A stretch of DNA of 43,714 nucleotides from Escherichia phage NTNC80A. This document shows, one piece after another, positions 1-43,714 of this stretch (the stretch's first letter is position 1; each line of letters begins with the position of its first letter). The notes beneath the pieces are model-generated. The model saw only the letters and a list, made by a program, of their open reading frames with translations. It was not told the origin of the DNA and made no database searches. The stretch lies in sequence record OP018999.1; one strand, given 5' to 3'. A program made the position numbers and the translations under genes.

Positions 1-819
1 GTGGCTAGCGAGTTCGAGAATGGTAGGCTGATTGCGTACGATTTGTCTCAGACCCAAGGGTACACGGGGAATATGCGGTCTGCTGTGTCTGACATGCAGT
101 TCCATTCCACTAATATTGAAGGCTTCACACCACGGGACTTCTTCTATGACCTAGGACACTTCCCTACCTCTTACACTAATGGTTCTTTTATCATGAAGCA
201 TTGGCGAGAAAAAGACTTACAGGTACAATGGTATAATGGTAAAGCATTCATACGGCTACATGAAGAAGATGGCCGTGTAACACTTACCAGTAAAGAGGGC
301 CTCGCTTTGTATGACTTTCGTGCTACAAAAGACGTGACGTTCAAGGGTCGCAACTTTGTATTCAAAAACGATGCAAGTGCAGACGTATTGAAGTGGTTCG
401 GCGGTTCAGGAAATATCTCCACGAAAGGCAACATCTCACCTATGGTAGATGGGGTTCCCTCTCTAGGTACAAATTCCTATCGCTGGGGTGCAGTGCATTC
501 AGTAAATGGGACGTTACAAACCTCTGATGGTAGGCTAAAGGAAATACATGATATTAAACAAGAAGAACTTGATGCTGGGCTTGAATTGTCAGCAAGCCTA
601 ATCAAATATCGTTGGGATGGAGGAGAAAAGTTCCACTTTGGTTGTATCGCCCAAGAGGTAATGTTAATCATGGAGAAACATAAGCTAGACCCATTACAGT
701 ATGGAATGGTTCAGTATGATGAAGAGGCAGACATCTTTAGTGTAAACTACGCTGAATTGAACAGCTTCTGCATCGCAGCTCTGTCTAGGAGGTTGAATGC
801 CATTGATCAAATCAGTTAA
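1..819 (+). CDS. tail fibre / receptor-binding protein with C-terminal intramolecular-chaperone (peptidase S74-like) domain
   Basis: ORF starts with GTG at base 1 and ends TAA 817-819. C-terminal ~100 aa carry SDGRLKEI...FHFGCIAQEV...YAELNSF, the Ser-Lys autocleaving chaperone signature of phage fibres/endosialidases. The 5' end may be cut by the window; no SD is visible across the circular junction. Confidence 0.6.
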   Translation: MASEFENGRLIAYDLSQTQGYTGNMRSAVSDMQFHSTNIEGFTPRDFFYDLGHFPTSYTNGSFIMKHWREKDLQVQWYNGKAFIRLHEEDGRVTLTSKEGLALYDFRATKDVTFKGRNFVFKNDASADVLKWFGGSGNISTKGNISPMVDGVPSLGTNSYRWGAVHSVNGTLQTSDGRLKEIHDIKQEELDAGLELSASLIKYRWDGGEKFHFGCIAQEVMLIMEKHKLDPLQYGMVQYDEEADIFSVNYAELNSFCIAALSRRLNAIDQIS

Positions 820-946
820 GCAAAGTGCTGTACGCCAGAACACAGAAGAACTTATTCAATCAGGACGTGACCCTAAGCAGGCCTATGCCATTGCCAAGGA
901 TGTACAACGTCGTGCCATGAAGAAACCTTCTGCATCTTCTGCGTAG
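797..946 (+). CDS. hypothetical small basic protein (49 aa), last ORF before putative genome terminus
   Basis: ATG 797 follows an in-frame TGA; stop TAG 944-946. Overlaps the 3' end of the fibre ORF in another frame. Product MPLIKSVKQSAVRQNTEELIQSGRDPKQAYAIAKDVQRRAMKKPSASSA. No clear SD. Confidence 0.3.
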   Translation: MPLIKSVKQSAVRQNTEELIQSGRDPKQAYAIAKDVQRRAMKKPSASSA

Positions 947-1099
947 CAGGTAATATCTTAGTGTACACAAGGGCAGGCTTAGGTTTGCCCTTAGTGTATT
1001 CCAAAGGAGGTGGTATGTTATCTTTGTTGTGTATACTCAGTGATGTACTAGGTCGTAAGAGGTACATTCTTAGTGAAGACCAAATAAGGGATGAGAAGA

Positions 1100-1363
1100 T
1101 ACGGAGGTCGCTCACAAAGTAACCAAAGTCAAAATTTTGATGTAGGCGTGTGTCAGCTCTCTCGCCCTCGCCCTCGCCGGGACGTCCCCATAGGGTGCCT
1201 AGGCATTTCTAGGGCAGCGGGAGGGCCGCCACGGGCCTTTCTTAGTGAGGGCCAAAGGTTGCCTAGGCTAGCCGGAGGAGGGCCGAGGAGGGCCATTCAG
1301 GGCCGCTTGACAGCGTGTGTGGGCGTGGGCTATCTGTCCGTTTGTCGCTACGCTCCGCACTCA
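1100..1363. other. GC-rich repetitive tract, candidate terminal-repeat / concatemer-junction region
   Basis: Abrupt GC-rich non-coding DNA with short repeats (CTCGCC x3, GCCTAGG x2, GAGGGCC x3) between the last late gene and the first early promoter, where T7-group genomes carry their terminal redundancy. Confidence 0.35.
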
Positions 1364-1516
1364 CTACCTGACGTGTACCTTAGTTATTACCTTAGTAACT
1401 TCCTTATCGTGTACCTTGAGATAGTCTTAGTTACTACCTTAGTCACTTCCTTAGTAGCTACCTTAGTGAGTGGCTTAGTGGCTATCTATTGCTGTCTTAG
1501 TGTTACCTTAGTGATT
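1364..1516. repeat. tandem array of ~12 imperfect 12-bp repeats (core ACCTTAGT)
   Basis: Read directly: taccttagttat / taccttagtaac / ttccttatcgtg / taccttgagata / gtcttagttac / taccttagtcac / ttccttagtagc / taccttagtgag / tggcttagtggc ... taccttagtgat. Resembles the short repeat arrays next to the T7 terminal repeat. Confidence 0.7.
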
Positions 1517-1659
1517 GCATAGCTAAAGCTATAAGATGCAAATAGGTCGCGGTCGGTAGGCCGCTAAAGAAAGAGAATAGTAATAAGATGCAGTAGGAGG
1601 AACACCAGAAACCTAGCCAACCTAGCCTATCCTAGCCTTGTATCTATTGCTTTTCCTTA

Positions 1660-1675
1660 GTCTCACATGTTAGAC
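1660..1675. repeat. imperfect copy (15/16) of the 16-bp palindrome GTCTCACATGTGAGAC
   Basis: Sequence gtctcacatgtTagac. Confidence 0.5.
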
Positions 1676-1742
1676 AACCTAGGTTTATCTTAGTAGTTGT
1701 GACATGTATCACATAAATAATCTATCTTAGTGAAATTTAGTG

Positions 1743-1771
1743 TTGACACAGGCAATAGCTGGTAGTACATT
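1743..1771 (+). promoter_or_regulatory. host sigma70-type early promoter
   Basis: -35 TTGACA 1743-1748, 17-bp spacer, -10 TACATT 1766-1771. Leader contains GCTCTTTAACAATTTG (1822-1837), shared with the second early promoter. Confidence 0.55.
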
Positions 1772-1892
1772 ACAGTCATCGGGAGGCAACATAGCCAAAC
1801 GGTAGGTAACTAAGTTACCTTGCTCTTTAACAATTTGCTTAGTGTAACCTATGTATGCCGTGGTTAATTACTTATTGAATGAGGAGTTAACT

Positions 1893-1991
1893 ATGAATTA
1901 CGAAAAACTGTATAAAGCCTATTACTATAATGCATTAGTGAGAGGAGAAGAGCCTTTGTCTTTCGCTGAGTTTATGGAGGCTATATCATGA
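1893..1991 (+). CDS. early micro-protein (32 aa), hypothetical
   Basis: SD GAGGAG 1881-1886, ATG 1893, TGA 1989-1991 overlapping the next start (ATGA). Confidence 0.4.
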   Translation: MNYEKLYKAYYYNALVRGEEPLSFAEFMEAIS

Positions 1992-2182
1992 TAAGACTTT
2001 ATCGCTGTAAATATAGCGAGGGTTATTACACCTTAGAAGGTAACACATTAACACGTATTACCTATGGATACCGCCAGAGGCAGTATACACATCCTAAGAT
2101 AGACCATGCGGCTTGCTTGGCAATAGGCTTGGTTTTGATAGGTAATAACTTTGAGGGGTACTACTTCAATGACTCTAACTAA
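1988..2182 (+). CDS. early hypothetical protein (64 aa)
   Basis: ORF track; SD GGAGG 8 nt upstream; translationally coupled to the previous ORF. Confidence 0.5.
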   Translation: MIRLYRCKYSEGYYTLEGNTLTRITYGYRQRQYTHPKIDHAACLAIGLVLIGNNFEGYYFNDSN

Positions 2183-2345
2183 CCGTGAGCTGTCCGTTCT
2201 CTTCACTTTGTTATGCTACATGATTCGTAACAACGAATTACTTACAGATGACGAGTTAGCTTTGTATCATCGCTTCCTTAGCGAAGGTTGGACCGATACA
2301 GTTAACCAGAAACGTGACTTGATGGAGGAGTTAAGCAATGTTTAA
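2169..2345 (+). CDS. early hypothetical protein (58 aa)
   Basis: In-frame ATG 2169 with SD GAGGGG upstream (ORF track gives 2151); overlaps neighbours. Confidence 0.45.
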   Translation: MTLTNRELSVLFTLLCYMIRNNELLTDDELALYHRFLSEGWTDTVNQKRDLMEELSNV

Positions 2346-2547
2346 ACATGAGATTTACACTGATTGCAGTAAATCGGCTAAAGCTATCTGCGAGCTGTAC
2401 AAGGCAGAATGCCAGACGTACAACCTCAACGATGGAACTGAGATGTTTTATCTTCAGTTTGAAAGCAAGTTATCTCACAAACGAGTGATTAACAGCCTGA
2501 ATCAACACTCTTTGGAGTGGGAAGAAGTAAATAGCAATAAAGTTTAA
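2338..2547 (+). CDS. early hypothetical protein (69 aa)
   Basis: ORF track; start overlaps the previous stop; SD GGAGG upstream. Confidence 0.5.
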   Translation: MFKHEIYTDCSKSAKAICELYKAECQTYNLNDGTEMFYLQFESKLSHKRVINSLNQHSLEWEEVNSNKV

Positions 2548-2555
2548 ATTAACTG

Positions 2556-2584
2556 TTGACAGCCACGGCATACAAGGTTACATT
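2556..2584 (+). promoter_or_regulatory. host sigma70-type early promoter
   Basis: -35 TTGACA 2556-2561, 17-bp spacer, -10 TACATT 2579-2584; same hexamers as the promoter at 1743. Leader has GCTCTTTAACAATTTGG (2607-2623). Confidence 0.55.
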
Positions 2585-2652
2585 AGGCACATAGCCGAGA
2601 GGCAACGCTCTTTAACAATTTGGATAGCTTCTTAGTCTGGCGAGGTTAGATC

Positions 2653-2676
2653 TAGGGTATTCTTTTGAGTACCCTA
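2653..2676 (+). promoter_or_regulatory. stem-loop in the Ocr 5' leader, RNase III-site-like
   Basis: tagggtattc-tttt-gagtacccta: 10-bp stem (one G-U) with UUUU loop, about 35 nt upstream of the Ocr start, positionally like T7 R0.3. Confidence 0.35.
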
Positions 2677-2711
2677 TAATGTAACCTAACTAACTAATGA
2701 GGATTAATAAC

Positions 2712-3068
2712 ATGGCTATGTCTAATATGACTTACTCTCAGGTTTACAACACTGCTCATGCTGCACTGGTTGAGCGTGTATGGGACGATGCTATTGATTG
2801 CGTTGACAATGCACACGATGCAATCCATGAGGTAGCTGATAGTGCTGTGCCTGTCTACTATGCTGACATTTTCTCAGTGATGGCGAGTGAAGGTATCGAC
2901 CACTTCTTCGAGGATTCTGGCTTAATGCCAGACACTAAAGACGTAACGGTCGTACTACAAGCCCGTATTTATGAACAACTTACCATTGATTTATGGGAAC
3001 GTGTTCAAGATATGATTGATGCATACATCGACTCTGCTGAGGATTCAGAAGAAGAAGAGGAAGAATAA
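2712..3068 (+). CDS. ocr: Ocr-like anti-restriction DNA-mimic protein (T7 gp0.3-like)
   Basis: 118 aa, MAMSNMTY... N-terminus, strongly acidic, ends EDSEEEEEE. Block [34 protein letters not shown]...[14 protein letters not shown] matches T7 gp0.3 as recalled. SD-like GAGGA precedes ATG 2712. Confidence 0.75.
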
Positions 3069-3174
3069 GGATGGAAAAGCAATACAATTTCCTCTTTTCT
3101 GATGGTGTAACCCTGAAGTGTTCCTTGCGATTTGCACAAATTCGGGAGGAAGTGCTAGGCACTACATATAAACT

Positions 3175-3198
3175 ATTTAGCTGACACTATAAGAGAAG
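3175..3198 (+). promoter_or_regulatory. off-consensus phage-type promoter-like sequence
   Basis: atttagCtgacactataAgagaag: two mismatches to the phage consensus, including A instead of G at +1; upstream of the 3265 gene. Confidence 0.3.
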
Positions 3199-3264
3199 AC
3201 TTAACAGGGCGTTACTTGTTAGCGCCCGATTAAGTTTATCTCAATGAAACAAATAGGTGACTAT

Positions 3265-4149
3265 ATGACTACTGAAAACATCCTCGTTTCTGTTCGTGAA
3301 GCTGCAACCGCTGAAATTAAGCAACACTTAGACAATATCGGCACTTCTTATCTCCGTGTTGGCGCTTGTCTTAATGAGCTACGCGGTGACTTTGAAGGTC
3401 AAAAAGACTTTTTGGCTTATGTAGAATCGGAGTTCGGCATCAAGAAAGCACAATGCTACAAGCTGATGAGCGTAGCCCGTGTCTTTGAAGGTGATGACCG
3501 TTTCAAAGGTGTGGCGATGCGTGTAATGCTGGCCCTTGTTCCTTTCGCTGATGAAAGTATCATCATGGAGAAGGCCGCAGAACTCGCCGCAGATGGCAAA
3601 TTGGACACTAACGCCGTAAACGCCCTGATTGAGCCTAAGAAAGAGCCAAAGGCCGAAACGGTACAATCTAAGGCTGAGGCGGTAAAACCGCAGGAGAACG
3701 TGACTGAGGCCGCAGAATCACAGGAAACGCAAGCGCCGCAGGTAGTTCCGCCAGTGAGTGAGCCGGAGGCTGACGAATCAGCACCGTGGGAAGAGGGAAG
3801 CAAGCCGGAAGCGCCAAAGGCCGCGCCACTGGACAACACGGCTAACACTGAGAACGCCGCCATGTCTGGCCTGCTGGCGCAGATTAAGTCACTGACTGAG
3901 CAATTACAGGCAGCTAACGACCGCATCGCCGCCCTAACCAGTGCACGCGAAAGCAAGAAAGCAGCCGCGCCTATGCTTCCACAGTTTAAATCTTCTTGCT
4001 TTTACGCTCGCTTAGGCTTGAGCGCGGAGGAGGCAACGAAGAAAACAGCAGTGAACAAGGCACGCCGTGAACTGGTTAAGCTGGGATACGGTGAAGGCCA
4101 TGAGGCATGGGCTTTAATATCTGAGGCAGTAGAAGAATTAACTAAGTAA
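3265..4149 (+). CDS. early hypothetical protein (294 aa): globular N-domain, acidic/Pro-rich linker, coiled-coil C-region
   Basis: ORF track 3244..4149; ATG 3265 has the better SD (GGTGA). Central segment KKEPKAETVQSKAEAVKPQENVTEAAESQETQAPQVVPPVSEPEADESAPWEEGSKPEAPK is low-complexity. No kinase motifs seen. Confidence 0.6.
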   Translation: MTTENILVSVREAATAEIKQHLDNIGTSYLRVGACLNELRGDFEGQKDFLAYVESEFGIKKAQCYKLMSVARVFEGDDRFKGVAMRVMLALVPFADESIIMEKAAELAADGKLDTNAVNALIEPKKEPKAETVQSKAEAVKPQENVTEAAESQETQAPQVVPPVSEPEADESAPWEEGSKPEAPKAAPLDNTANTENAAMSGLLAQIKSLTEQLQAANDRIAALTSARESKKAAAPMLPQFKSSCFYARLGLSAEEATKKTAVNKARRELVKLGYGEGHEAWALISEAVEELTK

Positions 4150-4212
4150 CCTTATCGGTGGCATCTTCTTAGGTGTCACCTATTAAGGTTTCTTTAACTA
4201 GGAGTACACAAG

Positions 4213-6840
4213 ATGCAAGATTTACACGCTATCCAGCTTCAACTAGAGGAAGAAATGTTTAACGGCGGTATTCGCCGCTTTGAAGCAGACCAACAGCGCC
4301 AAATTGCATCGGGTAATGAATCCGATACGGCTTGGAATCACCGCTTGTTGTCTGAGCTAATCGCGCCTATGGCTGAAGGTATTCAGGCTTACAAGGAAGC
4401 CTACGAAGGCAAGAAAGGACGCGCACCGCGTGCACTGGCTTTCATTAACTGCGTAGAGAACGAAGTGGCAGCATATATCACGATGAAAATCGTAATGGAT
4501 ATGCTTAACACTGATGTAACCTTGCAAGCCATAGCAATGAATGTAGCTGACCGCATCGAAGACCAAGTACGCTTCAGCAAGCTGGAAGGTCACGCCGCCA
4601 AATATTTTGAGAAAGTTAAGAAGTCACTCAAGGCAAGTAAGACTAAATCATATCGCCATGCGCACAATGTAGCTGTAGTGGCTGAGAAGTCAGTTGCCGA
4701 ACGTGACGCAGACTTCTCCCGCTGGGAAGCGTGGCCTAAGGATACCTTGCTACAAATCGGGATGACCTTGCTCGAAATACTGGAGAATAGTGTATTCTTC
4801 AACGGGCAGCCTGTTTTCCTACGCACCTTGCGTACTAATGGCGGCAAACACGGCGTTTACTACTTACAGACCAGTGAACACGTAGGCGAGTGGATAACTG
4901 CCTTCAAAGAGCACGTAGCGCAACTGAGTCCGGCCTATGCACCTTGCGTTATCCCTCCGCGTCCGTGGGTGTCACCTTTTAACGGCGGTTTTCACACTGA
5001 GAAAGTAGCAAGCCGCATCCGTCTGGTAAAAGGCAACCGTGAGCACGTCCGTAAGCTAACCAAAAAGCAAATGCCTACGGTCTATAAGGCTGTTAATGCT
5101 TTACAGGCTACGAAATGGCAGGTTAACAAGGAAGTGTTACAGGTTGTGGAAGACGTAATACGGCTTGATTTGGGCTATGGTGTGCCTTCCTTTAAGCCAC
5201 TCATCGACCGTGAGAACAAGCCAGCTAACCCCGTGCCTGTTGAGTTCCAACATTTGCGCGGTCGTGAGTTGAAAGAAATGCTAACGCCGGAGCAGTGGCA
5301 AGCCTTCATCAACTGGAAGGGCGAATGCACCAAGCTATACACCGCCGAAACTAAGCGCGGCAGTAAGTCGGCAGCTACCGTTCGCATGGTTGGACAAGCC
5401 CGAAAATACAGCCAGTTTGACGCGATCTACTTCGTGTATGCACTGGACAGCCGAAGCCGCGTTTATGCGCAATCTAGCACGCTTTCCCCGCAGTCTAACG
5501 ACTTAGGCAAGGCATTGCTCCGTTTTACCGAAGGGCAGACTATAGACAGCGCTGAGGCGCTTAAGTGGTTTTTGGTGAACGGGGCTAATAACTGGGGTTG
5601 GGATAAGAAAACTTTTGACGTGCGCACTGCTAACGTGCTGGATGGAGAGTTTCAAGATATGTGCCGCGATATTGCAGCCGACCCGCTGACTTTCACTCAA
5701 TGGGTAAATGCTGATTCTCCTTATGGATTCCTTGCGTGGTGCTTCGAGTACGCTCGTTATTTAGATGCACTGGATGAAGGTACACAGGACCAATTCATGA
5801 CGCACCTACCAGTACACCAAGATGGTAGTTGTTCTGGTATCCAGCACTATAGTGCAATGCTACGTGATGAGGTAGGCGCGAAGGCGGTAAACCTTAAGCC
5901 TTCCGACTCGCCGCAAGATATTTATGGGGCGGTGGCGCAAGTAGTTATCCAGAAGAATTACGCTTACATGAATGCAGACGACGCAGAGACTTTTACGTCT
6001 GGAAGCGTAACACTTACAGGTGCAGAACTGCGTAGCATGGCGAGCGCATGGGATATGATAGGAATCACTCGCGGCTTAACCAAAAAGCCGGTAATGACCT
6101 TGCCTTACGGATCCACTCGCTTAACCTGCCGTGAGTCAGTGATTGATTATATCATTGATTTGGAAGAAAAAGAGGCGCAGAGAGCTATTGCAGAAGGGCG
6201 GACGGCTAATCCGGTGCACCCTTTTGATAATGACCGCAAAGACTACCTAACACCTGGTGCAGCTTACAACTATATGACTGCTTTAATTTGGCCTTCTATT
6301 TCTGAGGTTGTTAAAGCACCTATAGTGGCGATGAAGATGATTCGTCAGCTTGCACGTTTTGCAGCTAAAAGAAATGAAGGCTTAGAATATACCCTACCTA
6401 CTGGCTTCATCTTGCAACAAAAGATAATGGCTACCGATATGCTTCGTGTATCCACTTGCTTGATGGGTGAGATCAAGATGAGTCTACAGATTGAGACGGA
6501 TGTAGTTGATGAAACGGCAATGATGGGCGCTGCCGCTCCTAACTTTGTTCACGGGCACGATGCTAGTCACCTTATATTAACGGTATGTGACCTAGTTGAT
6601 AAAGGGATTACATCTATTGCGGTCATCCATGACTCTTTCGGGACTCATGCAGGCCGCACCGCAGACCTGCGGGATAGCTTAAGGGCAGAAATGGTTAAGA
6701 TGTATCAAGGCCGTAATGCTTTACAGCAACTGCTGGATGAGCATGAAGAGCGTTGGCTAGTAGATACTGGCATCCAAGTGCCAGAGCAAGGGGAGTTTAA
6801 TCTTGAAGAGATATTAGTTTCTGACTATTGCTTTGCATAA
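4213..6840 (+). CDS. single-subunit DNA-directed RNA polymerase, SP6-type
   Basis: 875 aa; start [24 protein letters not shown] and motifs [33 protein letters not shown] match SP6 RNAP as recalled; end ...YCFA. Its specificity fits the promoters in this window. Confidence 0.97.
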
Positions 6841-6848
6841 TACTAATA

Positions 6849-6878
6849 GGCCATTCCTTCGGGAGTGGCCTTTTCTTT
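6849..6878 (+). terminator. intrinsic terminator after the RNAP gene
   Basis: ggccattcc-ttcg-ggagtggcc: 9-bp stem with UUCG tetraloop, then TTTTCTTT. Confidence 0.7.
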
Positions 6879-6913
6879 ACCTACTACCTGTAACATTTCA
6901 TTAACATAAACGT

Positions 6914-6929
6914 GTCTCACATGTGAGAC
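6914..6929. repeat. 16-bp perfect palindrome GTCTCACATGTGAGAC
   Basis: Exact palindrome ending 2 nt before the phage promoter at 6932. Confidence 0.8.
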
Positions 6930-6931
6930 TT

Positions 6932-6954
6932 ATTTACCGGACACTATAGGAGAG
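6932..6954 (+). promoter_or_regulatory. phage RNAP promoter (SP6-type)
   Basis: atttaccggacactataggagag; +1 G at 6949. Confidence 0.7.
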
Positions 6955-7095
6955 CCGTCGGAGACGGGAAAGAAAGGGAATATAAAGAATATAAAGGAAG
7001 TAATAGGTATTAAAGGTTATATAGGATTACCTAGGAATACCTATTACCTTCTTCCTTCCTCTTATTACTACTTAGAGGAAGGGCAGACCTAGGTC
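6955..7095. other. AT/purine-rich inter-promoter region, candidate primary origin of replication
   Basis: Region with inverted repeat aggaagtaataggtat / atacctattaccttcttcct, bracketed by two phage promoters just downstream of the RNAP gene; same position as the T7 primary origin. Confidence 0.35.
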
Positions 7096-7111
7096 GTCTC
7101 ACATGTGAGAC
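7096..7111. repeat. 16-bp perfect palindrome GTCTCACATGTGAGAC
   Basis: Exact copy, 5 nt upstream of the promoter at 7117. Confidence 0.8.
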
Positions 7112-7116
7112 TTCGT

Positions 7117-7139
7117 ATTTACCAGACAGTATAGATAAG
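7117..7139 (+). promoter_or_regulatory. phage RNAP promoter (variant)
   Basis: atttaccagacaGtatagataag; +1 G at 7134. Confidence 0.6.
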
Positions 7140-7164
7140 ACTAACTTACTTTGGAGATTTAACC

Positions 7165-7293
7165 ATGCGTAACTTTGAAAAGATGACCCGTAAAGCTAAC
7201 CGTTTCGACATGGAAGAAGGGCAGAAGAAAGGCAAGAAGCTGAATAAACCTGTCCGTGACCGTGCATCTAAACGCGCTGCGTGGGAGTTCTAA
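7165..7293 (+). CDS. small basic protein (42 aa), T7 gp1.1-like
   Basis: MRNFEKMTRKANRFDMEEGQKKGKKLNKPVRDRASKRAAWEF; same length and N-terminus (MRNFEKM) as T7 gp1.1 as recalled; SD GGAGA 7 nt upstream. Confidence 0.6.
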   Translation: MRNFEKMTRKANRFDMEEGQKKGKKLNKPVRDRASKRAAWEF

Positions 7294-7296
7294 GTT

Positions 7297-9285
7297 ATGG
7301 CTATTATTCAGAATGTACCGTGTCCTGCTTGCCAAAAGAACGGACATGATATTACTGGCAATCATTTAATGATCTTTGACGATGGGGCAGGATACTGTAA
7401 CCGTGGTCACTTCCATGATAACGGTAAACCTTATTACCACAAGCCGGAAGGTGGCATCGAGATAACCGAGTTACCTATTACTGGCAATATCAAATATACA
7501 CCTTCTCAATTCAAAGAAATGGAGAAGGAAGGGAAGATAAGCGACCCTAAGTTGCGCGCCATCGCACTTGGTGGTATGCGTATGAAAGACCGTTGGGAGG
7601 TTATGAATGAGCAAGAAAGGGCAGACCAAGAAGCCGAGTGGAAACTCGATGTTGAATGGTTCCTCACGCTTAAGCGTAAGAACCTTGTATCCCGTCACAT
7701 TCGAGGCGACATCGCTGCAATGTATGATGTGCGCGTCGGACATGATGAAGAAGGCCGAGTCAACCGTCACTACTATCCTAGATACGAAAAGGGTGTGCTC
7801 GTGGGAGCAAAGTGCCGGACGCTGCCGAAGGATTTTAAGTTCGGTCACTTAGGTAAACTCTTTGGTATGCAAGACCTTTTCGGGATGAACACTTTGTCTC
7901 ACGTGTTAGACAAGGGAAGACGAAAGGATTGCTTGCTTATTGTAGGTGGTGAACTGGATGCACTAGCAGCGCAGCAGATGCTCCTTGATTCTGCCAAGGG
8001 TACTAAGTGGGAAGGTCAGCCATACCACGTGTGGTCTGTCAACAAAGGTGAATCTTGCCTTGAAGAGATAGTGCAAAACCGTGAACACATCGCCCAATTC
8101 AAGAAGATTATCTGGGGCTTCGATGGTGATGAGGTAGGACAGAAGCAGAACCAGCAAGCGGCTCGCCTGTTTCCCGGCAAATCCTATATCCTTGAGTACC
8201 CTTCTGGTTGCAAAGATGCCAACAAGGCATTGATGGCTGGCAAGGCTAAAGAATTTGTGGATGCTTGGTTTAATGCAAAGTCATCTGATGAAGTCTTTGG
8301 TAGCCAGATTAAATCTATCGCATCTCAAAGGGATAAGCTCAAGGCTGCACGTCCAGAACAAGGGCTGTCATGGCCTTGGCCTAAGCTAAACAAGGTAACG
8401 CTAGGTATTCGTAAGAACCAACTTATCATTGTAGGCGCAGGCTCTGGTGTAGGTAAGACTGAGTTCCTTCGTGAAGTAGTTAAGCACCTCATTGAAGAAC
8501 ACGGTGAATCTGTAGGCATCATTTCTACAGAAGACCCGATGGTCAAGGTGTCCCGTGCTTTTATCGGTAAGTGGATTGATAAGCGTATTGAGTTACCGCC
8601 AACCAACGACCCGAAAGAAGATGGATACCGTGAGGTGTTCGACTACACCGAGGAAGAAGCTAACGCCGCCATTGATTATGTAGCTGATACAGGTAAGCTG
8701 TTTGTAGCTGACCTAGAGGGTGACTATTCGATGGAAAAGGTAGAGCAAACTTGCCTAGAGTTTGAGGCTATGGGCATTTCTAATATCATCATTGATAACT
8801 TAACGGGGATTAAATTAGATGAGCGTGCTTTTGGTGGGAAGGTTGGTGCACTTGATGAATGCGTCAAGCGGATTGGTACTATCAAAGACCGACACCCGGT
8901 TACTATATTCCTTGTATCACACCTTACACGTCCTCCGGCAAACCGTACCCAACACGAAGAAGGTGGCGAGGTTATCCTTTCTGACTTCCGAGGCTCAGGC
9001 GCTATCGGATTCTGGGCATCTTACGCCTTGGGGATTGAGCGTAACACAAGAGCTGAAACGCTTGACGAAAGGACTACCACGTACATCTCATGTGTCAAAG
9101 ACCGCGACCAAGGTATCTACACTGGAACCAAGGTCATGCTTAAGGGTGACATTCAAACCGGACGTTTAATGGAACCACAAGCCCGTACTAAGTCATTTGA
9201 TACAGGTGAAGCAAGGCAACAAGAAGTGCCGGATTTACCGGACACTATAGAAGAGACAACCTTTGACGATGAACAGGAGTTTTAA
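7297..9285 (+). CDS. DNA primase/helicase (T7 gp4-like)
   Basis: N-terminal zinc ribbon CPACQKNG...CNRGH, Walker A GAGSGVGKT, acidic C-terminus ending DDEQEF. Confidence 0.95.
   Translation: MAIIQNVPCPACQKNGHDITGNHLMIFDDGAGYCNRGHFHDNGKPYYHKPEGGIEITELPITGNIKYTPSQFKEMEKEGKISDPKLRAIALGGMRMKDRWEVMNEQERADQEAEWKLDVEWFLTLKRKNLVSRHIRGDIAAMYDVRVGHDEEGRVNRHYYPRYEKGVLVGAKCRTLPKDFKFGHLGKLFGMQDLFGMNTLSHVLDKGRRKDCLLIVGGELDALAAQQMLLDSAKGTKWEGQPYHVWSVNKGESCLEEIVQNREHIAQFKKIIWGFDGDEVGQKQNQQAARLFPGKSYILEYPSGCKDANKALMAGKAKEFVDAWFNAKSSDEVFGSQIKSIASQRDKLKAARPEQGLSWPWPKLNKVTLGIRKNQLIIVGAGSGVGKTEFLREVVKHLIEEHGESVGIISTEDPMVKVSRAFIGKWIDKRIELPPTNDPKEDGYREVFDYTEEEANAAIDYVADTGKLFVADLEGDYSMEKVEQTCLEFEAMGISNIIIDNLTGIKLDERAFGGKVGALDECVKRIGTIKDRHPVTIFLVSHLTRPPANRTQHEEGGEVILSDFRGSGAIGFWASYALGIERNTRAETLDERTTTYISCVKDRDQGIYTGTKVMLKGDIQTGRLMEPQARTKSFDTGEARQQEVPDLPDTIEETTFDDEQEF
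9233..9255 (+). promoter_or_regulatory. phage RNAP promoter embedded in the 3' end of the helicase gene
   Basis: atttaccggacactatagaagag; +1 G at 9250; simultaneously encodes DLPDTIEE. Confidence 0.6.
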
Positions 9286-9446
9286 TGGGAATTATTAAAC
9301 CAGTATTGAATATCGGTATTGAGATCCTATTCATGCTTGTGATCGCAGATTATGCTGCACGATATGGCTTCAAGAAAGCAGTGAAACTTATCGTTGCATC
9401 TGGTTTTATGATGTCAATGTTCTTTATTGTAACACGCTTTATCTAG
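9285..9446 (+). CDS. small hydrophobic membrane protein (53 aa), hypothetical
   Basis: ATG overlaps the helicase stop (TAATG). MGIIKPVLNIGIEILFMLVIADYAARYGFKKAVKLIVASGFMMSMFFIVTRFI has two hydrophobic segments. Confidence 0.4.
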   Translation: MGIIKPVLNIGIEILFMLVIADYAARYGFKKAVKLIVASGFMMSMFFIVTRFI

Positions 9447-9463
9447 TGTATTTATCAGGGCTT

Positions 9464-9479
9464 GTCTCACATGTGAGAC
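9464..9479. repeat. 16-bp perfect palindrome within an extended hairpin
   Basis: gcttgtctcaca/tgtgagacaggc gives a ~12-bp stem, followed by CTCTTATT; could act as a terminator or processing site. Confidence 0.7.
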
Positions 9480-9519
9480 AGGCTCTTATTAAGTACATTA
9501 ACTAATTGGAGATAATATT

Positions 9520-10215
9520 ATGACTAAACTTGTACTGAATTTAGGGGATAAGGTTCGTAATATTCGCCAATCGTCTAACTACAAAGGGCTGATTGGCTTC
9601 ATTGTAGAAGAGAAGCAAGGCAAGCATGGAGATAAGTGGGTTGTCAAATATCAGAATGGCAAGTTTGCTACTTACTTCAAGGAACTAGCACACATTAGTC
9701 TTGAGAAAGTAGAAACACCTACACATCAATGCAAGTGTGTACACGATGAGGTTTGCGATAAATGTGCTCGCCAGATGCTTAAGAATTTCCTAGCTCCTCT
9801 TTATTATGGTGCTGGTCCTCAAACACTAGCAGAGTACATGGCAGAAAAGAAAACCACACTCAAGAAAGAGCGTCGCAATGTAATCACTGGTAAGACTCAA
9901 AGTGAGATGATTAAGCAATGTGGCACTGCATTAGGTGTTACGCAGTTTAACACTCGTGCTCTTGGTAAATCCACAGGACAAGCTATGGTGAAAATTGGTG
10001 AAGCTATGATGCACCCAAATGTACCTGTGCGAATCTTGGATATTGACCATGCAATCACAGAGCATGGCACATCACGACGTGTAGCTAATACACATTTTGC
10101 CAACACTATAGAAGGTATTATCCGTAAGCAAGGGTTGAAAGGTCTTCACATCTTGAATGGTGAAGAATTACTGTACCTTCCTATCGTTACTGAAGAAACC
10201 TACGTGAATATCTAA
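9520..10215 (+). CDS. hypothetical protein (231 aa) with Cys cluster
   Basis: ORF track; SD GGAGA upstream; contains CKCVHDEVCDKCARQ (possible metal site). Confidence 0.6.
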   Translation: MTKLVLNLGDKVRNIRQSSNYKGLIGFIVEEKQGKHGDKWVVKYQNGKFATYFKELAHISLEKVETPTHQCKCVHDEVCDKCARQMLKNFLAPLYYGAGPQTLAEYMAEKKTTLKKERRNVITGKTQSEMIKQCGTALGVTQFNTRALGKSTGQAMVKIGEAMMHPNVPVRILDIDHAITEHGTSRRVANTHFANTIEGIIRKQGLKGLHILNGEELLYLPIVTEETYVNI

Positions 10216-10224
10216 GGAGTTAAT

Positions 10225-10467
10225 ATGGCTACTAAAGTCTTAATATATAAAAGTAAAATAGCACCTACAGGTTTAGCCTACGGAGTTGTAACACCATTTG
10301 GTGTTAAGCCTTACTTTATTAAAGAACTTGCAATCTTAGGTGCTGCTGCCTCTGCGTCTTTTCAGCAAACACTTAGAGGTAGCTGGACAGAATCAGAGTT
10401 GCGTCAGGCTATTAAAGATACAGGCTCTAAAGTTATTGGCTCTTTCATGGTGGAGGCTGAACAATGA
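10225..10467 (+). CDS. hypothetical protein (80 aa)
   Basis: ORF track; SD AAGGAG 7 nt upstream. Confidence 0.5.
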   Translation: MATKVLIYKSKIAPTGLAYGVVTPFGVKPYFIKELAILGAAASASFQQTLRGSWTESELRQAIKDTGSKVIGSFMVEAEQ

Positions 10468-10718
10468 AACAACGTGCAATCAAACGCTGTATCAAGCGTG
10501 CTCAAAAGCAGTTACATCGTGGCACATTTAAAGGGCGACTTGCTGTAGTACAACCAAGCATGACTGGTGCAGTCTTTGCATTTGAAGATGTATATAGTGT
10601 CGTGCGTCCAAATGGTAGTGATTGCCAGTGGGGCTTCGCAGGATTTAAGTTTAAGTCAGGGCACTCACATTGGTATAACCGAGGATACCTTACAGCCGTG
10701 GCGGTGTCTTATGTCTAA
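10464..10718 (+). CDS. hypothetical basic protein (84 aa)
   Basis: ORF track; ATGA overlap with the previous gene. Confidence 0.5.
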   Translation: MKQRAIKRCIKRAQKQLHRGTFKGRLAVVQPSMTGAVFAFEDVYSVVRPNGSDCQWGFAGFKFKSGHSHWYNRGYLTAVAVSYV

Positions 10719-10884
10719 ACACAGTCTTAAGATGTTCGATGGTCACGAAGACCTGCAAGCACAAATCACTAACCAAGCCTTCCTGTTCGCACAGTTAACT
10801 ATGGCTGAGGCCAAGAAGAATAGTCTCACTCGTGAACAGGTTATCAAGGAAGGTGAAGTGAAACGTAAGATTCGCAGTCGATAA
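10711..10884 (+). CDS. hypothetical protein (57 aa)
   Basis: In-frame ATG 10711 overlapping the previous stop; the longer ORF-track form (10567) would overlap the upstream gene heavily. Confidence 0.4.
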   Translation: MSKHSLKMFDGHEDLQAQITNQAFLFAQLTMAEAKKNSLTREQVIKEGEVKRKIRSR

Positions 10885-10890
10885 GTCAAG

Positions 10891-10922
10891 GGTTGTCCAA
10901 CGTGTTGGACAGCCTCTTTATC
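10891..10922 (+). terminator. hairpin with U-rich tail upstream of the DNA polymerase gene
   Basis: ggttgtccaa-cgtg-ttggacagcc stem-loop followed by TCTTTATC. Confidence 0.45.
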
Positions 10923-10945
10923 ATATTGATTGGAGGATTAACTTT

Positions 10946-11050
10946 ATGAATAACTACGACTCTGATTGGGATTTTGAAGATTCAATGCAACCTGAACCAG
11001 AAACTCCTGACTACATGTTTGATACCGAGGCAATGTATGAAGACTATTGA
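10946..11050 (+). CDS. acidic micro-protein (34 aa), hypothetical
   Basis: SD TGGAGGA then ATG 10946; MNNYDSDWDFEDSMQPEPETPDYMFDTEAMYEDY; its 3' end overlaps the polymerase start. Confidence 0.35.
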   Translation: MNNYDSDWDFEDSMQPEPETPDYMFDTEAMYEDY

Positions 11051-13547
11051 TTGGAAGAAGGAAGCAGAAGGCCGTATCCTAGTGATGGATGCGGAAGCAA
11101 AAGGTTTGCTTGATGCTATCCGCTACGGTCATCGTGAAGATGTGCATATCATTTGCTGCATGGACTTGCTTACTACCGAGGAGTTCCTCTTCTTTGACCC
11201 GTATGAGATGCGTGACCCTGAAGCAAGGGAGCGCCTGAAGGAATGGGAAGGCCATCAAGATGGTGACTTGGTTGATGGTGTTAACTTTCTGAAACACTGT
11301 GAAGCCATCGTGTCACAGAACTTCCTAGGGTATGACGGCCTTCTCTTTGAGAAAGCATTCCCTAATATCTGGAAAGGCTTTAACTACACAGAGAAGCGCG
11401 GCAAGGGCAGGCTCCGTGCCGACCTGTGTCCTGTGCGAGTCATGGACACGCTGGTGATGAGCCGCCTGTTAAACCCCGATAGACGCCTCCCTCCGCAAGC
11501 ATACGCCAAAGGTATGGGTAACGTCGCCCCTCACTCAATTGAGGCGCACGGCATCCGTATAGGCCGCTATAAACCGGAGAACGAGGACTGGTCTAAACTG
11601 ACCGACCACATGGTTCACCGTGTACGTGAGGACGTGGCGATTGGTCGTGACCTGTTCCTCTGGCTCTTTAACGGGGAATGGATGGAGCACAAACGCCGTG
11701 GCGTGAATAAACGTACAGGCCTAGGTATTGAGACAGCCTTCCACATGGAATCCATTGTGGCGCTGGAGATGAGCCGACAAGCCGAGCGTGGGTTCCGTCT
11801 GGATATTGACAAGGCTTTGGCCCGATGCGAAGAACTGGACGCTAAGATTGACGAGACAGTCGCAGCGTTCCGCCCACACATGCCTATGCGTATCAAGTCT
11901 AAACCTTTTAAACCGGAAGAAAAGAATGAAGTATGCCAACGCGCAAATGAGTATGGAGCTAGTAACAATATACCTACTGTCCTTGACCCCTCACACTTTC
12001 TTCATGCCGAGAGACGAGGGGATCGCAAGACAGTATGGAGTGTCACTACTAAGTCTGGTGATTGGTCGGCTAGTGTCAAGAAAGACTTTCCTCACCTTAG
12101 AGGAAACCGTAATGACACGCCAAGCATCAAGTGGGTTGGCGCTTACTCGCCTGTTACTTTCGAAGAGATTCCCTTGGGTAACAGGGATACAGTTAAGCAA
12201 GTGCTCTATGATTATGGATGGAAAGGTGTTGAGTTTAACGATACCGAGCAAGCGCATCTCGATGAGTATGGCGTATTACCCAAGCCTTGGAGTGGCAAGA
12301 TAAATGAGAAGTCCCTTACTTTATGGCAGGAAAGAGCCGCACGTGAAGGTAAAACAGTCCCTGATTGGTGCTTGGGTATCGCTGCATGGTACATACTCGT
12401 ATCCCGTCGTGGTCAGATCCTCAACCGTGGTGACGTTGAAGCCTTCAACGAGAAAGGGGCGTGGCCCTCGCAGGCTGGTGTACGAAAGTGTCGCGGCCTT
12501 GTACCTGTAGCCTTTAACAAGGAGCTAGGAATCAATGCGCAGCAATACTATGAAAGGTATGGGTGTTGGCCTACGTCTGACAAGGATGACGGAGAGTGGC
12601 GTGTGCCAGGCAATGCTGTTACTATTGGCACTAATACGTTCCGTATGCGTCATCGTAACATCGTTAATATTCCTTCCCGTGGGTTGTATCCTTTACGTGA
12701 TTTATTCATAGCTAGCAAAGGCAAAATGATACTTGGGTGTGATGGTGCAGGTCTTGAGCTTCGCATCTTAGCCCATTTCATGGGTGACCCTGAGTATATT
12801 GATATTGTCTTGAATGGTGATATTCACTCGCACAACCAAGCGAAGGCTGGATTGCCCCTGCGTGACACTGCGAAAACATTTATCTACGCTTTTCTCTATG
12901 GGTCTGGCATACCAAATCTTGCAGCTGTATGTGGCATGACTGAAGCACAGATGAAAGAATGTGTCGCTCGCTTTGAAGTAGAGCTACCACATTTAGCTAA
13001 ACTTAAAGAAGGAGTAGAATCTGCTGCTTCAACCTTTGGATACATGCACGCTGTAGATGGTCGATGGGGACGTGTACGCGTTAGCAATGGTGAGATTAAG
13101 ATTCACACTTGTCTTAACGTACTGCTCCAGATGACTGGCTCCCTCACTATGAAGTACTCAAAGGTGAAGGCTCTCGCTACTATGCGAAAAGAAGGTGTTG
13201 CTCTTGATGAGAATGGAAACCCTGCTATGCTTGTAGACTATCACGATGAATGGCAGATGGAGGTTCCTGAAGATGAAGTCTTAGAGATTCGCTACTCCAT
13301 CCCTTCTTCTGAATGGAAAGAAGAAGAGAAACGCCAGTATCGTGACAGCGAAGGACGCATATGGTCTGCGCCTAAAATAGTTGAAGGCAACCCTAAAGAG
13401 GATGAAGAGGTAACAGTACGTCGCAGGTATCATCGTGCTGGTGAAATCCTAGCTGAATCTATTACGTGGGCTGGAGAATATCTCAAGCTACGCATCCGAA
13501 TGGATGGCGAATATATGCTTGGATATTCATGGGCTGAAACGCACTGA
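11037..13547 (+). CDS. DNA polymerase, family A (T7 gp5-like)
   Basis: 836 aa from ATG 11037 (SD GAGG); motifs GCDGAGLELRILAHFM, GDIHSHNQ, KTFIYAFLYGSG align with T7 DNA polymerase as recalled. Confidence 0.95.
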   Translation: MKTIDWKKEAEGRILVMDAEAKGLLDAIRYGHREDVHIICCMDLLTTEEFLFFDPYEMRDPEARERLKEWEGHQDGDLVDGVNFLKHCEAIVSQNFLGYDGLLFEKAFPNIWKGFNYTEKRGKGRLRADLCPVRVMDTLVMSRLLNPDRRLPPQAYAKGMGNVAPHSIEAHGIRIGRYKPENEDWSKLTDHMVHRVREDVAIGRDLFLWLFNGEWMEHKRRGVNKRTGLGIETAFHMESIVALEMSRQAERGFRLDIDKALARCEELDAKIDETVAAFRPHMPMRIKSKPFKPEEKNEVCQRANEYGASNNIPTVLDPSHFLHAERRGDRKTVWSVTTKSGDWSASVKKDFPHLRGNRNDTPSIKWVGAYSPVTFEEIPLGNRDTVKQVLYDYGWKGVEFNDTEQAHLDEYGVLPKPWSGKINEKSLTLWQERAAREGKTVPDWCLGIAAWYILVSRRGQILNRGDVEAFNEKGAWPSQAGVRKCRGLVPVAFNKELGINAQQYYERYGCWPTSDKDDGEWRVPGNAVTIGTNTFRMRHRNIVNIPSRGLYPLRDLFIASKGKMILGCDGAGLELRILAHFMGDPEYIDIVLNGDIHSHNQAKAGLPLRDTAKTFIYAFLYGSGIPNLAAVCGMTEAQMKECVARFEVELPHLAKLKEGVESAASTFGYMHAVDGRWGRVRVSNGEIKIHTCLNVLLQMTGSLTMKYSKVKALATMRKEGVALDENGNPAMLVDYHDEWQMEVPEDEVLEIRYSIPSSEWKEEEKRQYRDSEGRIWSAPKIVEGNPKEDEEVTVRRRYHRAGEILAESITWAGEYLKLRIRMDGEYMLGYSWAETH

Positions 13548-13565
13548 TTAACATAGGAGAAACAT

Positions 13566-13994
13566 ATGGCTAATCGTAAAGAGATGGAGATTGTTAAGTT
13601 AGATAATGGCTGTCTCGTGCAGACTAGCCATAAGCTCAATCCTGATGGTTACTTTCGTAAGCGTATATGGCATGAAGGTCGCTTGCAGCACATGATGTAC
13701 CATCGTTACATGTGGATTCAAAAGCATGGTGAGATACCAAAAGGGTATGAAGTTGACCACAAATGTAAGAATCGTGCATGTTTCAATGTTGACCATTTAC
13801 AATTACTTAAGTCGTCTGAGCATAGAACTAAAGACAATACAGGCCGTCATGGTGATAAGAAGCAAGCTGCATATTTAATTTGGAAGCAGCATTGCGGAGC
13901 TATTACAGGAGCTGCCCTAGCTGAATTGGTTGGTGTATCATTCAGTGCTACGTGTAAGTGGATTAGAGGCTGGAGGACTAATGAGCACCAGTGA
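13566..13994 (+). CDS. HNH homing endonuclease
   Basis: VDHKCKNRACFNVDHLQL HNH motif; free-standing gene right after the polymerase; SD AGGAGA. Confidence 0.85.
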   Translation: MANRKEMEIVKLDNGCLVQTSHKLNPDGYFRKRIWHEGRLQHMMYHRYMWIQKHGEIPKGYEVDHKCKNRACFNVDHLQLLKSSEHRTKDNTGRHGDKKQAAYLIWKQHCGAITGAALAELVGVSFSATCKWIRGWRTNEHQ

Positions 13995-14165
13995 CATTGT
14001 TTGCCTAGTCTTTACCTTCTTTCTTGTATTTCTTATGCTTGCTTGTTATGGGAGTATGCAAGTAGATATACCTGACGAAGAGGAAGGTTACGATTGAGTT
14101 ATACTCAAGGTCACTTACGAGTGGCCTTTATGGATAACTTATCCCTACTTATTTTGTCTAACATG

Positions 14166-14188
14166 ATTTACTGGACACTATAGAAGGA
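14166..14188 (+). promoter_or_regulatory. phage RNAP promoter (consensus)
   Basis: atttactggacactatagaagg; +1 G at 14183. Confidence 0.75.
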
Positions 14189-14250
14189 AAGCCTAGGTAG
14201 TATAGGTTTATAAGGTAGTATAGGTAATTAAGTAAATATAGGAGATATAA
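14189..14250. other. AT-rich leader with direct repeats, candidate secondary origin
   Basis: aggtagtataggt occurs twice in tandem (cctAGGTAGTATAGGTttataAGGTAGTATAGGTaatt) directly after a promoter. Confidence 0.3.
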
Positions 14251-14252
14251 AT

Positions 14253-14630
14253 ATGTCTATGGTAACTACTCTGGTATTCGTGGCTCAATACTTTCGTGGC
14301 TTATCTAATAAGTTTAAGCAGAAGGCTATCTTTGCAATTCAAGAGCGTATCAACAAAATTGAAGAAGAACAAGTAGATGTAGAAGAACATCGTAGTTCTC
14401 AAATGATTGACTGCCACAATCGCTACTATACATCTCGTGATGACCTGAATGAACGTCAAGTCAAAGAGGTAGAAGAGATGATGGCACGTCACCAGCAAGA
14501 GCGGGACAATCTGGAAGCTACCTTCGAAGAGAACAAGGCATCAATTGCCCTTGTACATCAGGCTGCATCTGACAGTCTGAAGAAAGAGATTGTTATGCTG
14601 GAAATTGAACTTGATAACCTGACTAAGTAA
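14253..14630 (+). CDS. hypothetical protein (125 aa), coiled-coil-rich
   Basis: ORF track; SD AGGAGA; hydrophobic N-terminus then charged helical sequence. Confidence 0.6.
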   Translation: MSMVTTLVFVAQYFRGLSNKFKQKAIFAIQERINKIEEEQVDVEEHRSSQMIDCHNRYYTSRDDLNERQVKEVEEMMARHQQERDNLEATFEENKASIALVHQAASDSLKKEIVMLEIELDNLTK

Positions 14631-14636
14631 GGGGTT

Positions 14637-14870
14637 ATGATGGAAGAAGTAATTCAAGCTAGCAGTGTTCTTTTGTCTTTTAATGATGTGCCACCAGAGC
14701 ACCCAACTAGTGTAGTCTTGTTTGTTGAAGGTCAAAACTGCCAACAATTAAGTCTGTCACTTCGTGATACTCGCGTTAGTGTACATATGCAAGGTACCCA
14801 CGAGGGTGAATGTGTAAGCTACATTTACCCTCGAGACGCTATTGCACGCATTAAAGTAGTTCATAAATAA
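14637..14870 (+). CDS. hypothetical protein (77 aa)
   Basis: ORF track; starts 7 nt after the previous stop. Confidence 0.5.
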   Translation: MMEEVIQASSVLLSFNDVPPEHPTSVVLFVEGQNCQQLSLSLRDTRVSVHMQGTHEGECVSYIYPRDAIARIKVVHK

Positions 14871-14891
14871 TTAGGTGACACTATAGAACAA
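14869..14891 (+). promoter_or_regulatory. phage RNAP promoter (SP6-type)
   Basis: aattaggtgacactatagaaca; +1 G at 14886; followed by a ~150-nt leader containing hairpin atgtgca-tgt-tgcacat. Confidence 0.7.
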
Positions 14892-15037
14892 TAGGTCGAT
14901 TTAGTTCGGCCTATGATTGTAAAGTGTTGAACCGCCTATTGTGCATGTTGCACATCCCCATTCTCTAACTGGGGCTTTCTAGTGAGTACATGCGTGTGCT
15001 CAGTACAAAGCTAACAAACAACAGGAGGAATAAATTA

Positions 15038-15844
15038 ATGGCACGTAACTTTGACTTCGGCGCAGAAATTACTCAATCCACTGGTGGTGTATTTAAGAAC
15101 CCTGAAGTGGGCGACCATGAGGCAGTTATCTCTGGCATCATTCACGTTGGTTCCTTCCAAGACATCTTCAAGAAAGGTAACACCACCGAGGTGAAGAAGC
15201 CTGCTAACTTCGTTCTTGTTAAGGTAATCCTGATGGGTGACGATGACAAGAACGAGGATGGCTCTCGTATGGAACAGTGGATGGCTGTGCCGCTCAAGTC
15301 TGGTGACAAGGCAACGCTGACCAAGTTCCTGAATGCAGTTGACCCGAAAGAATTGCTTGGTGGCTTCGATGACTTCATCGGCGAGTGCATGACTGTTAGC
15401 ATGGTTGGTGATGATAAGGGTGGCAAGAACGAAGATGGCACTTTCAAGTATGTTAACTGGAAAGGCTTCGGCGGTATGCCTGATAAACTCAAGAAGCTGG
15501 TTCTGGCTCAGGTGGAAGAAGAAGGCTTAACCATGACAGGCCACATCACCTTCGACAAGCTGACCCGCGAAATCATCGACAGCATCCCTGCACATCTCGT
15601 TCGTCAGTACCTGCTGAACGAAACACCACGCGGTAAGAACCTGTCCGTTGCTGGCTCTCATGTTGAAGCCATCATCGCTGAGGCTCGCGCTGCCGATGCT
15701 GAGTGGAAGAAGGCCAAGAAGAAAGACAATGACGCAACTCCAGAAGACCGTAAGCCTCTGGACACAGGTGCCTCTGTCCCGCAGGAAGTACCGGAAGCCC
15801 CTAACGTAGCGGCACCGGAGATGGACGAAGACTCGGAATATTGA
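15038..15844 (+). CDS. hypothetical protein (268 aa) with acidic C-terminal tail; possible ssDNA-binding/replisome protein
   Basis: ATG 15038 with SD AGGAGGAA (ORF track 14990); own promoter; C-terminus PEMDEDSEY; N-terminus MARNFDFGAEIT. The SSB assignment is a guess from position and tail. Confidence 0.7.
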   Translation: MARNFDFGAEITQSTGGVFKNPEVGDHEAVISGIIHVGSFQDIFKKGNTTEVKKPANFVLVKVILMGDDDKNEDGSRMEQWMAVPLKSGDKATLTKFLNAVDPKELLGGFDDFIGECMTVSMVGDDKGGKNEDGTFKYVNWKGFGGMPDKLKKLVLAQVEEEGLTMTGHITFDKLTREIIDSIPAHLVRQYLLNETPRGKNLSVAGSHVEAIIAEARAADAEWKKAKKKDNDATPEDRKPLDTGASVPQEVPEAPNVAAPEMDEDSEY

Positions 15845-15851
15845 ATAAACC

Positions 15852-16298
15852 ATGACTTCCGATCAGATAAAAGAGAAGATACAGAATAATATTGTTGTAT
15901 CTGAAACTGGATGCTGGTTGTGGCAGAAGTCTATAGCTACTAATGGATATGGTAACATCTGCGTAGGTAAAGGAAGAAACAGAGCAGTTCACAGGGTTGC
16001 TTGTGAACTGTATCACGGAGTTCCACCTACGCGTATGGATGCCGTTCATTCTTGTGACAATAAGGCTTGTTGCAATCCAGAACACCTGTCTTGGGGAACA
16101 AGGAGTCGTAATGAAATAGAGGCTGTGAGAAGGCTAGGTAAGTCACATAAACTTAAACTACATGAAGCAGCATACATTAAGTTCTCCGGTTTACCTACTA
16201 AAGAATTAGTAGGTATGTTCTCTGTGAGTAAAGATTTAATTAACAGAATTAAGCGTGGTGTCTTATGGGCACACGTAACCAAGGGGGATTTAAGATGA
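15852..16298 (+). CDS. HNH homing endonuclease
   Basis: HSCDNKACCNPEHLSWGT HNH motif plus C-terminal helix-turn-helix-like region. Confidence 0.85.
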   Translation: MTSDQIKEKIQNNIVVSETGCWLWQKSIATNGYGNICVGKGRNRAVHRVACELYHGVPPTRMDAVHSCDNKACCNPEHLSWGTRSRNEIEAVRRLGKSHKLKLHEAAYIKFSGLPTKELVGMFSVSKDLINRIKRGVLWAHVTKGDLR

Positions 16299-16513
16299 AA
16301 GTACAAATTGTAACCCTGCACTGTAAGAAAGGCATTACAACCCTAGGCGGCACAACTTTTCACTCCTTCTCTGAAGGGGAGACATACGCCGACCTGCACT
16401 ACATCTGGCGCGATGGGCAGCACGTGGTGAACTACAGCGACCCCGCTACGGGGAAACGCCACGGCGTGTCGCTTCCGGCGCACGACATCGCTCAGGTGAA
16501 CACAGTTTTATAA
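16295..16513 (+). CDS. hypothetical protein (72 aa)
   Basis: ATG 16295 overlapping the HNH stop (ATGA); SD AAGGGGGA; MKVQIVTLHCKKG... Confidence 0.5.
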   Translation: MKVQIVTLHCKKGITTLGGTTFHSFSEGETYADLHYIWRDGQHVVNYSDPATGKRHGVSLPAHDIAQVNTVL

Positions 16514-16520
16514 AGTCTCA
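16505..16520. repeat. 16-bp perfect palindrome GTCTCACATGTGAGAC
   Basis: Exact copy, 15 nt upstream of the promoter at 16536. Confidence 0.8.
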
Positions 16521-16535
16521 CATGTGAGACAAATC

Positions 16536-16558
16536 GGTGTCCGGTATTTACTGGACAC
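16536..16558 (+). promoter_or_regulatory. phage RNAP promoter (consensus)
   Basis: atttactggacactatagaagag; +1 G at 16553. Confidence 0.75.
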
Positions 16559-16617
16559 TATAGAAGAGAAGAATTTTAATCGGCGATAATGCCACAACTA
16601 ACAAAGGAGAATTTAAT

Positions 16618-16983
16618 ATGTTCAAGATTGAAACTATCGTAAACCGTGTTGTTAAAGGTGCTGATCTGGTATCCGTTGAGTCTTTCGTTATCGTCGATGA
16701 AGCCAACAAACTGGTAGCTGGCACTAAGGCTTACGATACCCGTGAAGAGGCTCAGGCTAAGATTGACAGCATGGGTAACTTCGCTGCTGGTCTGGAGTTC
16801 GCTCGTGCTTGCTTCCCTGAGCAGGCTGACAAAGCTCAGATTGGCAAGGCTAACATCGTAGCTGAGTATCTGGATTGGATTGCCGCTGGTAAACCGGTGA
16901 AAGAAGCTAAGGCTGAAGAAGCTGAGGCTCCGGTAGAAGTAGCTGCACCGGAAGCTCCGGTAAGCGAAGAAGAAGAGTTTTGA
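16618..16983 (+). CDS. small acidic protein (121 aa) ending SEEEEF, hypothetical
   Basis: Consensus promoter, strong SD (AAAGGAGA) and downstream terminator suggest high expression; C-terminal acidic tail with terminal Phe. Confidence 0.75.
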   Translation: MFKIETIVNRVVKGADLVSVESFVIVDEANKLVAGTKAYDTREEAQAKIDSMGNFAAGLEFARACFPEQADKAQIGKANIVAEYLDWIAAGKPVKEAKAEEAEAPVEVAAPEAPVSEEEEF

Positions 16984-17042
16984 TAATAGCAGGTGTTGCC
17001 TCTGTTAGTCCTAGATGACTATCACGCTCACCTCATCTAATG

Positions 17043-17076
17043 CCCTGTCTGCCTTAGTGTAGGCAGGGTCTTTTGC
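17043..17076 (+). terminator. phage-type terminator hairpin
   Basis: ccctgtctgcc-ttagtg-taggcaggg then TCTTTTG; same architecture as the hairpin after the capsid gene. Confidence 0.65.
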
Positions 17077-17297
17077 GTAATAGTTATTGGAGAATGAATT
17101 ATGCCGACTATTGAAGAACGTTTGAAACTAGAGTACCACTACTTTTATGCACCTTTAAGAAAGACAGAAGTCACTGTCGTAAAAGTTAAGCTGGATGGTG
17201 ACCTCTTTCTTCAAAAGGTTAAAGAGACAAGAAGCCAGAACGAATCTCGTACTTTTGCATATGAGGTACTCTATTCTGTATTGAAGGAGTGGCCTAC

Positions 17298-18326
17298 ATG
17301 CGACCAAACTTCGACTTCGGAGCCACAGTATCGGAAGACAATAATCTCATCCTGTGGCCAACTGAAGGTAATCGAATCGCTTTAATAGATGCTGATATGT
17401 TACCCTACATCGTAGGTTATACAATCAGTGACATGACTTATGTACGAGCCACAACTCGTGTTAAGTCAGGACAAGTCCCATCAATCAAAGATACACCTGA
17501 GTGTAAGCAAGCGTGTGACCGTGTGAACTCCTTGCTTAACTCTTGGGTGTATGCAGCAGAGTGTGATGCAGCTAAGTTATTCATGACGAAATCAGAAGCT
17601 AACTTTCGTGTACGCCTAGCCTTCACCAAACCTTATAAGGGTCAACGTAAGACCGAGAAGCCCCCCTTCTTCTATGAATTGAGAGAGCATCTCTTAGAGG
17701 TTCATGGTGCAATCTTGGCAGATGGTGAGGAAGCTGATGACCTCATGAGCATTGCACAATGGGACAGCCACCGCCGCTTCCAGCAAGATACAGGTAACGA
17801 GTTCCCTATCGGTAGTCCAGAGCATAAAGCATTCTCTGATACTTGCATTGTTTCCTTGGATAAGGACTTGATGATTGTTCCCGGTTGGCATCTTCAGCCG
17901 GGTCAAGAGAAGAAATGGGTAGAGCCTATGGGTTGGCTTGAGTTACGCCGTAAGGCTAATGGTCAGGTCAAAGACCTAAAAGGTGCTGGCCTCATGTTCC
18001 ATTATGCACAGATGATTATCGGTGATGATATTGATAACTATGCTGGCATACCTGGACGTGGTGCTAAATATGCCTATGATCTTCTCAAGAGTTGTAAGAC
18101 AGAGAAAGAGTTGTACATGGCAGTGCTTGGTGCTTACAAGGCTAAGTTCGGACATGGACAAGTTAAGATTAAGAATTACCGAGGGGGTTATCGTATCGGC
18201 AAAGCCTTTGACTTGATGCTTGAATGTGGTCGCCTAGCTCACATGGCAAGGTTCAAAGGTGATATATGGCGAGCCGATAAGAATGAAATCTTATGGGGAG
18301 ATGATGGCGATGAGTGGATGCATTGA
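17298..18326 (+). CDS. 5'-3' exonuclease (T7 gp6-like)
   Basis: ATG 17298 with SD AAGGAG 8 nt upstream (ORF track GTG 17289); RIALIDADMLPYIVGY aligns with the T7 exonuclease N-terminal metal-binding region as recalled. Confidence 0.9.
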   Translation: MRPNFDFGATVSEDNNLILWPTEGNRIALIDADMLPYIVGYTISDMTYVRATTRVKSGQVPSIKDTPECKQACDRVNSLLNSWVYAAECDAAKLFMTKSEANFRVRLAFTKPYKGQRKTEKPPFFYELREHLLEVHGAILADGEEADDLMSIAQWDSHRRFQQDTGNEFPIGSPEHKAFSDTCIVSLDKDLMIVPGWHLQPGQEKKWVEPMGWLELRRKANGQVKDLKGAGLMFHYAQMIIGDDIDNYAGIPGRGAKYAYDLLKSCKTEKELYMAVLGAYKAKFGHGQVKIKNYRGGYRIGKAFDLMLECGRLAHMARFKGDIWRADKNEILWGDDGDEWMH

Positions 18327-18747
18327 CCACGGTTGTAAAGGTTTTGGCATAGGTTATGCCACGGCATATTACAAGGGTCGTGACGGTAAGAAGAAGTTCA
18401 CCACGAAACACCGAGTAGTTTACTGCAAGGTTAATGGTATTCATCCAGAAGATTTACCTAAAGACCTAGTAATACGCCATACCTGTGACAATGCACGTTG
18501 CATAAATCCAAATCACCTTGAGATAGGAACCCACGCCGACAACATGCGAGACATGGCAGAGCGAGGGCGCGCCTACAAGGGCGGTATGCCCGGTGAGAAG
18601 AATGGGAGATGTGTCCTCTCCGATGAGCAAGTCTTGGAAATCAAGAGGCTACGTGCCGAAGGTTATACCCTCAAACGCATAGCTGACTTGTATTCTGTAG
18701 GCACATCTCAAATCTCCCGTATTACCAGAGGAGAACAACGTGCGTAA
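18301..18747 (+). CDS. HNH homing endonuclease
   Basis: HTCDNARCINPNHLEIGT HNH motif and C-terminal HTH-like region; start overlaps the exonuclease 3' end. Confidence 0.85.
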   Translation: MMAMSGCIDHGCKGFGIGYATAYYKGRDGKKKFTTKHRVVYCKVNGIHPEDLPKDLVIRHTCDNARCINPNHLEIGTHADNMRDMAERGRAYKGGMPGEKNGRCVLSDEQVLEIKRLRAEGYTLKRIADLYSVGTSQISRITRGEQRA

Positions 18748-19150
18748 GATGAAGCAAACAGATCTCGCTATGGTTCGTGATGAACTATGCGAGGCGCAGA
18801 AGTGGAAATGCCCTATTTGTGGAGGGCATCTTAAAATGATCACCAAGGTTAACCGTGTCGTAGATCACGACCATAACACTGGTGTGGTGAGAGCCTGCCT
18901 TTGCAGAGGGTGCAATGGTGGTATCGGTAAGATTGAAGCATATGCGCAGTCCTACTGCAAGGCAGGTAATAATACACGTGAAGTGATTAAGGTGTTGCGT
19001 AATCTAGCAGATTATCTTGAACACCATCAAACACCTCGTACTGGTTGGATTTATCACAAGCACCAGACTGAGGTCGAGAAGCGCGAGGCTCGCAACCGCA
19101 AGGCTCGCTTAGCATATGCACGTAAGAAGAAGGAGGCAAATGGTGGCTAA
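18740..19150 (+). CDS. endonuclease VII-type resolvase
   Basis: CPICGG...DHDHNTGVVRACLCRGCN signature of the endonuclease VII family; GTG 18740 or ATG 18749. Confidence 0.8.
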   Translation: MRKMKQTDLAMVRDELCEAQKWKCPICGGHLKMITKVNRVVDHDHNTGVVRACLCRGCNGGIGKIEAYAQSYCKAGNNTREVIKVLRNLADYLEHHQTPRTGWIYHKHQTEVEKREARNRKARLAYARKKKEANGG

Positions 19151-20150
19151 ACTTCGTAGCCTGTTTAAAGACTCCGAGGTGCTTGACGCAATCGAGCAAG
19201 CTACCGACGAGAAAGGTAATGTTAACTATAATGAAATGGCGCACATCCTGTCTGCGCATCCGGTTGGCAAGAATATCACTCGCCAACTCGCTCGCTATTG
19301 GCATGGTCAGTTCAAGACGAAGAAGAAGAATGGTGACAACTACCAGTCACTTCTTCCAGAGAACAAACGCATTAAGGAGCAACGCAAGTTGCGCACTCCT
19401 GATCGCTATGAAGATCTGGCTGTTAACCCTCTGCCTGACTCGCCTCATCGAAGCATTCTGGTAATCCCTGATACCCACGCACCGTATGAGCATCCAGACA
19501 CGCTGGAGTTCTTGGCTGCTGTGGCTGCACGGTTCAAGCCTGATACCGTTGTTCACCTTGGTGACGAGGCAGACAAACATGCTATGTCGTTCCATGACTC
19601 AGACCCGAACCTTGACTCTGCTGGCATGGAACTTGAGAAGGCTCGTGTCTTTATGGAGAAGCTGCACCGTATGTTCCCTGTGATGCGCCTGTGTCACTCC
19701 AACCACGGCTCTATGCACTTCCGCAAGGCACACTCTCATGGCATCCCTGTACAGTACCTGCGTACATACCGTGAGGTGTTCTTCCCGCATGGGGGTGGTG
19801 AGCGTTGGGAGTGGCAGCACACGCATATTCTGGAGCTACCGAACGGTGAGCAGGTTGCATTCAAACACCAGCCAGCAGGTGCAGTTCTGACCGATGCAGC
19901 ACACGAGCGCATGAATCTGGTGTGTGGTCACTTGCATGGCAAGATGTCTATCGAGTACGCCAGTAATAGTCACGAGCAGTATTGGGCGGCTCAAGGTGGT
20001 TGCCTGATTGACGAGGGTTCTCGTGCATTCTCCTATGGTCGTGAGTCCAAGTACAAACCAGCGCTAGGCTGTCTGGTGATTATCGAGGGAGTACCTCAGA
20101 TCATCCCGATGCAGACAAATAGCGAAGGTCGCTGGGTCGGCAAGATTTAG
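19140..20150 (+). CDS. calcineurin-like metallophosphoesterase with ~100-aa N-terminal extension
   Basis: ATG 19140 after SD AGGAGG; motifs PDTHAP (DxH), LGDEAD (GDxxD), SNHG (GNH-like), GHLHG (GHxH). Confidence 0.85.
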   Translation: MVAKLRSLFKDSEVLDAIEQATDEKGNVNYNEMAHILSAHPVGKNITRQLARYWHGQFKTKKKNGDNYQSLLPENKRIKEQRKLRTPDRYEDLAVNPLPDSPHRSILVIPDTHAPYEHPDTLEFLAAVAARFKPDTVVHLGDEADKHAMSFHDSDPNLDSAGMELEKARVFMEKLHRMFPVMRLCHSNHGSMHFRKAHSHGIPVQYLRTYREVFFPHGGGERWEWQHTHILELPNGEQVAFKHQPAGAVLTDAAHERMNLVCGHLHGKMSIEYASNSHEQYWAAQGGCLIDEGSRAFSYGRESKYKPALGCLVIIEGVPQIIPMQTNSEGRWVGKI

Positions 20151-20167
20151 GTGACACTATAGAATAA
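20145..20167 (+). promoter_or_regulatory. phage RNAP promoter (SP6-type)
   Basis: atttaggtgacactatagaataaag; +1 G at 20162; overlaps the phosphoesterase stop; transcript starts with hairpin gggcagg-tattgg-cttgccc. Confidence 0.7.
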
Positions 20168-20217
20168 AGGGCAGGTATTGGCTTGCCCTTGATTGTATAG
20201 TGAATGGAGGAATTAAT

Positions 20218-20664
20218 ATGTCAGATATTAAAGTAGGTGACAAAGTACGTCGTAAAACAGAACAACCTAGTGCAGTTTGGACAGGCGCTTGTAGTGTAGG
20301 AAATATCAAACCTTATTCTGATGTTACTGTTAGTTGTGCAGCTGATGATGTGATAGCTTTCGTTGAAGTACAAGGCACTTGGCTGGCAGGCAACTACCAT
20401 GTAGTGTCAGAAGAAAGTACAAACAAGATAGATATGGTTAAACAACCTAAGCACTACGAGTTCTTCGAAGGTGTAGAGGTAATCACTATTATTGCCCGTA
20501 GCATGACCGAGAAGCAATTCGCTGGGTACTGCATGGGTAATGCTTTGAAGTATCGTCTGCGTGCAGGTAAGAAATTCAACACCGAAGAAGACCTGAAGAA
20601 AGCAGACTACTACAAAGAGTTATTCCAGAAGCACCGTCACGAATGTATTGATGAGGATATTTGA
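20218..20664 (+). CDS. hypothetical protein (148 aa), DUF3310-like C-terminal region (tentative)
   Basis: ATG 20218 with SD GGAGG; C-terminal HYEFFEGVEVITI...GNALKYRLR...DLKKADYY pattern. Confidence 0.65.
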   Translation: MSDIKVGDKVRRKTEQPSAVWTGACSVGNIKPYSDVTVSCAADDVIAFVEVQGTWLAGNYHVVSEESTNKIDMVKQPKHYEFFEGVEVITIIARSMTEKQFAGYCMGNALKYRLRAGKKFNTEEDLKKADYYKELFQKHRHECIDEDI

Positions 20665-20665
20665 T

Positions 20666-21613
20666 ATGAATATCTTTGAGTTCCTAGGTCTTCCAGAAGA
20701 CCACCGTAATCACCCATTCATGCTGGTGAAGCATCGCGGTGAAGTTCCTGAGAAGAAATTAACTTTTCCATGTTATGCACAGGTGAAACGAGATGGGATA
20801 TTTAGTGCTGTTGTGGTCCGTAATGATGGTGCTGTTGCCATCTTTGGTCGTACTGGTAAAAAGCTCACAAATGTTGAAGACTTGGAAAAGCTATTTAGTG
20901 TATTTCCTGTCGGGTTGTATCTTGGTGAGTTGCAATCTATGGCTGTTGATATGTATCTGGAAGCTCTATCAGGTGTAGTAAACCCTAATCGTACAGAGCC
21001 ACTTGATTTCATAGGCCAGCAGATTAAAGACAACCTGTATATCGACTTCTTCGATATGTTAACCATTAAGGCATTCCATGATGGATTCACTGATGTTTCT
21101 TATCTCAAACGTTACGATGCTTTACATCGTCGCATCGGCGCTCATCTTAGCGGGTACAACGCTATCCTTCCTATCACTCCTTGCCATAATGAGCGAGAAG
21201 TTGAAGCGTTTGCGCAAGAGCAAATAGATGCAGGCCGAGAGGGTGCTGTATTTAAACTTGATGTGGAGTATGAAAGTGGGCACAAGGGCTATCGTCAAAC
21301 GAAGATCGTGCGTATGGTATCTTACGACCTCACCTGTATTGGGTGGGAGGAAGGAAAGGGTAAGTATAAAGGCAAGGTAGCTAACCTCATTTTCAAATGG
21401 AAGGGTGGTAAGTCTGTTAAGGCTATGCTTGGACGTGGCTGGTCACATGAGGATGCAGCCCAAATGTATCACGATATTAAACACGGTGGCGAAATGAATG
21501 TCATCGGGAAGATCTTCGCTGTCAAGGCGTTGCAGGAATCTAGTAAGGGAGTCCTGAGACTTCCCAAGGTTTCTGAGTTACGTCACGATAAGGAGGTTCC
21601 TGATGTCTATTGA
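20666..21613 (+). CDS. ATP-dependent DNA ligase
   Basis: Adenylation motif AQVKRDGIF (KxDG); size and position like T7-type ligases; ATG 20666 after SD GAGGA. Confidence 0.88.
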   Translation: MNIFEFLGLPEDHRNHPFMLVKHRGEVPEKKLTFPCYAQVKRDGIFSAVVVRNDGAVAIFGRTGKKLTNVEDLEKLFSVFPVGLYLGELQSMAVDMYLEALSGVVNPNRTEPLDFIGQQIKDNLYIDFFDMLTIKAFHDGFTDVSYLKRYDALHRRIGAHLSGYNAILPITPCHNEREVEAFAQEQIDAGREGAVFKLDVEYESGHKGYRQTKIVRMVSYDLTCIGWEEGKGKYKGKVANLIFKWKGGKSVKAMLGRGWSHEDAAQMYHDIKHGGEMNVIGKIFAVKALQESSKGVLRLPKVSELRHDKEVPDVY

Positions 21614-21728
21614 TTTGAACAAAGAGCAACTTGAATTGTTAATAGAGGCCATTGAGCAATACTATTACATGTGTGGCTATGAGTCAAAAGAATTAGACTC
21701 CTTATATTCGAAACTAAAAGGAGGGTAA
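21603..21728 (+). CDS. micro-protein (41 aa), hypothetical
   Basis: ATG overlapping the ligase 3' end; MSIDLNKEQLELLIEAIEQYYYMCGYESKELDSLYSKLKGG. Confidence 0.3.
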   Translation: MSIDLNKEQLELLIEAIEQYYYMCGYESKELDSLYSKLKGG

Positions 21729-21730
21729 TT

Positions 21731-21928
21731 ATGTCTTTTGATTCCATGAAGGCAACTCGTGCCGTTGAGGTGGCAGAGGCTATCTTCGAAACTTTATCCT
21801 GTGGCATGGAAGTGCCATATACTTTACTGGCTGATGCAGAAGAACTTGGTCTTTCTGTAGAAGCTATCCAAGAGAAGGTGGAAGAACTCTATGGTACAGA
21901 TGAAGAAGAAACCGACGATTTCATTTGA
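21731..21928 (+). CDS. small acidic protein (65 aa), hypothetical
   Basis: ORF track; SD AAGGAGGG upstream; ends EEETDDFI. Confidence 0.5.
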   Translation: MSFDSMKATRAVEVAEAIFETLSCGMEVPYTLLADAEELGLSVEAIQEKVEELYGTDEEETDDFI

Positions 21929-21932
21929 AGGG

Positions 21933-22061
21933 ATGGAGATGCTTGAGATGATTCTCAAGCCTTCTTCTCCGAAAGTAACTAAGACTCATGAAGAGTTAAT
22001 CGTAGATGAAGTGAAGCGTTACATTATGGATTGTGTCAAGGCACAACTGGTGGTTCAATGA
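21933..22061 (+). CDS. micro-protein (42 aa), hypothetical
   Basis: ATG 21933 after SD GAAGGGA; stop overlaps the next start. Confidence 0.3.
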   Translation: MEMLEMILKPSSPKVTKTHEELIVDEVKRYIMDCVKAQLVVQ

Positions 22062-22519
22062 TACGTCCAGCTTCCTTCCTAGATATTCCTGAGATTATTA
22101 ATCTCGGAGACAAGTATGTAGAAGAAGAAGTCAAGGTGGTGGCACATCATTCTGCGTCGTGGAATGCGGAACAAAGTGCAGCTAACCTGTGTGCCTCTCT
22201 AATCAGAGAGGATTTATTCCTGTGGGTCGCTGTGGATGAAGGGCAGGTTGTAGGATTCCTGTGGGCTGGTTATCACGACCTAGCACCTTGGACGCCAGTG
22301 CGTGTTGCATCTGACATTCTCTTCTATGTTGTACCGGAGAAGCGAGGGACGCTACTTGGTATGCGACTAATCAAGGCATACAAGCAATGGGCTTTTGAGA
22401 AAGAGTGTGCTGAGGTACGCATGTCAATAGCCTCTGGTATTAACGAGGAACGTGTTGGACGTATGTATAGGCGACTAGGCTTTGAGACGTTCGGCACTGT
22501 GTATAACTTAAAACTTTAA
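22058..22519 (+). CDS. GNAT-fold acetyltransferase-like protein (tentative)
   Basis: 153 aa; VVPEKRGTLLGMRLI resembles GNAT motif A and RMYRRLGFETFG the C-terminal GNAT beta-hairpin; the call is by eye only. Confidence 0.55.
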   Translation: MIRPASFLDIPEIINLGDKYVEEEVKVVAHHSASWNAEQSAANLCASLIREDLFLWVAVDEGQVVGFLWAGYHDLAPWTPVRVASDILFYVVPEKRGTLLGMRLIKAYKQWAFEKECAEVRMSIASGINEERVGRMYRRLGFETFGTVYNLKL

Positions 22520-22528
22520 GGAGACAAC

Positions 22529-22738
22529 ATGGGTGTCGTGAAGAAGGCATTTAAAGCAATTGGTCTTGCACCGGAGGCTCCTCGTATTGAAGCAGCCAAA
22601 GTGCCAGCACAACAATTAGAGCGCCAGCCTGAGACGGAAGCAGAAGATGTAACGCTGGGTCAGGAAGATGACACCACAACCACCTCTCGTGGTAAGCGTG
22701 GGCTTGTTCGTCCGGTTGCATCTAGTTTAGGAGTATAA
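22529..22738 (+). CDS. small protein (69 aa) upstream of portal, possibly a minor virion protein
   Basis: ORF track; SD AGGAGA; low-complexity acidic centre and basic C-terminus. Confidence 0.45.
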   Translation: MGVVKKAFKAIGLAPEAPRIEAAKVPAQQLERQPETEAEDVTLGQEDDTTTTSRGKRGLVRPVASSLGV

Positions 22739-22739
22739 T

Positions 22740-24290
22740 ATGAGGCAAGACACCGACCTTGAATATGGTGGCAAGCGGTCTAAGATACCTAAGCTGTGGG
22801 AGAAGTTATCAACTAAGCGTAACCCATTTATGGATAGGGCTAAACATTATGCCAGACTCACCTTGCCTTACCTTATGAATGAGGAGGGCGATAACAATAC
22901 ATCTCAGAACGGATGGCAAGGTGTCGGTGCTCAAGCCACTAACCACTTAGCTAACAAGTTAGCGCAAGTTCTCTTTCCTGCTCAACGCTCTTTCTTCCGA
23001 GTTGACTTGACAGCAAAAGGAGAGAAGATATTAAACAACAGAGGTCTTAAGAAGACCAAATTAGCTACACTGTTTGCTCAAGTAGAGACTGCGGCTATGA
23101 AGCAATTAGAACAGCGGCAGTTCCGCCCAGCGGTAGTGGAGTGTTTCAAGCATTTGATTGTTGCTGGCAACTGTATGTTGTACAAGCCAAGCAAGGGTGC
23201 AATCAGTGCTATACCTATGCACCACTATGTAGTTAATAGAGATGCCAATGGTGAACTGCTGGATATTATCTTACTGCAAGAGAAGGCTCTCAAGACATTC
23301 GACCCTGCAACTCGCATGGCTATTGAAGTAGGCATGAAAGGTAAGAAGTGCAAAGACAGTGATAATGTAAAACTCTACACACACGCCAAGTACGAGGGTG
23401 AAGGGTTTTGGGAATTAAATCAATCAGCAGATGATATTCCTATTGGTAAATCTAGTAGAATCAAAGCTGATAAGCTCCCATTCATCCCTCTTACTTGGAA
23501 GAGGTCATATGGGGAAGATTGGGGTCGCCCTCTTGCAGAGGATTATTCTGGAGACTTGTTCGTAATCCAATTCTTATCAGAAGCAGTTGCTCGTGGCGCT
23601 GCTTTGATGGCCGACATTAAATACCTGATTCGTCCAGGTGCTCAAACAGATGTAGACCATTTTGTTAACTCAGGGACAGGTGAAGTAATTACTGGCGTGG
23701 AAGAAGATATTCATATTGTACAATTGGGTAAGTATGCAGACCTAACACCAATAAGTGCTGTGCTAGAGGTTTATACCAGACGCATCGGCGTAGTCTTTAT
23801 GATGGAGACTATGACGCGACGAGATGCAGAACGTGTAACTGCCGTAGAGATACAGCGAGATGCTCTTGAGATTGAGCAGAACATGGGTGGCGTATATTCA
23901 CTCTTTGCTACGACCATGCAGACACCAGTGGCTATGTGGGGTCTGCTTGATGCCGGAGACTCTTTCACTAGTGACCTAGTAGACCCTGTTATTATCACAG
24001 GTATTGAAGCGTTAGGTCGCATGGCAGAGTTGGATAAGCTGGCTAACTTCGCTCAGTATATGGCATTACCTATGAGTTGGCCTGAGCCAGTACAGGCAGC
24101 AGTGAACTGGCCTGATTATATGGATTGGGTTCGTGGTCAGATCTCTGCTGAACTTCCATTCCTAAAATCAGAAGAGCAGATGAAGAAAGAACAAGCACAG
24201 ATGGCACAAGCACAGCAAGAGCAGATGCTTAATGAAGGGGTAGCTAAAGCTGTTCCGGGTGTCATTCAACAAGAACTTAAGGAGGCGTAA
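22740..24290 (+). CDS. portal (head-tail connector) protein
   Basis: 516 aa, immediately 5' of the scaffold and capsid genes in T7-type order. Confidence 0.9.
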   Translation: MRQDTDLEYGGKRSKIPKLWEKLSTKRNPFMDRAKHYARLTLPYLMNEEGDNNTSQNGWQGVGAQATNHLANKLAQVLFPAQRSFFRVDLTAKGEKILNNRGLKKTKLATLFAQVETAAMKQLEQRQFRPAVVECFKHLIVAGNCMLYKPSKGAISAIPMHHYVVNRDANGELLDIILLQEKALKTFDPATRMAIEVGMKGKKCKDSDNVKLYTHAKYEGEGFWELNQSADDIPIGKSSRIKADKLPFIPLTWKRSYGEDWGRPLAEDYSGDLFVIQFLSEAVARGAALMADIKYLIRPGAQTDVDHFVNSGTGEVITGVEEDIHIVQLGKYADLTPISAVLEVYTRRIGVVFMMETMTRRDAERVTAVEIQRDALEIEQNMGGVYSLFATTMQTPVAMWGLLDAGDSFTSDLVDPVIITGIEALGRMAELDKLANFAQYMALPMSWPEPVQAAVNWPDYMDWVRGQISAELPFLKSEEQMKKEQAQMAQAQQEQMLNEGVAKAVPGVIQQELKEA

Positions 24291-25198
24291 TGTCTTTTGA
24301 AATTATTAATGAACCTGTAAGTCAGTCTGACGTTACTGAATCTAAGGAGGCTGCTGATGTTACTACTACCGACACTGATTCTACTGTTGATTCTTCTGGC
24401 AGCGATGTACAAGCTGACACAGGCAGTACAGACGTACAAGACACCGGAGGAGCTGATATTGGAGAAGATGCAGGACAAGGAGAAGCATCTAGTGGATCGG
24501 ATGATAAATCTGAGCCAGATGGTTCCTCGGACGAAGATGTACGATTCTTCTTTGGCGAACAAGAAGTAGAAATTGAAATTCCTGAGGATGTATCCACTGC
24601 CTTGAAAGAGAAAGGCATTGATGCAATGCAGGTAGCCAAGGAGCTTTACGGTGAAGGCGGTAAGTTTGAGCTTAAGGAAGAGACAAAGCAGAAGCTGTAT
24701 GACGCATTTGGAAAGTTCGCAGTAGACGCTTATCTGAATGGACTAAAGGCATCTAACGAGGCATTCCTCATTAAATCTGAAGCCCAAGCTAAAGAAGCAG
24801 AAGCAGCAGATGCCCAACGCTTTACCGATATTGCATCTGAGGTTGGCGGGGAAGAAGGCTGGTCACGCCTTGAGGAGTGGGCGCTTGAAACCCTCTCTGA
24901 TGAGGAGCTAACCGCGTTTAATGCTGTTATGGCCTCTGGCAACCAGTACCTGCAACAATATGCTGTTCGTGAACTGGAGGGTCGTCGTAAGCAGGCACAG
25001 GGGGATGATAAGCCATCCCTGATTGAGCCATCAGCACCTGCTAAGGCTAATGAAGAGAATGGCCCACTGACGCGAGATCAGTACGTTCAAGCAATCGCAA
25101 CTCTTAGCCAGAAGTACGGCAATGACCGTAAAGCTATGGCAGAAGCTCAGGCTAAACTGGACGCCCGTCGCCGTGCTGGCATGGCTCGCGGTATCTAA
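24290..25198 (+). CDS. scaffolding protein
   Basis: Highly acidic low-complexity N-region and helical C-region, between portal and capsid. Confidence 0.8.
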   Translation: MSFEIINEPVSQSDVTESKEAADVTTTDTDSTVDSSGSDVQADTGSTDVQDTGGADIGEDAGQGEASSGSDDKSEPDGSSDEDVRFFFGEQEVEIEIPEDVSTALKEKGIDAMQVAKELYGEGGKFELKEETKQKLYDAFGKFAVDAYLNGLKASNEAFLIKSEAQAKEAEAADAQRFTDIASEVGGEEGWSRLEEWALETLSDEELTAFNAVMASGNQYLQQYAVRELEGRRKQAQGDDKPSLIEPSAPAKANEENGPLTRDQYVQAIATLSQKYGNDRKAMAEAQAKLDARRRAGMARGI

Positions 25199-25204
25199 TT
25201 CAGT

Positions 25205-25227
25205 ATTTACTGGACACTATAGAAGGG
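25205..25227 (+). promoter_or_regulatory. phage RNAP promoter (consensus) driving the capsid gene
   Basis: atttactggacactatagaaggg; +1 G at 25222. Confidence 0.8.
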
Positions 25228-25277
25228 AGAAAAGTTCTCCCTAGTTATCAATTTGATTTATAAGGAGATTATAATAC

Positions 25278-26477
25278 ATGTCTACACCGAATACTCTGAC
25301 TAACGTTGCTGTATCTGCGTCCGGTGAGGTTGACAGCCTTCTCATTGAGAAGTTTAATGGTAAGGTCAATGAGCAGTACCTGAAAGGTGAGAACATTCTG
25401 TCTTACTTTGATGTACAAACTGTTACTGGCACTAACACAGTGAGCAACAAATATTTGGGCGAAACTGAGTTGCAGGTGCTAGCACCGGGTCAGTCTCCTA
25501 ATGCCACCCCTACTCAGGCGGATAAAAACCAGTTGGTAATTGATACCACTGTCATTGCTCGTAACACTGTGGCTCACATCCACGATGTACAAGGTGACAT
25601 CGATAGCCTGAAACCAAAACTGGCTATGAACCAAGCCAAGCAACTGAAACGTCTGGAAGACCAGATGGCAATTCAGCAGATGCTGTTAGGCGGTATTGCT
25701 AACACCAAGGCCAAACGTAACAAGCCGCGTGTTAAAGGGCATGGCTTCTCTATCAACGTTAACGTAACTGAGAGTGAAGCACTGGCTAACCCTCAGTATG
25801 TTATGGCTGCGGTAGAGTATGCTCTGGAGCAACAGCTTGAGCAGGAAGTGGACATCTCTGATGTAGCTATCATGATGCCGTGGAAGTTCTTCAATGCTCT
25901 GCGTGATGCAGACCGAATTGTAGATAAGACTTACACTATCAGCCAGTCTGGTGCAACCATTAATGGCTTCGTTCTCTCTTCTTATAACTGCCCTGTGATC
26001 CCGTCTAACCGATTCCCTACCTTCGCTCAGAATCAGGCTCACCACCTGTTGTCTAATGAAGACAATGGCTACCGCTATGACCCTATCGCAGAGATGAACG
26101 GTGCAGTTGCTGTGCTGTTTACTGCTGATGCATTGCTGGTAGGTCGTACCATTGACGTGACTGGTGACATCTTCTATGAGAAGAAAGAAAAGACCTACTA
26201 CATTGATACTTTCATGGCGGAAGGTGCAATCCCAGATCGTTGGGAAGCTGTGTCTGTAGTTACCACTAAACGTAATGCAACTACTGGTGCTGCTGACGGT
26301 GCTGGTGAGGATCACGCAACCGTACTGGCTCGTGCACAGCGTAAGGCTGTATATGTCAAGACAGCAGGTGCTGCCGCAGCAGCCGCTGCTAGCCTGCAAG
26401 CAGAAGACCTCGTAGCCGCTGTACGTGCTGTGATGGCTAATGACGTTAAGCCGACTGCACTGAAACCTACTGAGTAA
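25278..26477 (+). CDS. major capsid protein
   Basis: 399 aa with consensus promoter, strong SD (AAGGAGA) and terminator hairpin; position after scaffold. Confidence 0.92.
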   Translation: MSTPNTLTNVAVSASGEVDSLLIEKFNGKVNEQYLKGENILSYFDVQTVTGTNTVSNKYLGETELQVLAPGQSPNATPTQADKNQLVIDTTVIARNTVAHIHDVQGDIDSLKPKLAMNQAKQLKRLEDQMAIQQMLLGGIANTKAKRNKPRVKGHGFSINVNVTESEALANPQYVMAAVEYALEQQLEQEVDISDVAIMMPWKFFNALRDADRIVDKTYTISQSGATINGFVLSSYNCPVIPSNRFPTFAQNQAHHLLSNEDNGYRYDPIAEMNGAVAVLFTADALLVGRTIDVTGDIFYEKKEKTYYIDTFMAEGAIPDRWEAVSVVTTKRNATTGAADGAGEDHATVLARAQRKAVYVKTAGAAAAAAASLQAEDLVAAVRAVMANDVKPTALKPTE

Positions 26478-26486
26478 TAACCTATG

Positions 26487-26523
26487 CCCTATCTACCTTG
26501 CGTAGGTAGGGTTCTTTTGTTTA
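26487..26523 (+). terminator. phage-type terminator after the capsid gene
   Basis: ccctatctacc-ttgcg-taggtaggg hairpin then TTCTTTTGTTT; same position as T7 T-phi. Confidence 0.7.
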
Positions 26524-26532
26524 GGAGGATTC

Positions 26533-27273
26533 ATGCCTTTAATTCAAAATACAAGTGATGTTGGACGTATCATGGCGGAGGCTTCCTTCAATATCATTGA
26601 TAGCAAGCTGGAAGCAGTTAACCTGTGTATGCGAGCTATCGGTCGTGAGGGTGTGGATTCCCTTGACTCTGGCGACTTAGATGCGGAAGATGCCAATAAG
26701 ATTATTGATATTGTATCTCAGCGATTCCAATACAACAAAGGCGGCGGTTGGTGGTTTAACCGGGAACCTAATTGGTTATTGAAACCGGATACAAATGGAG
26801 AGGTTAATCTTCCCAATGATTGCCTAGCAGTGTTACAGTGCTATGCTTTGGGTGAACGTAAAGTACCTATGACTATGCGAGCAGGTAAGTTGTACTCTGT
26901 GTGGAATCACTCATTTGATATGACTAAGTACGTGAATCGTGATGGTCGTATCCGACTGACACTAGTAATGCTTCTACCCTTCGAGCACCTACCTGCAAGT
27001 GTGATGCAAGCAATTGCATACCAAGCTGCTGTAGAGTTTATTGTGTCTAAGGATGCAGATAAGACTAAACTCCAAGCGCATCAACAAATAGCAGCGCAGC
27101 TTATGATTGATGTACAATCTGAGCAATCCTCTCAGAAGAGACTCAACATGCTGGTGCACAACCCTACGCAGCGCAACTTTGGTATCATGGCAGGTGGCTC
27201 TCAGAATGTCCCGGCCTTCTCTCATTCACCTTATGATACTTATCCAATCAGACCATGGGAGGTTGATCGCTGA
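26533..27273 (+). CDS. tail tubular protein A
   Basis: Synteny after the capsid gene. Confidence 0.8.
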   Translation: MPLIQNTSDVGRIMAEASFNIIDSKLEAVNLCMRAIGREGVDSLDSGDLDAEDANKIIDIVSQRFQYNKGGGWWFNREPNWLLKPDTNGEVNLPNDCLAVLQCYALGERKVPMTMRAGKLYSVWNHSFDMTKYVNRDGRIRLTLVMLLPFEHLPASVMQAIAYQAAVEFIVSKDADKTKLQAHQQIAAQLMIDVQSEQSSQKRLNMLVHNPTQRNFGIMAGGSQNVPAFSHSPYDTYPIRPWEVDR

Positions 27274-29678
27274 TGGAAGTACAAGGTTCATTAGGTCGTC
27301 AGATTCAAGGTATCAGTCAACAACCAGCGGCTGTAAGATTAGATGGTCAATGCACTGATATGATCAATATGGTTCCTGATATAGTTAATGGCACACAGTC
27401 TCGCATGGGAAGCATACACATTGCTAGACTTCTTGATTCCGGTGATGAAAATATGGCAACACATCATTACCGCAGAGGTGACGGTGTAGAGGAATATTTC
27501 TTCATCATGAAGAAAGGTAGCGTGCCAGAAATATTTGACAAAGAAGGCCGTAAATGTACTGTGACCTCTCAGGATGCACCTATGGCTTATCTTGCTGAGG
27601 TTGTGAATCCGAGAGAAGATGTGCAGTTCATGACTATCGCTGATGTAACATTTATGCTTAACAGGCGTAAAGTGGTGAAAGCTCGTAGTGATAAGTCTCC
27701 AAAAGTGGGAAACAAGGCTATTGTGTTTTCTGCCTACGGACAGTATGGTACTTCGTACACCATAACTATTAACGGCGAGAAAGCGGCGACCTTCAAAACT
27801 CCAGATGGTGGTGAACCTAGTCATGTAGAACAGATTCGTACTGAGTACATAGCCACTAAGTTATATGAGAGTTTACAGACATGGAGTAAAGCGTCACAGT
27901 ACACCTTGCAAAGAGAAGGCACTAGTATCTACATTGAAACTAAAGATGGGAGTGATTTCACTATTACCACCACAGATGGGGCCAAAGGTAAGGATTTGGT
28001 TGCTATAAAAAACCGAGTATCATCTACAGACTTACTTCCCTCAAGAGCACCAGAAGGGTACAAGGTACAGGTGTGGCCTATAGGGAGTAAACCAGAATCC
28101 CGGTATTGGTTAGAGGCTGTACCTAAAGAGGGAGGTAACTTAGTTGCTTGGCAAGAAACTATTGCAGCAGATGTGTTACTTGGCTTTGATAAAGACACTA
28201 TGCCTTATATTATAGAGCGTACAGGTATTGTCGGAGGTGTGGCACAGTTTAAGATACGACATGGTGATTGGGAAGATCGTAAGGTAGGAGATGACCTGAC
28301 TAACCCTATGCCTTCTTTTATTGATGAAGACGTACCACAGGCGATTGGTGGTATGTTCATGATGCAGAACCGTCTTTGTGTTACAGCAGGCGAAGCCGTC
28401 ATAGCAACTAGGACTTCTCATTTCTTTGACTTCTTCCGCTTCTCCGCAGTGTCTGAGGTGGCAACAGACCCATTCGATATTTTCTCAGATGCAAGTGAGG
28501 TGTACCAGCTTAAACATGCAGTAACCCTAGATGGGGCAACGGTATTATTCTCAGACACATCTCAGTTCATACTTCCTGGGGATAAAGTATTAGAGAAATC
28601 TAATGTTATACTCAAGCCTGCTACAACTTTCGAAGTGGACAATAGGGTGCCACCTGTGGCAACTGGTGAGTCTGTAATGTTTGCTACAAGCGAGGGTGCT
28701 TACTCTGGTGTGCGTGAGTTTTATACCGACTCTTACAGCGACACTAAGAAAGCACAGGCTGTTACTAGTCATGTTAACAAGTTGATAGAAGGTAATATAA
28801 CTCATATGGTTGCTAGCACTAATATCAACAGGTTACTTGTGGTAACAGACAGGGATCCTAATATTGTCTATTGCTATGACTGGTTGTGGCAAGGGACAGA
28901 TCGTGTACAATCTGCATGGCATAAGTGGGTGTGGCCTAAAGATACTTTGATTCGCTCTATGTTCTATTCCTCAGAGCTATTGTATCTCCTTGTAGAACGG
29001 GGCAATACTGGTTTGTATCTAGAGGTGATGGATATGGGTGATGCTCTTACTTATGGTTTAGTTGACAGGATTAGACTGGATAGGCAAGCAGAGCTAATCT
29101 TCACCTATGATGCTAACAATGACCAATGGGTTTCTAATGAGTTACCTTGGAAGCCTACTGACCCAACCTTACTTGATTGTGTGATAATTCAAGGGTGGCC
29201 TGCTTATATTGGTGGTTCTTTTCATTTTGAATATGATGAAGCTAGTAATAAGCTGATTACAACTTTTGACTTATCAGAGGAAGGTACTAATGCTGTAGCT
29301 GTCGTAGGGCAGTTGTATCAGCAGGAGTTTGAGCCAACACAGGTCGTTATTCGAGATAACCAAGATAGAGTATCCTACATAGATGTGCCAGTGGTAGGCT
29401 TGGTTCATCTTAACTTGGATAAATACCCTGACTTTGAAGTTCATATCAAGAACTTAAAGAGTGGTAAACTAAGAAAGGCTTTGGCATCTAACAGGAAAGG
29501 TGGGGCACTTAATAATATTGTTGGTTATGTCAAGCCAGAAGAGGGGTCATTCAAATTTCCACTAAGATCCCTCAGTACAGATACTGTTTATCGTATCATT
29601 GTTAACTCCCCTCATACATTCCAACTCAGGGATATTGAGTGGGAAGGTTCGTATAACCCAACTAAGAGGAGGGTATAA
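27273..29678 (+). CDS. tail tubular protein B
   Basis: 801 aa, synteny and size like T7 gp12. Confidence 0.88.
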   Translation: MEVQGSLGRQIQGISQQPAAVRLDGQCTDMINMVPDIVNGTQSRMGSIHIARLLDSGDENMATHHYRRGDGVEEYFFIMKKGSVPEIFDKEGRKCTVTSQDAPMAYLAEVVNPREDVQFMTIADVTFMLNRRKVVKARSDKSPKVGNKAIVFSAYGQYGTSYTITINGEKAATFKTPDGGEPSHVEQIRTEYIATKLYESLQTWSKASQYTLQREGTSIYIETKDGSDFTITTTDGAKGKDLVAIKNRVSSTDLLPSRAPEGYKVQVWPIGSKPESRYWLEAVPKEGGNLVAWQETIAADVLLGFDKDTMPYIIERTGIVGGVAQFKIRHGDWEDRKVGDDLTNPMPSFIDEDVPQAIGGMFMMQNRLCVTAGEAVIATRTSHFFDFFRFSAVSEVATDPFDIFSDASEVYQLKHAVTLDGATVLFSDTSQFILPGDKVLEKSNVILKPATTFEVDNRVPPVATGESVMFATSEGAYSGVREFYTDSYSDTKKAQAVTSHVNKLIEGNITHMVASTNINRLLVVTDRDPNIVYCYDWLWQGTDRVQSAWHKWVWPKDTLIRSMFYSSELLYLLVERGNTGLYLEVMDMGDALTYGLVDRIRLDRQAELIFTYDANNDQWVSNELPWKPTDPTLLDCVIIQGWPAYIGGSFHFEYDEASNKLITTFDLSEEGTNAVAVVGQLYQQEFEPTQVVIRDNQDRVSYIDVPVVGLVHLNLDKYPDFEVHIKNLKSGKLRKALASNRKGGALNNIVGYVKPEEGSFKFPLRSLSTDTVYRIIVNSPHTFQLRDIEWEGSYNPTKRRV

Positions 29679-30415
29679 TGGCGATAATGGCGACAGTAGG
29701 GTCAAGCCTAGCCAGCATGTTCTCCAGTAGTGCAGGTGCTGCTGCGGCTAGTAGCGCGGCAGCTAGCACGGCTGGCAGTGCCGCCGCTGGGAGTAGTGGT
29801 GTGCTTGGCTCTATTGGTAGTTTCTTAGGGGGAAGTTCTGCTGGGTTTTCTAATGCAGGTCTGCTATCTGCTGGTCTTCAAGGTTTGAATATGCTAGGTG
29901 GTCTGTTCGGAGGACAAGATACAGCCAAGGCTATGAAGAAGGCACAGGAAGAGGAGTGGAGGCAAAGGTTAGAAGCCACACGTGAGGCTTACTCCTCTGT
30001 AGCAGATGCAGAAAGGTTTGCTGCAAAGCAGTATCATTCTGACTTCCTTAATAATCAAATTTCACTGATGCAGCAGCGCGCGCAAGTCGCAGTAATGGCA
30101 GGAGCTACTGGAACAGGTGGCAGTTCCATCACATCCATGCTAAATGATTTGACGGCAGAGGGTGGTCGCAATCAGTCAACCATTATAGATAATTATGAGA
30201 ATCAGCAAATCAACTTTGCCAATCAGTTGAAGTCTATTCAACGAGGTGGTCAGATGCAGATGCGAACGTTTGACAAGCCCTCGGCTTTGGGTACTTTGGT
30301 TAAAGATCTTCCAAGTATTGCATCGGCATACGTCACTGGTAGTAAATCAGGCATGGCACTTGGCAAGGCTATCACTGAATCTCGTACTTATTCATCTGGA
30401 ACTAGAGGAGTCTAA
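29678..30415 (+). CDS. internal virion protein (small)
   Basis: Gly/Ala/Ser-rich N-terminus; first of three ejection-protein genes. Confidence 0.75.
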   Translation: MAIMATVGSSLASMFSSSAGAAAASSAAASTAGSAAAGSSGVLGSIGSFLGGSSAGFSNAGLLSAGLQGLNMLGGLFGGQDTAKAMKKAQEEEWRQRLEATREAYSSVADAERFAAKQYHSDFLNNQISLMQQRAQVAVMAGATGTGGSSITSMLNDLTAEGGRNQSTIIDNYENQQINFANQLKSIQRGGQMQMRTFDKPSALGTLVKDLPSIASAYVTGSKSGMALGKAITESRTYSSGTRGV

Positions 30416-33358
30416 ATGGCAATTGAACGTCAAGCTGTACAAGGTCTTGAAAAGGTGCAGCCGAGAGTTGCGCCAACACCTATGTCTTTCACACCACGAC
30501 AAGTGAGCATCTCTGGTGGTACAGATGCCTCCGGTAGTAGGTTCTTGGAAGACCTAGTAAATGCTGCAAGTAGCGTGGCTGATGTCACCACTGCTATCCT
30601 TAATCAGCAAGTAGAAGATGATAAGGTTCGCCAGATGGACAGGGCGCTGTCTGGCATGATGCCTTCGGAGGATGCAACGGTAGGTGGTGCTCGTGCTCAC
30701 ATGCTGGTTAGTTTACAAAATGATGTAATCGCACAGACAACTGCGCTACAGGCAGAAGCACAGCGGTTTCAAGGGAGTGACGAAGATTGGGAGAACTATG
30801 TAGTTCAATCACGTAACGATGTGCAGAATAGGCTGTGGCAAAGTTACCCAGAACTTCGTGGTGACAAAGATTCTATGAGGCTTGTCACTAACGCGTTCAT
30901 GGAGCAGCAACCTAGAATTACTGCCACGAGAGCAGAGGCTAAACTTCGTCAAGAAGAAGAAGCGCGAATGCAATCTATGCAGTCTCGTATTATCATGGCT
31001 ACACGGGATGTAGCACCTGATGCCACTGGTGCAGCACTCATTCAGCTACAGAAAGAAGCACTGGCGATGGGTCTTAGTAAACCTGAGTTTGATCAAATGG
31101 TTGCTAAGATTGCATCTGATAGGGCGGCAGTAGGCGATGATAGTCTTATTCAGGGAACCAAAGCACTGGTGGACGATAAAGGTGTCTCTTTGTACGACCG
31201 TGTTGGTGCTTTGCAAACTGGAGAGATTCAAGCTAACAGAGCTTGGGCTGCACAGAATCAGGTCGCCCTCTTCGAGAAGAAGGATGCAGCTATAAAGGCA
31301 TTCGATGCAGGACAACTTACTCGTGAAGAGTTACTTCAGGTGATGCAGAATCACAATGAACTAACTGGTGGCACTGCTTGGTCAGATAGCGAGATTAAGG
31401 TTATCTTCGATAGACAAGCTAAGTCTAATGCAGAGAAAGCAAAGCTCGAAGATCTCATTGCACGAGGTGAATCTGGGTCGCCTTTAGGTTTACAGGACAT
31501 CAGTAAGGATGACAGAAAAACATATGCTGAAGCCTTAGTTAGTACCTACACTAAGTTGGCAGAAGATGAAATTGCCCGTACTGGTGCAACTGGAGAACAG
31601 GCTGAAGCTATTCGCGGTAGGTATGAGCAGATGCGTTATCTTAAGCTAGGGCAGCAACTTATTGAAGACCCAATCATTAAGGAAAGATATTCGTCGCTTA
31701 TGCAATTATCCTCTGCCAACCTTAAAGAGATGAATGTTGAGCCTGAAGCATTACAGACCATCATGCGAGCGCGGGACTCTATTCCAGAGGATGCACGTCG
31801 TGCTGTCATGGGAGACAAAGAGTATGCCTTTGTAGAGAACTACGATCTAGCAACTCGCATGGGGTATAACGCAGGTCAAGCTATTGAGTTTGCACAGAAT
31901 GCCTCTCGTGGAGAGAAGCTACAAGGTTCTGTACTTAAAGAACTGAATGATGATGTAGATGGAGTTGTAAGTGATGTGGCAGGAGGTAGTTGGCTTACTC
32001 GTGGCGATAATATGAGTGAGATGGGTCGTGACATTATGATGGAGGAGGCAAGTACAATTGCGAGAGCAATGAAGGTTGCAGGTCATAATAATGATACGAT
32101 TAAACGCCATCTTAAATCATATTTGACTAGCCAGTATACACAACTATCAGAGGGTTTCTTTACTCAAGGTGTTCTGGTGAAAGGTGATGTACGAACATTA
32201 GGTGACACTATAGGAGTAAACCAGAATGACCTTCCTATGGCGCTACGTCAATATATGGATAACAACAAGCAAGCACTTCTTGATGCATCAGGTGGCTTAG
32301 AAGGGGGTGATTTGTATTTTGATGTAGACGCGCAGCGTGGACTCTTTACCATACGTGCAGGCTCTGGTCGTGTACCTGTTACGCAGGCAATGCCTTTGTC
32401 TGAAATCAAAGGTCAGTCCTTGCTTAAGCAAAGATATGATGCAGAGGTTAAAGCCCGTGATGAGGGGCGTAAGAATTTTGAAGCACAGCAAATGAGGATG
32501 TGGGGTGCAGGTGGCTACCAAGCACAACCGCCTGCAAAGACTACAGCCAAAACTGTAGGCTCCCGTGGTATTGCTGACTTCTTAATGTCACCTGCCTTTG
32601 CATCCGGTGAGAACCTACCAGCAAACTTTGAGTTTGGGTATAAGAGGAATAATATGGACTTCTACAATTATGTAGCCAAGGCTGAGAATAGTGCCAATGT
32701 GGGCTTTGATAGAGTAGCTGGTGTTTATACACCCTACAAAGATGCACATGGTCAGTCTGTTGGGTATGGACACTTCCTTACTGCTGAAGAGAAGAAGAAC
32801 GGGTATATTATGATTGGCACAGATAAAGTGCCATTTACTCCGGGACAATCTCAACTAACACCAGAAAGAGCTATGCTCCTTCTACAGCAAGACTTGAAGA
32901 GCCATGTGCCAAGCACTTCAGGGTGGGCTGTTCCCTTCGAAGAGATGCACCCAGGTGTTCAGCGTGGCCTTATGGATTTGTCATATAATCTAGGCAAAGG
33001 CGGTATCCAGAATGCACCGAAGGCATATGCTGCGTTTAAGGCTGGCAAGTTCACTGATGGGTTTATTGAGATGCTATCTACTGCATCTACTGAAGGTAAA
33101 CGTAGCACTGGCTTGTTGGTTCGTAGGGCAGAAGCCTATAACCTTGCACAGAGTGGAGGTGCTGTCCCTAAGATCAGTGAAGTAGAGACACGAGCAGATG
33201 GTTCCATGTATGTGAAGTTTGCAGGACAAATGTCAGAGGCTTTCGTAAGTAAATCAATCTACAATCAGATTGGTAAGGATGGGTGGATGCAAGTGTATCC
33301 TCCAAAGCAAGGTGCGCTTGCACCTAACACTCAGATTGGTAGAATCAAACTAAGCTAG
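30416..33358 (+). CDS. internal virion (ejection) protein with C-terminal lysozyme-like domain
   Basis: 980 aa; C-terminal YKDAHGQSVGYGHFL resembles the T4 lysozyme YKDTEGYYTIGIGHLL region. Confidence 0.85.
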   Translation: MAIERQAVQGLEKVQPRVAPTPMSFTPRQVSISGGTDASGSRFLEDLVNAASSVADVTTAILNQQVEDDKVRQMDRALSGMMPSEDATVGGARAHMLVSLQNDVIAQTTALQAEAQRFQGSDEDWENYVVQSRNDVQNRLWQSYPELRGDKDSMRLVTNAFMEQQPRITATRAEAKLRQEEEARMQSMQSRIIMATRDVAPDATGAALIQLQKEALAMGLSKPEFDQMVAKIASDRAAVGDDSLIQGTKALVDDKGVSLYDRVGALQTGEIQANRAWAAQNQVALFEKKDAAIKAFDAGQLTREELLQVMQNHNELTGGTAWSDSEIKVIFDRQAKSNAEKAKLEDLIARGESGSPLGLQDISKDDRKTYAEALVSTYTKLAEDEIARTGATGEQAEAIRGRYEQMRYLKLGQQLIEDPIIKERYSSLMQLSSANLKEMNVEPEALQTIMRARDSIPEDARRAVMGDKEYAFVENYDLATRMGYNAGQAIEFAQNASRGEKLQGSVLKELNDDVDGVVSDVAGGSWLTRGDNMSEMGRDIMMEEASTIARAMKVAGHNNDTIKRHLKSYLTSQYTQLSEGFFTQGVLVKGDVRTLGDTIGVNQNDLPMALRQYMDNNKQALLDASGGLEGGDLYFDVDAQRGLFTIRAGSGRVPVTQAMPLSEIKGQSLLKQRYDAEVKARDEGRKNFEAQQMRMWGAGGYQAQPPAKTTAKTVGSRGIADFLMSPAFASGENLPANFEFGYKRNNMDFYNYVAKAENSANVGFDRVAGVYTPYKDAHGQSVGYGHFLTAEEKKNGYIMIGTDKVPFTPGQSQLTPERAMLLLQQDLKSHVPSTSGWAVPFEEMHPGVQRGLMDLSYNLGKGGIQNAPKAYAAFKAGKFTDGFIEMLSTASTEGKRSTGLLVRRAEAYNLAQSGGAVPKISEVETRADGSMYVKFAGQMSEAFVSKSIYNQIGKDGWMQVYPPKQGALAPNTQIGRIKLS
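32195..32218 (+). promoter_or_regulatory. promoter-like sequence inside the internal virion protein gene
   Basis: cattaggtgacactataggag: 16/18 match to the SP6-type core. Confidence 0.4.
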
Positions 33359-33375
33359 TGGTATACTCAAGGTTT

Positions 33376-33391
33376 GTCTCACATGTGAGAC
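33376..33391. repeat. 16-bp perfect palindrome (18 bp with flanks)
   Basis: tGTCTCACATGTGAGACa between two internal virion protein genes. Confidence 0.8.
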
Positions 33392-33425
33392 ATGCCTTCA
33401 TGAATGACACTAACTAGGAGGTAAC

Positions 33426-36400
33426 ATGGTTGATGGTATTAACCAAAACTGGGTGGCGGTGACTCAACGCAAGTTACCGCCTACCTTCTCTCAAGTTGCT
33501 GAAGCCGAACGTAAGGCTGAAGCCCAGAGAGTTAATGATAAAGTATTTCAAACAGCAATAGAAAGTGAGTGGGCTTTGTATGGCGGACAACGTGCCTATG
33601 AACGCCACACTACAGAGTTTGCTGAACAAGAAGGCTATGAAGTACCTGAATCAACTAAGGATGAACTATCCAAGTTGTATGGGTATGAAATAGCACAAGA
33701 CATAGTTAAGAATGTAAAGTCTCCAGAAGAGTTGCAATTCCGTATGTCTAATGCTGCTGCTGATAAAGACAGAGCAGACATCTTGGCACGTAATGGTTTC
33801 ACGGGTTTCAGCGCGCAAATTGCTGCTGGCATCCTTGACCCTGTAGGTTGGGCTGCATCCTTAGTGGCTGCACCTGTAGCGGGTGCTGTCAAAGTAGGTC
33901 GGCTAGGTAGGATTATCAAGACGGCTGCCTTATCGGGTGCTGAAAATGCTGCATTAGAAGCTATACTTGCACAAGGTGATTACCAGCGAGGGGTTGATGA
34001 TGTACTAGCTGCTGCTGGATTTGGTATGATTATGGGCGGCACTATTGGCGCTGCAACCAGAGAACGCATAGCCAGTGCTGGTTCTCGTACAGCAGCAGAA
34101 CGAGCAGATACTGTAATTGATGATTTGGATACTGTAGTAAAAGGTGCTGATGAATTTGACTTGTCTGCGGCTCGTGCTGTACGTGAGGCCATGGAATATG
34201 ACGCGTATATGGCAGCCCGTAATTACGAACCACTTCGTGCTAGAGAGGTAGATGCAGACATGGCGATCTTATCTCACACAGACAACTTGAAAGCCAATGC
34301 ATCGGTAAGGATGAGTGCTAGTGAGAAAGGACAACTGAAGAAGCAGATACGTCAGCTTGAAGCAGAAGCAGCAACACTTAAAGGGAAGAAAATAGATACT
34401 GTAGCAGAAGCTGCGGCTGCTAAGGGTGCGCCTAAATCTGCTGCTGACAGATTGGATTTGGACGTTCAGAAGAAGGCATTAGCACGTAGATTCGATGAAC
34501 CACTGGCAGACTTGCAAGCTCGACTTGATGAGTTGAATGCTAAGTTGTCTCGTGTAAACAATGTAGGCAAAGCCAAGGAGGAGCTTAAGAGATTCTCATC
34601 GCTATCTCGTGAAGAGCAAATAAAGGAGCTAGGATTAGATGCACCAGTGCGCAGGGTGGAGATGACCCGTGCTGTGCGCGATGCAGTTGAAGCAATCCGT
34701 GCCGAGCGTAAGAAAACGCCTACCGAAGTACATGCTGAACAAGTTGCAGAAGATGCAATTAAGCAACGGGCGGATGACTCTGTTGGTGCTAAACGTGTTG
34801 AAGGCTCAGAGATTGCAGGTGAACAGTTTGACCTATCTAAAAACATGGAAGAACTTATGGATGACTTGGCACGAGAAGCATATCAGTCAGAGGTGCGGCC
34901 TATTAATCTTAAAGGTTTGGGTTCAGTGTCCTCTGTGATTCTTAACTCAGAAAACCCTGTGTTCCGAGGTCTAGGTCTTCGTCTGCTTGAAAATGCTCAA
35001 GGTGGTGCATACCAAGGTAAGACAGCTTCTATCTTATCAGATGTGTATGGCAACCTTATTCGTCATGCAGAACGCAATAGGTACAATGATGGCTTCTCCC
35101 AATTCATCAAAGACAATAACCTACGTGCTGTAGACTACCTTAACCCTGCAACGACACGTGATTTCAATAATCAGATTTATACAGCAATTGTTCGTGGCAT
35201 ACCAGAAGACACACCTCGTGGTGTTAAACTGGCAGCCGAAGGTATCGCAGATAAACTCAAGAAGGCACTGGAGATTCGTAAGCAAGCAGGAGAGCGAGGC
35301 TTCGAGGATGTGCAATCTGCTAAAGATTATATTCCAGTTATCTATGATGGTATCAAAGTAACGGAGGCAGTTAACAAGTTAGGAAGTAGTGAGGCTGTCA
35401 TTCACCTGCTATCTAAGGGGTATCAGACAGGTAAATACAAACTAGGTAAGAAGGCTGCTGATGCTCTGGCTAAAGTCCAGTACATTCGCGCATCTGATTC
35501 CACTCTCTCCAGCCGTGTTGCATTCGATAGAGTGGTATCCCAGCAGCAGCAGGCTCAATTGATTGAGGATCTGAAGAAAGCAGGCGTACCAGACCATATC
35601 ATTGATAATTTCATTGAAGGTACGGAATTAGCAGAAATGGCTGAATCAGTATCCAATCGAGCTAAAGCTAGTATGGGTATTAATACGCAAGCCGAATACG
35701 GTGGCTTGAAGGTGCAGGATTTGCTTAATACCAACGTAGGAGAGTTAGCGGAGAACTACGGCAAAGAGGCGGCAGGCGGTGCTGCACTAGCTGCCATGGG
35801 TTTCCCTACTCGCCAGTCTGTGCTGAACGCAATAGATGCCGCAGAACGCGCAGGCCGCAATATGGCGGGGTCAAATGCTAAGGCAATCAAACAACTTAGG
35901 TCTGAGGCAGAAATGCTCAGAGATGCCGTTAAGCTCATTTATGGCAACACTATTGACGCCGACCCTAACTCTGGGATTGTCAGGGGCACTCGACGTGTCC
36001 GTGAGATTACAGGCTTGTTACGATTAGGCCAAATGGGTTTCGCTCAGATACCGGAACTGGCACGTGCAATCTCTAAGATGGGATTAGGAACTGTGCTGAA
36101 GTCCACACCCGCCACGAAGTTCTTACGTTCAAGGGCGGCTCGTAAGGGAGGCACAGCTCAAGGTGAATTACTTGAACCCGAACTGCGAGAAATGGAGGAA
36201 CTCTTAGGCTATATCGGGGAAGATAACTGGCTTACAGGGTGGAACGTCCGTCATGATGAGTTCGGAGAAACTGCTGATAACCTAGGTAAGTTGTCCGCTA
36301 TTATTGATAATGGCTTGGCTATGGGTAGTCGAATCAACACAATTCTCTCTGGTTTTAAAGCAGTACAAGGTGGTTCAGAGAAAATTGTAGCTCGCTCTAT

Positions 36401-37229
36401 CAATAAGAGACTAAAGCAACATTTGATGGGTGAGAGACAGTTACCCAAAGCAGACCTTGAAGAAGTAGGCCTAAGTGAAGATGTCATGAAAAGGCTTAAG
36501 CGTCACTTTGATGATAACCCACTGTATGCTGATTACAATGGAGAAAAAGTTCGTATGATGAACTTTGATGCTATGGAGCCAGACCTGAGAGAGACAGTAG
36601 GTATTGCTGTGCGAAGAATGTCAGGGCGTCTTATTCAGCGTAACTTCATAGGTGATGAAGGTATCTGGATGAATAAATGGTGGGGTAAGGCATTAACGCA
36701 GTTTAAGTCATTCTCTATCGTCTCTATTGAGAAACAGCTAATCCATGATTTACGAGGTGATAAGATTCAGGCTGCACAGATACTTGCATGGTCTACCTTA
36801 CTAGGTTATGCATCTTATGCACTACAGATGCAGATGCAAGCAATCGGTAGGGAGGACAGAGACAAGTTCTTGAGGGATAAGTTTGAGACACAGAACCTCG
36901 CTATGGGTGTCTTTAATAAACTCCCACAAGTTGCAGGCTTCGGTCTTGCTGGTGATGCTTTGGCAACCTTTGGTCTAATGCCAGACTCCCTGATGCAAGC
37001 ACCGGGACGTATGGGCTTCCGTCAGCAAGGGTTTGGTGATTTGGTAGCAGGTGCTGGTGTAATCAGTGATACCGTTAATCTATCGCAAGCACTAGTTAAG
37101 TATGCCAATGGGGATGATGATGTCTCTACTAGGCAGTTGGTGGACAAGGTGCGTCGCCTTGTTCCTTTGGCAAATACTATTGGTGTAGGTCAGATGACTA
37201 AAGCCAGTGTAGACTTATTGGAGGATTGA
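33426..37229 (+). CDS. large internal virion (ejection) protein
   Basis: 1267 aa, size and position like T7 gp16. Confidence 0.88.
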   Translation: MVDGINQNWVAVTQRKLPPTFSQVAEAERKAEAQRVNDKVFQTAIESEWALYGGQRAYERHTTEFAEQEGYEVPESTKDELSKLYGYEIAQDIVKNVKSPEELQFRMSNAAADKDRADILARNGFTGFSAQIAAGILDPVGWAASLVAAPVAGAVKVGRLGRIIKTAALSGAENAALEAILAQGDYQRGVDDVLAAAGFGMIMGGTIGAATRERIASAGSRTAAERADTVIDDLDTVVKGADEFDLSAARAVREAMEYDAYMAARNYEPLRAREVDADMAILSHTDNLKANASVRMSASEKGQLKKQIRQLEAEAATLKGKKIDTVAEAAAAKGAPKSAADRLDLDVQKKALARRFDEPLADLQARLDELNAKLSRVNNVGKAKEELKRFSSLSREEQIKELGLDAPVRRVEMTRAVRDAVEAIRAERKKTPTEVHAEQVAEDAIKQRADDSVGAKRVEGSEIAGEQFDLSKNMEELMDDLAREAYQSEVRPINLKGLGSVSSVILNSENPVFRGLGLRLLENAQGGAYQGKTASILSDVYGNLIRHAERNRYNDGFSQFIKDNNLRAVDYLNPATTRDFNNQIYTAIVRGIPEDTPRGVKLAAEGIADKLKKALEIRKQAGERGFEDVQSAKDYIPVIYDGIKVTEAVNKLGSSEAVIHLLSKGYQTGKYKLGKKAADALAKVQYIRASDSTLSSRVAFDRVVSQQQQAQLIEDLKKAGVPDHIIDNFIEGTELAEMAESVSNRAKASMGINTQAEYGGLKVQDLLNTNVGELAENYGKEAAGGAALAAMGFPTRQSVLNAIDAAERAGRNMAGSNAKAIKQLRSEAEMLRDAVKLIYGNTIDADPNSGIVRGTRRVREITGLLRLGQMGFAQIPELARAISKMGLGTVLKSTPATKFLRSRAARKGGTAQGELLEPELREMEELLGYIGEDNWLTGWNVRHDEFGETADNLGKLSAIIDNGLAMGSRINTILSGFKAVQGGSEKIVARSINKRLKQHLMGERQLPKADLEEVGLSEDVMKRLKRHFDDNPLYADYNGEKVRMMNFDAMEPDLRETVGIAVRRMSGRLIQRNFIGDEGIWMNKWWGKALTQFKSFSIVSIEKQLIHDLRGDKIQAAQILAWSTLLGYASYALQMQMQAIGREDRDKFLRDKFETQNLAMGVFNKLPQVAGFGLAGDALATFGLMPDSLMQAPGRMGFRQQGFGDLVAGAGVISDTVNLSQALVKYANGDDDVSTRQLVDKVRRLVPLANTIGVGQMTKASVDLLED

Positions 37230-38188
37230 TGAGTTACACATTCACTGAACATACAGCGAATGGCACTCAAACTACCTTCCCCTTCCGGTTCGCTGGGAGG
37301 GACAAGGGGTACTTGAGGGCTTCTGATATTTTAGTTGAAGTAAGAAATGATGGTGTGTGGAACACAGTAAGTGGTTGGACACTTACAGGTACTAACCAGA
37401 TAACCTTTAATGTACCACCAGCGGCAAATACAAAACTTCGCATCAGGCGCGTTGTAGAGAAAGAAGAGCCTTATGCAGAGTTTGACCGTGGTGTAACCTT
37501 AGATATGAAATCTCTCAATAACTCCTTTATACATCTTTTGGAAGTATCTCAGGAGCTACTGGATGGTTTCTATCCAGATGGTTACTTTGTAAAGCAAGAT
37601 GTATCTTGGGGCGGACATAAGATTACTGATTTGGCTGATGGCACAAATCCGGGAGATGCAGTAAATAAAGGGCAGCTTGATGCCATTGACAAGAAGCATA
37701 CAGATTGGAACGCCAAACAGGACATTGAGATTGCTGGGCTTAAAGCGGGTATGACTTCTGGTATTGCACACAGAACTGTTCCTTGGTACACGATCGCCCA
37801 AGGAGGTGAGATTTCCGTAAAACCTCCTTATGAATTTCAAGATGCACTAGTTTTCCTTAATGGAGTATTGCAACACCAAATCGTAGGCGCATACTCTATA
37901 AGCAACAACACTATCACTTTCGCAGAGCCACTTGTGGCTGGCACAGAGGTGTACGTGTTGATAGGGAGTCGTGTGGCTACATCTGAACCTAATATTCAGT
38001 TAGAGTTGAACTTTGACTTAGTAGAAGGTCAACAAGTAGTAAAGATTGGCTCTGCATTTAAGTATATTGAGGTTTATCTTGATGGATTATTACAACCTAA
38101 ACTTGCGTATCAGGTAGACGGTGACATTGTTACTTTCTCAGAGGGAGTACCAGAATGCCGGATGACTGCTAAGATTATCACAGCATAA
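37229..38188 (+). CDS. tail fibre adaptor protein (T7 gp17 N-domain-like)
   Basis: N-terminus aligns with the T7 gp17 tail-attachment domain as recalled; no long fibre shaft follows. Confidence 0.8.
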   Translation: MSYTFTEHTANGTQTTFPFRFAGRDKGYLRASDILVEVRNDGVWNTVSGWTLTGTNQITFNVPPAANTKLRIRRVVEKEEPYAEFDRGVTLDMKSLNNSFIHLLEVSQELLDGFYPDGYFVKQDVSWGGHKITDLADGTNPGDAVNKGQLDAIDKKHTDWNAKQDIEIAGLKAGMTSGIAHRTVPWYTIAQGGEISVKPPYEFQDALVFLNGVLQHQIVGAYSISNNTITFAEPLVAGTEVYVLIGSRVATSEPNIQLELNFDLVEGQQVVKIGSAFKYIEVYLDGLLQPKLAYQVDGDIVTFSEGVPECRMTAKIITA

Positions 38189-38198
38189 GGGGGGTGGG

Positions 38199-38393
38199 AT
38201 GATAAATTCCGAACTGGTAGACAATGGTGTGAAGTTAGCGCCACCTGCATTAGTCTCAGGTGGGTACTTCCTCGGTATCAGTTGGGACAATTGGGTACTG
38301 ATAGCAACATTCATTTATACAGTGTTGCAGATTGGCGATTGGTTCTATACTAAATATACAATATGGAGGAAGAAGCGTGAGCGTGCACAATAA
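38199..38393 (+). CDS. holin (T7 gp17.5-like)
   Basis: 64 aa, one hydrophobic segment and basic C-terminus RKKRERAQ, between fibre adaptor and small terminase as in T7. Confidence 0.7.
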   Translation: MINSELVDNGVKLAPPALVSGGYFLGISWDNWVLIATFIYTVLQIGDWFYTKYTIWRKKRERAQ

Positions 38394-38676
38394 ACATGCA
38401 GCCACAGAGGATGAAGTAGGCATCCTGCATGGCGCTATTACGAAGATGTTTAATAAGAAAGCAAAGGCTATACTGGACACTATAGAAGCAGACCCTGATT
38501 CTGCTATGCACCTAGTGTCAGGTAAAGATATTGGAGCCATGTGTAAATGGGTTTTAGATAACGGCATTACTGCCACCCCTGCTGCACAGCAGGAGGAGTC
38601 CAAGTTATCTAAGCGCCTCAAGGCCATCCGAGAGGCGTCCAGTGGCAAGATCATTCAGTTCACTAAGGAGGATTGA
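38377..38676 (+). CDS. terminase small subunit (T7 gp18-like)
   Basis: GTG 38377 with SD GGAGGA 6 nt upstream (ORF track 38332); VSVHNKHAATEDEVGILHGAI N-terminus; directly precedes the large subunit. Confidence 0.7.
   Translation: MSVHNKHAATEDEVGILHGAITKMFNKKAKAILDTIEADPDSAMHLVSGKDIGAMCKWVLDNGITATPAAQQEESKLSKRLKAIREASSGKIIQFTKED
38468..38490 (+). promoter_or_regulatory. promoter-like sequence inside the small terminase gene
   Basis: ctatactggacactatagaagcag: core matches consensus, two upstream mismatches. Confidence 0.4.
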
Positions 38677-40571
38677 TGGCTAAGGCTAGAGAATCACAAG
38701 CGGAGGCTCTTGCCAGATGGGAGATGCTACACGAGTTACAGCAGACCTTCCCTTATACCGCAGAAGGTTTGCTTCTCTTTGCTGATACAGTTATTCATAA
38801 TTTAATTGCAGGTAGTCCTCATCTGATTCGTATGCAGGCAGACATCTTGAAGTTCCTATTCTACGGACACAAGTATCGCCTCATCGAAGCGCCCCGTGGT
38901 ATCGCTAAAACTACACTGGCAGCAATCTATACGGTGTTCCGTATCATTCATGAGCCTCATAAGCGCATCATGGTTGTATCCCAAAACGCCAAGCGAGCAG
39001 AGGAAATTGCAGGTTGGGTGGTCAAAATATTCCGAGGATTGGACTTCCTAGAGTTTATGCTGCCAGACATCTACGCTGGCGACCGTGCATCCGTTAAGGC
39101 ATTCGAGATTCACTATACACTGCGTGGAAGCGACAAGTCCCCTTCTGTATCCTGCTACTCTATTGAAGCAGGTATGCAGGGTGCTCGTGCAGACATCATT
39201 CTAGCAGATGACGTTGAATCTATGCAGAATGCGCGTACCGCAGCAGGCCGTGCATTGCTTGAGGAATTGACCAAGGAGTTTGAATCTATCAACCAGTTTG
39301 GTGATATTATCTACCTTGGTACACCACAGAATGTGAACTCTATTTACAACAACCTCCCTGCACGCGGTTATTCTGTTCGCATCTGGACTGCTCGTTACCC
39401 TTCGGTAGAGCAAGAGCAATGTTATGGTGACTTCCTTGCACCTATGATCGTGCAGGATATGAAGGACAACCCAGCATTGCGAACAGGTTATGGTTTGGAT
39501 GACAACAGTGGCGCTCCTTGTGCACCTGAAATGTATGATGATGATGTCCTGATTGAGAAGGAAATCTCACAAGGTGCTGCTAAGTTCCAGCTTCAGTTCA
39601 TGCTTAACACTCGCATGATGGATGCTGACAGATACCCATTACGCCTGAACAATCTAATCTTCACCTCGTTCGGTACAGAGGAAGTCCCTGTGATGCCTAC
39701 GTGGAGTAATGATTCCATAAACATCATTGGTGATGCACCTAAGTATGGTAACAAGCCTACGGATTTCATGTACAGACCTGTAGCTCGCCCATACGAATGG
39801 GGTGCTGTCTCCCGCAAGATTATGTATATTGACCCTGCGGGTGGCGGTAAGAACGGGGATGAGACGGGTGTAGCCATCGTATTCCTGCACGGCACATTCA
39901 TTTATGTGTATCAGTGCTTTGGTGTACCTGGCGGATACCGAGAATCGTCCCTGAATCGCATTGTGCAGGCCGCAAAGCAAGCGGGTGTTAAAGAGGTATT
40001 CATTGAGAAAAACTTTGGTCATGGCGCGTTTGAGGCTGTTATAAAGCCATACTTTGAACGAGAATGGCCTGTGACCATTGAAGAGGATTACGCCACTGGT
40101 CAAAAAGAACTCCGTATCATAGAGACATTGGAGCCGCTGATGACCGCGCATAGACTTATCTTCAATGCCGAGATGGTCAAGTCGGATTTCGCTTCAGTAC
40201 AGAACTACCCGCTTGAACTGCGGATGTCTTATAGTCTGTTCCATCAAATGTCGAACATCACTATTGAGAAGAACAGCCTCAGGCATGATGACCGCTTAGA
40301 CGCCCTGTATGGCGCTGTGCGTCAATTAACTTCTCAGATAGACTATGACGAGGTTACTCGTATTAATCGCCTCAGAGCGCAGGAGATGCGCGATTATATA
40401 CAGGCGATGAACACACCTAAACTTCGTCGGGCTATGCTGTACGGAGATTATGGTGATGAGCGAAGAACAACCAACACATCCTTAGCAATGCAGCAGAGAG
40501 TTTACGGGCAGAATTGGAGGAACCGCTCTGGTTCTAGAAATACACTTTCTTCAAGGATTTCAAGGATTTAG
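38676..40571 (+). CDS. terminase large subunit (T7 gp19-like)
   Basis: Walker A PRGIAKTT, GARADIILADDVE and IYLGTPQ match T7 gp19 motifs as recalled; ATG 38676 after SD AAGGAGGA. Confidence 0.95.
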   Translation: MAKARESQAEALARWEMLHELQQTFPYTAEGLLLFADTVIHNLIAGSPHLIRMQADILKFLFYGHKYRLIEAPRGIAKTTLAAIYTVFRIIHEPHKRIMVVSQNAKRAEEIAGWVVKIFRGLDFLEFMLPDIYAGDRASVKAFEIHYTLRGSDKSPSVSCYSIEAGMQGARADIILADDVESMQNARTAAGRALLEELTKEFESINQFGDIIYLGTPQNVNSIYNNLPARGYSVRIWTARYPSVEQEQCYGDFLAPMIVQDMKDNPALRTGYGLDDNSGAPCAPEMYDDDVLIEKEISQGAAKFQLQFMLNTRMMDADRYPLRLNNLIFTSFGTEEVPVMPTWSNDSINIIGDAPKYGNKPTDFMYRPVARPYEWGAVSRKIMYIDPAGGGKNGDETGVAIVFLHGTFIYVYQCFGVPGGYRESSLNRIVQAAKQAGVKEVFIEKNFGHGAFEAVIKPYFEREWPVTIEEDYATGQKELRIIETLEPLMTAHRLIFNAEMVKSDFASVQNYPLELRMSYSLFHQMSNITIEKNSLRHDDRLDALYGAVRQLTSQIDYDEVTRINRLRAQEMRDYIQAMNTPKLRRAMLYGDYGDERRTTNTSLAMQQRVYGQNWRNRSGSRNTLSSRISRI

Positions 40572-40572
40572 T

Positions 40573-40595
40573 ATTTACTGGACACTATAGGAGGA
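40573..40595 (+). promoter_or_regulatory. phage RNAP promoter (consensus)
   Basis: atttactggacactataggagg; +1 G at 40590. Confidence 0.75.
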
Positions 40596-40720
40596 AGACC
40601 AAGAGAATAAAGGAATATTATAGGATAATATAGGATTACCTAGGTTATAGGTATACCTTAGTATGGGTGTACTCCTGTACACCCTATTCCTACTTACTTA
40701 TACTAATATCATAGGAGGTA
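40596..40720. other. AT-rich leader sharing ATAGGATTACCTAGG with the 7021-7035 region; candidate secondary origin
   Basis: Exact 15-mer at 40630-40644 and 7021-7035, both just downstream of a phage promoter. Confidence 0.3.
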
Positions 40721-40722
40721 TA

Positions 40723-41001
40723 ATGGCTAATGACTATAGTAATCAACCCTTAACAGGACGATACGATAGGAAACAAGTACAGCCTATCAGTGAACACTTG
40801 ATGGTTCCAAGTGTTAACACTGATATTGATTTATATAACCCAGCAAAACAAGGTAGTGTTATTAATGATGCTACAAAATCTGGTAAACAGAAAGGTGCTA
40901 TGATTGCTTCAGGACTGGGTGTGATTATGTTAGCTCAAGGAAGTAAACCTACAGACAAGTGGTATCAAACAACGACTGAACAGATTATTGTTCCACAATA
41001 A
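40723..41001 (+). CDS. small protein, paralog 1 of the SGKQ(K/E)G family (92 aa)
   Basis: ATG 40723 with SD AGGAGG (ORF track 40663); ...TKSGKQKGAMIASGLGVIMLAQGSKPTDKWYQ. Confidence 0.6.
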   Translation: MANDYSNQPLTGRYDRKQVQPISEHLMVPSVNTDIDLYNPAKQGSVINDATKSGKQKGAMIASGLGVIMLAQGSKPTDKWYQTTTEQIIVPQ

Positions 41002-41013
41002 GAGGAGGGTAAT

Positions 41014-41298
41014 ATGGCAAAATATGGTGAAGCGAATACAGTAACAGGTCAAGTTTTTCGTACTAAAGAGGTTCAAACTATTGCAACAGCACTACCGTTG
41101 CCAGTTGTGTTAGAAGAAGATTTGAAATCAAAAGTACACCCTATTAATATCAACCACCTGTCTGGTAAGCAGAAGGGGGCAATGGTAGCAGTACAGAAGG
41201 CGGACAGCTCACTGTATATTGCAGTTGCACGAGGTGATTTGCCAGAGTCGCCGTGGGATGTTACAGCAATGAGTGTAGCCGTAACACCGGGAGAGTGA
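41014..41298 (+). CDS. small protein, paralog 2 of the SGKQ(K/E)G family (94 aa)
   Basis: SD GAGGAGGG; ...HLSGKQKGAMVAVQKADSSLYIAVARGD. Confidence 0.6.
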   Translation: MAKYGEANTVTGQVFRTKEVQTIATALPLPVVLEEDLKSKVHPININHLSGKQKGAMVAVQKADSSLYIAVARGDLPESPWDVTAMSVAVTPGE

Positions 41299-41302
41299 TA
41301 CT

Positions 41303-41980
41303 ATGTTAGGTGTTACTGGACAAAGACGTGCTAGTCACAAGTCAAAGGTTGCGGCGGAAGTCGCACCTTTAGTAGATTTAAATTCAATAAAAGATATACA
41401 ATCTTATCTAAACCAGAGATACCTTTCCGGTAAGCAAGAGGGCTACGCTGTACTAGCTAAAGTAGATGGAGGTTATTCTCTTTATGTTGCATCTGGTTCA
41501 AAGGTATCAGATAAATGGGTTCTTATGAAACAAGGTGTTTCAGAAGACTCTTCCTCATTAGAGCTGGTGGATGTAATAAATACTAATGTTGAGAGCTTAA
41601 GTGATACTGTAGAGGTTAATGTAACAAAAGAAAGAACTGTCTGTGTTCAAACCCCAATGATAGACTTAGCAGGTACAGTTGTATACCGTCAGGCATTAAC
41701 CGCTAACCTTAATATTACTATTAATGAGAATGGCAGTCCGGGTGATACTGTTAAACTAAAAGTTAGTATACCAGATTTACCTGGTACAAGTGGTGGGTCT
41801 TACTATACGCTGGATAATGTATTGTGTACAGCTTATAGTGAAAATGACCCTGTTACAGTAAACATAGATGTAGATGCAGCTAATACAAGCAGTATTACAG
41901 TATCTTTGAGGAAGGAGACAGCTACAGATATTAAGCTATCTTTCTTATTCATATGGTCTATGCCTATGGAGGTAGTATAG
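41303..41980 (+). CDS. paralog 3 of the SGKQ(K/E)G family with beta-rich C-terminal extension (225 aa)
   Basis: ...YLSGKQEGYAVLAKVDGGYSLYVASGSKVSDKWVL, then Thr/Val/Asn-rich strand-like sequence. Confidence 0.65.
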   Translation: MLGVTGQRRASHKSKVAAEVAPLVDLNSIKDIQSYLNQRYLSGKQEGYAVLAKVDGGYSLYVASGSKVSDKWVLMKQGVSEDSSSLELVDVINTNVESLSDTVEVNVTKERTVCVQTPMIDLAGTVVYRQALTANLNITINENGSPGDTVKLKVSIPDLPGTSGGSYYTLDNVLCTAYSENDPVTVNIDVDAANTSSITVSLRKETATDIKLSFLFIWSMPMEVV

Positions 41981-42324
41981 TGCTTAACAAATACTTCAAG
42001 CGTAAAGAGTTTGCTTGCCGTTGTGGATGCGGGACATCTACTGTTGATGCTGAGTTATTACAGGTAGTCACAGATGTGCGTGAGCACTTTGGTGTTCCTG
42101 TGGTTATCACATCAGGCCATCGCTGTTCTAAGCACAATGCTAACGTAGGTGGAGCTAAGAACTCCATGCATCTTACTGGTAAGGCTGCTGACATCAAGGT
42201 GACAGGTGTCGGACCAATAGAGGTACGTGCATACCTCTGCAATAAATACCCAGATAAGTACGGCATTGGTGCTTATCCTGCTTTTACACATATAGACGTG
42301 AGAGGTAATAAAGCACGGTGGTAG
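41980..42324 (+). CDS. endolysin, zinc peptidase M15-like
   Basis: HRCSKHNANVGGAKNSMHLTGKAADI ... AFTHIDVR gives the H-x-D ... H zinc triad; GTG 41980 (SD GGAGG 7 nt upstream) or ATG 41953. Confidence 0.85.
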   Translation: MLNKYFKRKEFACRCGCGTSTVDAELLQVVTDVREHFGVPVVITSGHRCSKHNANVGGAKNSMHLTGKAADIKVTGVGPIEVRAYLCNKYPDKYGIGAYPAFTHIDVRGNKARW

Positions 42325-42432
42325 GTTGTGTTGCATGGTGTGAACGCATGGTTACTAAGGCTTCAGAGGAAGGCAACTATGCAGATTGGCAGAACTACTC
42401 TACTTTATTAGCTCAATGGAAAGGGAGGTGCA

Positions 42433-42582
42433 ATGAAAAAGCTGTTTAAGTCTAAGAAAGTGGTAGGTGCACTAGTTGCACTGGTAATTGCCCTTGTTTC
42501 TGTAGGTCTTGGCGTAGACCTTGGTGAAGGTACGGAAGGTTCCGTCACTGGCGTGGTATGCCAAGTAATCACCTGTGAATAA
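42433..42582 (+). CDS. small single-TM membrane protein (49 aa); lysis-associated?
   Basis: SD AAGGGAGG; MKKLFKSKKVVGALVALVIALVSVGLGVDLGEGTEGSVTGVVCQVITCE; not in the ORF track (below 60 aa). Confidence 0.5.
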   Translation: MKKLFKSKKVVGALVALVIALVSVGLGVDLGEGTEGSVTGVVCQVITCE

Positions 42583-42796
42583 GTTGCTTGAGGTGGTGGC
42601 AGGTCTTATCGGCCTGCTGCTTGCCGCTAAGAAGAAGAAGGAAGACAAGGAGGCACAAAGTGAAGCGAATCATGTTAGTGACAACCCTTCTGATTGGTTC
42701 GCTGACCACTTCCGGGTGTCAGCAGGCGTTACCAGAGAAAGCAATGGTGAAACCTCTGAGGCCGACGCTGACGGCAGTTTACGAGGTAGACGATAA
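42575..42796 (+). CDS. inner-membrane spanin (Rz-like), short
   Basis: N-terminal TM LLEVVAGLIGLLLAA then charged periplasmic segment; overlaps the o-spanin frame. Short for an Rz protein. Confidence 0.45.
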   Translation: MNKLLEVVAGLIGLLLAAKKKKEDKEAQSEANHVSDNPSDWFADHFRVSAGVTRESNGETSEADADGSLRGRR

Positions 42797-42869
42797 GGTC
42801 TGCTTCAGTGAACCTGACGCTACAAAATTAGGTTTGTATATTCTTTCGCTAGAACGAGGATATAATTAA
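42588..42869 (+). CDS. outer-membrane lipoprotein spanin (Rz1-like)
   Basis: Signal peptide with lipobox LTTSGC, resembling the T7 Rz1 ISGC lipobox as recalled; start may be ATG 42672. Confidence 0.65.
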   Translation: MRWWQVLSACCLPLRRRRKTRRHKVKRIMLVTTLLIGSLTTSGCQQALPEKAMVKPLRPTLTAVYEVDDKVCFSEPDATKLGLYILSLERGYN

Positions 42870-42898
42870 TACATAGCTTTATGTATCAGTGTCTTACG

Positions 42899-42921
42899 AT
42901 TTACTGGACACTATAGAAGAG
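42899..42921 (+). promoter_or_regulatory. phage RNAP promoter (consensus) driving the fibre genes
   Basis: atttactggacactatagaagag; +1 G at 42916. Confidence 0.75.
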
Positions 42922-43000
42922 ATAAGATAGCGCCGTTCTTTTGAGCGGCCTATTACTAGCCAATCTTCATAGGGAGGGTTGGAAAGTAATAGGAGATAGC

Positions 43001-43714
43001 ATGGCTAAATTAACCAAACCTAAGACTGAAGGAATCTTGCATAAAGGACAATCTTTGTATGAGTACCTTGATGCGAGAGTTTTAACATCAAAGCCGTTTG
43101 GTGCTGTAGGTGGGGGCACTTCTTCTCAAGTTCGCCTATTTACTTCTGATGGTACTTCTCGGACAGTGTCCCTCACCAACGGTAACGTGCGTCTTTCTAC
43201 CAGTAGCACAGGCTATTTGCAGTTAGGTGCTGATGCAATGACCCCAGATAGTACTGGTACATACGCATTAGGTTCCGCCAGTCGAGCATGGTCTGGTGGT
43301 TTTACTCAAGCAGCATTCACTGTTACCTCAGATGCTCGGTGTAAAACAGAACCTCTTACTATCTCAGATGCCTTACTGGATGCTTGGTCTGAAGTTGACT
43401 TTGTGCAGTTTCAGTATTTGGATCGTGTTGAGGAGAAGGGTGCAGACTCAGCTAGATGGCACTTTGGCATCATCGCTCAGCGAGCTAAGGAGGCTTTCGA
43501 ACGTCACGGTATAGATGCACATCGCTATGGCTTCTTGTGCTTCGACAGTTGGGATGATGTATACGAGGAAGATGCCAATGGCTCTCGTAAACTGATTACA
43601 CCAGCAGGTTCTCGCTACGGTATTCGTTACGAGGAAGTACTGATATTAGAGGCTGCGTTGATGCGTCGGACTATTAAGCGTATGCAGGAGGCACTAGCTT
43701 CCCTGCCTAAGTAA
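43001..43714 (+). CDS. tail fibre protein with C-terminal intramolecular-chaperone (peptidase S74-like) domain
   Basis: ATG 43001 with SD AGGAGA (ORF track 42941); SDARCKTE ... ARWHFGIIAQRA ... YGIRYEEV autocleavage/chaperone signature; TAA is the last codon of the window. Confidence 0.8.
   Translation: MAKLTKPKTEGILHKGQSLYEYLDARVLTSKPFGAVGGGTSSQVRLFTSDGTSRTVSLTNGNVRLSTSSTGYLQLGADAMTPDSTGTYALGSASRAWSGGFTQAAFTVTSDARCKTEPLTISDALLDAWSEVDFVQFQYLDRVEEKGADSARWHFGIIAQRAKEAFERHGIDAHRYGFLCFDSWDDVYEEDANGSRKLITPAGSRYGIRYEEVLILEAALMRRTIKRMQEALASLPK

What the first reader, a model, noticed from the sequence alone, without database searches (positions are those of the whole stretch)
6914..7111. Identical 16-bp perfect palindrome GTCTCACATGTGAGAC at five loci plus one imperfect copy, mostly just upstream of phage promoters
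Exact copies lie at 6914-6929, 7096-7111, 9464-9479, 16505-16520 and 33376-33391; a 15/16 copy is at 1660-1675. Three sit 2-15 nt upstream of phage promoters (6932, 7117, 16536). Terminators or RNase III sites do not need identical sequence, so exact conservation suggests a sequence-specific factor: a dimeric DNA-binding regulator, a specific processing nuclease, or a nicking/homing enzyme. The palindrome contains ACATGT and GTCTC/GAGAC restriction-site-like cores.
Basis: seen in the sequence. Interest (0 to 1): 0.65.

Follow-up and report, generated by a model that had tools for sequence, protein, structure and literature searches.

The report
Conserved operator palindrome of SP6-like phages
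The repeated 16-base palindrome is a hallmark of SP6-like phages and is most likely the docking site for a conserved early ParB/KorB-like DNA-binding protein encoded in the same genome; three family copies also cap T7-style RNase III processing hairpins.

Summary
GTCTCACATGTGAGAC occurs exactly five times (one coordinate was mis-stated: 16515-16530). Three further family members lie at 1660, 7896 (inside the primase/helicase gene) and 10895. Chance expectation is 0.04.

The window is a complete Vectrevirus (K1-5/K1E-like) genome. Every SP6-like phage examined (about 34) carries 3-10 copies of a variant, GTC[C/T][A/C]AC-N2-3-GT[G/T][A/G]GAC, at about eight orthologous positions. T7 has none.

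Two layers are superimposed.

1. The copies at 9464, 10895 and 33376 cap long hairpins homologous to T7 RNase III sites. Of 21 predicted base pairs, 18 show compensatory changes.
2. The stem sequence stays constant even in isolated copies upstream of promoters and inside genes. It co-varies with one amino acid of a conserved early protein (window 3265-4149). Lys66 goes with half-site base 5 = C; Asn, His or Arg66 goes with A. This was the only perfectly separating column among about 3650 tested in nine conserved proteins.

Best reading: a KorB-like set of dispersed operators. Binding itself is untested.

The parts
1660..1675 (.). Site 1: variant palindrome GTCTCACATGTTAGAC in the left-end non-coding region, about 500 bp from the physical left end and upstream of the early sigma-70-type promoters (1699-1728, 1743-1771).
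   Evidence: It is orthologous in K1-5 (559), SP6 (493), UAB78, PP1, phD2B, Pm5460 and Era103. In several phages it lies 8-11 nt upstream of a TTGACA. The window is permuted by about 1161 nt relative to K1-5.
6914..6929 (.). Site 2: exact palindrome after the RNA polymerase gene terminator, spanning -35..-20 of phage promoter P6932. It is an isolated 6-bp hairpin with no extended structure.
7096..7111 (.). Site 3: exact palindrome spanning -38..-23 of phage promoter P7117, upstream of the gene 1.1-like ORF. It is isolated.
7896..7911 (.). Site 4: GTCTCACGTGTTAGAC inside the primase/helicase coding sequence, encoding S-H-V-L-D. It is as close to the consensus as the reading frame allows, because TGA would be a stop codon.
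   Evidence: It is conserved at synonymous positions in 12 phages. The codon is His (CAC) in phages whose half-site has C at position 5 and Asn (AAC) in phages with A there.
9464..9479 (.). Site 5: exact palindrome forming the apical stem-loop of a long hairpin (9444-9500) after the primase/helicase and small ORF.
   Evidence: Annotators of R4596 and Pm5460 labelled the ortholog a rho-independent terminator.
9444..9500 (+). T7-type RNase III-like hairpin containing site 5. By homology, cleavage is predicted near 9489/9490.
   Evidence: RNAfold -29.5 kcal/mol.
10895..10910 (.). Site 6: family member of the other stem type, GTCCAACGTGTTGGAC, forming the apical stem-loop of hairpin 10875-10932.
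10875..10932 (+). T7-type RNase III-like hairpin containing site 6.
16515..16530 (.). Site 7: exact palindrome directly after a stop codon, spanning -48..-33 of phage promoter P16546. It is followed by a second hairpin that pairs with the promoter core.
33376..33391 (.). Site 8: exact palindrome forming the apical stem-loop of hairpin 33356-33412, between the two large internal virion protein genes.
33356..33412 (+). T7-type RNase III-like hairpin. Its flanks AGTGGTATACTCAAGG...GCCTTCATGAATGACACTA are nearly identical to those of T7 R4.7. Cleavage is predicted near 33401/33402.
3265..4149 (+). Candidate cognate protein gene (294 aa; K1-5 gp6 / SP6 gp7 family, phrog_4571). It has an N-terminal ParB/KorB-like helix-turn-helix domain (residues 8-124), a disordered acidic linker, a long helix 195-231 and a C-terminal J-domain-like fold. 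Lys66 is the residue that co-varies with the motif.
6932..6954 (+). Phage promoter ATTTACCGGACACTATAG (+1 at 6949), 2 nt downstream of site 2.
7117..7139 (+). Phage promoter ATTTACCAGACAGTATAG (+1 at 7134), 5 nt downstream of site 3.
16546..16568 (+). Phage promoter ATTTACTGGACACTATAG (+1 at 16563), 15 nt downstream of site 7.

Best explanation
The palindrome is a double-stranded DNA operator. It is bound as a dimer by the conserved early phage protein encoded at 3265-4149, whose N-terminal domain has a ParB/KorB-type helix-turn-helix fold. The host RNA polymerase makes this protein together with the phage RNA polymerase. About eight sites are spread over the genome:

- one next to the early host-type promoters;
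- three abutting middle phage promoters, covering roughly -20 to -48;
- copies inside genes;
- three in intercistronic gaps.

The arrangement works like the KorB-OB network of IncP plasmids: one protein and many identical palindromes, setting or insulating transcription of the early and middle region. Repression or road-blocking at the abutting promoters is the more likely direction.

Because the genome is compact and read on one strand, the same palindrome is also transcribed as a hairpin. At 9464, 10895 and 33376 it has been built into the apical part of T7-type RNase III processing hairpins, a part whose sequence is free to vary. These hairpins probably cut and stabilise the polycistronic mRNAs.

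Shown here: the motif family and its orthologous positions, the RNA covariation of the three long hairpins, the fold of the protein, and the residue-base co-variation.

Inferred: actual binding, dimerisation, the regulatory direction, and RNase III cleavage.
For: 1. The motif is non-random and is a family hallmark. The window has 7 matches against 0.04 expected. In each SP6-like genome the only repeated 12-14-mers besides the phage promoter are variants of this palindrome. About eight orthologous positions are shared.

2. The constraint is on sequence, not only on pairing.
- The stem is identical in long hairpins, in isolated copies and in coding-sequence copies.
- Coding-sequence copies keep synonymous positions fixed. 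They even switch Asn to His to follow the genome's stem type, and use TTA where TGA would be a stop.
- The centre is always C-R-Y-G or C-A-N-T-G, a constraint that is itself symmetric.
- Some copies break RNA pairing on the sense strand yet keep both half-sites.

3. Protein and site co-vary. In 34 phages residue 66 of the gp6-like protein is Lys wherever half-site base 5 is C (GTCTCAC, GTTTCAC, GTCTCAT, GTCTCCT). It is Asn, His or Arg wherever base 5 is A (GTCCAAC, GTCTAAC, GTCTAGT).
- The switch happened at least three times: in the enterobacterial clade, in BD5, and as a reversal in Vectrevirus.
- I predicted C at base 5 for four Colwellvirinae phages from Lys66 alone, before their genomes were fetched and scanned. 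The prediction held in all four.
- Further cases fit.
- Among about 3650 alignment columns of nine conserved proteins, this is the only column that separates the two groups perfectly.
- Lys with G:C and Asn with A:T is the usual major-groove pairing. That statement rests on established knowledge, not on a tool result.

5. Gene and motif occur together. T7 has neither.

6. The RNA layer is supported. Sites 5, 6 and 8 align with T7 R0.5, R1.1, R4.7 and R18.5 and fold alike. RNAalifold predicts 21 pairs, 18 of them with compensatory changes.
Against: - No binding data exist. The protein-site link is correlative.
- In KorB itself, operator specificity comes largely from residues outside the helix-turn-helix (my recollection of Khare et al. 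2004). The analogy therefore does not guarantee that residue 66 reads a base.
- Half-site spacing differs by one base pair between and even within phages: 16-mer and 17-mer sites coexist in Pm5460. That is easier for an RNA hairpin than for a rigid dimer, although the long disordered linker could allow it.
- Positions 4:13 and 5:12 nearly always stay complementary. In SP6 and UAB78 the asymmetric form is mostly in the U.G orientation on the sense strand. This fits selection on the RNA hairpin.
- In the window, site 10895 kept the A-type stem although the protein has Lys66.
- The regulatory outcome is unknown. Ten of 13 phage promoters have no site.
Confidence: 0.62

Rival explanations
1. The element acts only as RNA. 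It would be a conserved stem-loop that punctuates the polycistronic transcripts: the apical part of RNase III sites, and elsewhere a stabiliser of 3' or 5' ends or the target of an unknown RNA-binding protein or nuclease. DNA binding by the gp6-like protein would play no part.
For: - Three copies cap hairpins homologous to T7 RNase III sites, with 18 of 21 pairs showing compensatory changes.
- Positions 4:13 and 5:12 co-vary through C:G, U.G and U:A.
- Loop size varies between 4 and 5 nt.
- T7 RNase III sites also sit next to promoters and share sequence with each other.
- In BD5, Era103 and Vp670 the hairpin often lies 0-3 nt before a ribosome binding site.
Against: - A 6-7 bp hairpin is too short for RNase III. 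The isolated copies show no conserved extra structure.
- RNA function does not explain copies conserved inside the RNA polymerase, primase/helicase and ligase or kinase genes.
- It does not explain copies whose sense-strand pairing is broken while both half-sites are kept.
- It does not explain the symmetric constraint on the centre.
- It does not explain the single-residue co-variation in a helix-turn-helix protein.
- Lower stems drift freely by compensatory change while the apical stem does not.
Confidence: 0.2
2. The gp6-like protein does bind the palindromes, but the purpose is not transcription control. The sites would act like parS or NBS sites for organising, compacting or positioning phage DNA. 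Alternatively they would mark replication origins: sites 2 and 3 flank the AT-rich region at the position of the T7 primary origin.
For: - The fold is that of ParB, Spo0J and Noc DNA-binding domains.
- Sites occur inside genes and far from promoters.
- Sites 2 and 3 bracket a 166-bp AT-rich and purine-rich segment between two promoters just after the RNA polymerase gene, as phi1.1A and phi1.1B do in T7.
- The C-terminal J-like domain suggests a partner protein.
Against: - The model and the Pfam scan show no ParB N-terminal CTPase domain, and no ParA partner is evident among the genes examined in the window.
- A strictly lytic 44-kb phage has no obvious need for partition.
- The recurrent placement immediately upstream of promoters, both host-type and phage-type, in many lineages points to transcription.
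Confidence: 0.2
3. The palindromes are transcription terminators or pause sites for the host or phage RNA polymerase, as some database annotators labelled them.
For: The consensus terminator scan lists 6914 and 7096 (6-bp stem, T-rich tail) and the extended stem at 10890-10915. The R4596 and Pm5460 records call the site-5 ortholog a rho-independent terminator.
Against: - The stem is short, with only 3 G-C pairs.
- The T-rich tail at 6914 and 7096 is just the ATTTA of the next promoter. It is absent from the SP6, Kpp-61, PP1 and Pm5460 orthologs.
- A true terminator hairpin already sits at 6848-6871.
- Terminators do not require an invariant stem sequence or copies inside essential genes.
Confidence: 0.05
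4. The identity of the copies reflects a mobile or self-homogenising palindromic mini-element (REP or MITE-like, or short-patch gene conversion), not recognition by a factor.
For: All copies in a genome share one stem type, and the type switches genome-wide, including in coding-sequence copies. Palindromes can self-correct by template switching.
Against: - The copies occupy the same eight orthologous positions in phages whose helicases are only 43-47% identical. They are therefore ancient and not recently mobile.
- Flanks of the isolated copies share no homology that could support conversion.
- No transposase is present.
- Site 10895 escaped the switch.
- This model does not predict the matching amino-acid change.
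Confidence: 0.05

Closest known systems
KorB and its OB operators on IncP-1 plasmids (RK2)
   Different: - The host here is a strictly lytic phage.
- The protein lacks the ParB N-terminal (CTPase) domain, and no ParA or IncC partner was seen.
- It carries a coiled-coil-like helix and a J-domain-like C-terminus instead.
- The site is 16-17 bp, GTCYMAC-N2-3-GTKRGAC, rather than TTTAGCSGCTAAA.
- Some sites double as RNA hairpins.
- Binding is unproven.
ParB-parS and Noc-NBS (chromosomal ParB family)
   Different: There is no CTPase or spreading domain and no evidence of partition or membrane tethering. The sites are concentrated in the early and middle transcription region.
Phage T7 RNase III processing sites (R0.3 to R18.5)
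   Same: Sites 9464, 10895 and 33376 share the lower stem, internal loop and upper stem architecture and the flanking sequence ACUCAAGG...GCCUU(U/C)AUGA. They are intercistronic and often lie next to phage promoters.
   Different: - In T7 the apical stem-loop varies from site to site. Here it is an invariant palindrome.
- The same palindrome also occurs alone, without the lower stem, and inside genes.
- The upper stem is 2-3 bp longer than in T7.
- Cleavage is not demonstrated.
REP (repetitive extragenic palindromic) elements of enterobacteria
   Same: Short conserved palindromes in intergenic gaps of operons that act both as DNA protein-binding sites and as mRNA-stabilising hairpins.
   Different: REPs are imperfect, number in the hundreds and are mobilised by RAYT transposases. 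The phage sites are few, occupy fixed orthologous positions and have no transposase.

Membership tests
T7-type RNase III processing site | Hairpin of about 55-60 nt with a lower stem, an asymmetric internal loop and an upper stem | tested here: met
   Met for 9444-9500, 10875-10932 and 33356-33412 (RNAfold; consensus fold with 18 of 21 pairs compensatory). It was also tested for the isolated copies at 6914, 7096, 16515 and 1660 and is not met there: only the 6-bp hairpin is conserved.
T7-type RNase III processing site | Sequence homology of the flanks to T7 RNase III sites (ACUCAAGG...GCCUUUAUGAUU) | tested here: met
   Site 33376 is nearly identical in its flanks to T7 R4.7. Sites 9464 and 10895 align with more changes. 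The T7 site coordinates come from my memory of Dunn and Studier 1983; the RefSeq record lists no such features.
T7-type RNase III processing site | Cleavage by host RNase III in vivo or in vitro | not testable with these tools
   Needs transcript end mapping in rnc+ and rnc- hosts.
Intrinsic (rho-independent) terminator | Stable G+C-rich stem followed directly by a U tract, conserved across orthologs | tested here: not met
   The stem is 6 bp with 3 G-C pairs. The T-rich tail is present only where the next promoter's ATTTA abuts, at 6914 and 7096. It is absent from SP6, Kpp-61, PP1 and Pm5460 orthologs.
KorB/ParB-type operator with cognate protein | Several copies of one 13-18 bp palindrome dispersed in the replicon | tested here: met
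   Eight family members in the window and 3-10 in each of about 34 related phages.
KorB/ParB-type operator with cognate protein | The replicon encodes a protein with a ParB/KorB-type helix-turn-helix DNA-binding domain | tested here: met
   [not shown]
KorB/ParB-type operator with cognate protein | Specific binding of the protein to the palindrome | not testable with these tools
   Indirect support only. Residue 66 co-varies with half-site base 5 in 34 phages. It is the only such column among about 3650 tested. The blind prediction held in 4 of 4 phages.
KorB/ParB-type operator with cognate protein | ParB N-terminal (ParB/Srx, CTPase) domain and a ParA-type partner | tested here: not met
   No such domain appears in the model or in Pfam. 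No ParA-like gene was seen among the window ORFs examined. The protein resembles only the DNA-binding domain, so I do not file it as a ParB or KorB family member, only as working like one.
REP/MITE-like mobile palindrome | Copies at variable, non-orthologous positions, with an associated transposase | tested here: not met
   The copies sit at the same eight positions from Vectrevirus to Pseudomonas and Vibrio phages. No transposase is present.
Host transcription-factor regulon site | The same motif recurs in host chromosomes | tested here: not met
   The exact 16-mer occurs in 75 loci of 185,579 species genomes, scattered over unrelated taxa. My back-of-envelope chance expectation is about 140. 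There was only one enterobacterial hit. Degenerate versions were not scanned.

The most novel reading that the evidence does not exclude
SP6-like phages (Molineuxvirinae, Colwellvirinae and relatives) run a previously undescribed KorB-like circuit. An early protein with a ParB-fold helix-turn-helix binds 3-10 dispersed identical palindromes next to host-type and phage-type promoters and inside genes. A one-residue specificity code operates: Lys66 reads C:G and Asn66 reads A:T at half-site position 5. This code has switched together with all operators at least three times. The operators are overprinted on RNA processing hairpins.
Probability: 0.55. Interest if true: 0.8.

Novelty: new variant of a known kind. 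Interest (0 to 1): 0.7.

Why it matters
SP6 and its relatives are classic phages. They are the source of a standard RNA polymerase and of many K1-specific and Klebsiella therapeutic phages. They lack the T7 proteins that shut off host transcription and tune the phage polymerase (gp0.7, gp2, lysozyme), and how they time gene expression is not known.

A conserved early DNA-binding protein with a fixed set of operators would be a candidate for that missing control. It would also be a very clean natural example of co-evolution between a regulator and its operators, with a directly testable one-residue code.

There is a practical side. The sites are currently unannotated or mislabelled as terminators. 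They also mark places where engineering of these phages, or reuse of their promoters, could carry a hidden binding site or a processing signal.

Tried and rejected
- **Chance:** rejected.
- **Known RNA family:** no Rfam match in the window.
- **Literature:** nine searches for the 16-mer, its variants, SP6/K1-5 RNase III, Molineuxvirinae and DUF3102 found nothing relevant. The SP6 genome paper could not be opened. The SP6/K1-5 comparative genome paper (J Mol Biol 2004) was not looked for, as it was assumed not to be held. An earlier description there cannot be excluded.
- **Host regulon:** the scan of bacterial genomes gave chance-level, scattered hits.
- **Same 16-mer in a 129-kb GC-rich prophage-like contig (L025):** unrelated. 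It sits inside 36-bp GC-rich palindromes after a tail gene, and only 65,536 palindromic 16-mers exist, so coincidences are expected.
- **Comparisons from memory only, all poor fits:** the SP6 primase recognition site (5'-GCA-3'), the T7 class II pause signal ATCTGTT, the CRP, SlmA, MatP and LacI-family consensus sites, CRISPR repeats and N4 hairpin promoters.
- **Co-variation with the promoter sequence:** none; promoters differ among phages while the palindrome does not.
- **Function of other conserved unknown proteins:** no informative hits in Pfam or PHROGs for the ten tested, nor in the PDB sequence search for the three tested (3244-4146, 9520-10212, 14990-15841).
- **Extended structure around the promoter-adjacent copies:** none conserved.
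- **Two copies pairing with each other to make an RNase III duplex:** considered and left as unsupported speculation.

Full report
**What the window is.** It is a complete genome of about 43.7 kb from a K1-5/K1E-like phage (Vectrevirus, Molineuxvirinae). It is about 93% identical to database relatives over the 3-kb segment compared. All genes are on the + strand. The assembly is permuted by about 1161 nt relative to K1-5.

**The observation.** GTCTCACATGTGAGAC occurs exactly at 6914, 7096, 9464, 16515 and 33376. There is a one-mismatch copy at 1660 and a two-mismatch copy at 7896 inside the primase/helicase gene. That makes 7 matches against 0.04 expected by chance. A scan for the phage promoter found 13 sites. 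Only those at 6932, 7117 and 16546 have a palindrome just upstream, spanning -35..-20, -38..-23 and -48..-33 relative to +1.

**The motif is a hallmark of the whole SP6-like group.**
- De novo counting of repeated 12-14-mers was done in K1-5, SP6, UAB_Phi78, Kpp-61, Pm5460, PP1, Era103, BD5 and phD2B. Apart from the phage promoter, the only repeated family is a variant of this palindrome.
- The general form is GTC[C/T][A/C]AC, a centre of 2-3 bases, then GT[G/T][A/G]GAC. It occupies about eight orthologous positions: the left-end non-coding region, after the RNA polymerase terminator, before the gene 1.1-like ORF, inside the primase/helicase gene, after that gene, before the small gene upstream of the DNA polymerase, after an 82-codon gene, and between the two large internal virion protein genes.
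- The exact 16-mer in IMG/VR hits only SP6-like contigs, with one unrelated exception.
- Pseudomonas syringae phages whose helicase is only 43-47% identical still carry about nine copies of GTCTCAC-A(C/G)T-GTGAGAC in their first 19 kb.
- T7 has none.
- The motif is more conserved than the promoters, which differ among these phages.

**The RNA layer.**
- The copies at 9464, 10895 and 33376 sit at the tip of hairpins of about 57 nt.
- The flanks at 33376 (AGTGGTATACTCAAGG...GCCTTCATGAATGACACTA) are almost those of T7 RNase III site R4.7. The T7 coordinates come from my memory of Dunn and Studier 1983.
- The three window hairpins fold like T7 R0.5, R1.1, R4.7 and R18.5.
- I aligned 26 such sites from ten phages with the four T7 sites. 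The consensus fold has a lower stem, an internal loop and an upper stem. Of its 21 pairs, 18 show compensatory changes.
- These three are therefore very probably RNase III-type processing signals.

**Why RNA alone does not explain the motif.**
- The copies at 6914, 7096, 16515 and 1660 have no conserved structure beyond a 6-bp stem. That is too short for RNase III.
- In the long hairpins the lower stems drift freely by compensatory change, while the apical stem stays identical to the isolated copies.
- Copies are conserved inside genes. The primase/helicase copy keeps synonymous positions fixed in 12 phages. It encodes His (CAC) in phages whose stem has C at position 5 and Asn (AAC) in the others. 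It uses TTA where the consensus TGA would be a stop. The same pattern is seen in an RNA polymerase copy present in some phages.
- The centre is always C-R-Y-G or C-A-N-T-G, a constraint that is itself symmetric.
- A few copies break sense-strand pairing yet keep both half-sites.
- The stem type switches genome-wide between lineages: GTCTCAC, GTCCAAC, GTCTAAC.

**A candidate cognate protein.**
- I looked for residues shared by all phages with the GTCTCAC type and absent from the others. This pointed to the conserved early gene just upstream of the RNA polymerase gene. It is window 3265-4149, 294 aa, the K1-5 gp6 / SP6 gp7 family, phrog_4571.
- Residue 66 is Lys in every phage whose half-site has C at position 5. 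It is Asn, His or Arg where that base is A. This includes the distant Vibrio phage BD5, which has Asn and GTCTAAC.
- Vectrevirus is nested among Asn-type phages (79% identity to Kpp-61 in this domain), so the change occurred more than once.
- As a blind test I fetched four Colwellvirinae phages known only to carry a Lys66 homolog. All have C at position 5: HJG and Vp670 have GTCTCAC, D530 has GTTTCAC and phiY2 has GTCTCAT.
- Four more genomes fit. Kp7 has Asn and GTCCAAC. Reminis has Lys and GTCTCCT. ECBP5 has Arg and GTCTAGT. CB5A has a very different helix and a different palindrome, GTTCGAGATCTCGAAC.
- I tested about 3650 alignment columns of nine conserved proteins across 16 C-type and 17 A-type phages. 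Residue 66 of this protein is the only column that separates the groups perfectly.

**The fold of the protein.**
- An AlphaFold model built on 20 homologs is confident (pLDDT about 90) for residues 8-124 and 239-293.
- Residue 66 is the sixth residue of helix 61-74, which follows helix 46-57 after a three-residue turn. That is a helix-turn-helix.
- Foldseek lists ParB-parS, Noc and Spo0J-parS among its top hits, with weak E-values.
- Pfam gives sub-threshold DUF3102 hits in 9 of 13 orthologs. The viral structure library returns DUF3102 proteins.
- After a disordered acidic linker come a long helix and a C-terminal domain with a J-domain-like fold but no HPD motif.
- T7 has no homolog.

**Interpretation.** The palindrome is most likely a duplex-DNA operator of this early protein. 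It works like the KorB-OB network: one ParB-fold protein and many identical palindromes near promoters and inside genes.
- Lys with a G:C pair and Asn with an A:T pair is the common major-groove pairing (established knowledge).
- Because the genome is compact and read on one strand, the operator is also transcribed as a hairpin. At three gaps it has been incorporated into the part of an RNase III site whose sequence is free.
- The window's site 10895 kept the A-type stem after the protein became Lys66. This suggests that this copy now serves mainly as RNA.
- Not shown: binding, dimerisation, the direction of regulation, and RNase III cleavage.
- Points that favour an RNA contribution to the constraint: the near-universal complementarity of positions 4:13 and 5:12, the U.G orientation in SP6 and UAB78, and the 16- versus 17-bp spacing.

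**Other readings.**
- Terminator: short stem, and a T-tail supplied only by the next promoter and absent in orthologs.
- Mobile palindrome: the positions are orthologous across deep divergence.
- Host regulon: chance-level hits in bacterial genomes.
- Public records leave the sites unannotated or call one a terminator.
- I found no paper describing the motif or the protein. The original SP6 genome paper could not be opened, and the SP6/K1-5 comparative genome paper was not looked for.

Noticed in passing
window 16535-16560: Between site 7 and promoter P16546 lies a stretch (GGTGTCCGG) complementary to the promoter core (CTGGACACT), forming a 9-10 bp hairpin. The complementarity tracks the different promoter sequences of SP6, Kpp-61, phD2B, PP1 and Pm5460, so it is selected. 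Its function is unknown.
   Followed up: partly
window 6955-6968: A small hairpin (CCGTCGGAGACGG) at about +7 to +20 of the transcript from P6932 is conserved, with compensatory changes, in all relatives aligned. It may be a 5'-end stabiliser.
   Followed up: partly
window 6950-7095: A 146-bp AT-rich and purine-rich segment with short repeats and a 10-bp hairpin (7051-7082 region) lies between two phage promoters right after the RNA polymerase gene. This is the position of the T7 primary replication origin. It is bracketed by two palindrome copies.
   Followed up: no
[not shown]
   Followed up: partly
window 7896-7911; SP6 17752; Kpp-61 18779; PP1 5622 and 20123; Era103 5754 and 20860; phD2B 4901 and 18133: The copies of the motif inside these RNA polymerase, primase/helicase and ligase or kinase genes, in the phages with a 16-bp site, all lie in the same reading frame and encode S-(N/H)-x-L-D. 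The RNA polymerase copy of the Pseudomonas phage L091 (17-bp site) is in a different frame. The RNA polymerase copy is present at nucleotide level in some phages and absent in others that keep the same peptide.
   Followed up: partly
window 13566-13994 and 15852-16298: Two free-standing HNH endonuclease genes (Pfam HNH_3, E 6e-17 and 2.5e-11) are inserted in the DNA-metabolism region. Neither gene matched the close relative K1-5 in a tblastn comparison, and they occupy no conserved slot in the annotated relatives.
   Followed up: no
window 14990-15844 and 16618-16983: Two conserved proteins of unknown function end in acidic tails with a terminal aromatic residue (...EMDEDSEY and ...SEEEEF). 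From memory, the T7 gp2.5 and gp4 tails that contact the DNA polymerase look similar. The 284-aa protein may be the single-strand DNA-binding protein.
   Followed up: no
window 1-1161: The window start is not the physical genome end. K1-5 base 1 aligns at window 1162, and ORFs run off both ends of the window, so the assembly is circularly permuted.
   Followed up: partly
L025 964-1019 and 3004-3019; L148, L171 and other JAHISE01 contigs: The same 16-mer is a repeated core in unrelated genomes. In a GC-rich 129-kb prophage-like contig it sits inside 36-bp perfect palindromes. It has many copies in one Patescibacteria MAG, and four copies within 4 kb of an FCPU426 contig. These are probably coincidental palindrome families.
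   Followed up: partly
L062 (Era103) 7022-7072; L090 6735-6785: In Era103-like phages two copies of the palindrome stand in tandem, 35 nt apart, around a degenerate promoter-like sequence after the RNA polymerase gene.
   Followed up: no

What the first reader, a model, noticed from the sequence alone, without database searches (positions are those of the whole stretch)
6930..7140. Candidate primary origin: two tandem phage promoters flanking an AT/purine-rich inverted-repeat region
The layout is RNAP gene, terminator, palindrome plus promoter (6932), ~140 bp AT/purine-rich DNA with an inverted repeat, palindrome plus promoter (7117), then the gp1.1-like gene. This matches the position of the T7 primary origin between its two phi1.1 promoters. 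Here each promoter is additionally preceded by the 16-bp palindrome.
Basis: partly seen in the sequence, partly recalled or inferred. Interest (0 to 1): 0.55.

Follow-up and report, generated by a model that had tools for sequence, protein, structure and literature searches.

The report
Tandem-promoter control region after phage RNAP gene
This is the conserved non-coding control region that follows the RNA polymerase gene of a K1-5/SP6-like coliphage; it sits where phage T7 has its main replication origin and is a reasonable but unproven origin candidate, and most of the features that looked origin-like recur elsewhere in the genome.

Summary
The layout is RNAP gene, rho-independent terminator, 16-bp palindrome, phage promoter P1 (+1 about 6949), a 165-nt non-coding stretch, the same palindrome, promoter P2 (+1 about 7134), a T7 gene-1.1 homologue, then primase/helicase. 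The window is a Vectrevirus (K1-5/K1E-like) genome.

The origin reading is only partly supported. The gene order matches T7 gene 1 / phi1.1A / phi1.1B / gene 1.1. But T7's AT-rich segment lies downstream of both promoters; a hairpin lies between them.

Here the inter-promoter stretch is a conserved structured leader: a 5' stem-loop, six AGG-centred ~9.5-nt repeats, an 18-bp hairpin and a 9-bp hairpin. A 60-bp core has 23% GC.

None of these features is specific to this site. The palindrome belongs to a family of eight syntenic copies that behave like +-strand hairpins. AGG arrays also follow promoters at 14166 and 40573. Other promoters have equally AT-rich leaders. GC skew is uninformative.

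Best reading: the SP6-group counterpart of the T7 phi1.1A-R1.1-phi1.1B module, probably also the first-used transcription-primed origin (about 0.5). Nothing here tests replication.

The parts
4213..6840 (+). Phage single-subunit RNA polymerase gene (context, left flank)
   Evidence: ORF. Homologues are annotated as RNA polymerase. The C-terminal 199 aa give a tblastn match to T7 RNAP at 31.5% identity, E = 6e-21.
6848..6880 (+). Rho-independent terminator: 10-bp stem with TTCG loop, then TTTTCTTT. Probably the early terminator for host RNA polymerase.
   Evidence: Terminator scan. The stem is kept by compensatory changes in SP6, L018, Kp7, Tapenade and PST_H2.
6881..6913 (+). Conserved pyrimidine/AT-rich block (ACCTACTACCTGTAACATTTCATTAACA...). 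It is partly complementary to the AGG array downstream of P1.
   Evidence: Near-identical in K1-5, SP6 and the Klebsiella-phage group. Inverted-repeat pairs I8 and I11.
6914..6929 (.). Palindrome 1, GTCTCACATGTGAGAC. One of 8 family copies in the window.
   Evidence: Present before P1 in every relative examined, with paired changes of both half-sites.
6932..6954 (+). Phage promoter P1 (SP6/K1-5 type), +1 about 6949
   Evidence: Exact match to the window's promoter consensus. Present at the same place in all relatives, including phages with other promoter specificities.
6955..6967 (+). 5' stem-loop of the P1 transcript (CCGUC-GGA-GACGG)
   Evidence: Predicted in every fold. Compensatory GC-to-AU changes in 4 of 22 sequences and other double changes.
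6972..7038 (+). Array of six AGG-centred repeats at 9-10 nt spacing (WAWAGGWWR; one unit degenerate in this genome). It is the most purine-rich stretch of the genome and has a 23% GC core.
   Evidence: There are 5-8 repeats at this place in all 22 relatives. A chain of 5 or more arises in 2 of 200 genome shuffles.
6994..7053 (+). Long hairpin (18-nt arms 6994-7011 and 7036-7053). Candidate RNase III-type processing or stability element.
   Evidence: It folds at -20.2 kcal/mol with z = -3.1. A 17-22-bp stem forms at the same place in SP6, ULIP33, L018, L020, L023 and L024 from different sequences.
7054..7082 (+). Second hairpin (9-bp stem CCUUCCUCU/AGAGGAAGG)
7096..7111 (.). Palindrome 2, identical to palindrome 1
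   Evidence: Present before P2 in the Vectrevirus, SP6 and Klebsiella-phage groups; absent in L023, L024, Kp7 and L027.
7117..7139 (+). Phage promoter P2, +1 about 7134. It departs from the consensus in a conserved way (G at -5 here; TATTG in the SP6 group).
   Evidence: This segment is 98% identical across Vectrevirus relatives.
7165..7293 (+). gp8, homologue of T7 gene 1.1 (right flank). Shine-Dalgarno GGAG at 7153-7156.
   Evidence: Pfam PF08200 Phage_1_1, E = 8.2e-16, 58.6 bits against a cut-off of 21.
7297..9285 (+). Primase/helicase gene. It holds an in-frame copy of the palindrome family at 7896-7911.
   Evidence: Annotation of homologues. Palindrome copy.

Best explanation
This is the SP6/K1-5-group counterpart of the T7 gene 1 to gene 1.1 intergenic module (phi1.1A, R1.1 hairpin, phi1.1B).

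Host RNA polymerase stops at the terminator at 6848-6880. The newly made phage RNA polymerase then starts at two tandem promoters that drive gp8 and the primase/helicase gene. P2 gives a short 30-nt leader. P1 gives a leader of about 215 nt that contains:
- a protective 5' stem-loop;
- a purine-rich tract of six AGG repeats;
- an 18-bp hairpin, a likely RNase III-type processing or stability site placed where T7 has R1.1;
- a 9-bp hairpin;
- one copy of a genome-wide palindromic hairpin element.

I think it most likely that the same module is also the first-used, T7-type transcription-primed replication origin. In that model P1 transcripts running into the easily melted, purine-rich tract at 6969-7028 stay hybridised and are extended by the phage DNA polymerase. 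P1 would have priority because it is the first such promoter to enter the cell, right after the RNAP gene.

Shown: the anatomy, its conservation and the synteny with T7. Inferred: RNase III cleavage, primer formation and primacy as an origin.
For: Synteny with T7:
- RNAP lies upstream and a Phage_1_1 homologue downstream.
- The T7 record shows two promoters at 5848 and 5923 with a hairpin between them and gene 1.1 at 6007.
- The site is 13% from the physical left end, against 14.7% in T7.

Conservation:
- The whole module (terminator, palindrome, P1, 5' hairpin, AGG array, pyrimidine-rich complement, P2) recurs in 22 or more relatives across several genera, including phages whose promoters have other specificities.
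- Within Vectrevirus the non-coding segments are 89-100% identical, while the flanking coding DNA is 84-95% identical.

Structure:
- The P1 leader folds with z = -3.2.
- Seven divergent leaders all give a 5' hairpin plus a 17-22-bp stem.
- The 5' hairpin shows compensatory changes.

Origin-compatible composition:
- A 60-bp tract of 23% GC starts 20 nt after P1, at the 0.05% quantile.
- AT-rich DNA downstream of a promoter is what marks T7 phi1.1B, OL, 6.5 and OR in the benchmark.
- T7 origins are phage promoters (PMC8373140).
- Two tandem promoters with no gene between them are hard to explain by gene expression alone.
Against: - No replication data exist for this phage group in anything I could read.
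- A held paper relays that the SP6 genome paper placed a bidirectional origin at the DNA polymerase gene.
- The AT-rich tract lies between the promoters, not after both as in T7. P2 has only a 30-nt leader of 37% GC.
- Promoters at 14166, 40573 and 25205 have leaders with an equally weak or weaker duplex (quantile 0.002-0.005). Two of them carry the same AGG array. So nothing in the sequence singles this site out except its position.
- The RNA:DNA-hybrid advantage of the P1 leader does not mark the real T7 primary origin in the benchmark.
- Within Vectrevirus, three variants break a pair of the long stem without compensation.
- GC skew shows no inflection.
Confidence: 0.5

Rival explanations
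1. It is a transcription and RNA-processing module only. The two promoters and the structured leader set the level, timing and stability of the gp8 and primase/helicase mRNA, through a 5' stem-loop, SD-like AGG repeats acting as ribosome standby or stabilising sequences, and an RNase III-type hairpin. Replication starts elsewhere, or with no preference at any promoter that has an AT-rich leader.
For: - AGG arrays also sit in the leaders of promoters 14166 and 40573, where they run straight into a Shine-Dalgarno sequence and start codon. The same holds for SP6 12542 and 37773 and for ULIP33 39502.
- 5' hairpin covariation and G.U-tolerant stems point to selection at the RNA level.
- Other promoters have equally AT-rich leaders.
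- A published suggestion places the SP6 origin elsewhere.
Against: - It does not explain why a promoter with a 215-nt untranslated leader is kept immediately upstream of a second promoter for the same genes in every relative.
- The same arrangement in T7 is an experimentally defined origin (PMC8373140).
- I could not reproduce any GC-skew signal at the SP6 polymerase gene.
Confidence: 0.35
2. It is a protein-bound DNA element. The AGG repeats, phased at about 9.5 bp, act as iteron-like sites, and the two flanking palindromes act as operators for a dimeric phage protein. That protein would switch P1 and P2 off or on, or organise an initiation complex, possibly by looping the 166 bp between the two identical palindromes.
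For: - The AGG period is close to one helical turn.
- The two flanking palindromes are identical, and three family copies lie 2-15 bp upstream of promoters.
- A copy inside the primase ORF follows the genome's own palindrome type and changes an amino acid, SHVLD versus SNVLD.
- The exact 16-mer is at chance level in bacterial genomes, so any binding protein would be phage-encoded rather than a host regulator.
Against: - No DNA-binding domain was found in ten early/middle proteins.
- The palindrome-to-promoter distance varies: 2 versus 9 bp at P1, and 5, 7 or 15 bp elsewhere.
- Both palindrome types coexist in one genome (window 10895; PST_H2).
- One relative has a 17-bp version with an extra central base.
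- Imperfect copies favour G.T (11) over A.C (2) on the + strand, and the intercistronic copies extend into 13-bp stems with G.U pairs. That fits a single-strand hairpin better than a duplex operator.
- Palindrome 2 is missing in several relatives.
Confidence: 0.1
3. Palindrome 1 pairs with palindrome 2 in read-through RNA. This would form a 16-19-bp processing stem that excises the P1 leader, in the way RNase III stems flank rRNA.
For: The minimum-free-energy fold of 6841-7133 pairs the two palindromes (-96.4 kcal/mol, z = -6.1).
Against: - This pairing follows automatically from two identical self-complementary 16-mers.
- It is lost in PST_H2, where the two types differ at 4 of 16 positions.
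- It is impossible in L023, L024, Kp7 and L027, which lack palindrome 2.
- Local hairpins would form first during transcription.
Confidence: 0.04

Closest known systems
Phage T7 primary origin of replication (promoters phi1.1A and phi1.1B plus the AT-rich tract, between gene 1 and gene 1.1)
   Same: - Same flanking genes: RNAP upstream and a gene 1.1 homologue downstream.
- Two tandem phage-RNAP promoters with no gene between them.
- Similar distance from the left end (13% versus 14.7%).
- An AT-rich tract downstream of a promoter.

   Different: - In T7 the AT-rich tract follows the second promoter. Here it follows the first, and P2 is only 30 nt from the start codon.
- The promoters are 185 bp apart rather than 75 bp.
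- A host terminator sits directly after the RNAP gene, whereas in T7 TE is at 7588.
- Palindromes and the AGG array have no T7 counterpart.
- Origin function is demonstrated in T7 and untested here.
T7 R1.1 RNase III processing site (the hairpin between phi1.1A and phi1.1B)
   Same: A conserved hairpin in the transcript of the first promoter, located between the two promoters.
   Different: There is no sequence similarity. Here the stem is longer, nearly perfect and AU-rich (18 bp), without the internal loop typical of T7 sites. Cleavage is untested. That R1.1 occupies this position in T7 is from my own knowledge (Dunn and Studier 1983), not from a tool.
T7 secondary origins (phiOL, phi6.5, phiOR: a promoter plus AT-rich DNA)
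   Same: The window has three promoters followed by AT-rich AGG arrays (6932, 14166, 40573). That is the same recipe as the T7 secondary origins, which score alike in the duplex-stability benchmark (PMC8373140).
   Different: Whether any of these sites fires is unknown. In this phage the arrays at 14166 and 40573 are also mRNA leaders of genes.
R-loop-primed origins (ColE1 RNA II; mitochondrial heavy-strand origin)
   Same: It might work in a similar way: a purine-rich transcript over an easily melted template gives a stable RNA:DNA hybrid. The P1 leader is the most hybrid-favouring promoter-proximal segment in the window.
   Different: The index uses nearest-neighbour values recalled from memory, and it does not mark the T7 primary origin. 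No RNase H processing site or G-run is evident.
Dispersed intergenic palindromes that act as mRNA hairpins (REP-like elements, intercistronic stabilisers)
   Same: The family has eight copies, mostly intergenic. Stem positions covary, and G.U pairs are tolerated on the transcribed strand.
   Different: The copies are syntenic across genera rather than mobile. GTC/GAC and AC/GT are invariant. One copy lies inside a coding region. Three copies abut promoters.

Membership tests
T7-type transcription-primed origin | One or more promoters for the phage's own RNA polymerase | tested here: met
   P1 matches the window's promoter consensus exactly and P2 has 2 mismatches. There are 11 matches against 0.02 expected. 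Both are conserved in relatives.
T7-type transcription-primed origin | AT-rich, easily melted tract immediately downstream of the promoter | tested here: inconclusive
   Met for P1 only with a 20-nt offset: 6969-7028 has 23% GC, but +6 to +65 is at quantile 0.058. Not met for P2. Three other promoters meet it as well or better.
T7-type transcription-primed origin | Position between the RNAP gene and the gene 1.1 homologue, about 15% from the left end | tested here: met
   Pfam Phage_1_1 on gp8. RNAP upstream. 13% from the inferred physical end.
T7-type transcription-primed origin | Replication actually initiates there (RNA-to-DNA transition, replication bubble, copy-number peak) | not testable with these tools
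   GC skew is monotonic and uninformative in the window, SP6 and ULIP33. No experimental paper on this group was found in the held library.
E. coli RNase III substrate (T7 R1.1-like) | Transcribed hairpin with about two helical turns of double-stranded RNA | tested here: inconclusive
   The stem is 18 bp with one or two irregularities, plus an apical 4-bp stem. Relatives have 17-22 bp. Substrates shorter than about 22 bp bind weakly (PMC1540722).
E. coli RNase III substrate (T7 R1.1-like) | Favourable proximal and distal box base pairs, and cleavage by RNase III | not tested
   The box positions cannot be placed without a mapped cleavage site. This needs an in vitro cleavage assay or an rnc- comparison.
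Iteron-type origin | Direct repeats of about 17-22 bp bound by a dedicated initiator (Rep) protein encoded nearby | tested here: not met
   The repeat unit is 9-10 nt. Arrays recur in mRNA leaders elsewhere. No Rep-like or DNA-binding domain was found in neighbouring proteins.
Known RNA family (Rfam 15) | Match at or above a family's gathering score | tested here: not met
   The best matches are 21.8 bits against thresholds of 41-85.
Operator of a host transcription factor | The same palindrome recurs in host chromosomes | tested here: not met
   The exact 16-mer occurs in 75 stretches of 596 Gb, about chance level, with one Enterobacteriaceae hit. Degenerate host sites are not excluded.

The most novel reading that the evidence does not exclude
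SP6-like phages may carry an undescribed two-part cis code.

(1) AGG-repeat, purine-rich tracts placed right after three promoters (6932, 14166, 40573) could be primer or R-loop-forming tracts that define one primary and two secondary origins.

(2) A family of eight syntenic GTC-YM-AC...GT-KR-GAC hairpins, one of them inside the primase gene, could be read on the single-stranded + strand or on RNA by a phage factor. Such a factor might process transcripts or mark sites during replication.

In that reading the two palindromes bracketing the P1 leader would delimit the origin unit.
Probability: 0.12. Interest if true: 0.6.

Novelty: new member of a known kind. Interest (0 to 1): 0.35.

Why it matters
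If replication does start here, T7-style transcription-primed initiation at tandem promoters after the RNAP gene would be ancestral to two subfamilies of Autographiviridae. The SP6 group would then offer a second, differently built example, with the AT-rich tract between the promoters rather than after them.

K1-5, K1E and SP6-like phages are used in therapy and as engineering chassis, so there is a practical side. The 300-bp region is more conserved than the genes around it and should not be disturbed casually. Its promoters and leader are ready-made parts.

The palindrome family and the AGG-repeat leaders are conserved non-coding elements with no assigned function. Both are easy to test.

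Tried and rejected
- **GC and AT skew as an origin locator.** Cumulative skew is monotonic in the window, SP6 and ULIP33, so it is uninformative.
- **RNA:DNA-hybrid advantage as an origin predictor.** The P1 leader scores best among promoters. But the index puts the true T7 primary origin at the unfavourable extreme, so I do not use it as evidence.
- **Rfam.** No family matched.
- **Host-factor operator.** The exact palindrome is at chance frequency in 185,579 bacterial genomes.
- **Palindrome-binding protein.** Pfam and PHROGs on ten early/middle proteins gave only ocr and Phage_1_1.
- **Long-range pairing of palindrome 1 with palindrome 2.** It is predicted but not conserved.
- **Consensus structure of the long hairpin from a MAFFT alignment.** The repeat array makes the alignment unreliable, so I relied on per-sequence folds.
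- **Small ORF or sigma-70 promoter in the leader.** None found.
- **Literature.** The SP6 and K1-5 genome papers and the T7 origin papers are not held. No held paper contains either palindrome sequence. I therefore cannot say whether the original genome papers already noted the tandem promoters, the palindrome or an origin proposal at this site.
- **A first BLAST-based conservation table.** It was wrong because alignment records overwrote locus records. It was redone.

Full report
**What the window is.** The 801 bases around the finding are 91-95% identical to 77 records of K1-5/K1E-like coliphages (Vectrevirus, Autographiviridae, Molineuxvirinae). The intergenic part alone is recognisably conserved, at about 70% identity, in Salmonella phage SP6 and a group of Klebsiella phages. 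The window is circularly permuted relative to the physical genome. The SP6 left end aligns to window 1158, so the region lies about 5.8 kb, or 13%, from the inferred left end.

**Check of the observation.**
- The RNAP ORF is 4213-6840.
- A 10-bp GC-rich hairpin at 6848-6871 is followed by TTTTCTTT.
- The perfect palindrome GTCTCACATGTGAGAC is at 6914-6929 and 7096-7111, with 7 copies at up to 3 mismatches against 0.14 expected.
- SP6-type promoters are at 6932-6949 and 7117-7134, among 11 matches against 0.02 expected.
- An inverted repeat has arms 6994-7011 and 7036-7053.
- The ORF at 7165-7293 matches Pfam Phage_1_1 at E = 8e-16.
- The primase/helicase gene starts at 7297.

'AT/purine-rich' is true only of part of the stretch. 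The 146 bp as a whole have 39% GC, which is unremarkable. The core at 6969-7028 has 23% GC, and the first 70 nt are the most purine-rich stretch in the genome at 78.6%. The 3' half is the pyrimidine-rich complement. There is no credible ORF and no sigma-70 promoter inside.

**Anatomy of the inter-promoter stretch.** As RNA from P1, the 185 nt fold well (-55 kcal/mol, z = -3.2) into four parts:
- a 5-bp 5' stem-loop at 6955-6967;
- an 18-bp hairpin at 6994-7053;
- a 9-bp hairpin at 7054-7082;
- the palindrome hairpin.

Overlapping the first half is an array of AGG trinucleotides spaced 9-10 nt apart. Every one of 22 distinct relatives has 5-8 such repeats at this place, with AGG almost invariant and the surrounding bases variable. 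A chain of five or more arises in only 2 of 200 shuffles of the whole genome.

**Conservation.** I collected the homologous region from 22 distinct sequences and from more distant relatives: Klebsiella phage Kp7, Erwinia phage Tapenade, Salmonella phage PST_H2, L023, L024 and L027. The order recurs throughout: terminator, palindrome, P1, 5' stem-loop, AGG array, pyrimidine-rich complement, P2, gene 1.1 homologue. This holds even where the promoter sequence shows a different polymerase specificity (L020, L023, L024, Kp7).
- The terminator stem and the 5' stem-loop are kept by compensatory changes.
- Seven divergent leaders, folded on their own, each give the 5' stem-loop and a 17-22-bp stem built from different sequences (z from -1.5 to -4.6).
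- Within Vectrevirus the non-coding segments are 89-100% identical, while the flanking RNAP and primase coding DNA is 84-95% identical. The region is therefore under selection.
- Three Vectrevirus variants do break one pair of the long stem without compensation.

**Comparison with T7.** The annotated T7 record places phi1.1A at 5848, phi1.1B at 5923 and gene 1.1 at 6007. Reading the sequence, the AT-rich tract lies after phi1.1B. The 57 bases between the promoters fold into a hairpin, which from my own knowledge is the R1.1 RNase III site. The closest T7 counterpart of the inverted repeat here is R1.1, not the AT-rich initiation zone. T7 origins are phage promoters, primary at phi1.1A/B and secondary at phiOR and phi6.5 (PMC8373140).

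**Is this site special as an origin candidate?** I benchmarked two simple indices on T7.
- Weak DNA duplex in the 60 nt after a promoter picks out phiOL, phi1.1B, phi6.5 and phiOR (quantiles 0.001-0.007).
- An RNA:DNA-hybrid advantage index does not: phi1.1B is at the unfavourable extreme.

Applied to the window, the validated criterion picks promoters at 14166, 40573 and 25205 (0.002-0.005). It picks P1 only if the GC-rich 5' stem-loop is skipped.

The AGG array is also not unique. Arrays of five or more repeats lie directly after promoters 14166 and 40573. They also follow SP6 promoters 12542 and 37773 and ULIP33 promoter 39502, where they run into a ribosome-binding site. Those leaders are little structured. 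So composition supports 'a possible origin' but not 'the origin'.

What singles this site out is its position. It has T7 synteny. It carries two tandem promoters with no gene between them. It is also the first such promoter behind the RNAP gene, and so the first available to the new polymerase; that last point is an inference from T7 biology.

GC skew is monotonic and gives no information. One held paper relays that the SP6 genome paper suggested a bidirectional origin at the DNA polymerase gene (PMC4837284). I could not read the original or reproduce any signal there.

**The palindromes.** They are not origin-specific. The family GTC-NN-AC-NN-GT-NN-GAC has eight copies in the window: 1660, 6914, 7096, 7896, 9464, 10895, 16515 and 33376. 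The pattern scan gave 17 strand-matches, nearly all the two strands of these eight sites, against 0.62 expected. The copies sit at places that are syntenic in SP6 and ULIP33.
- SP6-group genomes carry GTCCAACGTGTTGGAC or GTCTAACGTGTTGGAC in place of GTCTCACATGTGAGAC. Both half-sites have changed together.
- Over 77 distinct instances, pair 4-13 is C-G 40, U-A 24, U-G 11 and other 2. Pair 5-12 is A-U 54, C-G 17 and other 6.
- Overall, 77% of cells are paired, against at most 40.5% when the partner is slid. No shuffle out of 500 reaches the observed covariation. The outer and inner invariant pairs were fixed by the search pattern; positions 4, 5, 12 and 13 were not.
- Imperfect copies favour G.T (11) over A.C (2) on the + strand.
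- The intercistronic copies (9464, 10895, 33376) extend into 13-bp stems with G.U pairs that covary with SP6.
- Both types coexist in one genome (window 10895; PST_H2), and one relative has a 17-bp version.

All this fits a hairpin on the transcribed strand, as RNA or single-stranded DNA, better than a duplex operator. The exact 16-mer is at chance level in bacterial genomes, which argues against a host operator.

The copy inside the primase ORF follows the genome's own type and changes an amino acid, SHVLD versus SNVLD. What the element does is unknown. Palindrome 2 is absent in several relatives, so the 'palindrome plus promoter' pairing is not obligatory.

**Verdict.** The region is the SP6-group counterpart of the T7 phi1.1A-R1.1-phi1.1B module. 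It is a conserved tandem-promoter control region with a structured non-coding leader.

I put about 0.5 on it also being the first-used transcription-primed origin. I put 0.35 on a purely transcriptional and RNA-processing role, with replication starting elsewhere or at several promoters. I put about 0.1 on a protein-bound DNA array.

This is a new member of a known kind and of modest interest. The unexplained palindrome family and the AGG-repeat leaders are the parts most worth an experiment.

Noticed in passing
window 1660-1675, 6914-6929, 7096-7111, 7896-7911, 9464-9479, 10895-10910, 16515-16530, 33376-33391: A family of eight 16-bp palindromes (GTC-YM-AC-NN-GT-KR-GAC) sits at places that are syntenic in SP6 and Klebsiella phage K1-ULIP33. 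Stem positions 4/13 and 5/12 covary, and G.T is favoured over A.C on the + strand. Copies at 9464, 10895 and 33376 cap 13-bp stems with G.U pairs. Function unknown.
   Followed up: yes
window 7896-7911 (inside the primase/helicase ORF): An in-frame palindrome copy is conserved at the same codons in all relatives. It follows each genome's own palindrome type and changes the protein (SHVLD here, SNVLD in the SP6 and Klebsiella-phage groups).
   Followed up: partly
window 14183-14255 and 40590-40700; L003 12560-12630 and 37790-37860; L004 39520-39600: The same AGG-centred ~9.5-nt repeat arrays lie directly downstream of two other phage promoters in this genome, and of their counterparts in SP6 and K1-ULIP33. 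Together with the P1 leader they are among the most AT-rich spots in the genome.
   Followed up: partly
window 1-1332: The window is permuted relative to the physical genome. The SP6 left end aligns to window 1158, and the SP6 right end (including its 174-bp terminal repeat) aligns to 789-1332. The first ~1.1 kb therefore belongs to the right end. The stretch 1200-1330 is a GGAGG/GGGCC-rich repeat region.
   Followed up: partly
window 6881-6913: The block ACCTACTACCTGTAACATTTCATTAACA, between the terminator and palindrome 1, is nearly invariant from K1-5-like to SP6-like and Klebsiella phages. It is partly complementary to the AGG array on the other side of P1. No function assigned.
   Followed up: no
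window 14869, 20145, 32196 versus 6932, 9233, 14166, 16546, 25205, 40573, 42899: Two promoter subtypes coexist: ATTTAC(C/T)GGACACTATAG at most sites and (A/C)(A/T)TTAGGTGACACTATAG, the SP6 consensus, at three sites. P2 carries a conserved G at -5 in Vectrevirus, and TATTG replaces TATAG in the SP6 group.
   Followed up: no
L234 (Salmonella phage PST_H2) 1000-1480; L021 950-1400; L027; L036 (Erwinia phage Tapenade) 2103-2546: Extra DNA is inserted at different points of the module. In PST_H2 about 450 bp lie between the leader and palindrome 2/P2, and the AGG array is expanded to more than ten repeats. In L021, L027 and Tapenade an extra gene lies between P2 and the gene 1.1 homologue or primase (annotated as an HNH homing endonuclease in Tapenade). 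The P1-leader unit stays intact in all of them.
   Followed up: partly
L045, L055-L057, L061, L062, L069, L077, L081, L082, L089, L092, L094, L110 (one Patescibacteria MAG, JAHISE01): The exact 16-mer GTCTCACATGTGAGAC occurs on at least 14 contigs of a single Patescibacteria metagenome-assembled genome. This looks like an unrelated repeat family of that genome.
   Followed up: no

What the first reader, a model, noticed from the sequence alone, without database searches (positions are those of the whole stretch)
13566..18747. Three free-standing HNH homing endonucleases of one family spread through the replication module
Genes at 13566-13994, 15852-16298 and 18301-18747 share the H..CDN..C.NP.HL core and a C-terminal HTH-like region. 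They sit after the DNA polymerase, after the putative SSB and overlapping the exonuclease end. Three copies in about 5 kb is a high load of selfish elements and they mark likely recombination hot-spots.
Basis: partly seen in the sequence, partly recalled or inferred. Interest (0 to 1): 0.45.

Follow-up and report, generated by a model that had tools for sequence, protein, structure and literature searches.

The report
Three homing endonuclease genes in phage
The replication genes of this SP6/K1E-like coliphage carry three separately acquired, intact selfish nuclease genes (I-HmuI-like HNH homing endonucleases) wedged between essential genes; this is a well-known kind of phage parasite, so the finding is correct but ordinary.

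Summary
Confirmed and largely ordinary. The window is Escherichia phage NTNC80A, an SP6/K1E-like podophage. ORFs 13566-13994, 15852-16298 and 18301-18747 all pass Pfam HNH_3. Models of the first two have I-HmuI as best PDB match, over their full length. The three are only 22-29% identical, so they are three independent acquisitions, not one expanded family. Each is a precise intergenic insertion that is absent from K1E and most relatives. Each has orthologues at the same site in a few other phages, and decayed copies exist elsewhere. That is the sporadic pattern expected of homing endonuclease genes.

HNH-2 and HNH-3 sit on switches of nearest relative. HNH-3 plus the downstream endonuclease VII gene is about 95% identical to Klebsiella phage VR702, while both flanks come from other lineages.

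HNH-1 belongs to the I-TslI / T3 gp5.3 clade, which is linked to the DNA polymerase motif C. All seven SP6-like genomes with a free-standing HNH-1 carry W, C or A after the catalytic HDE. Genomes without it mostly keep I or L.

Three copies is not exceptional: a metagenomic relative also has three. No cleavage or mobility was tested. The SSB label for gp16 is unverified.

The parts
13566..13994 (+). HNH-1: 142-aa free-standing HNH_3 endonuclease gene with a C-terminal HTH. It starts 18 nt after the DNA polymerase stop codon and has its own AGGAGA ribosome-binding site. It belongs to the I-TslI / T3 gp5.3 clade.
   Evidence: Pfam HNH_3, 61.5 bits. AF2 model pLDDT 89.4; best PDB match I-HmuI 1U3E, probability 0.99. 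52% identical to the phage 13a intron-encoded HNH, 62% to the Edwardsiella phage intron-encoded HNH and 45% to T3 gp5.3. Orthologues of 68-87% sit right after the polymerase gene in L017-L022. dN/dS 0.22 against L017.
15852..16298 (+). HNH-2: 148-aa free-standing HNH_3 endonuclease gene with a C-terminal HTH, inserted exactly between the gp16 stop and the gp17 ribosome-binding site and start. Its TGA stop overlaps the gp17 ATG at 16295.
   Evidence: Pfam HNH_3, 43.4 bits. AF2 pLDDT 88.6; best PDB match I-HmuI, probability 1.00. Window 15843-16293 replaces about 10 bp of K1E. Orthologues of 62% and 56% lie at the same junction in L011-L013 and L016.
18301..18747 (+). HNH-3: 145-148-aa free-standing HNH_3 endonuclease gene with a C-terminal HTH (start 18301 or 18310). 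It lies between the exonuclease (gp20) and endonuclease VII (gp21), overlaps the exonuclease 3' end, and supplies the ribosome-binding site for the GTG start of endonuclease VII.
   Evidence: Pfam HNH_3, 34.2 bits, plus HTH_7, HTH_23 and HTH_38 below threshold. 94.6% aa identity to Klebsiella phage VR702 and 75-78% to PDP21P3, PST_H2 and SE29, all at the same site. dN/dS 0.11 against VR702.
18740..19150 (+). Endonuclease VII gene (a core gene, probable Holliday-junction resolvase), co-inherited with HNH-3. The tract from about 18300 to 19080 is one block of VR702-like sequence.
   Evidence: Pfam Endonuclease_7, 55.5 bits. This block is 89-99% identical to VR702, whereas the exonuclease to its left is 93-99% K1E- or PDP21P3-like and the phosphoesterase to its right is 92-98% SE29-like. 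Five of six HNH-3+ genomes share the variant N-terminus MRKMKQ.
13224..13277 (+). DNA polymerase motif C region: HDE at 13242-13250, followed by Trp codon 13251-13253 in place of the usual Ile. This is the inferred HNH-1 target region, present here as a variant allele that may be cleavage-resistant.
   Evidence: All seven SP6-like genomes with a free-standing HNH-1 have W, C or A after HDE. Eight HNH-1-less genomes have I or L. Intron-bearing relatives are split exactly at H|DE and keep V or I. Introns of phages PhiI and W31 lie at Pol I site 881 (PMC3428280).
12600..13547 (+). 3' part of the polymerase gene, carrying a divergent allele. Identity to K1E-type genes falls from about 88% to unalignable towards the 3' end, and the allele is 12 codons shorter.
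   Evidence: The last 115 aa are 95-97% identical to Vectrevirus PDP21P3, PDP21P6 and T147P9, 64-66% to Erwinia, Pantoea and Pectobacterium phages, and below 60% to the rest.
13981..14097 (+). Small gp13.5-like ORF (38 aa) that overlaps the HNH-1 3' end by 14 nt. Together with HNH-1 it forms the 547-bp block (13548-14094) that is absent from PDP21P3 and PDP21P6.
   Evidence: PHROG 15860, E 1.1e-23. Junction alignment. blastn boundaries.

Best explanation
The three ORFs are independently acquired, intact, free-standing homing endonuclease genes of the I-HmuI-like HNH_3 type: a His-Me finger nuclease joined to a C-terminal helix-turn-helix.

Shown:
- Each is a precise intergenic insertion in the replication module.
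- Each is co-transcribed with its neighbours from the phage promoters at 10096, 14871 and 16548.
- Each 3' end either overlaps the start of the next gene (HNH-1, HNH-2) or carries its ribosome-binding site (HNH-2, HNH-3), so neighbouring essential genes are not disturbed.

Inferred mechanism: during mixed infection with a relative that lacks the gene, the enzyme nicks or cuts that genome at or beside the empty site. Recombinational repair then uses the endonuclease-carrying genome as template. This copies the endonuclease gene together with a variable stretch of flanking DNA. The result is spread of the element and mosaic boundaries at its position.

Inferred targets:
- HNH-1: the motif C (HDE) coding region of the DNA polymerase gene, as implied for its relatives I-TslI and T3 gp5.3. 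The substitution after HDE (Ile to Trp here) may protect the carrier genome.
- HNH-2: the gp16/gp17 junction.
- HNH-3: the exonuclease/endonuclease VII junction or the 5' end of the endonuclease VII gene.
For: Family and fold:
- HNH_3 is above threshold for all three.
- The candidate catalytic and zinc-ligand positions H, C, N, C, N, H are invariant among the three and in their orthologue alignments.
- The best PDB structural match is I-HmuI, over the full length.

Sporadic distribution at fixed sites:
- K1E, ULINTec7, KpnP_HY and others have empty sites.
- Orthologues occupy the same sites in scattered lineages.
- Decayed copies exist. The SE29 HNH-3 is frameshifted. VR702 has HNH-2-like fragments in three frames. 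The L020 HNH-1 is split and the L024 copy is truncated.

Selection: dN/dS is 0.11-0.22 for the closest orthologue pairs.

Mosaic structure:
- HNH-3 plus endonuclease VII is a VR702-like block between K1E-like and SE29-like flanks.
- The flanks of HNH-2 switch from VR702/KpnP_HY-like (gp16, 85-92%) to K1E-like (gp17-18, 94-99%).

Target inference for HNH-1:
- Its relatives of 62-71% identity sit inside an intervening sequence that splits the polymerase exactly at H|DE. Rfam group I intron RF00028 matches full-length at E 3.8e-6, 31.8 bits, below its gathering score of 50.
- The residue after HDE is altered in 7 of 7 carriers of a free-standing HNH-1.

Literature:
- Free-standing endonucleases whose target site corresponds to an intron-insertion site, and co-conversion of flanking markers (PMC3984707).
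- PhiI and W31 introns at Pol I site 881 (PMC3428280).
- I-TslI listed as an intron-encoded nicking enzyme (PMC8845596).
- Nuclease genes at boundaries of genetic exchange between phages (PMC10055350).
Against: - No enzymatic or genetic test was possible. Intact ORFs and low dN/dS show constraint, not present-day homing.
- Mosaic junctions in these phages are frequent, about a dozen switches of nearest relative in 9.3 kb, and often fall at gene boundaries. Coincidence with the HNH genes is therefore suggestive, not proof.
- For HNH-1, relative L017 is collinear at about 90% across polymerase, HNH-1 and downstream sequence. No breakpoint is visible against that lineage.
- The variant polymerase allele also occurs in three genomes without HNH-1: PDP21P3, PDP21P6 and T147P9.
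- T3, which carries the free-standing gp5.3, keeps HDEIQ. Target alteration is therefore not a general requirement in this clade.
- The genomes compared are phylogenetically related, so the 7-of-7 association represents perhaps 2-3 independent events.
Confidence: 0.85

Rival explanations
1. The genes are domesticated HNH nucleases that serve the phage itself, for example in host DNA degradation, replication-fork processing or packaging, rather than selfish mobile genes.
For: The ORFs are intact, catalytic residues are conserved and selection is purifying. They are co-transcribed with replication genes. HK97-type HNH proteins are a precedent for domestication (discussed in PMC10055350).
Against: All three are absent from viable close relatives such as K1E, K1-5-like phages and ULINTec7. 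Orthologues are frameshifted or truncated in SE29, VR702, L020 and L024. None lies next to the terminase gene.
Confidence: 0.07
2. The genes are inactive relics of past invasions. They no longer cut anything and are simply carried along.
For: The homing cycle predicts decay after fixation, and decayed copies are seen in relatives. HNH-2 has no obvious Shine-Dalgarno sequence.
Against: All three are full length with every conserved His, Asn and Cys position intact. dN/dS is 0.11-0.22. The HNH-3 block is about 95% identical to a Klebsiella phage while its flanks are about 75-84%, which implies recent transfer.
Confidence: 0.15
3. The three genes are paralogues produced by duplication of one element inside this genome, which is the literal reading of 'one family spread through the module'.
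For: They share the HNH_3 plus HTH architecture and the same core motif.
Against: They are only 22-29% identical to each other. Each has much closer orthologues (56-95%) in other phages at the same site.
Confidence: 0.02

Closest known systems
I-HmuI (Bacillus phage SPO1 intron-encoded HNH nicking endonuclease, PDB 1U3E)
   Same: It has an HNH_3 catalytic core followed by a helical linker and a C-terminal helix-turn-helix. It is the best structural match for the HNH-1 and HNH-2 models over their full length, with probability 0.99-1.00.
   Different: Sequence identity is only 17-21%. I-HmuI is encoded inside a group I intron of a polymerase gene, whereas the three genes here are free-standing. 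Whether they nick or make double-strand breaks is not known.
I-TslI (intron-encoded, phages PhiI and W31; a homologue lies in the split gene 5 of phage 13a) and F-TslI, the T3 gene 5.3 product (Bonocora & Shub 2009, known to me only through secondary citations PMC3984707, PMC3428280 and PMC8845596)
   Same: HNH-1 is 52% identical to the HNH gene lying inside the two-part gene 5 of phage 13a and 45% identical to T3 gp5.3. Like T3 gene 5.3, it lies immediately downstream of the DNA polymerase gene. Its closer relatives (62-71%) lie in an intron-like insertion at H|DE of motif C.
   Different: The host polymerase is the SP6/K1E type, not the T7 type. HNH-1 keeps the C-terminal HTH that the 101-aa T3 gp5.3 lacks. 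Carriers here have a changed residue after HDE, whereas T3 keeps HDEIQ. The cleavage site has not been determined.
[quoted passage not shown]
   Same: They are intergenic, lie next to essential replication genes, are sporadically distributed, and coincide with mosaic boundaries and co-converted flanks.
   Different: The phage family is different (Autographiviridae, Molineuxvirinae). Mob proteins combine HNH_3 with a zinc finger (PMC10055350), not an HTH.

Membership tests
HNH_3 / I-HmuI-like His-Me finger endonucleases | Pfam PF13392 domain above its gathering score | tested here: met
   61.5, 43.4 and 34.2 bits against a cut-off of 24.8
HNH_3 / I-HmuI-like His-Me finger endonucleases | Conserved His, Asn and Cys positions of the beta-beta-alpha-metal core | tested here: met
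   H65, C67, N69, C72, N74 and H77 (HNH-1 numbering) are invariant in the three proteins. H65, C67, C72 and H77 are invariant, and N69 and N74 at least 90% conserved, in the 36 HNH-1 orthologues; the corresponding positions are conserved in the HNH-2 alignment. Assignment to catalytic roles is by analogy, not tested.
HNH_3 / I-HmuI-like His-Me finger endonucleases | I-HmuI-like fold with a C-terminal HTH DNA-binding domain | tested here: met
   AF2 models have pLDDT 89. The top Foldseek PDB hit is 1U3E with probability 0.99-1.00, and the C-terminal helices match HTH regulators. HNH-3 was not modelled; it has only sub-threshold Pfam HTH hits.
Free-standing homing endonuclease genes | Presence or absence polymorphism at a defined site among close relatives, with precise boundaries | tested here: met
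Free-standing homing endonuclease genes | Site-specific cleavage or nicking of the allele that lacks the gene | not testable with these tools
   Only indirect evidence is available: variant alleles linked to the gene.
Free-standing homing endonuclease genes | Super-Mendelian inheritance with co-conversion of flanks in mixed infection | not testable with these tools
   Indirect evidence only: the HNH-3 plus endonuclease VII block is about 95% VR702-like between flanks of other ancestry.
I-TslI / F-TslI clade (linked to polymerase motif C) | Sequence homology to the HNH gene inside the split gene 5 of phage 13a and to T3 gp5.3 | tested here: met
   HNH-1 only: 52% identity (E 5e-48) and 45% identity (E 4e-27). 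HNH-2 and HNH-3 match only weakly (E from 1e-4 to 1e-7).
I-TslI / F-TslI clade (linked to polymerase motif C) | Cleavage within the motif C coding region of the polymerase gene | not testable with these tools
   Inferred from the intron position H|DE in relatives and from the altered residue after HDE in carriers.
Intron-encoded homing endonucleases | The ORF lies inside a self-splicing intron that interrupts a host gene | tested here: not met
   The neighbouring genes of all three are uninterrupted ORFs. There are no Rfam hits in the window at gathering thresholds.
Terminase-associated HNH (HK97 gp74 type) | Conserved position next to the terminase gene or packaging site in all relatives | tested here: not met
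   All three lie in the replication module and are absent from most relatives.

The most novel reading that the evidence does not exclude
The free-standing I-TslI-like endonuclease HNH-1 targets the motif C coding sequence of the SP6-type DNA polymerase gene. Carriage of the gene has then repeatedly selected replacement of the conserved hydrophobic residue next to the catalytic HDE (Ile or Leu to Trp, Cys or Ala), along with a diverged polymerase 3' end. On this reading a selfish nuclease is reshaping the flank of the active site of an essential polymerase. Relatives that carry the endonuclease inside an intron keep the canonical residue because the intron itself disrupts the target.
Probability: 0.35. 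Interest if true: 0.5.

Novelty: new member of a known kind. Interest (0 to 1): 0.3.

Why it matters
For annotation, three 'hypothetical' ORFs of phage NTNC80A can be named as free-standing HNH homing endonuclease genes, and their insertion sites are defined to the nucleotide.

For phage evolution, the locus is a compact example of endonuclease genes sitting on mosaic boundaries in the Molineuxvirinae replication module. At least seven intergenic or intragenic sites there are variably occupied across the relatives examined.

The most useful lead is the link between HNH-1 and polymerase motif C. The same endonuclease clade occurs inside an intron in some phages and free-standing after the polymerase gene in others, and the two arrangements show different states of the presumed target. 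This extends the 'collaborative homing' picture described for T7-like phages to SP6-like phages. It can be tested directly with simple cleavage assays.

For phage engineering and therapy cocktails, such genes predict marker exclusion and gene conversion when related phages co-infect.

Tried and rejected
- PDB sequence searches with the three proteins gave nothing meaningful. Fold search was needed instead.
- Rfam at gathering thresholds found no intron or other RNA family in the window or in the two intron-candidate loci. Only a permissive search recovered a sub-threshold group I intron match in the Edwardsiella phage.
- I could not obtain the primary paper on I-TslI and F-TslI. A text search for 'gene 5.3' found nothing. 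The exact cleavage positions are therefore unknown to me, and I rely on secondary citations.
- The simple idea that the diverged polymerase 3' end is a co-conversion tract unique to HNH-1 carriers was weakened. The same allele occurs in PDP21P3, PDP21P6 and T147P9 without HNH-1. Divergence from K1E also rises gradually from about 12600 rather than starting sharply at motif C.
- T7 gp5.3 turned out to be unrelated. It is a PD-(D/E)XK protein.
- The SSB identity of gp16 could not be supported.
- Scans for sigma-70 promoters and intrinsic terminators gave nothing relevant to the three genes.
- Duplication within the genome was rejected because pairwise identities are too low.


Full report
**What the window is.** The 43,714-bp window is a complete SP6/K1E-like podophage genome. 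A protein search returns a 100% match for one of its ORFs, named Escherichia phage NTNC80A, on a contig of exactly 43,714 bp. The replication module matches 129 phage records by megablast, mostly Vectrevirus and Zindervirus, at 80-92% identity, and no record is identical. Gene order follows K1E: primase-helicase, DNA polymerase (gp13), gp15, gp16, gp17, gp18, exonuclease (gp20), endonuclease VII (gp21), phosphoesterase (gp22).

**Observation.** ORFs 13566-13994 (HNH-1, 142 aa), 15852-16298 (HNH-2, 148 aa) and 18301-18747 (HNH-3, 148 aa) are real.
- All three pass the Pfam HNH_3 gathering score, and all hit PHROG HNH endonuclease families over most of their length.
- The motif H.C.N..C.N..HL occurs only in these three ORFs, and phmmer finds no fourth copy in the six frames.
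- AlphaFold2 models of HNH-1 and HNH-2 have mean pLDDT 89.4 and 88.6. [quoted passage not shown]
- In both models I-PpoI is the next match, and the last three helices match helix-turn-helix regulators.
- HNH-3 has sub-threshold HTH_7, HTH_23 and HTH_38 hits at residues 120-157 of the 162-aa ORF read from GTG 18259.
- Minor corrections: HNH-1 has CKN and NV rather than CDN and NP, and the HNH-3 start could be 18301 or 18310.

**Not one expanded family.** The three proteins are 22-23% identical globally. Local identity is 27-33%, with E values from 4e-6 to 2e-10. Each has far closer relatives in other phages. They are three separate lineages of one superfamily, acquired independently.

**Anatomy of the insertions.**
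- K1E lacks all three genes.
- *HNH-2.* K1E similarity stops at 15842, at the end of gp16, and resumes at 16294, at the gp17 start. About 451 bp therefore replace about 10 bp.
- Across 13 genomes with an empty gp16/gp17 site, the junction reads TATTAAGGAG..ATG or a close variant. In the three filled genomes the cassette sits between the gp16 stop and an AAGGAG- or AAGGGGGA-type ribosome-binding site carried in its own 3' end. The HNH-2 stop overlaps the gp17 start as ATGA.
- *HNH-3.* In K1E the endonuclease VII start overlaps the exonuclease end. In the window HNH-3 takes over that start region and its GGGGAG ribosome-binding site. Its 3' end (GAGGAGAACAACGTG) supplies the ribosome-binding site and GTG start for endonuclease VII.
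- *HNH-1.* It starts 18 nt after the polymerase stop and has its own AGGAGA. Its end overlaps the small gp13.5-like ORF. Relative to PDP21P3 and PDP21P6, the block 13548-14094 is a clean 547-bp insertion between two TGA stops.
- None of the three has its own phage promoter. SP6-type promoter matches lie at 10096, 14168, 14871, 16548 and 20147, so the genes ride on the neighbours' transcripts.

**Distribution among relatives.**
- *HNH-1.* Orthologues of 68-87% identity lie immediately after the polymerase gene in metagenomic SP6-like genomes L017, L018, L019, L021 and L022. L020 carries a split copy.
- *The post-polymerase site.* In the phage collection, T147P9 carries a different endonuclease ORF at this site (PHROG 3322, E 1.4e-27). 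PDP21P3 and PDP21P6 have the site empty.
- *HNH-2.* Orthologues of 62% and 56% occupy the same gp16/gp17 junction in L011-L013 and L016. Relatives of 47-50% occupy the gp18/exonuclease site instead in KpnP_HY and L014, and VR702 has decayed fragments there in three frames.
- *HNH-3.* Orthologues lie at the same exonuclease/endonuclease VII junction in VR702 (95%), PDP21P3 (78%), L014 (76%) and SE29 (75%, frameshifted). More distant ones (49-52%) sit in the same context in Lelliottia phage phD2B and Aeromonas phage PS.
- *Other variably filled sites.* These lie upstream of the polymerase gene (ULINTec7), between gp15 and gp16 (L014), and between endonuclease VII and the phosphoesterase (PDP21P6).
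- *Load.* L014 itself has three HNH_3 genes within about 4.2 kb, so a load of three is not exceptional.
- *Selection.* dN/dS is 0.22 for HNH-1 against L017 and 0.11 for HNH-3 against VR702, which indicates constraint on the proteins.
- Intact, decayed and empty states at fixed sites are the pattern expected of the homing cycle (PMC3984707).

**Mosaic boundaries.** I computed a sliding identity map against 14 relatives and a finer one around HNH-3.
- The exonuclease gene is 93-99% K1E-, ULINTec7- or PDP21P3-like.
- From about 18300 to 19080, covering HNH-3 and endonuclease VII, the sequence is 89-99% VR702-like and only 54-82% identical to the other HNH-3 carriers compared (SE29, PDP21P3).
- From about 19090 onwards the phosphoesterase gene is 92-98% SE29-like.
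- At HNH-2, the nearest relatives of gp16 are VR702, KpnP_HY and L014 (85-92%). gp17-gp18 are K1E-like at 94-99%, against about 71% for VR702.
- HNH-2 and HNH-3 therefore sit exactly on switches of ancestry, and endonuclease VII travelled with HNH-3.
- Five of six HNH-3+ genomes also share a variant endonuclease VII N-terminus, MRKMKQ... instead of MATKLK.... L014 is the exception.
- The region has about a dozen such switches in 9.3 kb, so the coincidence is supportive rather than conclusive.

**HNH-1 and polymerase motif C.**
- HNH-1 is 62% identical to an HNH gene of Edwardsiella phage DT115P1 and 71% identical to one of Klebsiella phage RCIP0053.
- In both phages that gene lies inside an intervening sequence splitting the polymerase at ...VANVH | DEVQ.E..., that is, within the catalytic HDE of motif C.
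- Rfam's group I intron model matches the Edwardsiella intervening sequence full-length at E 3.8e-6, with 31.8 bits, below the gathering score.
- Phage 13a has the same arrangement at WVH | DEIQ, and its HNH is 52% identical to HNH-1. The free-standing T3 gp5.3 is 45% identical.
- Introns of PhiI and W31 are reported at Pol I site 881 (PMC3428280). From my own knowledge, that is the His of the motif C HDE.
[quoted passage not shown] 2009 and Bonocora & Shub 2009 (PMC3984707). I could not read the primary paper.
- All seven SP6-like genomes with a free-standing HNH-1 have a non-canonical residue after HDE. It is W in the window, L017, L018 and L020, C in L019 and L022, and A in L021.
- Eight genomes without HNH-1 have I or L: K1E, SE29, ULINTec7, VR702, KpnP_HY, L014, L011 and L016.
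- Intron-bearing genomes keep V or I.
- The changes occur in two polymerase backgrounds, PEDEV-type and NADEV-type, so at least two or three independent events are implied.
- The window's polymerase 3' end is a diverged allele 12 codons shorter than the K1E type. It is shared at 95-97% with PDP21P3, PDP21P6 and T147P9, and its next nearest relatives are Erwinia, Pantoea and Pectobacterium phages at 64-66%.

**Caveats on that inference.**
- PDP21P3, PDP21P6 and T147P9 have the W allele but lack HNH-1.
- T3 keeps HDEIQ despite carrying gp5.3.
- Divergence from K1E rises gradually from about 12600 rather than starting at motif C.
- I therefore rate the target and immunity inference as plausible, at about 0.35-0.4, and not established.

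**Mechanism.**
- *Shown:* domain family, predicted fold, precise insertion sites, sporadic distribution, decay in relatives, purifying selection, and mosaic blocks.
- *Inferred:* the enzymes nick or cut genomes lacking them near the empty sites during co-infection, and repair copies the gene plus flanks. I-TslI is listed among nicking enzymes in PMC8845596. I-HmuI is also a nicking enzyme (PMC3428280).
- *Not tested:* activity, target sequences and mobility.

**Rivals.**
- A domesticated function is unlikely because viable close relatives lack the genes and some copies are decayed.
- Inactive relics cannot be excluded, but intact catalytic positions, low dN/dS and the recent VR702-like block argue against them.
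- Intragenomic duplication is rejected on the pairwise identities.

**Verdict.**
- These are three lineages, not one family in the narrow sense.
- The load is not unusual for this phage group.
- gp16 as an SSB is unverified.
- HNH-1 belongs specifically to the I-TslI / gp5.3 clade associated with polymerase genes.

This is a new set of members of a well-known kind. Interest is modest. The link between HNH-1 and motif C is the one lead worth an experiment.

Noticed in passing
window 14095-14141: A conserved hairpin, GTTATACTCAAGGTCACTTACGAGTGGCCTTTATGGA (stem AAGGTCACT/AGTGGCCTT with a UACG loop), follows the stop of gp13.5 here and the polymerase stop in PDP21P3 and PDP21P6. It is 94-100% identical in five relatives (SE29, PDP21P3, PDP21P6, T147P9, L014) whose surrounding sequence is more divergent or not collinear. 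It lies just upstream of the promoter-like site at 14168 and could be a terminator or an RNase III site.
   Followed up: partly
window 2674-42916 (13 sites; + strand at 3177, 6934, 9235, 10096, 14168, 14871, 16548, 20147, 25207, 32198, 40575, 42901): SP6-type promoter-like sequences (TTAGGTGACACTATAG or TTACTGGACACTATAG) occur 13 times, against 0.37 expected by chance. They define the transcription units that contain the HNH genes.
   Followed up: partly
window 9259-9285, 15818-15844, 16960-16983, 21905-21928: Several replication-module proteins end in acidic tails, three of them finishing with an aromatic residue: primase-helicase ...DDEQEF, gp16 ...EDSEY, gp18 ...SEEEEF. The ORF at 21731-21928 ends ...EEETDDFI. 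From my own knowledge, this resembles the C-terminal tails of T7 gp4 and gp2.5 that dock on the polymerase. It is the only support for calling gp16 an SSB.
   Followed up: no
window 10974-11037: The mechanical polymerase ORF starts at TTG 10974 (857 aa). Relatives' polymerase genes align from about 11037 and encode 836-aa products in T147P9, L017 and L020. The real start is probably ATG 11037 (MKTIDWKKEAEG...).
   Followed up: partly
L005 (Klebsiella phage RCIP0053) 1785-5879: The DNA polymerase appears to be split into at least four pieces (matches at 1824-3404, 3625-3861, 4537-4899 and 5547-5876). The intervening ORFs include a minus-strand ORF (3532-3939), a weak endonuclease VII-like match (4185-4376) and the HNH-1 homologue. 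This suggests several introns or nested mobile elements in one gene.
   Followed up: no
L004 (VR702) 6301-6724; L002 (SE29) 8032-8356; L020 3855-4282: Relatives carry decayed endonuclease genes. VR702 has HNH-2-like fragments in three reading frames between gp18 and the exonuclease gene. SE29 has a frameshifted HNH-3. L020 has HNH-1 split into 51-aa and 93-aa ORFs.
   Followed up: partly
window 11050-13547: The polymerase gene is itself mosaic. The 5' part is SE29-like (93-97%), the middle is K1E-, ULINTec7- or T147P9-like (96-99%), and the 3' third is PDP21- or T147P9-like, with K1E identity decaying towards the 3' end.
   Followed up: partly
window 17042-17069: A terminator-like hairpin (GCCCTGTCTGCCTTAGTGTAGGCAGGGT followed by a T-rich stretch) lies between gp18 and the exonuclease region. 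The surrounding segment 17042-17115 is conserved at 91-92% in SE29/VR702/KpnP_HY-type relatives whose neighbouring sequence is much more divergent.
   Followed up: no
L026 (T7) 684-1040: T7 gene 5.3 is not an HNH gene. It matches Pfam PDDEXK_5 (E 1.1e-10). The slot after the polymerase gene in T7-like phages therefore holds unrelated nuclease families in different phages.
   Followed up: yes

What the first reader, a model, noticed from the sequence alone, without database searches (positions are those of the whole stretch)
15038..15844. Putative SSB-like protein shares its N-terminal peptide (NFDFGA) with the exonuclease
This protein begins MARNFDFGAEIT and the exonuclease at 17298 begins MRPNFDFGATVS; the gp1.1-like protein begins MRNFEKM. 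The rest of the two proteins looks unrelated. The shared peptide could be a common docking or processing signal, or a trace of recombination between gene starts. The protein also ends in an acidic tail (DEDSEY) and has a long structured leader.
Basis: seen in the sequence. Interest (0 to 1): 0.45.

Follow-up and report, generated by a model that had tools for sequence, protein, structure and literature searches.

The report
SSB and exonuclease share docking peptide
In this SP6/K1E-like phage, the likely single-stranded-DNA-binding protein and the 5'-3' exonuclease both begin with the same short flexible peptide, and the two copies have stayed matched through deep divergence, which points to a shared docking signal in the phage replication machinery that I found no description of.

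Summary
NFDFGA occupies residues 4-9 of both the K1E-gp16-like protein (15038-15844) and the FEN-type exonuclease (17298-18326), and no other window ORF has it at its start. A shared 6-mer near the N-termini of 55 window proteins arises by chance in 0.5% of shuffles.

It is functional. F-[DNE]-[FYM]-G starts both proteins in every related locus that holds both genes, down to 29% identity. Flanking residues co-vary within genomes: the residue after Gly matches in 29 of 34 unique pairs. In one divergent clade both proteins replaced the motif with [YF]-A-x-x-L. Synonymous codons are not unusually shared, so selection acts on the peptide.

Best reading, inferred: a docking peptide for one shared acceptor site, most likely the SSB core, with the exonuclease copying the SSB's own cooperativity tail. 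The acceptor is untested. The gp1.1-like similarity is chance, and the leader is only partly conserved.

The parts
14869..14889 (+). SP6-type phage promoter driving the gp16-like gene (AATTAGGTGACACTATAGAAC). The transcription start at about 14886 is placed by analogy with the SP6 consensus.
   Evidence: 9 matches to the SP6 promoter consensus in the window, 0 expected by chance. Sequence read.
14886..15037 (+). 5' leader of about 152 nt. A hairpin at 14891-14914 is shared with relatives. The central ~85 nt is present only in the window, K1E and an SP6-length relative.
   Evidence: MFE -46.3, z -2.3; alignment of leaders; no Rfam family.
15038..15844 (+). Gene for the K1E-gp16-like protein (268 aa, PHROG 862, no Pfam match). 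Predicted OB-fold SSB-like protein.
15038..15088 (+). Low-confidence N-terminal tail of gp16 (residues 1-17, pLDDT below 50) carrying the shared motif.
15047..15064 (+). NFDFGA, residues 4-9 of gp16. F5 and G8 are invariant and D6 nearly invariant in 35 homologues.
15110..15697 (+). Folded core of gp16 (residues ~25-220): an OB-like beta barrel plus helices. The family motifs IHVG (residues 35-38) and PLKxGDKA (85-92) both change in the clade where the N-peptide changes.
15722..15799 (+). Low-confidence (pLDDT below 50), Lys/Asp/Pro-rich linker (residues 229-254).
15818..15841 (+). Acidic C-terminal tip EMDEDSEY (residues 261-268). The final E-[YF] is conserved across the family.
17298..18326 (+). 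Gene for the FEN-family 5'-3' exonuclease (K1E gp20 homologue, 342 aa).
17307..17324 (+). NFDFGA, residues 4-9 of the exonuclease, in a low-confidence N-terminal tail (residues 1-10 mean pLDDT 55). F5 and G8 are invariant in 50 homologues.
17355..17369 (+). W-P-T-E-G (residues 20-24) just before strand beta1 of the nuclease. W20 and G24 are invariant. hhalign aligns it with N-P-E-V-G of gp16.
16618..16983 (+). Context: the gp18-like gene between the two, 121 aa, function unknown, with an acidic tail ending SEEEEF. It is conserved in every clade examined.
7297..9285 (+). Context: primase/helicase with an acidic C-terminus ending FDDEQEF. It parallels the T7 gp4 tail and is a candidate alternative partner.

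Best explanation
The peptide F-D-[FY]-G-(A) is a short linear docking motif. It sits on a flexible N-terminal tail of two otherwise unrelated replication and recombination proteins: the phage's OB-fold SSB-like protein (gp16, PHROG 862) and its FEN-type 5'-3' exonuclease. Both tails bind the same acceptor site, so they are held similar to each other as that site evolves.

The most likely acceptor is the OB core of gp16 itself. In the SSB, the tail would dock onto the neighbouring SSB molecule on ssDNA and give cooperative coating, as shown for the N-tail of PrgE and the B-domain of T4 gp32. The exonuclease would carry a copy of that tail and use it to sit on an SSB molecule whose acceptor site is free. 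That would place the nuclease at one end of an SSB-coated gap for primer or flap removal or 5' resection. The acidic C-terminal tips ending in Tyr/Phe (gp16, primase/helicase, gp18) would be a separate, T7-like handle for the polymerase.

Shown here: the motif, its conservation, its restriction to two proteins, low-confidence tails, co-variation, protein-level selection, and the OB and FEN folds. Inferred: that the motif is a binding peptide, that the acceptor is shared, that the acceptor is the SSB core, and that gp16 binds ssDNA.
For: 1. Conservation. F5 and G8 are invariant in 35 gp16 homologues and in 50 exonuclease homologues. Of the 120 best exonuclease hits, 109 match a loose version of the motif; the other 11 are truncated or near-variant (FHFG, FSFG, FKYG). 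Both proteins carry the motif in all 49 related loci that hold both genes (L002-L051 with the K1E locus L001), down to 29% gp16 identity.

2. Specificity. A six-frame scan of the window plus 51 loci for the motif next to a start codon finds only these two gene families. The single extra hit is internal to a ribonucleotide reductase.

3. Co-variation. Within-genome identity over 10 variable positions is 3.29 against 2.31 for permuted pairs (P < 1e-4). The residue after Gly matches in 29 of 34 unique pairs (15.6 expected): A/A, G/G, V/V, E/E. A clade-level test gives P = 0.0016.

4. Motif replacement in both proteins in one clade. MSKYASKLA (gp16-like, L060) and MSKYANKLA (exonuclease, L059) come from the same sample, on contigs that break within the same gp18-like gene. 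L061 has YNFAGDLEE and SYASLLEE; L062 has NYAEQLEE and SFASMLSD.

5. Protein-level selection. Codon identity at identical residues is 44% within genomes and 40% between genomes.

6. Flexible context. gp16 residues 1-17 have pLDDT below 50. Exonuclease residues 1-10 have mean pLDDT 55, and no secondary structure is predicted before residue 27. The motif's distance from Met1 varies from 1 to 17 residues.

7. Phyletic pattern. Exonucleases of phages with other SSB types lack the motif. phiIBB-PAA2 starts at beta1 and has a gp2.5-like SSB; T7 gp6 and phiKMV ORF22 also lack it.

9. Precedents. The PrgE N-tail binds the neighbouring PrgE, and its deletion abolishes oligomerisation and cooperativity (PMC11137577). 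The T4 gp32 N-terminal B-domain gives cooperativity. T4 RNase H (FEN family) binds the gp32 core with higher affinity once the B-domain is removed, and its own N-terminal peptide is a docking motif for the clamp (PMC3012046).

10. Lead for the acceptor. The two most conserved core motifs of FDxG-type gp16, H[LIV]G and PLKxGDKA, both change (to FLD and PFKWHDLA) exactly in the clade where the peptide changes.
Against: No binding data and no complex model could be produced here, so the acceptor is unidentified.

The correlation between peptide type and core motifs rests on about three clade-level events and is confounded by phylogeny.

The PrgE tail interaction is polar and the gp32 B-domain is basic, so neither resembles F-D-F-G chemically.

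The profile alignment extends past the peptide into P-x-x-G and beta1. The shared element may therefore be a larger N-terminal module with a structural role.

The first 27 nt in L060/L059 are 24/27 identical, so occasional gene conversion may contribute to the matching.

The L059/L060 pairing is inferred from the same sample and abutting contigs, not from one contig.

Confidence: 0.42

Rival explanations
1. The motif is a docking peptide, but the shared acceptor is a third protein rather than the SSB core. Candidates are the DNA polymerase, the primase/helicase, the conserved small protein gp18, endonuclease VII, or a host factor. Both proteins would be brought to the replisome through their N-tails, much as T7 gp2.5 and gp4 share a C-terminal tail that binds gp5.
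For: All evidence for a co-evolving shared peptide applies equally. The T7 precedent of one tail motif shared by two proteins for one partner is established knowledge. Polymerase, primase/helicase and gp18 are conserved in the same module in every clade examined.
Against: Three proteins already carry a T7-like acidic C-tip ending in an aromatic residue that would serve polymerase docking. gp18's conserved helix stays about 80% identical in the clade where the peptide changed completely, which argues against gp18 as the acceptor. N-terminal short hydrophobic motifs followed by a Gly-rich linker are widespread in PHROG 862 relatives, which suggests the tail is an SSB-intrinsic feature. A host factor is less likely because the motif spans phages of enterobacteria, Vibrio and Pseudomonas and phages from marine samples.
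Confidence: 0.3
2. The shared segment has an intrinsic role in cis in each protein. It could be an aromatic clip that contacts ssDNA or the 5' flap, or a cap packing onto each protein's first beta-strand. It would be similar in the two proteins because of similar chemistry or an ancient transfer of a ~30-residue N-terminal module.
For: hhalign aligns 32 columns, including P-x-x-G and beta1. The spacing from the motif to P-x-x-G is similar in the two proteins. N-termini of FEN-family enzymes are reported to become ordered on substrate binding (from memory, not checked). Exonuclease residues 11-20 have intermediate confidence (pLDDT 76).
Against: Independent cis roles on unrelated folds do not predict same-residue co-variation within genomes, nor a joint switch to a different motif. 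The conserved Asp and Gly are not typical of DNA-contacting aromatic clips. The motif residues themselves have low pLDDT.
Confidence: 0.13
3. The similarity is maintained by recurrent short-tract gene conversion or recombination between the two gene starts, perhaps helped by the homing endonucleases nearby, with no shared function.
For: L060/L059 share 24 of 27 nt at the gene start. HNH endonuclease ORFs flank both genes in the window. The region is mosaic between SP6-like and K1E-like relatives.
Against: There is no excess of shared synonymous codons overall (44% versus 40%), and the window's own 18 nt differ at 3 synonymous sites. In L061/L062 the peptides are similar but the DNA is different. 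F and G are invariant across very deep divergence in both families, which needs purifying selection. The upstream and downstream DNA is unrelated.
Confidence: 0.04
4. The conserved element acts at the RNA level, as a shared translation-initiation or regulatory sequence at the two gene starts, or the match is chance.
For: Both motifs lie directly after the start codon. The gp16 gene has a structured leader.
Against: The amino acids are conserved while the codons vary freely (TTT/TTC, GAT/GAC, GGA/GGT/GGC). The motif's distance from the ATG varies between relatives. The chance probability is 0.5% in the window alone and becomes negligible given conservation in about 50 loci.
Confidence: 0.02

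Closest known systems
T4 gp32 N-terminal B-domain and the gp32-RNase H interaction
   Same: The SSB has a short, disordered N-terminal peptide that docks on the core of the neighbouring SSB to give cooperativity. A FEN-family 5'-3' exonuclease is recruited to the SSB core and binds better when the SSB's own N-peptide is absent. The exonuclease also uses its own N-terminal peptide as a docking motif (PMC3012046).
   Different: The gp32 B-domain is basic (the LAST motif), not F-D-F-G. T4 RNase H contacts gp32 through its C-terminal domain, and its N-peptide binds the clamp. SP6-like phages have no annotated clamp gene (K1E annotation). In T4 the SSB and nuclease peptides are not similar to each other. 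gp16 is not a gp32 homologue.
PrgE of plasmid pCF10 (PDB 8S4S)
   Different: Sequence identity is 16% over 103 aligned residues. PrgE is half the size and has no acidic tip ending in an aromatic residue. Its tail contacts are polar. No partner enzyme is known to share its tail.
T7 gp2.5 and gp4 acidic C-terminal tails
   Same: In T7 (from memory), one short terminal motif is shared by two different replication proteins for the same partner. gp16, the primase/helicase and gp18 of the window end in acidic tails with a terminal Tyr or Phe, as T7 gp2.5 and gp4 do.
DUF669 / N4-SSB-like predicted SSBs (Kazlauskas et al. 2016, PMC4889955)
   Same: These are phage proteins of diverged OB fold with acidic C-tails, found in genomes that lack a known SSB. 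BFVD models annotated DUF669 match the gp16 model (Foldseek E about 5e-5 to 1.5e-4).
   Different: No member of the gp16 alignment, and none of 10 remote PHROG 862 relatives, matches the Pfam DUF669 model. hhalign against N4 SSB gives E 0.13. The link is by fold only, and no shared N-terminal motif was described for that group in the passages I read.
Bacterial SSB C-terminal tip (DDDIPF) interaction hub
   Same: A short terminal peptide on a disordered tail recruits genome-maintenance enzymes, nucleases among them (from memory). Remote PHROG 862 relatives end in DDDIPF-like tips.
   Different: In that system the peptide is on the SSB and the pocket is on the partner. Here the same peptide is on both the SSB and the nuclease, at the N-terminus.

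Membership tests
OB-fold single-stranded-DNA-binding proteins (functional class) | OB-fold core | tested here: met
OB-fold single-stranded-DNA-binding proteins (functional class) | Disordered linker plus acidic C-terminal tip | tested here: met
   Residues 229-254 have pLDDT below 50. The tip EMDEDSEY ends in E-[YF] in all 35 homologues.
OB-fold single-stranded-DNA-binding proteins (functional class) | Binds ssDNA preferentially and is needed for replication | not testable with these tools
   This needs EMSA or fluorescence titrations and phage genetics.
OB-fold single-stranded-DNA-binding proteins (functional class) | It is the SSB of a genome that lacks another one | tested here: inconclusive
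   The K1E annotation has no SSB. PHROG scans of the other sizeable unknown window ORFs gave no SSB family. Several ORFs remain uncharacterised.
T7 gp2.5 family (Gp2.5-like SSB / annealing protein) | Sequence or profile similarity to gp2.5 | tested here: not met
   hhalign of A1 against T7 gp2.5 gives E 0.67. There is no Pfam hit at E up to 10.
T7 gp2.5 family (Gp2.5-like SSB / annealing protein) | Acidic C-terminal tail ending in an aromatic residue | tested here: met
   This feature is analogous and does not by itself show homology.
Pfam DUF669 / N4 SSB group | Match to the DUF669 HMM or to N4 SSB | tested here: not met
   None of the 35 members matched, and none of 10 remote relatives matched. 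hhalign against N4 SSB gives E 0.13. The only similarity is by fold, to BFVD entries labelled DUF669.
PHROG 862 (unknown function) | Match to the PHROG 862 profile | tested here: met
   E 3e-61 for the window protein. Remote relatives with DDDIPF-like tips also match (E 1e-15 to 6e-49).
FEN / 5'-3' exonuclease family (the exonuclease at 17298) | 5'-nuclease (PIN-like) fold plus H3TH region, and conserved acidic active-site residues | tested here: met
   The model has pLDDT 94. Foldseek matches ExoIX, T5 FEN and T4 RNase H at E 1e-7 to 1e-5. D31, D33, D147, D148, D188, D190, D243 and D246 are invariant. PHROG 107 matches at 9e-73. Pfam PF01367 scores below its cut-off (24 bits against 40).
T4 gp32 B-domain (LAST motif) cooperativity peptide | Basic (K/R)3(S/T)2 N-terminal motif | tested here: not met
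   The peptide is M-A-R-N-F-D-F-G-A-E, hydrophobic and acidic. Only its position and low model confidence are analogous.
Clamp-binding (PIP-like) N-terminal peptide of T4 RNase H | A Q-x-x-[ILM]-x-x-[FY][FY]-type motif and a clamp encoded by the genome | tested here: not met
   No such pattern occurs in the first 25 residues. No clamp gene is annotated in K1E.
Short linear docking motif (SLiM) shared by two proteins | Short conserved core in a disordered region, tolerant of its position, flanked by variable sequence | tested here: met
   Low pLDDT. Invariant F and G amid variable flanks. The distance from Met1 varies from 1 to 17 residues.
Short linear docking motif (SLiM) shared by two proteins | Demonstrated binding to a defined partner surface | not testable with these tools
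   No complex prediction or binding assay was available.

The most novel reading that the evidence does not exclude
The exonuclease carries a molecular copy of the SSB's own N-terminal cooperativity tail. It uses that copy to occupy the one free acceptor site at the end of an SSB filament, which gives end-specific (polar) recruitment of a flap/5' exonuclease to SSB-coated DNA. The peptide and its acceptor would form a lineage-specific 'code' (F-D-[FY]-G in the SP6-like and Colwellvirinae lineages, [YF]-A-x-x-L in a marine clade, possibly R-[LI]-A-x-x-A in GAP227-like phages). That code would co-evolve and could act as a compatibility barrier when replication modules are exchanged between phages.
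Probability: 0.3. Interest if true: 0.75.

Novelty: new variant of a known kind. Interest (0 to 1): 0.6.

Why it matters
SP6/K1E-like phages are used for their RNA polymerase and studied for phage therapy, yet they have no annotated SSB. This analysis gives a testable assignment for gp16 and, by extension, for the large family PHROG 862, which is listed as 'unknown function'.

Recruitment to SSBs is normally described as the SSB's C-terminal tip binding pockets on partner enzymes. Here the SSB and a nuclease carry the same N-terminal peptide, and the two copies co-evolve. If the nuclease copies the SSB's self-association tail, that would be a simple way to place an enzyme at a defined end of an SSB filament. 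It would also offer a natural peptide/acceptor pair for engineering recruitment, and a possible compatibility determinant in mosaic phage genomes.

The hypothesis can be tested directly with two synthetic peptides, one truncated protein and a few point mutants.

Tried and rejected
- **Chance:** rejected. The shuffle test gives 0.5% in the window, and the motif is conserved in about 50 loci.
- **A third protein with the motif:** none found. The scan covered the window and 51 loci in six frames. The only extra hit (L034) is internal to a ribonucleotide reductase.
- **Recent gene conversion:** the codon test is negative overall. One lineage shows 24/27 nt identity, so occasional conversion is not excluded.
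- **RNA-level signal:** rejected because synonymous sites vary. Rfam finds nothing in the leader.
- **Homology to T7 gp2.5, N4 SSB, Pfam DUF669 or PDB sequences:** all negative.
- **Locating the [YF]-A-x-x-L clade in other collections:** no hits in IMG/VR or JGI metagenomes. It was reached through the third protein search and contig look-ups.
- **Extending the principle to other PHROG 862 phages:** RIO-1 shows nothing convincing. Atu_ph02 (ALAAQA / GLAAHA) and the GAP227 clade ([ED]RLAARA / [EG]R[IMV]A[KT][VA]) show weak, Ala-rich resemblances that I could not test statistically. A search with LN-type relatives failed.
- **Literature:** searches for the gp16 family or the motif in SP6/K1E/Molineuxvirinae papers found nothing.
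- **gp18 against PDB sequences:** nothing found.
- **Complex prediction:** not possible.
Full report
**What the window is.** The window is a complete or nearly complete SP6/K1E-like podophage genome (Autographiviridae, Molineuxvirinae). It carries nine SP6-type promoters where none is expected by chance. Its closest annotated relatives are K1E and K1-5, at about 87% DNA identity in this region. The gene at 15038-15844 corresponds to K1E gene 16, annotated 'hypothetical protein'. The gene at 17298-18326 corresponds to K1E gene 20, annotated 'exonuclease'.

**The observation.** Both proteins carry NFDFGA at residues 4-9: MARNFDFGAEIT and MRPNFDFGATVS. Both starts have good Shine-Dalgarno sequences and agree with the K1E annotation. 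A six-frame search finds NFDFGA nowhere else in the window. A composition-preserving shuffle of 55 window proteins produces a shared 6-mer in the first 15 residues in only 0.5% of trials. The gp1.1-like ORF at 7165 (MRNFEKM) shares only R-N-F and is not part of the feature.

**Conservation.** In an alignment of 35 gp16 homologues reaching 35% identity, F5 and G8 are invariant and D6 nearly so. In 50 exonuclease homologues, F5, G8, W20 and G24 are invariant. Of the 120 best exonuclease hits, 109 match a loose version of the motif, and the other 11 are truncated or near-variant forms such as FHFG and FSFG. In the 49 related loci that hold both genes (IMG/VR loci L002-L051 plus the K1E locus L001), both proteins start with F-[DNE]-[FYM]-G, down to 29% gp16 identity. 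BUCT553 (Colwellvirinae) and Erwinia phage Tapenade do the same. A six-frame scan of all these sequences for the motif next to a start codon returns only these two gene families. The one extra hit is an internal ribonucleotide reductase motif.

**Co-variation.**
- The two peptides of one genome resemble each other more than peptides from different genomes: 3.29 against 2.31 identities over 10 variable positions (P < 1e-4, 34 unique pairs).
- The residue after Gly matches in 29 of 34 pairs where 15.6 are expected. Four different matched states occur (A/A, G/G, V/V, E/E), and a clade-level test gives P = 0.0016.
- The strongest case is a divergent clade that was reached only through the protein databases. 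There both proteins have replaced F-D-F-G with [YF]-A-x-x-L.
  - L060/L059: MSKYASKLA in the gp16-like protein and MSKYANKLA in the exonuclease. These lie on two contigs from the same sample that break within the same gp18-like gene.
  - L061: YNFAGDLEE and SYASLLEE.
  - L062: NYAEQLEE and SFASMLSD.
  - In L061 and L062 the exonuclease carries a second tandem copy of the motif.
- Synonymous codons are shared no more within genomes (44%) than between genomes (40%). The matching is therefore kept by selection on the peptide, not by ongoing gene conversion or an RNA signal. One lineage (L060/L059, 24 of 27 nt identical) may have had a local conversion.

**Structural context.**
- AlphaFold2 gives gp16 a low-confidence tail (residues 1-17, pLDDT below 50) and a confident core (about residues 25-220). 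A low-confidence linker (229-254) and a low-confidence acidic tip follow.
- The exonuclease model is very confident (pLDDT 94) except for residues 1-10 (mean 55), and it has no secondary structure before residue 27.
- Profile-profile comparison of the two families finds only the N-terminal 32 columns (E 6.9e-5, probability 63%). That alignment runs from the motif through a P-x-x-G turn into the first strand.
- The distance of the motif from Met1 varies from 1 to 17 residues among relatives. This argues against an N-terminal processing or N-degron signal.

**What gp16 is.**
- It has no Pfam match, and it belongs to PHROG 862, 'unknown function'.
- It shows no sequence link to T7 gp2.5 (E 0.67), N4 SSB (E 0.13), Pfam DUF669 or any PDB sequence.
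- By fold it matches many uncharacterised podophage proteins, and more weakly entries labelled DUF669 or SSB. Kazlauskas et al. proposed that group to be diverged OB-fold SSBs with acidic tails (PMC4889955).
- An exhaustive profile search finds 175 relatives. The remote ones are also PHROG 862 and often end in DDDIPF-like tips that resemble the bacterial SSB tip.
- In the window, the primase/helicase (...FDDEQEF), gp16 (...DEDSEY) and gp18 (...SEEEEF) all end in acidic tails with a terminal aromatic residue. This parallels T7 gp4 and gp2.5.
- K1E has no annotated SSB.
- Together these results make gp16 the probable SSB. ssDNA binding is untested.

**Phyletic pattern.** Exonuclease relatives at 38% identity or more align from residue 1. 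Those at about 31% identity or less align only from about residue 27. phiIBB-PAA2, which has a gp2.5-like SSB, has an exonuclease that starts directly at beta1. T7 gp6 and phiKMV ORF22 lack the motif. Among PHROG 862 representatives, F-D-x-G goes with the core motif H[LIV]G and a tip ending E[FY]. [YF]-A-x-x-L goes with FLD. Relatives without either mostly have D[LV]G and tips of the P[FYW] type. In the [YF]-A-x-x-L clade the other signature motif, PLKxGDKA, is also altered. These are clade-level correlations, so I treat them only as a lead to the acceptor site.

**Mechanism.** The data fit a short linear docking motif on flexible N-tails that targets both proteins to one acceptor site. I favour the SSB core as the acceptor, for three reasons.
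- Short N-terminal hydrophobic motifs followed by a Gly-rich linker are common across PHROG 862, whereas the exonuclease's motif is clade-specific. This suggests the nuclease acquired the SSB's tail.
- PrgE, the best structural match, uses its N-tail to bind the neighbouring protomer and loses cooperativity without it (PMC11137577).
- In T4, the gp32 N-terminal peptide mediates cooperativity. The FEN-type RNase H binds the gp32 core more tightly when that peptide is removed, and it uses its own N-peptide as a docking motif (PMC3012046).

A third-protein acceptor (polymerase, helicase or other) explains the co-variation equally well and remains a serious rival. A purely cis role, gene conversion alone, an RNA signal and chance are each disfavoured by specific results given above.

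**Leader.** The gene lies 152 nt downstream of a phage promoter. The leader folds moderately better than shuffled sequence (z -2.3). Only its 5' hairpin is shared with relatives, and about 85 nt is absent in several. No Rfam family matches. It looks like an ordinary, variable phage 5' UTR.

**Novelty.** I found no paper describing the gp16 family's function or the shared motif. Peptide-mediated recruitment to SSBs is well known. An N-terminal peptide common to the SSB and a nuclease that co-evolves in both is, as far as these searches show, a new variant of that theme.

Noticed in passing
window 13566-13994, 15852-16298, 18283-18747: Three HNH homing-endonuclease-like ORFs sit directly after the DNA polymerase, after gp16 and after the exonuclease (PHROG HNH families, E down to 1e-30). 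K1E has no insert between genes 16 and 17, which are 9 nt apart there.
   Followed up: partly
window 15038-15844 versus 17298-18326: The region is mosaic. gp16 is 97% identical to L002, 92% to a 43,769-bp contig (the length I recall for SP6) and 84% to K1E. The exonuclease is 98% identical to K1E and only 84% to that SP6-length contig. A recombination breakpoint therefore lies between the two genes, near the HNH insert.
   Followed up: no
window 7297-9285, 15038-15844, 16618-16983 (C-termini): Three replication-module proteins end in acidic tails with a terminal aromatic residue (FDDEQEF, DEDSEY, SEEEEF). This resembles the T7 gp4 and gp2.5 tails that bind the polymerase. The small ORF at 21731-21928 ends EEETDDFI.
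   Followed up: partly
window 16618-16983 (gp18-like); L061 2830-3186; L053 3926-4279: The function of gp18 is unknown (PHROG 4429, no PDB or Pfam match). Its segment ADKAQIGKANIVAEYLDWIAAGKPVKEA stays about 80% identical in clades where gp16 has diverged to roughly 30% identity. The gene always lies between gp16 and the exonuclease.
   Followed up: partly
window 17101-17385 versus 17298-18326: The gp19-like ORF (PHROG 10319, labelled 'DNA repair protein') overlaps the first 29 codons of the exonuclease in another frame, including the NFDFGA codons. Distant clades keep the motif but have no such ORF.
   Followed up: partly
window 14637-14870 and 16295-16513: The two small ORFs flanking gp16 both match PHROG 8057 (E 6e-15 and 3e-4), so they may be diverged paralogues.
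   Followed up: no
P0206, P0231, P0241, P0243, P0273 and others: Remote PHROG 862 relatives end in DDDIPF, DDEIPF or DDEVPF. These are near-copies of the bacterial SSB C-terminal tip and suggest those phage proteins engage host SSB-binding partners. Many of them begin M-[SAG]-L-N-x-N followed by a Gly-rich linker.
   Followed up: partly
L061 3250-4443 and L062 2116-3312: In the [YF]-A-x-x-L clade the exonuclease carries two tandem copies of the motif: MDFASMLDTDEPQSYASLLEE and MDYSSMLDTDVPSFASMLSD.
   Followed up: no
L068-L072 (GAP227 clade), L067 (Atu_ph02): There are weak, Ala-rich N-terminal resemblances between the PHROG 862 protein and the adjacent exonuclease: [ED]RLAARA versus [EG]R[IMV]A[KT][VA], and ALAAQA versus GLAAHA. 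This may be the same principle with another motif, or it may be chance. I did not test it statistically.
   Followed up: partly
window 18283-18326 (exonuclease C-terminus): The exonuclease ends in WGDDGDEWMH, and W324 and W340 are invariant in 50 homologues. This may be a second, C-terminal acidic/aromatic handle.
   Followed up: no

What the first reader, a model, noticed from the sequence alone, without database searches (positions are those of the whole stretch)
16618..16983. Highly expressed 121-aa protein with acidic tail ending in Phe (SEEEEF)
The gene has a consensus promoter, strong SD and a terminator directly downstream, so it is probably very abundant. In T7 the acidic C-terminal Phe of the SSB and helicase binds basic patches on the DNA polymerase. 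The helicase here ends DDEQEF and this protein ends the same way, but it is too small to be a canonical SSB. It may be a replisome competitor or regulator, or a nucleic-acid mimic.
Basis: partly seen in the sequence, partly recalled or inferred. Interest (0 to 1): 0.6.

Follow-up and report, generated by a model that had tools for sequence, protein, structure and literature searches.

The report
Abundant phage protein with replisome-type tail
This is a real, conserved and probably extremely abundant 121-residue protein of SP6/K1-5-like phages. Its floppy acidic tail ending in phenylalanine matches the tails of the phage's own helicase and of a second replication protein, so it is most likely a third, still uncharacterised protein that plugs into the phage DNA-replication machinery.

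Summary
The window is an SP6/K1-5-like phage (Vectrevirus). ORF 16618..16983 is the K1-5 gene 18 / SP6 gene 20 homologue (PHROG 4429, unknown function). It has a perfect 23-nt phage-RNAP promoter, an AAGGAG Shine-Dalgarno and a hairpin plus U-tract 58 nt after the stop. This promoter-gene-terminator cassette recurs in most related genomes examined from several genera. Its E. coli codon adaptation is the highest of 52 ORFs (0.66; capsid 0.49).

AlphaFold with a deep alignment gives a confident 93-residue domain (beta-hairpin plus three helices) with no significant match in PDB or BFVD. A disordered acidic linker follows. All 120 close homologues end in EEEF; 19 of 27 distant cluster representatives end in an acidic stretch plus F.

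New finding: in 17 genomes, three proteins carry this tail: primase-helicase, a ~260-aa protein (K1-5 gp16-like, candidate SSB) and this one. The tails co-vary within genomes. No T7 gp2.5 homologue is present.

Best reading: a stoichiometric replisome-docking protein using the T7 gp4/gp2.5 type of tail on a new fold. What the folded domain binds is unknown; ssDNA is my leading guess. The competitor or mimic ideas are not excluded.

The parts
16515..16530 (+). 16-bp perfect palindrome GTCTCACATGTGAGAC just upstream of the promoter; belongs to a dispersed family
   Evidence: 5 perfect and 2 near-perfect copies against 0.04 expected. Copies at 6914, 7096 and 16515 each lie about 25 nt before an SP6-type promoter. 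Role unknown.
16546..16568 (+). SP6/K1-5-type phage RNA polymerase promoter, full consensus ATTTACTGGACACTATAGAAGAG
   Evidence: Perfect core (one of 3 in the window); the identical 23-mer occurs only at 42899-42921. Phage-specific repeated promoter elements also lie 20-130 nt upstream of the homologous gene in 8 of 9 genomes checked. A promoter (phiA54) is annotated there in Vibrio phage phi-A318.
16604..16609 (+). Shine-Dalgarno AAGGAG, 8 nt before the ATG
   Evidence: Read from the sequence.
16618..16896 (+). Folded N-terminal domain, residues 1-93: beta-hairpin (3-13, 16-26) plus helices 42-51, 53-65, 71-89. Conserved K37, A45, G58, K77-A78-N79, A82, W87, G91
16897..16980 (+). Disordered acidic Ala/Glu/Pro/Val linker (residues 94-117) ending in the invariant docking tip E-E-E-F-COOH (16969-16980)
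   Evidence: pLDDT <50 for 101-118. Net charge -8. Linker length and sequence vary while EEEF is invariant in 120/120 close homologues. 19 of 27 cluster representatives end in an acidic stretch plus F, and 3 more have F within the last few residues.
17042..17075 (+). Terminator-like hairpin (11 bp, 6 GC pairs, loop 6) followed by CUUUUG
   Evidence: In the 17 genomes scanned, an 11-12-pair GC-rich hairpin, or a shorter interrupted stem in the four ECBP5-like genomes, follows the homologous gene within about 65 nt. 16 are followed by a U-tract; Kp7 has a hairpin without one.
9265..9282 (+). C-terminal tail DDEQEF of the primase-helicase (CDS 7297..9285): same motif type
15038..15844 (+). gp16-like protein (268 aa from MARNFDFG), candidate SSB. 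Long acidic linker ending ...PEMDEDSEY (tail 15821-15841)
   Evidence: 58 of 61 homologues end in Y or F. CAI 0.476, rank 3 of 52. 18 of 26 family members hit NCBIfam NF046043, best E 9.9e-19, though below that model's cut-off. No detectable similarity to T7 gp2.5, N4 SSB or HK620 SSB.

Best explanation
The gene encodes a very abundant accessory protein of the phage DNA-replication machinery. It is made from its own full-consensus phage promoter and insulated by its own terminator.

The protein has two parts. The first is a 93-residue folded domain of a fold with no solved counterpart. The second is a ~28-residue disordered acidic linker ending in an invariant Glu-Glu-Glu-Phe carboxy-terminus.

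The tail is a short docking motif of the same kind as those on the phage's own primase-helicase and on the gp16-like putative SSB. It therefore most likely binds the same basic site or sites. By analogy with T7 gp4 and gp2.5, these would be on the phage DNA polymerase.

The expression level is that of a stoichiometric coat protein, not of an enzyme subunit. I therefore infer that the folded domain binds a bulk replication intermediate, most likely ssDNA or fork DNA, alone or beside gp16-like protein. The tail would then hand that substrate to the polymerase. The tail may fold back on its own domain until the ligand is bound, as in T7 gp2.5.

- Shown: gene, signals, conservation, codon bias, domain plus disordered-tail architecture, the three-protein tail set and its co-variation.
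- Inferred: the polymerase as receptor, ssDNA binding, tail gating.
For: 1. **Real, conserved gene.**
   - PHROG 4429 matches full length at 4e-56.
   - 211 close homologues were found, plus 27 cluster representatives down to roughly 25-30% identity in an exhaustive HMM search.
   - tblastn finds it in 215 phage records across Molineuxvirinae, Colwellvirinae, Gajwadongvirus and others, always between DNA polymerase and exonuclease.
2. **Architecture.** Confident folded domain plus disordered acidic tail. The tip is invariant and the linker variable, which is the signature of a short linear motif.
3. **Three-protein tail set.** Helicase, gp16-like and this protein all end in acidic-x-[FY] in 17 of 17 genomes.
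   - This protein ends in Y only in MJG and Kp7, where the helicase and gp16-like also end in Y.
   - In Alpheus and uligo, this protein and gp16-like both carry 1-2 extra residues after the F. In uligo the helicase does too.
   - Permutation over 15 genomes: this tail against the same-genome helicase plus gp16-like tails, 286 of 50,000 shuffles reach the observed identity. gp16-like against helicase, 7 of 50,000.
   - Profile-profile comparison of the two families aligns only the last 7 residues.
4. **T7 precedent.**
   - The acidic C-tails of the T7 helicase bind positively charged patches on T7 DNA polymerase (PMC8472574).
   - The gp2.5 tail mediates contacts with other replication proteins and competes with ssDNA for its own binding surface (PMC10359462 and its references 23, 28, 31).
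5. **Abundance.**
   - CAI rank 1 of 52 in the window.
   - The homologue is also top among the genes scored in K1-5 (0.659), Era103 (0.603) and ECBP5 (0.670).
   - In the T7 class II region the top gene is the SSB gp2.5 at 0.573.
   - The promoter-gene-terminator cassette is conserved.
6. **No recognisable SSB.** T7 gp2.5, N4 SSB and HK620 SSB give no tblastn hit better than E 0.77 in the window. None of the nine early- and middle-region proteins scanned matched a Pfam SSB family.
Against: - No binding partner is demonstrated for the tail or the domain.
- The predicted fold is not an OB fold and matches no known nucleic-acid-binding fold.
- The folded domain is net acidic (-3.5). T7 gp2.5 cores are too, so this is weak evidence either way.
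- gp16-like is the better size and architecture match for an SSB, so a second ssDNA binder may be redundant.
- A hugely abundant protein with a free polymerase-binding tail might be expected to compete with helicase and SSB. That favours the competitor reading unless the tail is gated.
- The co-variation test uses 15 genomes and is not corrected for phylogeny. For this protein against either partner alone it is only p about 0.02-0.03.
- Co-occurrence with gp16-like (215 records each) is uninformative, because both are core genes of one lineage.
Confidence: 0.45

Rival explanations
1. Decoy or regulator. The protein has no nucleic-acid-binding function. Its abundant free tail competes with the helicase and SSB tails for the basic patches of the DNA polymerase. 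This would tune polymerase exchange or timing, or switch the polymerase between replication and recombination or repair modes.
For: The tail is of the same type as, and co-varies with, the helicase and gp16-like tails. Predicted abundance is very high, so it would out-titrate other tails. The domain has no recognisable nucleic-acid-binding fold.
Against: A 93-residue domain conserved to near-invariance within the SP6 group and recognisable at roughly 25-30% identity is more than a decoy needs. A constitutive competitor made from a full-consensus promoter would be expected to poison replication. It is a core gene kept in every lineage examined.
Confidence: 0.15
2. Host-directed takeover protein. 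It would be an abundant stoichiometric inhibitor or adaptor of an abundant host protein, in the way T7 gp5.5 binds H-NS, or a mimic of the host SSB C-terminal tip that blocks host SSB-client proteins. The resemblance of its tail to the replisome tails would be convergent.
For: It has the same map position (between DNA polymerase and exonuclease) and small size as T7 gp5.5. High expression suits titration of an abundant host target. It is acidic overall (pI 4.4).
Against: There is no similarity to T7 gp5.5, 5.7 or 5.9. T7 gp5.5 itself has an unremarkable CAI of 0.325. The tip varies between phages (EEF, ETF, ESF, EDF, AAY, GAF) and lacks the Pro-Phe of the near-universal bacterial SSB tip DDDIPF (my own knowledge); HK620 SSB, which does copy the host, ends DYPPF. 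The tip tracks the phage's own helicase tail across hosts from Vibrio to Klebsiella, which points to a phage-encoded receptor.
Confidence: 0.15
3. Phage-encoded processivity or bridging factor. It would be a thioredoxin substitute that binds the polymerase through its tail and clamps or tethers it to DNA or to the helicase.
For: Its size (13 kDa) is like that of thioredoxin. The SP6-like polymerase aligns with T7 gp5 only in the exonuclease and palm/fingers regions, and the thumb-side segment between them is unalignable. The tail is of the polymerase-docking type.
Against: A 1:1 polymerase subunit would not need the highest codon adaptation in the genome, when the polymerase gene itself scores 0.28-0.35, nor its own full-consensus promoter and terminator. 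Whether SP6-like phages need host thioredoxin could not be established from the papers available.
Confidence: 0.1

Closest known systems
T7 gp2.5 single-stranded DNA-binding protein (Pfam PF21265)
   Same: Middle-class gene with the highest codon adaptation of its replication module. Folded core plus disordered acidic C-terminal tail ending in Phe (...DEDGDF). Core mildly acidic. The tail is a docking element for other replisome proteins (PMC10359462).
   Different: No sequence or profile similarity. Half the size. Predicted beta-hairpin plus three helices instead of an OB fold. ssDNA binding not shown.
C-terminal tail of the T7 gp4 primase-helicase
   Same: Acidic tail ending in Phe (...SNDTDF) that binds positive patches on the polymerase (PMC8472574). 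In SP6-like phages the helicase tail (DDEQEF here) is the closest within-genome match to this protein's tip in terminal residue type.
   Different: Here the motif sits on a small stand-alone protein rather than on a hexameric motor.
SP6 gp20 / K1-5 gp18 / PHROG 4429 (uncharacterised family)
   Same: Direct orthologues: 90-97% identity, same position and same cassette.
   Different: None. The family has no assigned function in any record or held paper seen. One record calls it 'putative ATPase' (Kp7), which nothing here supports.
DUF669 / N4-SSB / HK620-SSB group of non-canonical phage SSBs (relevant to the neighbour gp16-like, not to this protein)
   Same: Replication-module proteins with acidic C-tails in phages lacking a known SSB (Kazlauskas 2016, PMC4889955; Hutinet 2018, PMC5928155). 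DUF669 proteins are reported in other Autographiviridae (PMC9145550).
   Different: gp16-like gave no Pfam DUF669 hit and no significant hhalign match to N4 or HK620 SSB. Its only family link is NCBIfam NF046043, below cut-off.
T7 gp5.5 (H-NS-binding protein)
   Same: Small protein encoded between DNA polymerase and exonuclease; ends in Phe.
   Different: No similarity. No acidic tail. CAI only 0.325.
DUF1508 / UPF0339 (YegP-like) unit
   Different: All below significance. It would cover only a third of the domain, and DUF1508 itself has no known function.

Membership tests
PHROG 4429 (SP6 gp20 / K1-5 gp18 family) | Full-length profile match | tested here: met
   E 4.2e-56, residues 1-121 on profile 1-121. 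90-97% identity to SP6 and K1-5-group proteins.
T7 gp2.5-like SSB (PF21265) | Sequence or profile homology to gp2.5 | tested here: not met
   No Pfam hit. hhalign against T7 gp2.5 and against an 18-sequence gp2.5 alignment gives probability <1%.
T7 gp2.5-like SSB (PF21265) | OB-fold core | tested here: not met
T7 gp2.5-like SSB (PF21265) | Acidic disordered C-terminal tail ending in an aromatic residue | tested here: met
   Residues 94-121 have net charge -8 and pLDDT <50, ending EEEF. Conserved in 120/120 close and 19-22 of 27 distant representatives.
T7 gp2.5-like SSB (PF21265) | Binds ssDNA | not testable with these tools
   Needs a gel-shift or fluorescence assay.
Replisome proteins with a T7 gp4/gp2.5-type polymerase-docking tail (functional class, not a homology family) | Same tail motif present on the helicase and SSB-like protein of the same phage | tested here: met
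   17 of 17 genomes. Within-genome similarity exceeds shuffles: 286/50,000 for this protein against both partners.
Replisome proteins with a T7 gp4/gp2.5-type polymerase-docking tail (functional class, not a homology family) | Tail binds basic patches of the phage DNA polymerase | not testable with these tools
   No complex prediction or binding assay was available. A listing of conserved K/R positions in the polymerase was uninformative.
Ocr-type DNA mimic (PF08684) | Profile match, or surface-wide acidic charge on the folded domain | tested here: not met
   No Pfam ocr hit for this protein. The window's Ocr is a different gene, 2697..3068. The folded domain has net charge only -3.5.
DUF1508 (PF07411) | Pfam match above the gathering score | tested here: not met
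   2 of 28 members match, best E 0.024, not the window protein.
   No Pfam, PHROG-function, PDB-sequence or fold match to any structural protein. The gene lies in the DNA-metabolism module.

The most novel reading that the evidence does not exclude
The 93-residue domain is a new, non-OB class of phage single-stranded-DNA (or fork) coat protein. It would be the most abundant non-structural protein of SP6-like infections. Together with the gp16-like protein it would replace the single bifunctional gp2.5 of T7, so that SP6-like replisomes run on three tail-bearing clients of one polymerase docking site.
Probability: 0.25. Interest if true: 0.75.

Novelty: new variant of a known kind. Interest (0 to 1): 0.6.

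Why it matters
The T7 replisome is the textbook minimal replisome. Its logic rests on two acidic, Phe-terminated tails (helicase and SSB) sharing docking sites on the polymerase. SP6/K1-5-like phages are used for SP6 RNA polymerase and as therapeutic phages against K1 E. coli, Klebsiella, Salmonella and Erwinia. They turn out to have no recognisable gp2.5. Instead they carry three tail-bearing proteins, and the best-expressed gene of the genome is the one with no known function and no known fold.

Working out what it binds would do three things:
- fill the missing SSB and accessory slots of a whole branch of Autographiviridae;
- test how several clients share one docking site;
- possibly yield a new small nucleic-acid-binding fold or a new replication control element.

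If it proves to be a simple host-takeover protein, it is still a core, highly expressed gene worth annotating.

Tried and rejected
- **Shallow-alignment structure.** AlphaFold with 30 close homologues gave pLDDT 43.6 and was discarded. The deeper alignment A2 was needed.
- **Sequence and profile tests on this protein.** All negative: Pfam, NCBIfam and PDB sequences; T7 gp2.5; T7 gp5.5; phi29 SSB p5, which gave only an 'ANxxAxY' coincidence at E 0.064.
- **Identifying gp16-like as an SSB.** No result against the T7 gp2.5 sequence or profile, N4 SSB, HK620 SSB, a PDB profile search or Pfam. Only NCBIfam NF046043 matched, below its cut-off. It therefore remains a 'candidate SSB'.
- **Related-locus searches.** The search for related loci failed with the divergent alignment. 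Two distant representatives found nothing.
- **Literature.** No held paper gives a function for SP6 gp20 or K1-5 gp18. The SP6 genome paper and the key T7 PNAS papers are not held.
- **Polymerase basic residues.** A listing of conserved basic residues gave no clear patch.
- **RNA genes.** No Rfam family or tRNA anywhere in the window.
- **Co-occurrence.** The 215-record overlap with gp16-like was considered as evidence of a specific partnership and rejected, because both are lineage core genes.

Full report
**Identity of the window.** Megablast of 16400-17200 finds about 95% identical DNA in K1-5, K1E, LL11 and other Vectrevirus genomes, and related DNA in Salmonella SP6-group phages. The window is therefore an SP6/K1-5-like member of Autographiviridae. 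The target ORF corresponds to K1-5 gene 18 and SP6 gene 20. Nearly every record calls it 'hypothetical protein'. It matches PHROG 4429 (unknown function) end to end at E 4e-56. It has no Pfam, NCBIfam or PDB-sequence match.

**Checking the observation.**
- The ORF is 16618..16983, 121 aa, with AAGGAG 8 nt upstream of the ATG.
- The promoter is for the phage RNA polymerase, not sigma-70. The core ACACTATAGAAGAG at 16555-16568 is one of three perfect copies. The full 23-mer recurs only once more, at 42899-42921.
- An 11-bp GC-rich hairpin followed by CUUUUG lies at 17042-17075, starting 58 nt after the stop.
That is the highest of 52 ORFs, well above the major head protein (0.487; identity confirmed) and the median (0.283).
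- The homologue is also the top scorer among the genes scored in K1-5, Era103 and ECBP5.
- In the 17 genomes examined (this window plus 16 genomes spanning about a dozen host genera), a GC-rich hairpin follows the homologous gene within about 65 nt. In 16 of the 17 a U-tract follows the hairpin.
- In 8 of 9 genomes checked, the phage's own repeated promoter element precedes the gene.

The inference of very high expression is well supported.

**The protein.**
- Close homologues are 87-98% identical over residues 1-95.
- The Ala/Glu/Pro/Val-rich linker varies in length and sequence, yet all 120 listed proteins end EEEF.
- An exhaustive HMM search of 1.8 billion cluster representatives found only 27 representatives. 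Apart from a few fragments and spurious long hits these are 87-149 aa and down to roughly 25-30% identical.
- Of these 27, 19 end in an acidic stretch plus Phe (ETF, EEF, VDF, ESF, EQF, ENF, EDF, EAF). Three more have the Phe within a few residues of the end.
- AlphaFold2 with this deeper alignment gives pLDDT about 90 for residues 1-90: beta-hairpin 3-13/16-26, then helices 42-51, 53-65 and 71-89. The linker scores below 50.
- Weak echoes of DUF1508 are below any threshold.
- Nearly invariant residues across the family are K37, A45, G58, K77-A78-N79, A82, W87 and G91.

**The surroundings and the key new observation.** The gene always sits between the DNA polymerase and the 5'-3' exonuclease, downstream of a ~255-270-aa protein (K1-5 gp16-like; 15038..15844 here). 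I examined 17 genomes: this window, Era103, phi-A318, Alpheus, uligo, Reminis, CB5A, MJG, ECBP5, JSF38, DT115P1, Kp7, PP1, PM85, Vc1, phiY2 and one metagenomic contig. In every one, three proteins carry an acidic C-terminus ending in Phe or Tyr: the primase-helicase, gp16-like and this protein.

The tails look alike within a genome:
- Vc1: PEQEF / NEQEF / AEEEF.
- MJG: all three end in Y.
- Kp7: all three end in EY.
- uligo: all three carry one or two extra residues after the F.

This protein ends in Y only where the helicase does. A permutation test over 15 genomes gives the following counts of shuffles reaching the observed within-genome identity:

| Comparison | Shuffles reaching observed (of 50,000) |
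|---|---|
| This protein vs both partners | 286 |
| This protein vs helicase | 1,020 |
| This protein vs gp16-like | 1,309 |
| gp16-like vs helicase | 7 |

This test is not corrected for phylogeny. A profile-profile comparison of the two families aligns only their last seven residues. The tails are thus a shared short motif on unrelated domains.

**What gp16-like is.**
- It is the third most codon-adapted gene.
- 58 of 61 homologues end in Y or F, after a conserved P-x-[ML]-D motif.
- It shows no detectable similarity to T7 gp2.5, N4 SSB or HK620 SSB.
- 18 of 26 family members hit NCBIfam NF046043 ('phage replication initiation protein, NGO0469 family'), best E 9.9e-19 but below that model's cut-off.
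- The literature shows that non-canonical phage SSBs (N4 SSB, DUF669, HK620 HkaK) have acidic tails and occur in phages lacking known SSBs (PMC4889955; PMC5928155). DUF669 proteins are reported in other Autographiviridae (PMC9145550).

I treat gp16-like as the candidate SSB, but this is inference. The window contains no gp2.5 homologue.

**Mechanism.** In T7, the acidic C-tails of the helicase bind positively charged patches on the polymerase (PMC8472574). The gp2.5 tail mediates its contacts with the polymerase and helicase, and competes with ssDNA for gp2.5's own binding surface (PMC10359462 and its references). The simplest reading of three co-varying tails in SP6-like phages is that all three dock on one phage-encoded receptor, most likely the polymerase.

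This protein shows coat-protein-like expression. It holds the rank that the SSB gp2.5 holds in T7's class II region (0.573, top of 21 genes). That argues for a stoichiometric role rather than an enzyme subunit. I therefore favour a replisome-docking protein whose folded domain binds a bulk intermediate such as ssDNA or fork DNA, with the tail possibly gated by that ligand. AlphaFold gives the last three residues higher confidence than the linker, which is a faint hint of fold-back.

**Rivals.**
- A host-directed takeover protein or host-SSB-tip mimic. The variable tip lacks the Pro-Phe of bacterial SSB tips and tracks the phage helicase across hosts, which disfavours this.
- A thioredoxin-like processivity factor. 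The extreme expression relative to the polymerase gene disfavours this.

None is excluded computationally.

**Comparison with the known, and novelty.** The protein works like the tail-bearing clients of the T7 polymerase, as far as the motif goes. It is not a member of the gp2.5 family: homology and OB fold were tested and not met. The family is already catalogued as hypothetical. Its tail, the three-protein tail set, the conserved expression cassette and the new fold do not appear in any paper I could search. I rate it a new variant of a known kind, with moderate to high interest (0.6).

Noticed in passing
window 6914-6929, 7096-7111, 9464-9479, 16515-16530, 33376-33391 (perfect); 1660-1675 and 7896-7911 (1-2 mismatches): Dispersed 16-bp perfect palindrome GTCTCACATGTGAGAC: 7 copies against 0.04 expected. 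Three copies sit about 25 nt upstream of SP6-type promoters. It could be an RNA processing site, a weak terminator or a protein-binding site.
   Followed up: partly
window 2697..3068 (+): An Ocr-type DNA mimic (Pfam ocr, E 8.7e-42) ending in a run of six Glu. The phage therefore already has a dedicated nucleic-acid mimic.
   Followed up: partly
window 13566..13994, 15852..16298, 18259..18747 (+): Three HNH_3 homing-endonuclease ORFs are scattered through the replication module. The one between gp16-like and the 82-aa ORF is absent from K1-5. Related phages carry HNH genes at other positions, including inside the DNA polymerase gene (L003, L021).
   Followed up: partly
window 14637..14870 and 16265..16513 (+): The two small ORFs (77 and 82 aa) on either side of gp16-like both hit PHROG 8057 (E 6e-15 and 4e-4), so they may be diverged paralogues. 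Function unknown.
   Followed up: no
window 14990 vs 15038: The mechanical ORF for gp16-like starts at 14990 (284 aa), but all homologues begin MARNFDFG, i.e. at 15038 (268 aa).
   Followed up: yes
window 1..819 and 42899-43714: The window begins inside a tailspike gene (Peptidase_S74 intramolecular chaperone domain). The second full-consensus promoter lies at 42899-42921. The sequence is therefore circularly permuted relative to the SP6 and K1-5 records.
   Followed up: partly
window 17101..17385 (+): A 94-aa ORF (K1-5 gene 19; PHROG 10319, labelled 'DNA repair protein') overlaps the start of the exonuclease gene by about 100 nt in another frame. No Pfam or NCBIfam support for the label.
   Followed up: no
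L019 (NC_047746, Vibrio phage Vc1): The record is classified under Drexlerviridae/Jhansiroadvirus. Its gene order (RNA polymerase, primase-helicase, DNA polymerase, gp16-like, gp18-like, exonuclease) is that of SP6-like Autographiviridae. This is probably a taxonomy error in the record.
   Followed up: no
L022 (Klebsiella phage Kp7) 10001-10372: The homologue of this protein is annotated 'putative ATPase', which nothing in the sequence supports. Its downstream hairpin is the only one of 17 without a U-tract.
   Followed up: no
window 14253..14630 (+): A 125-aa coiled-coil-like protein (K1-5 gene 15) has its own near-consensus promoter at 14175 and CAI 0.43. PHROG 7450 carries the doubtful label 'polysaccharide chain length determinant protein'.
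   Followed up: no
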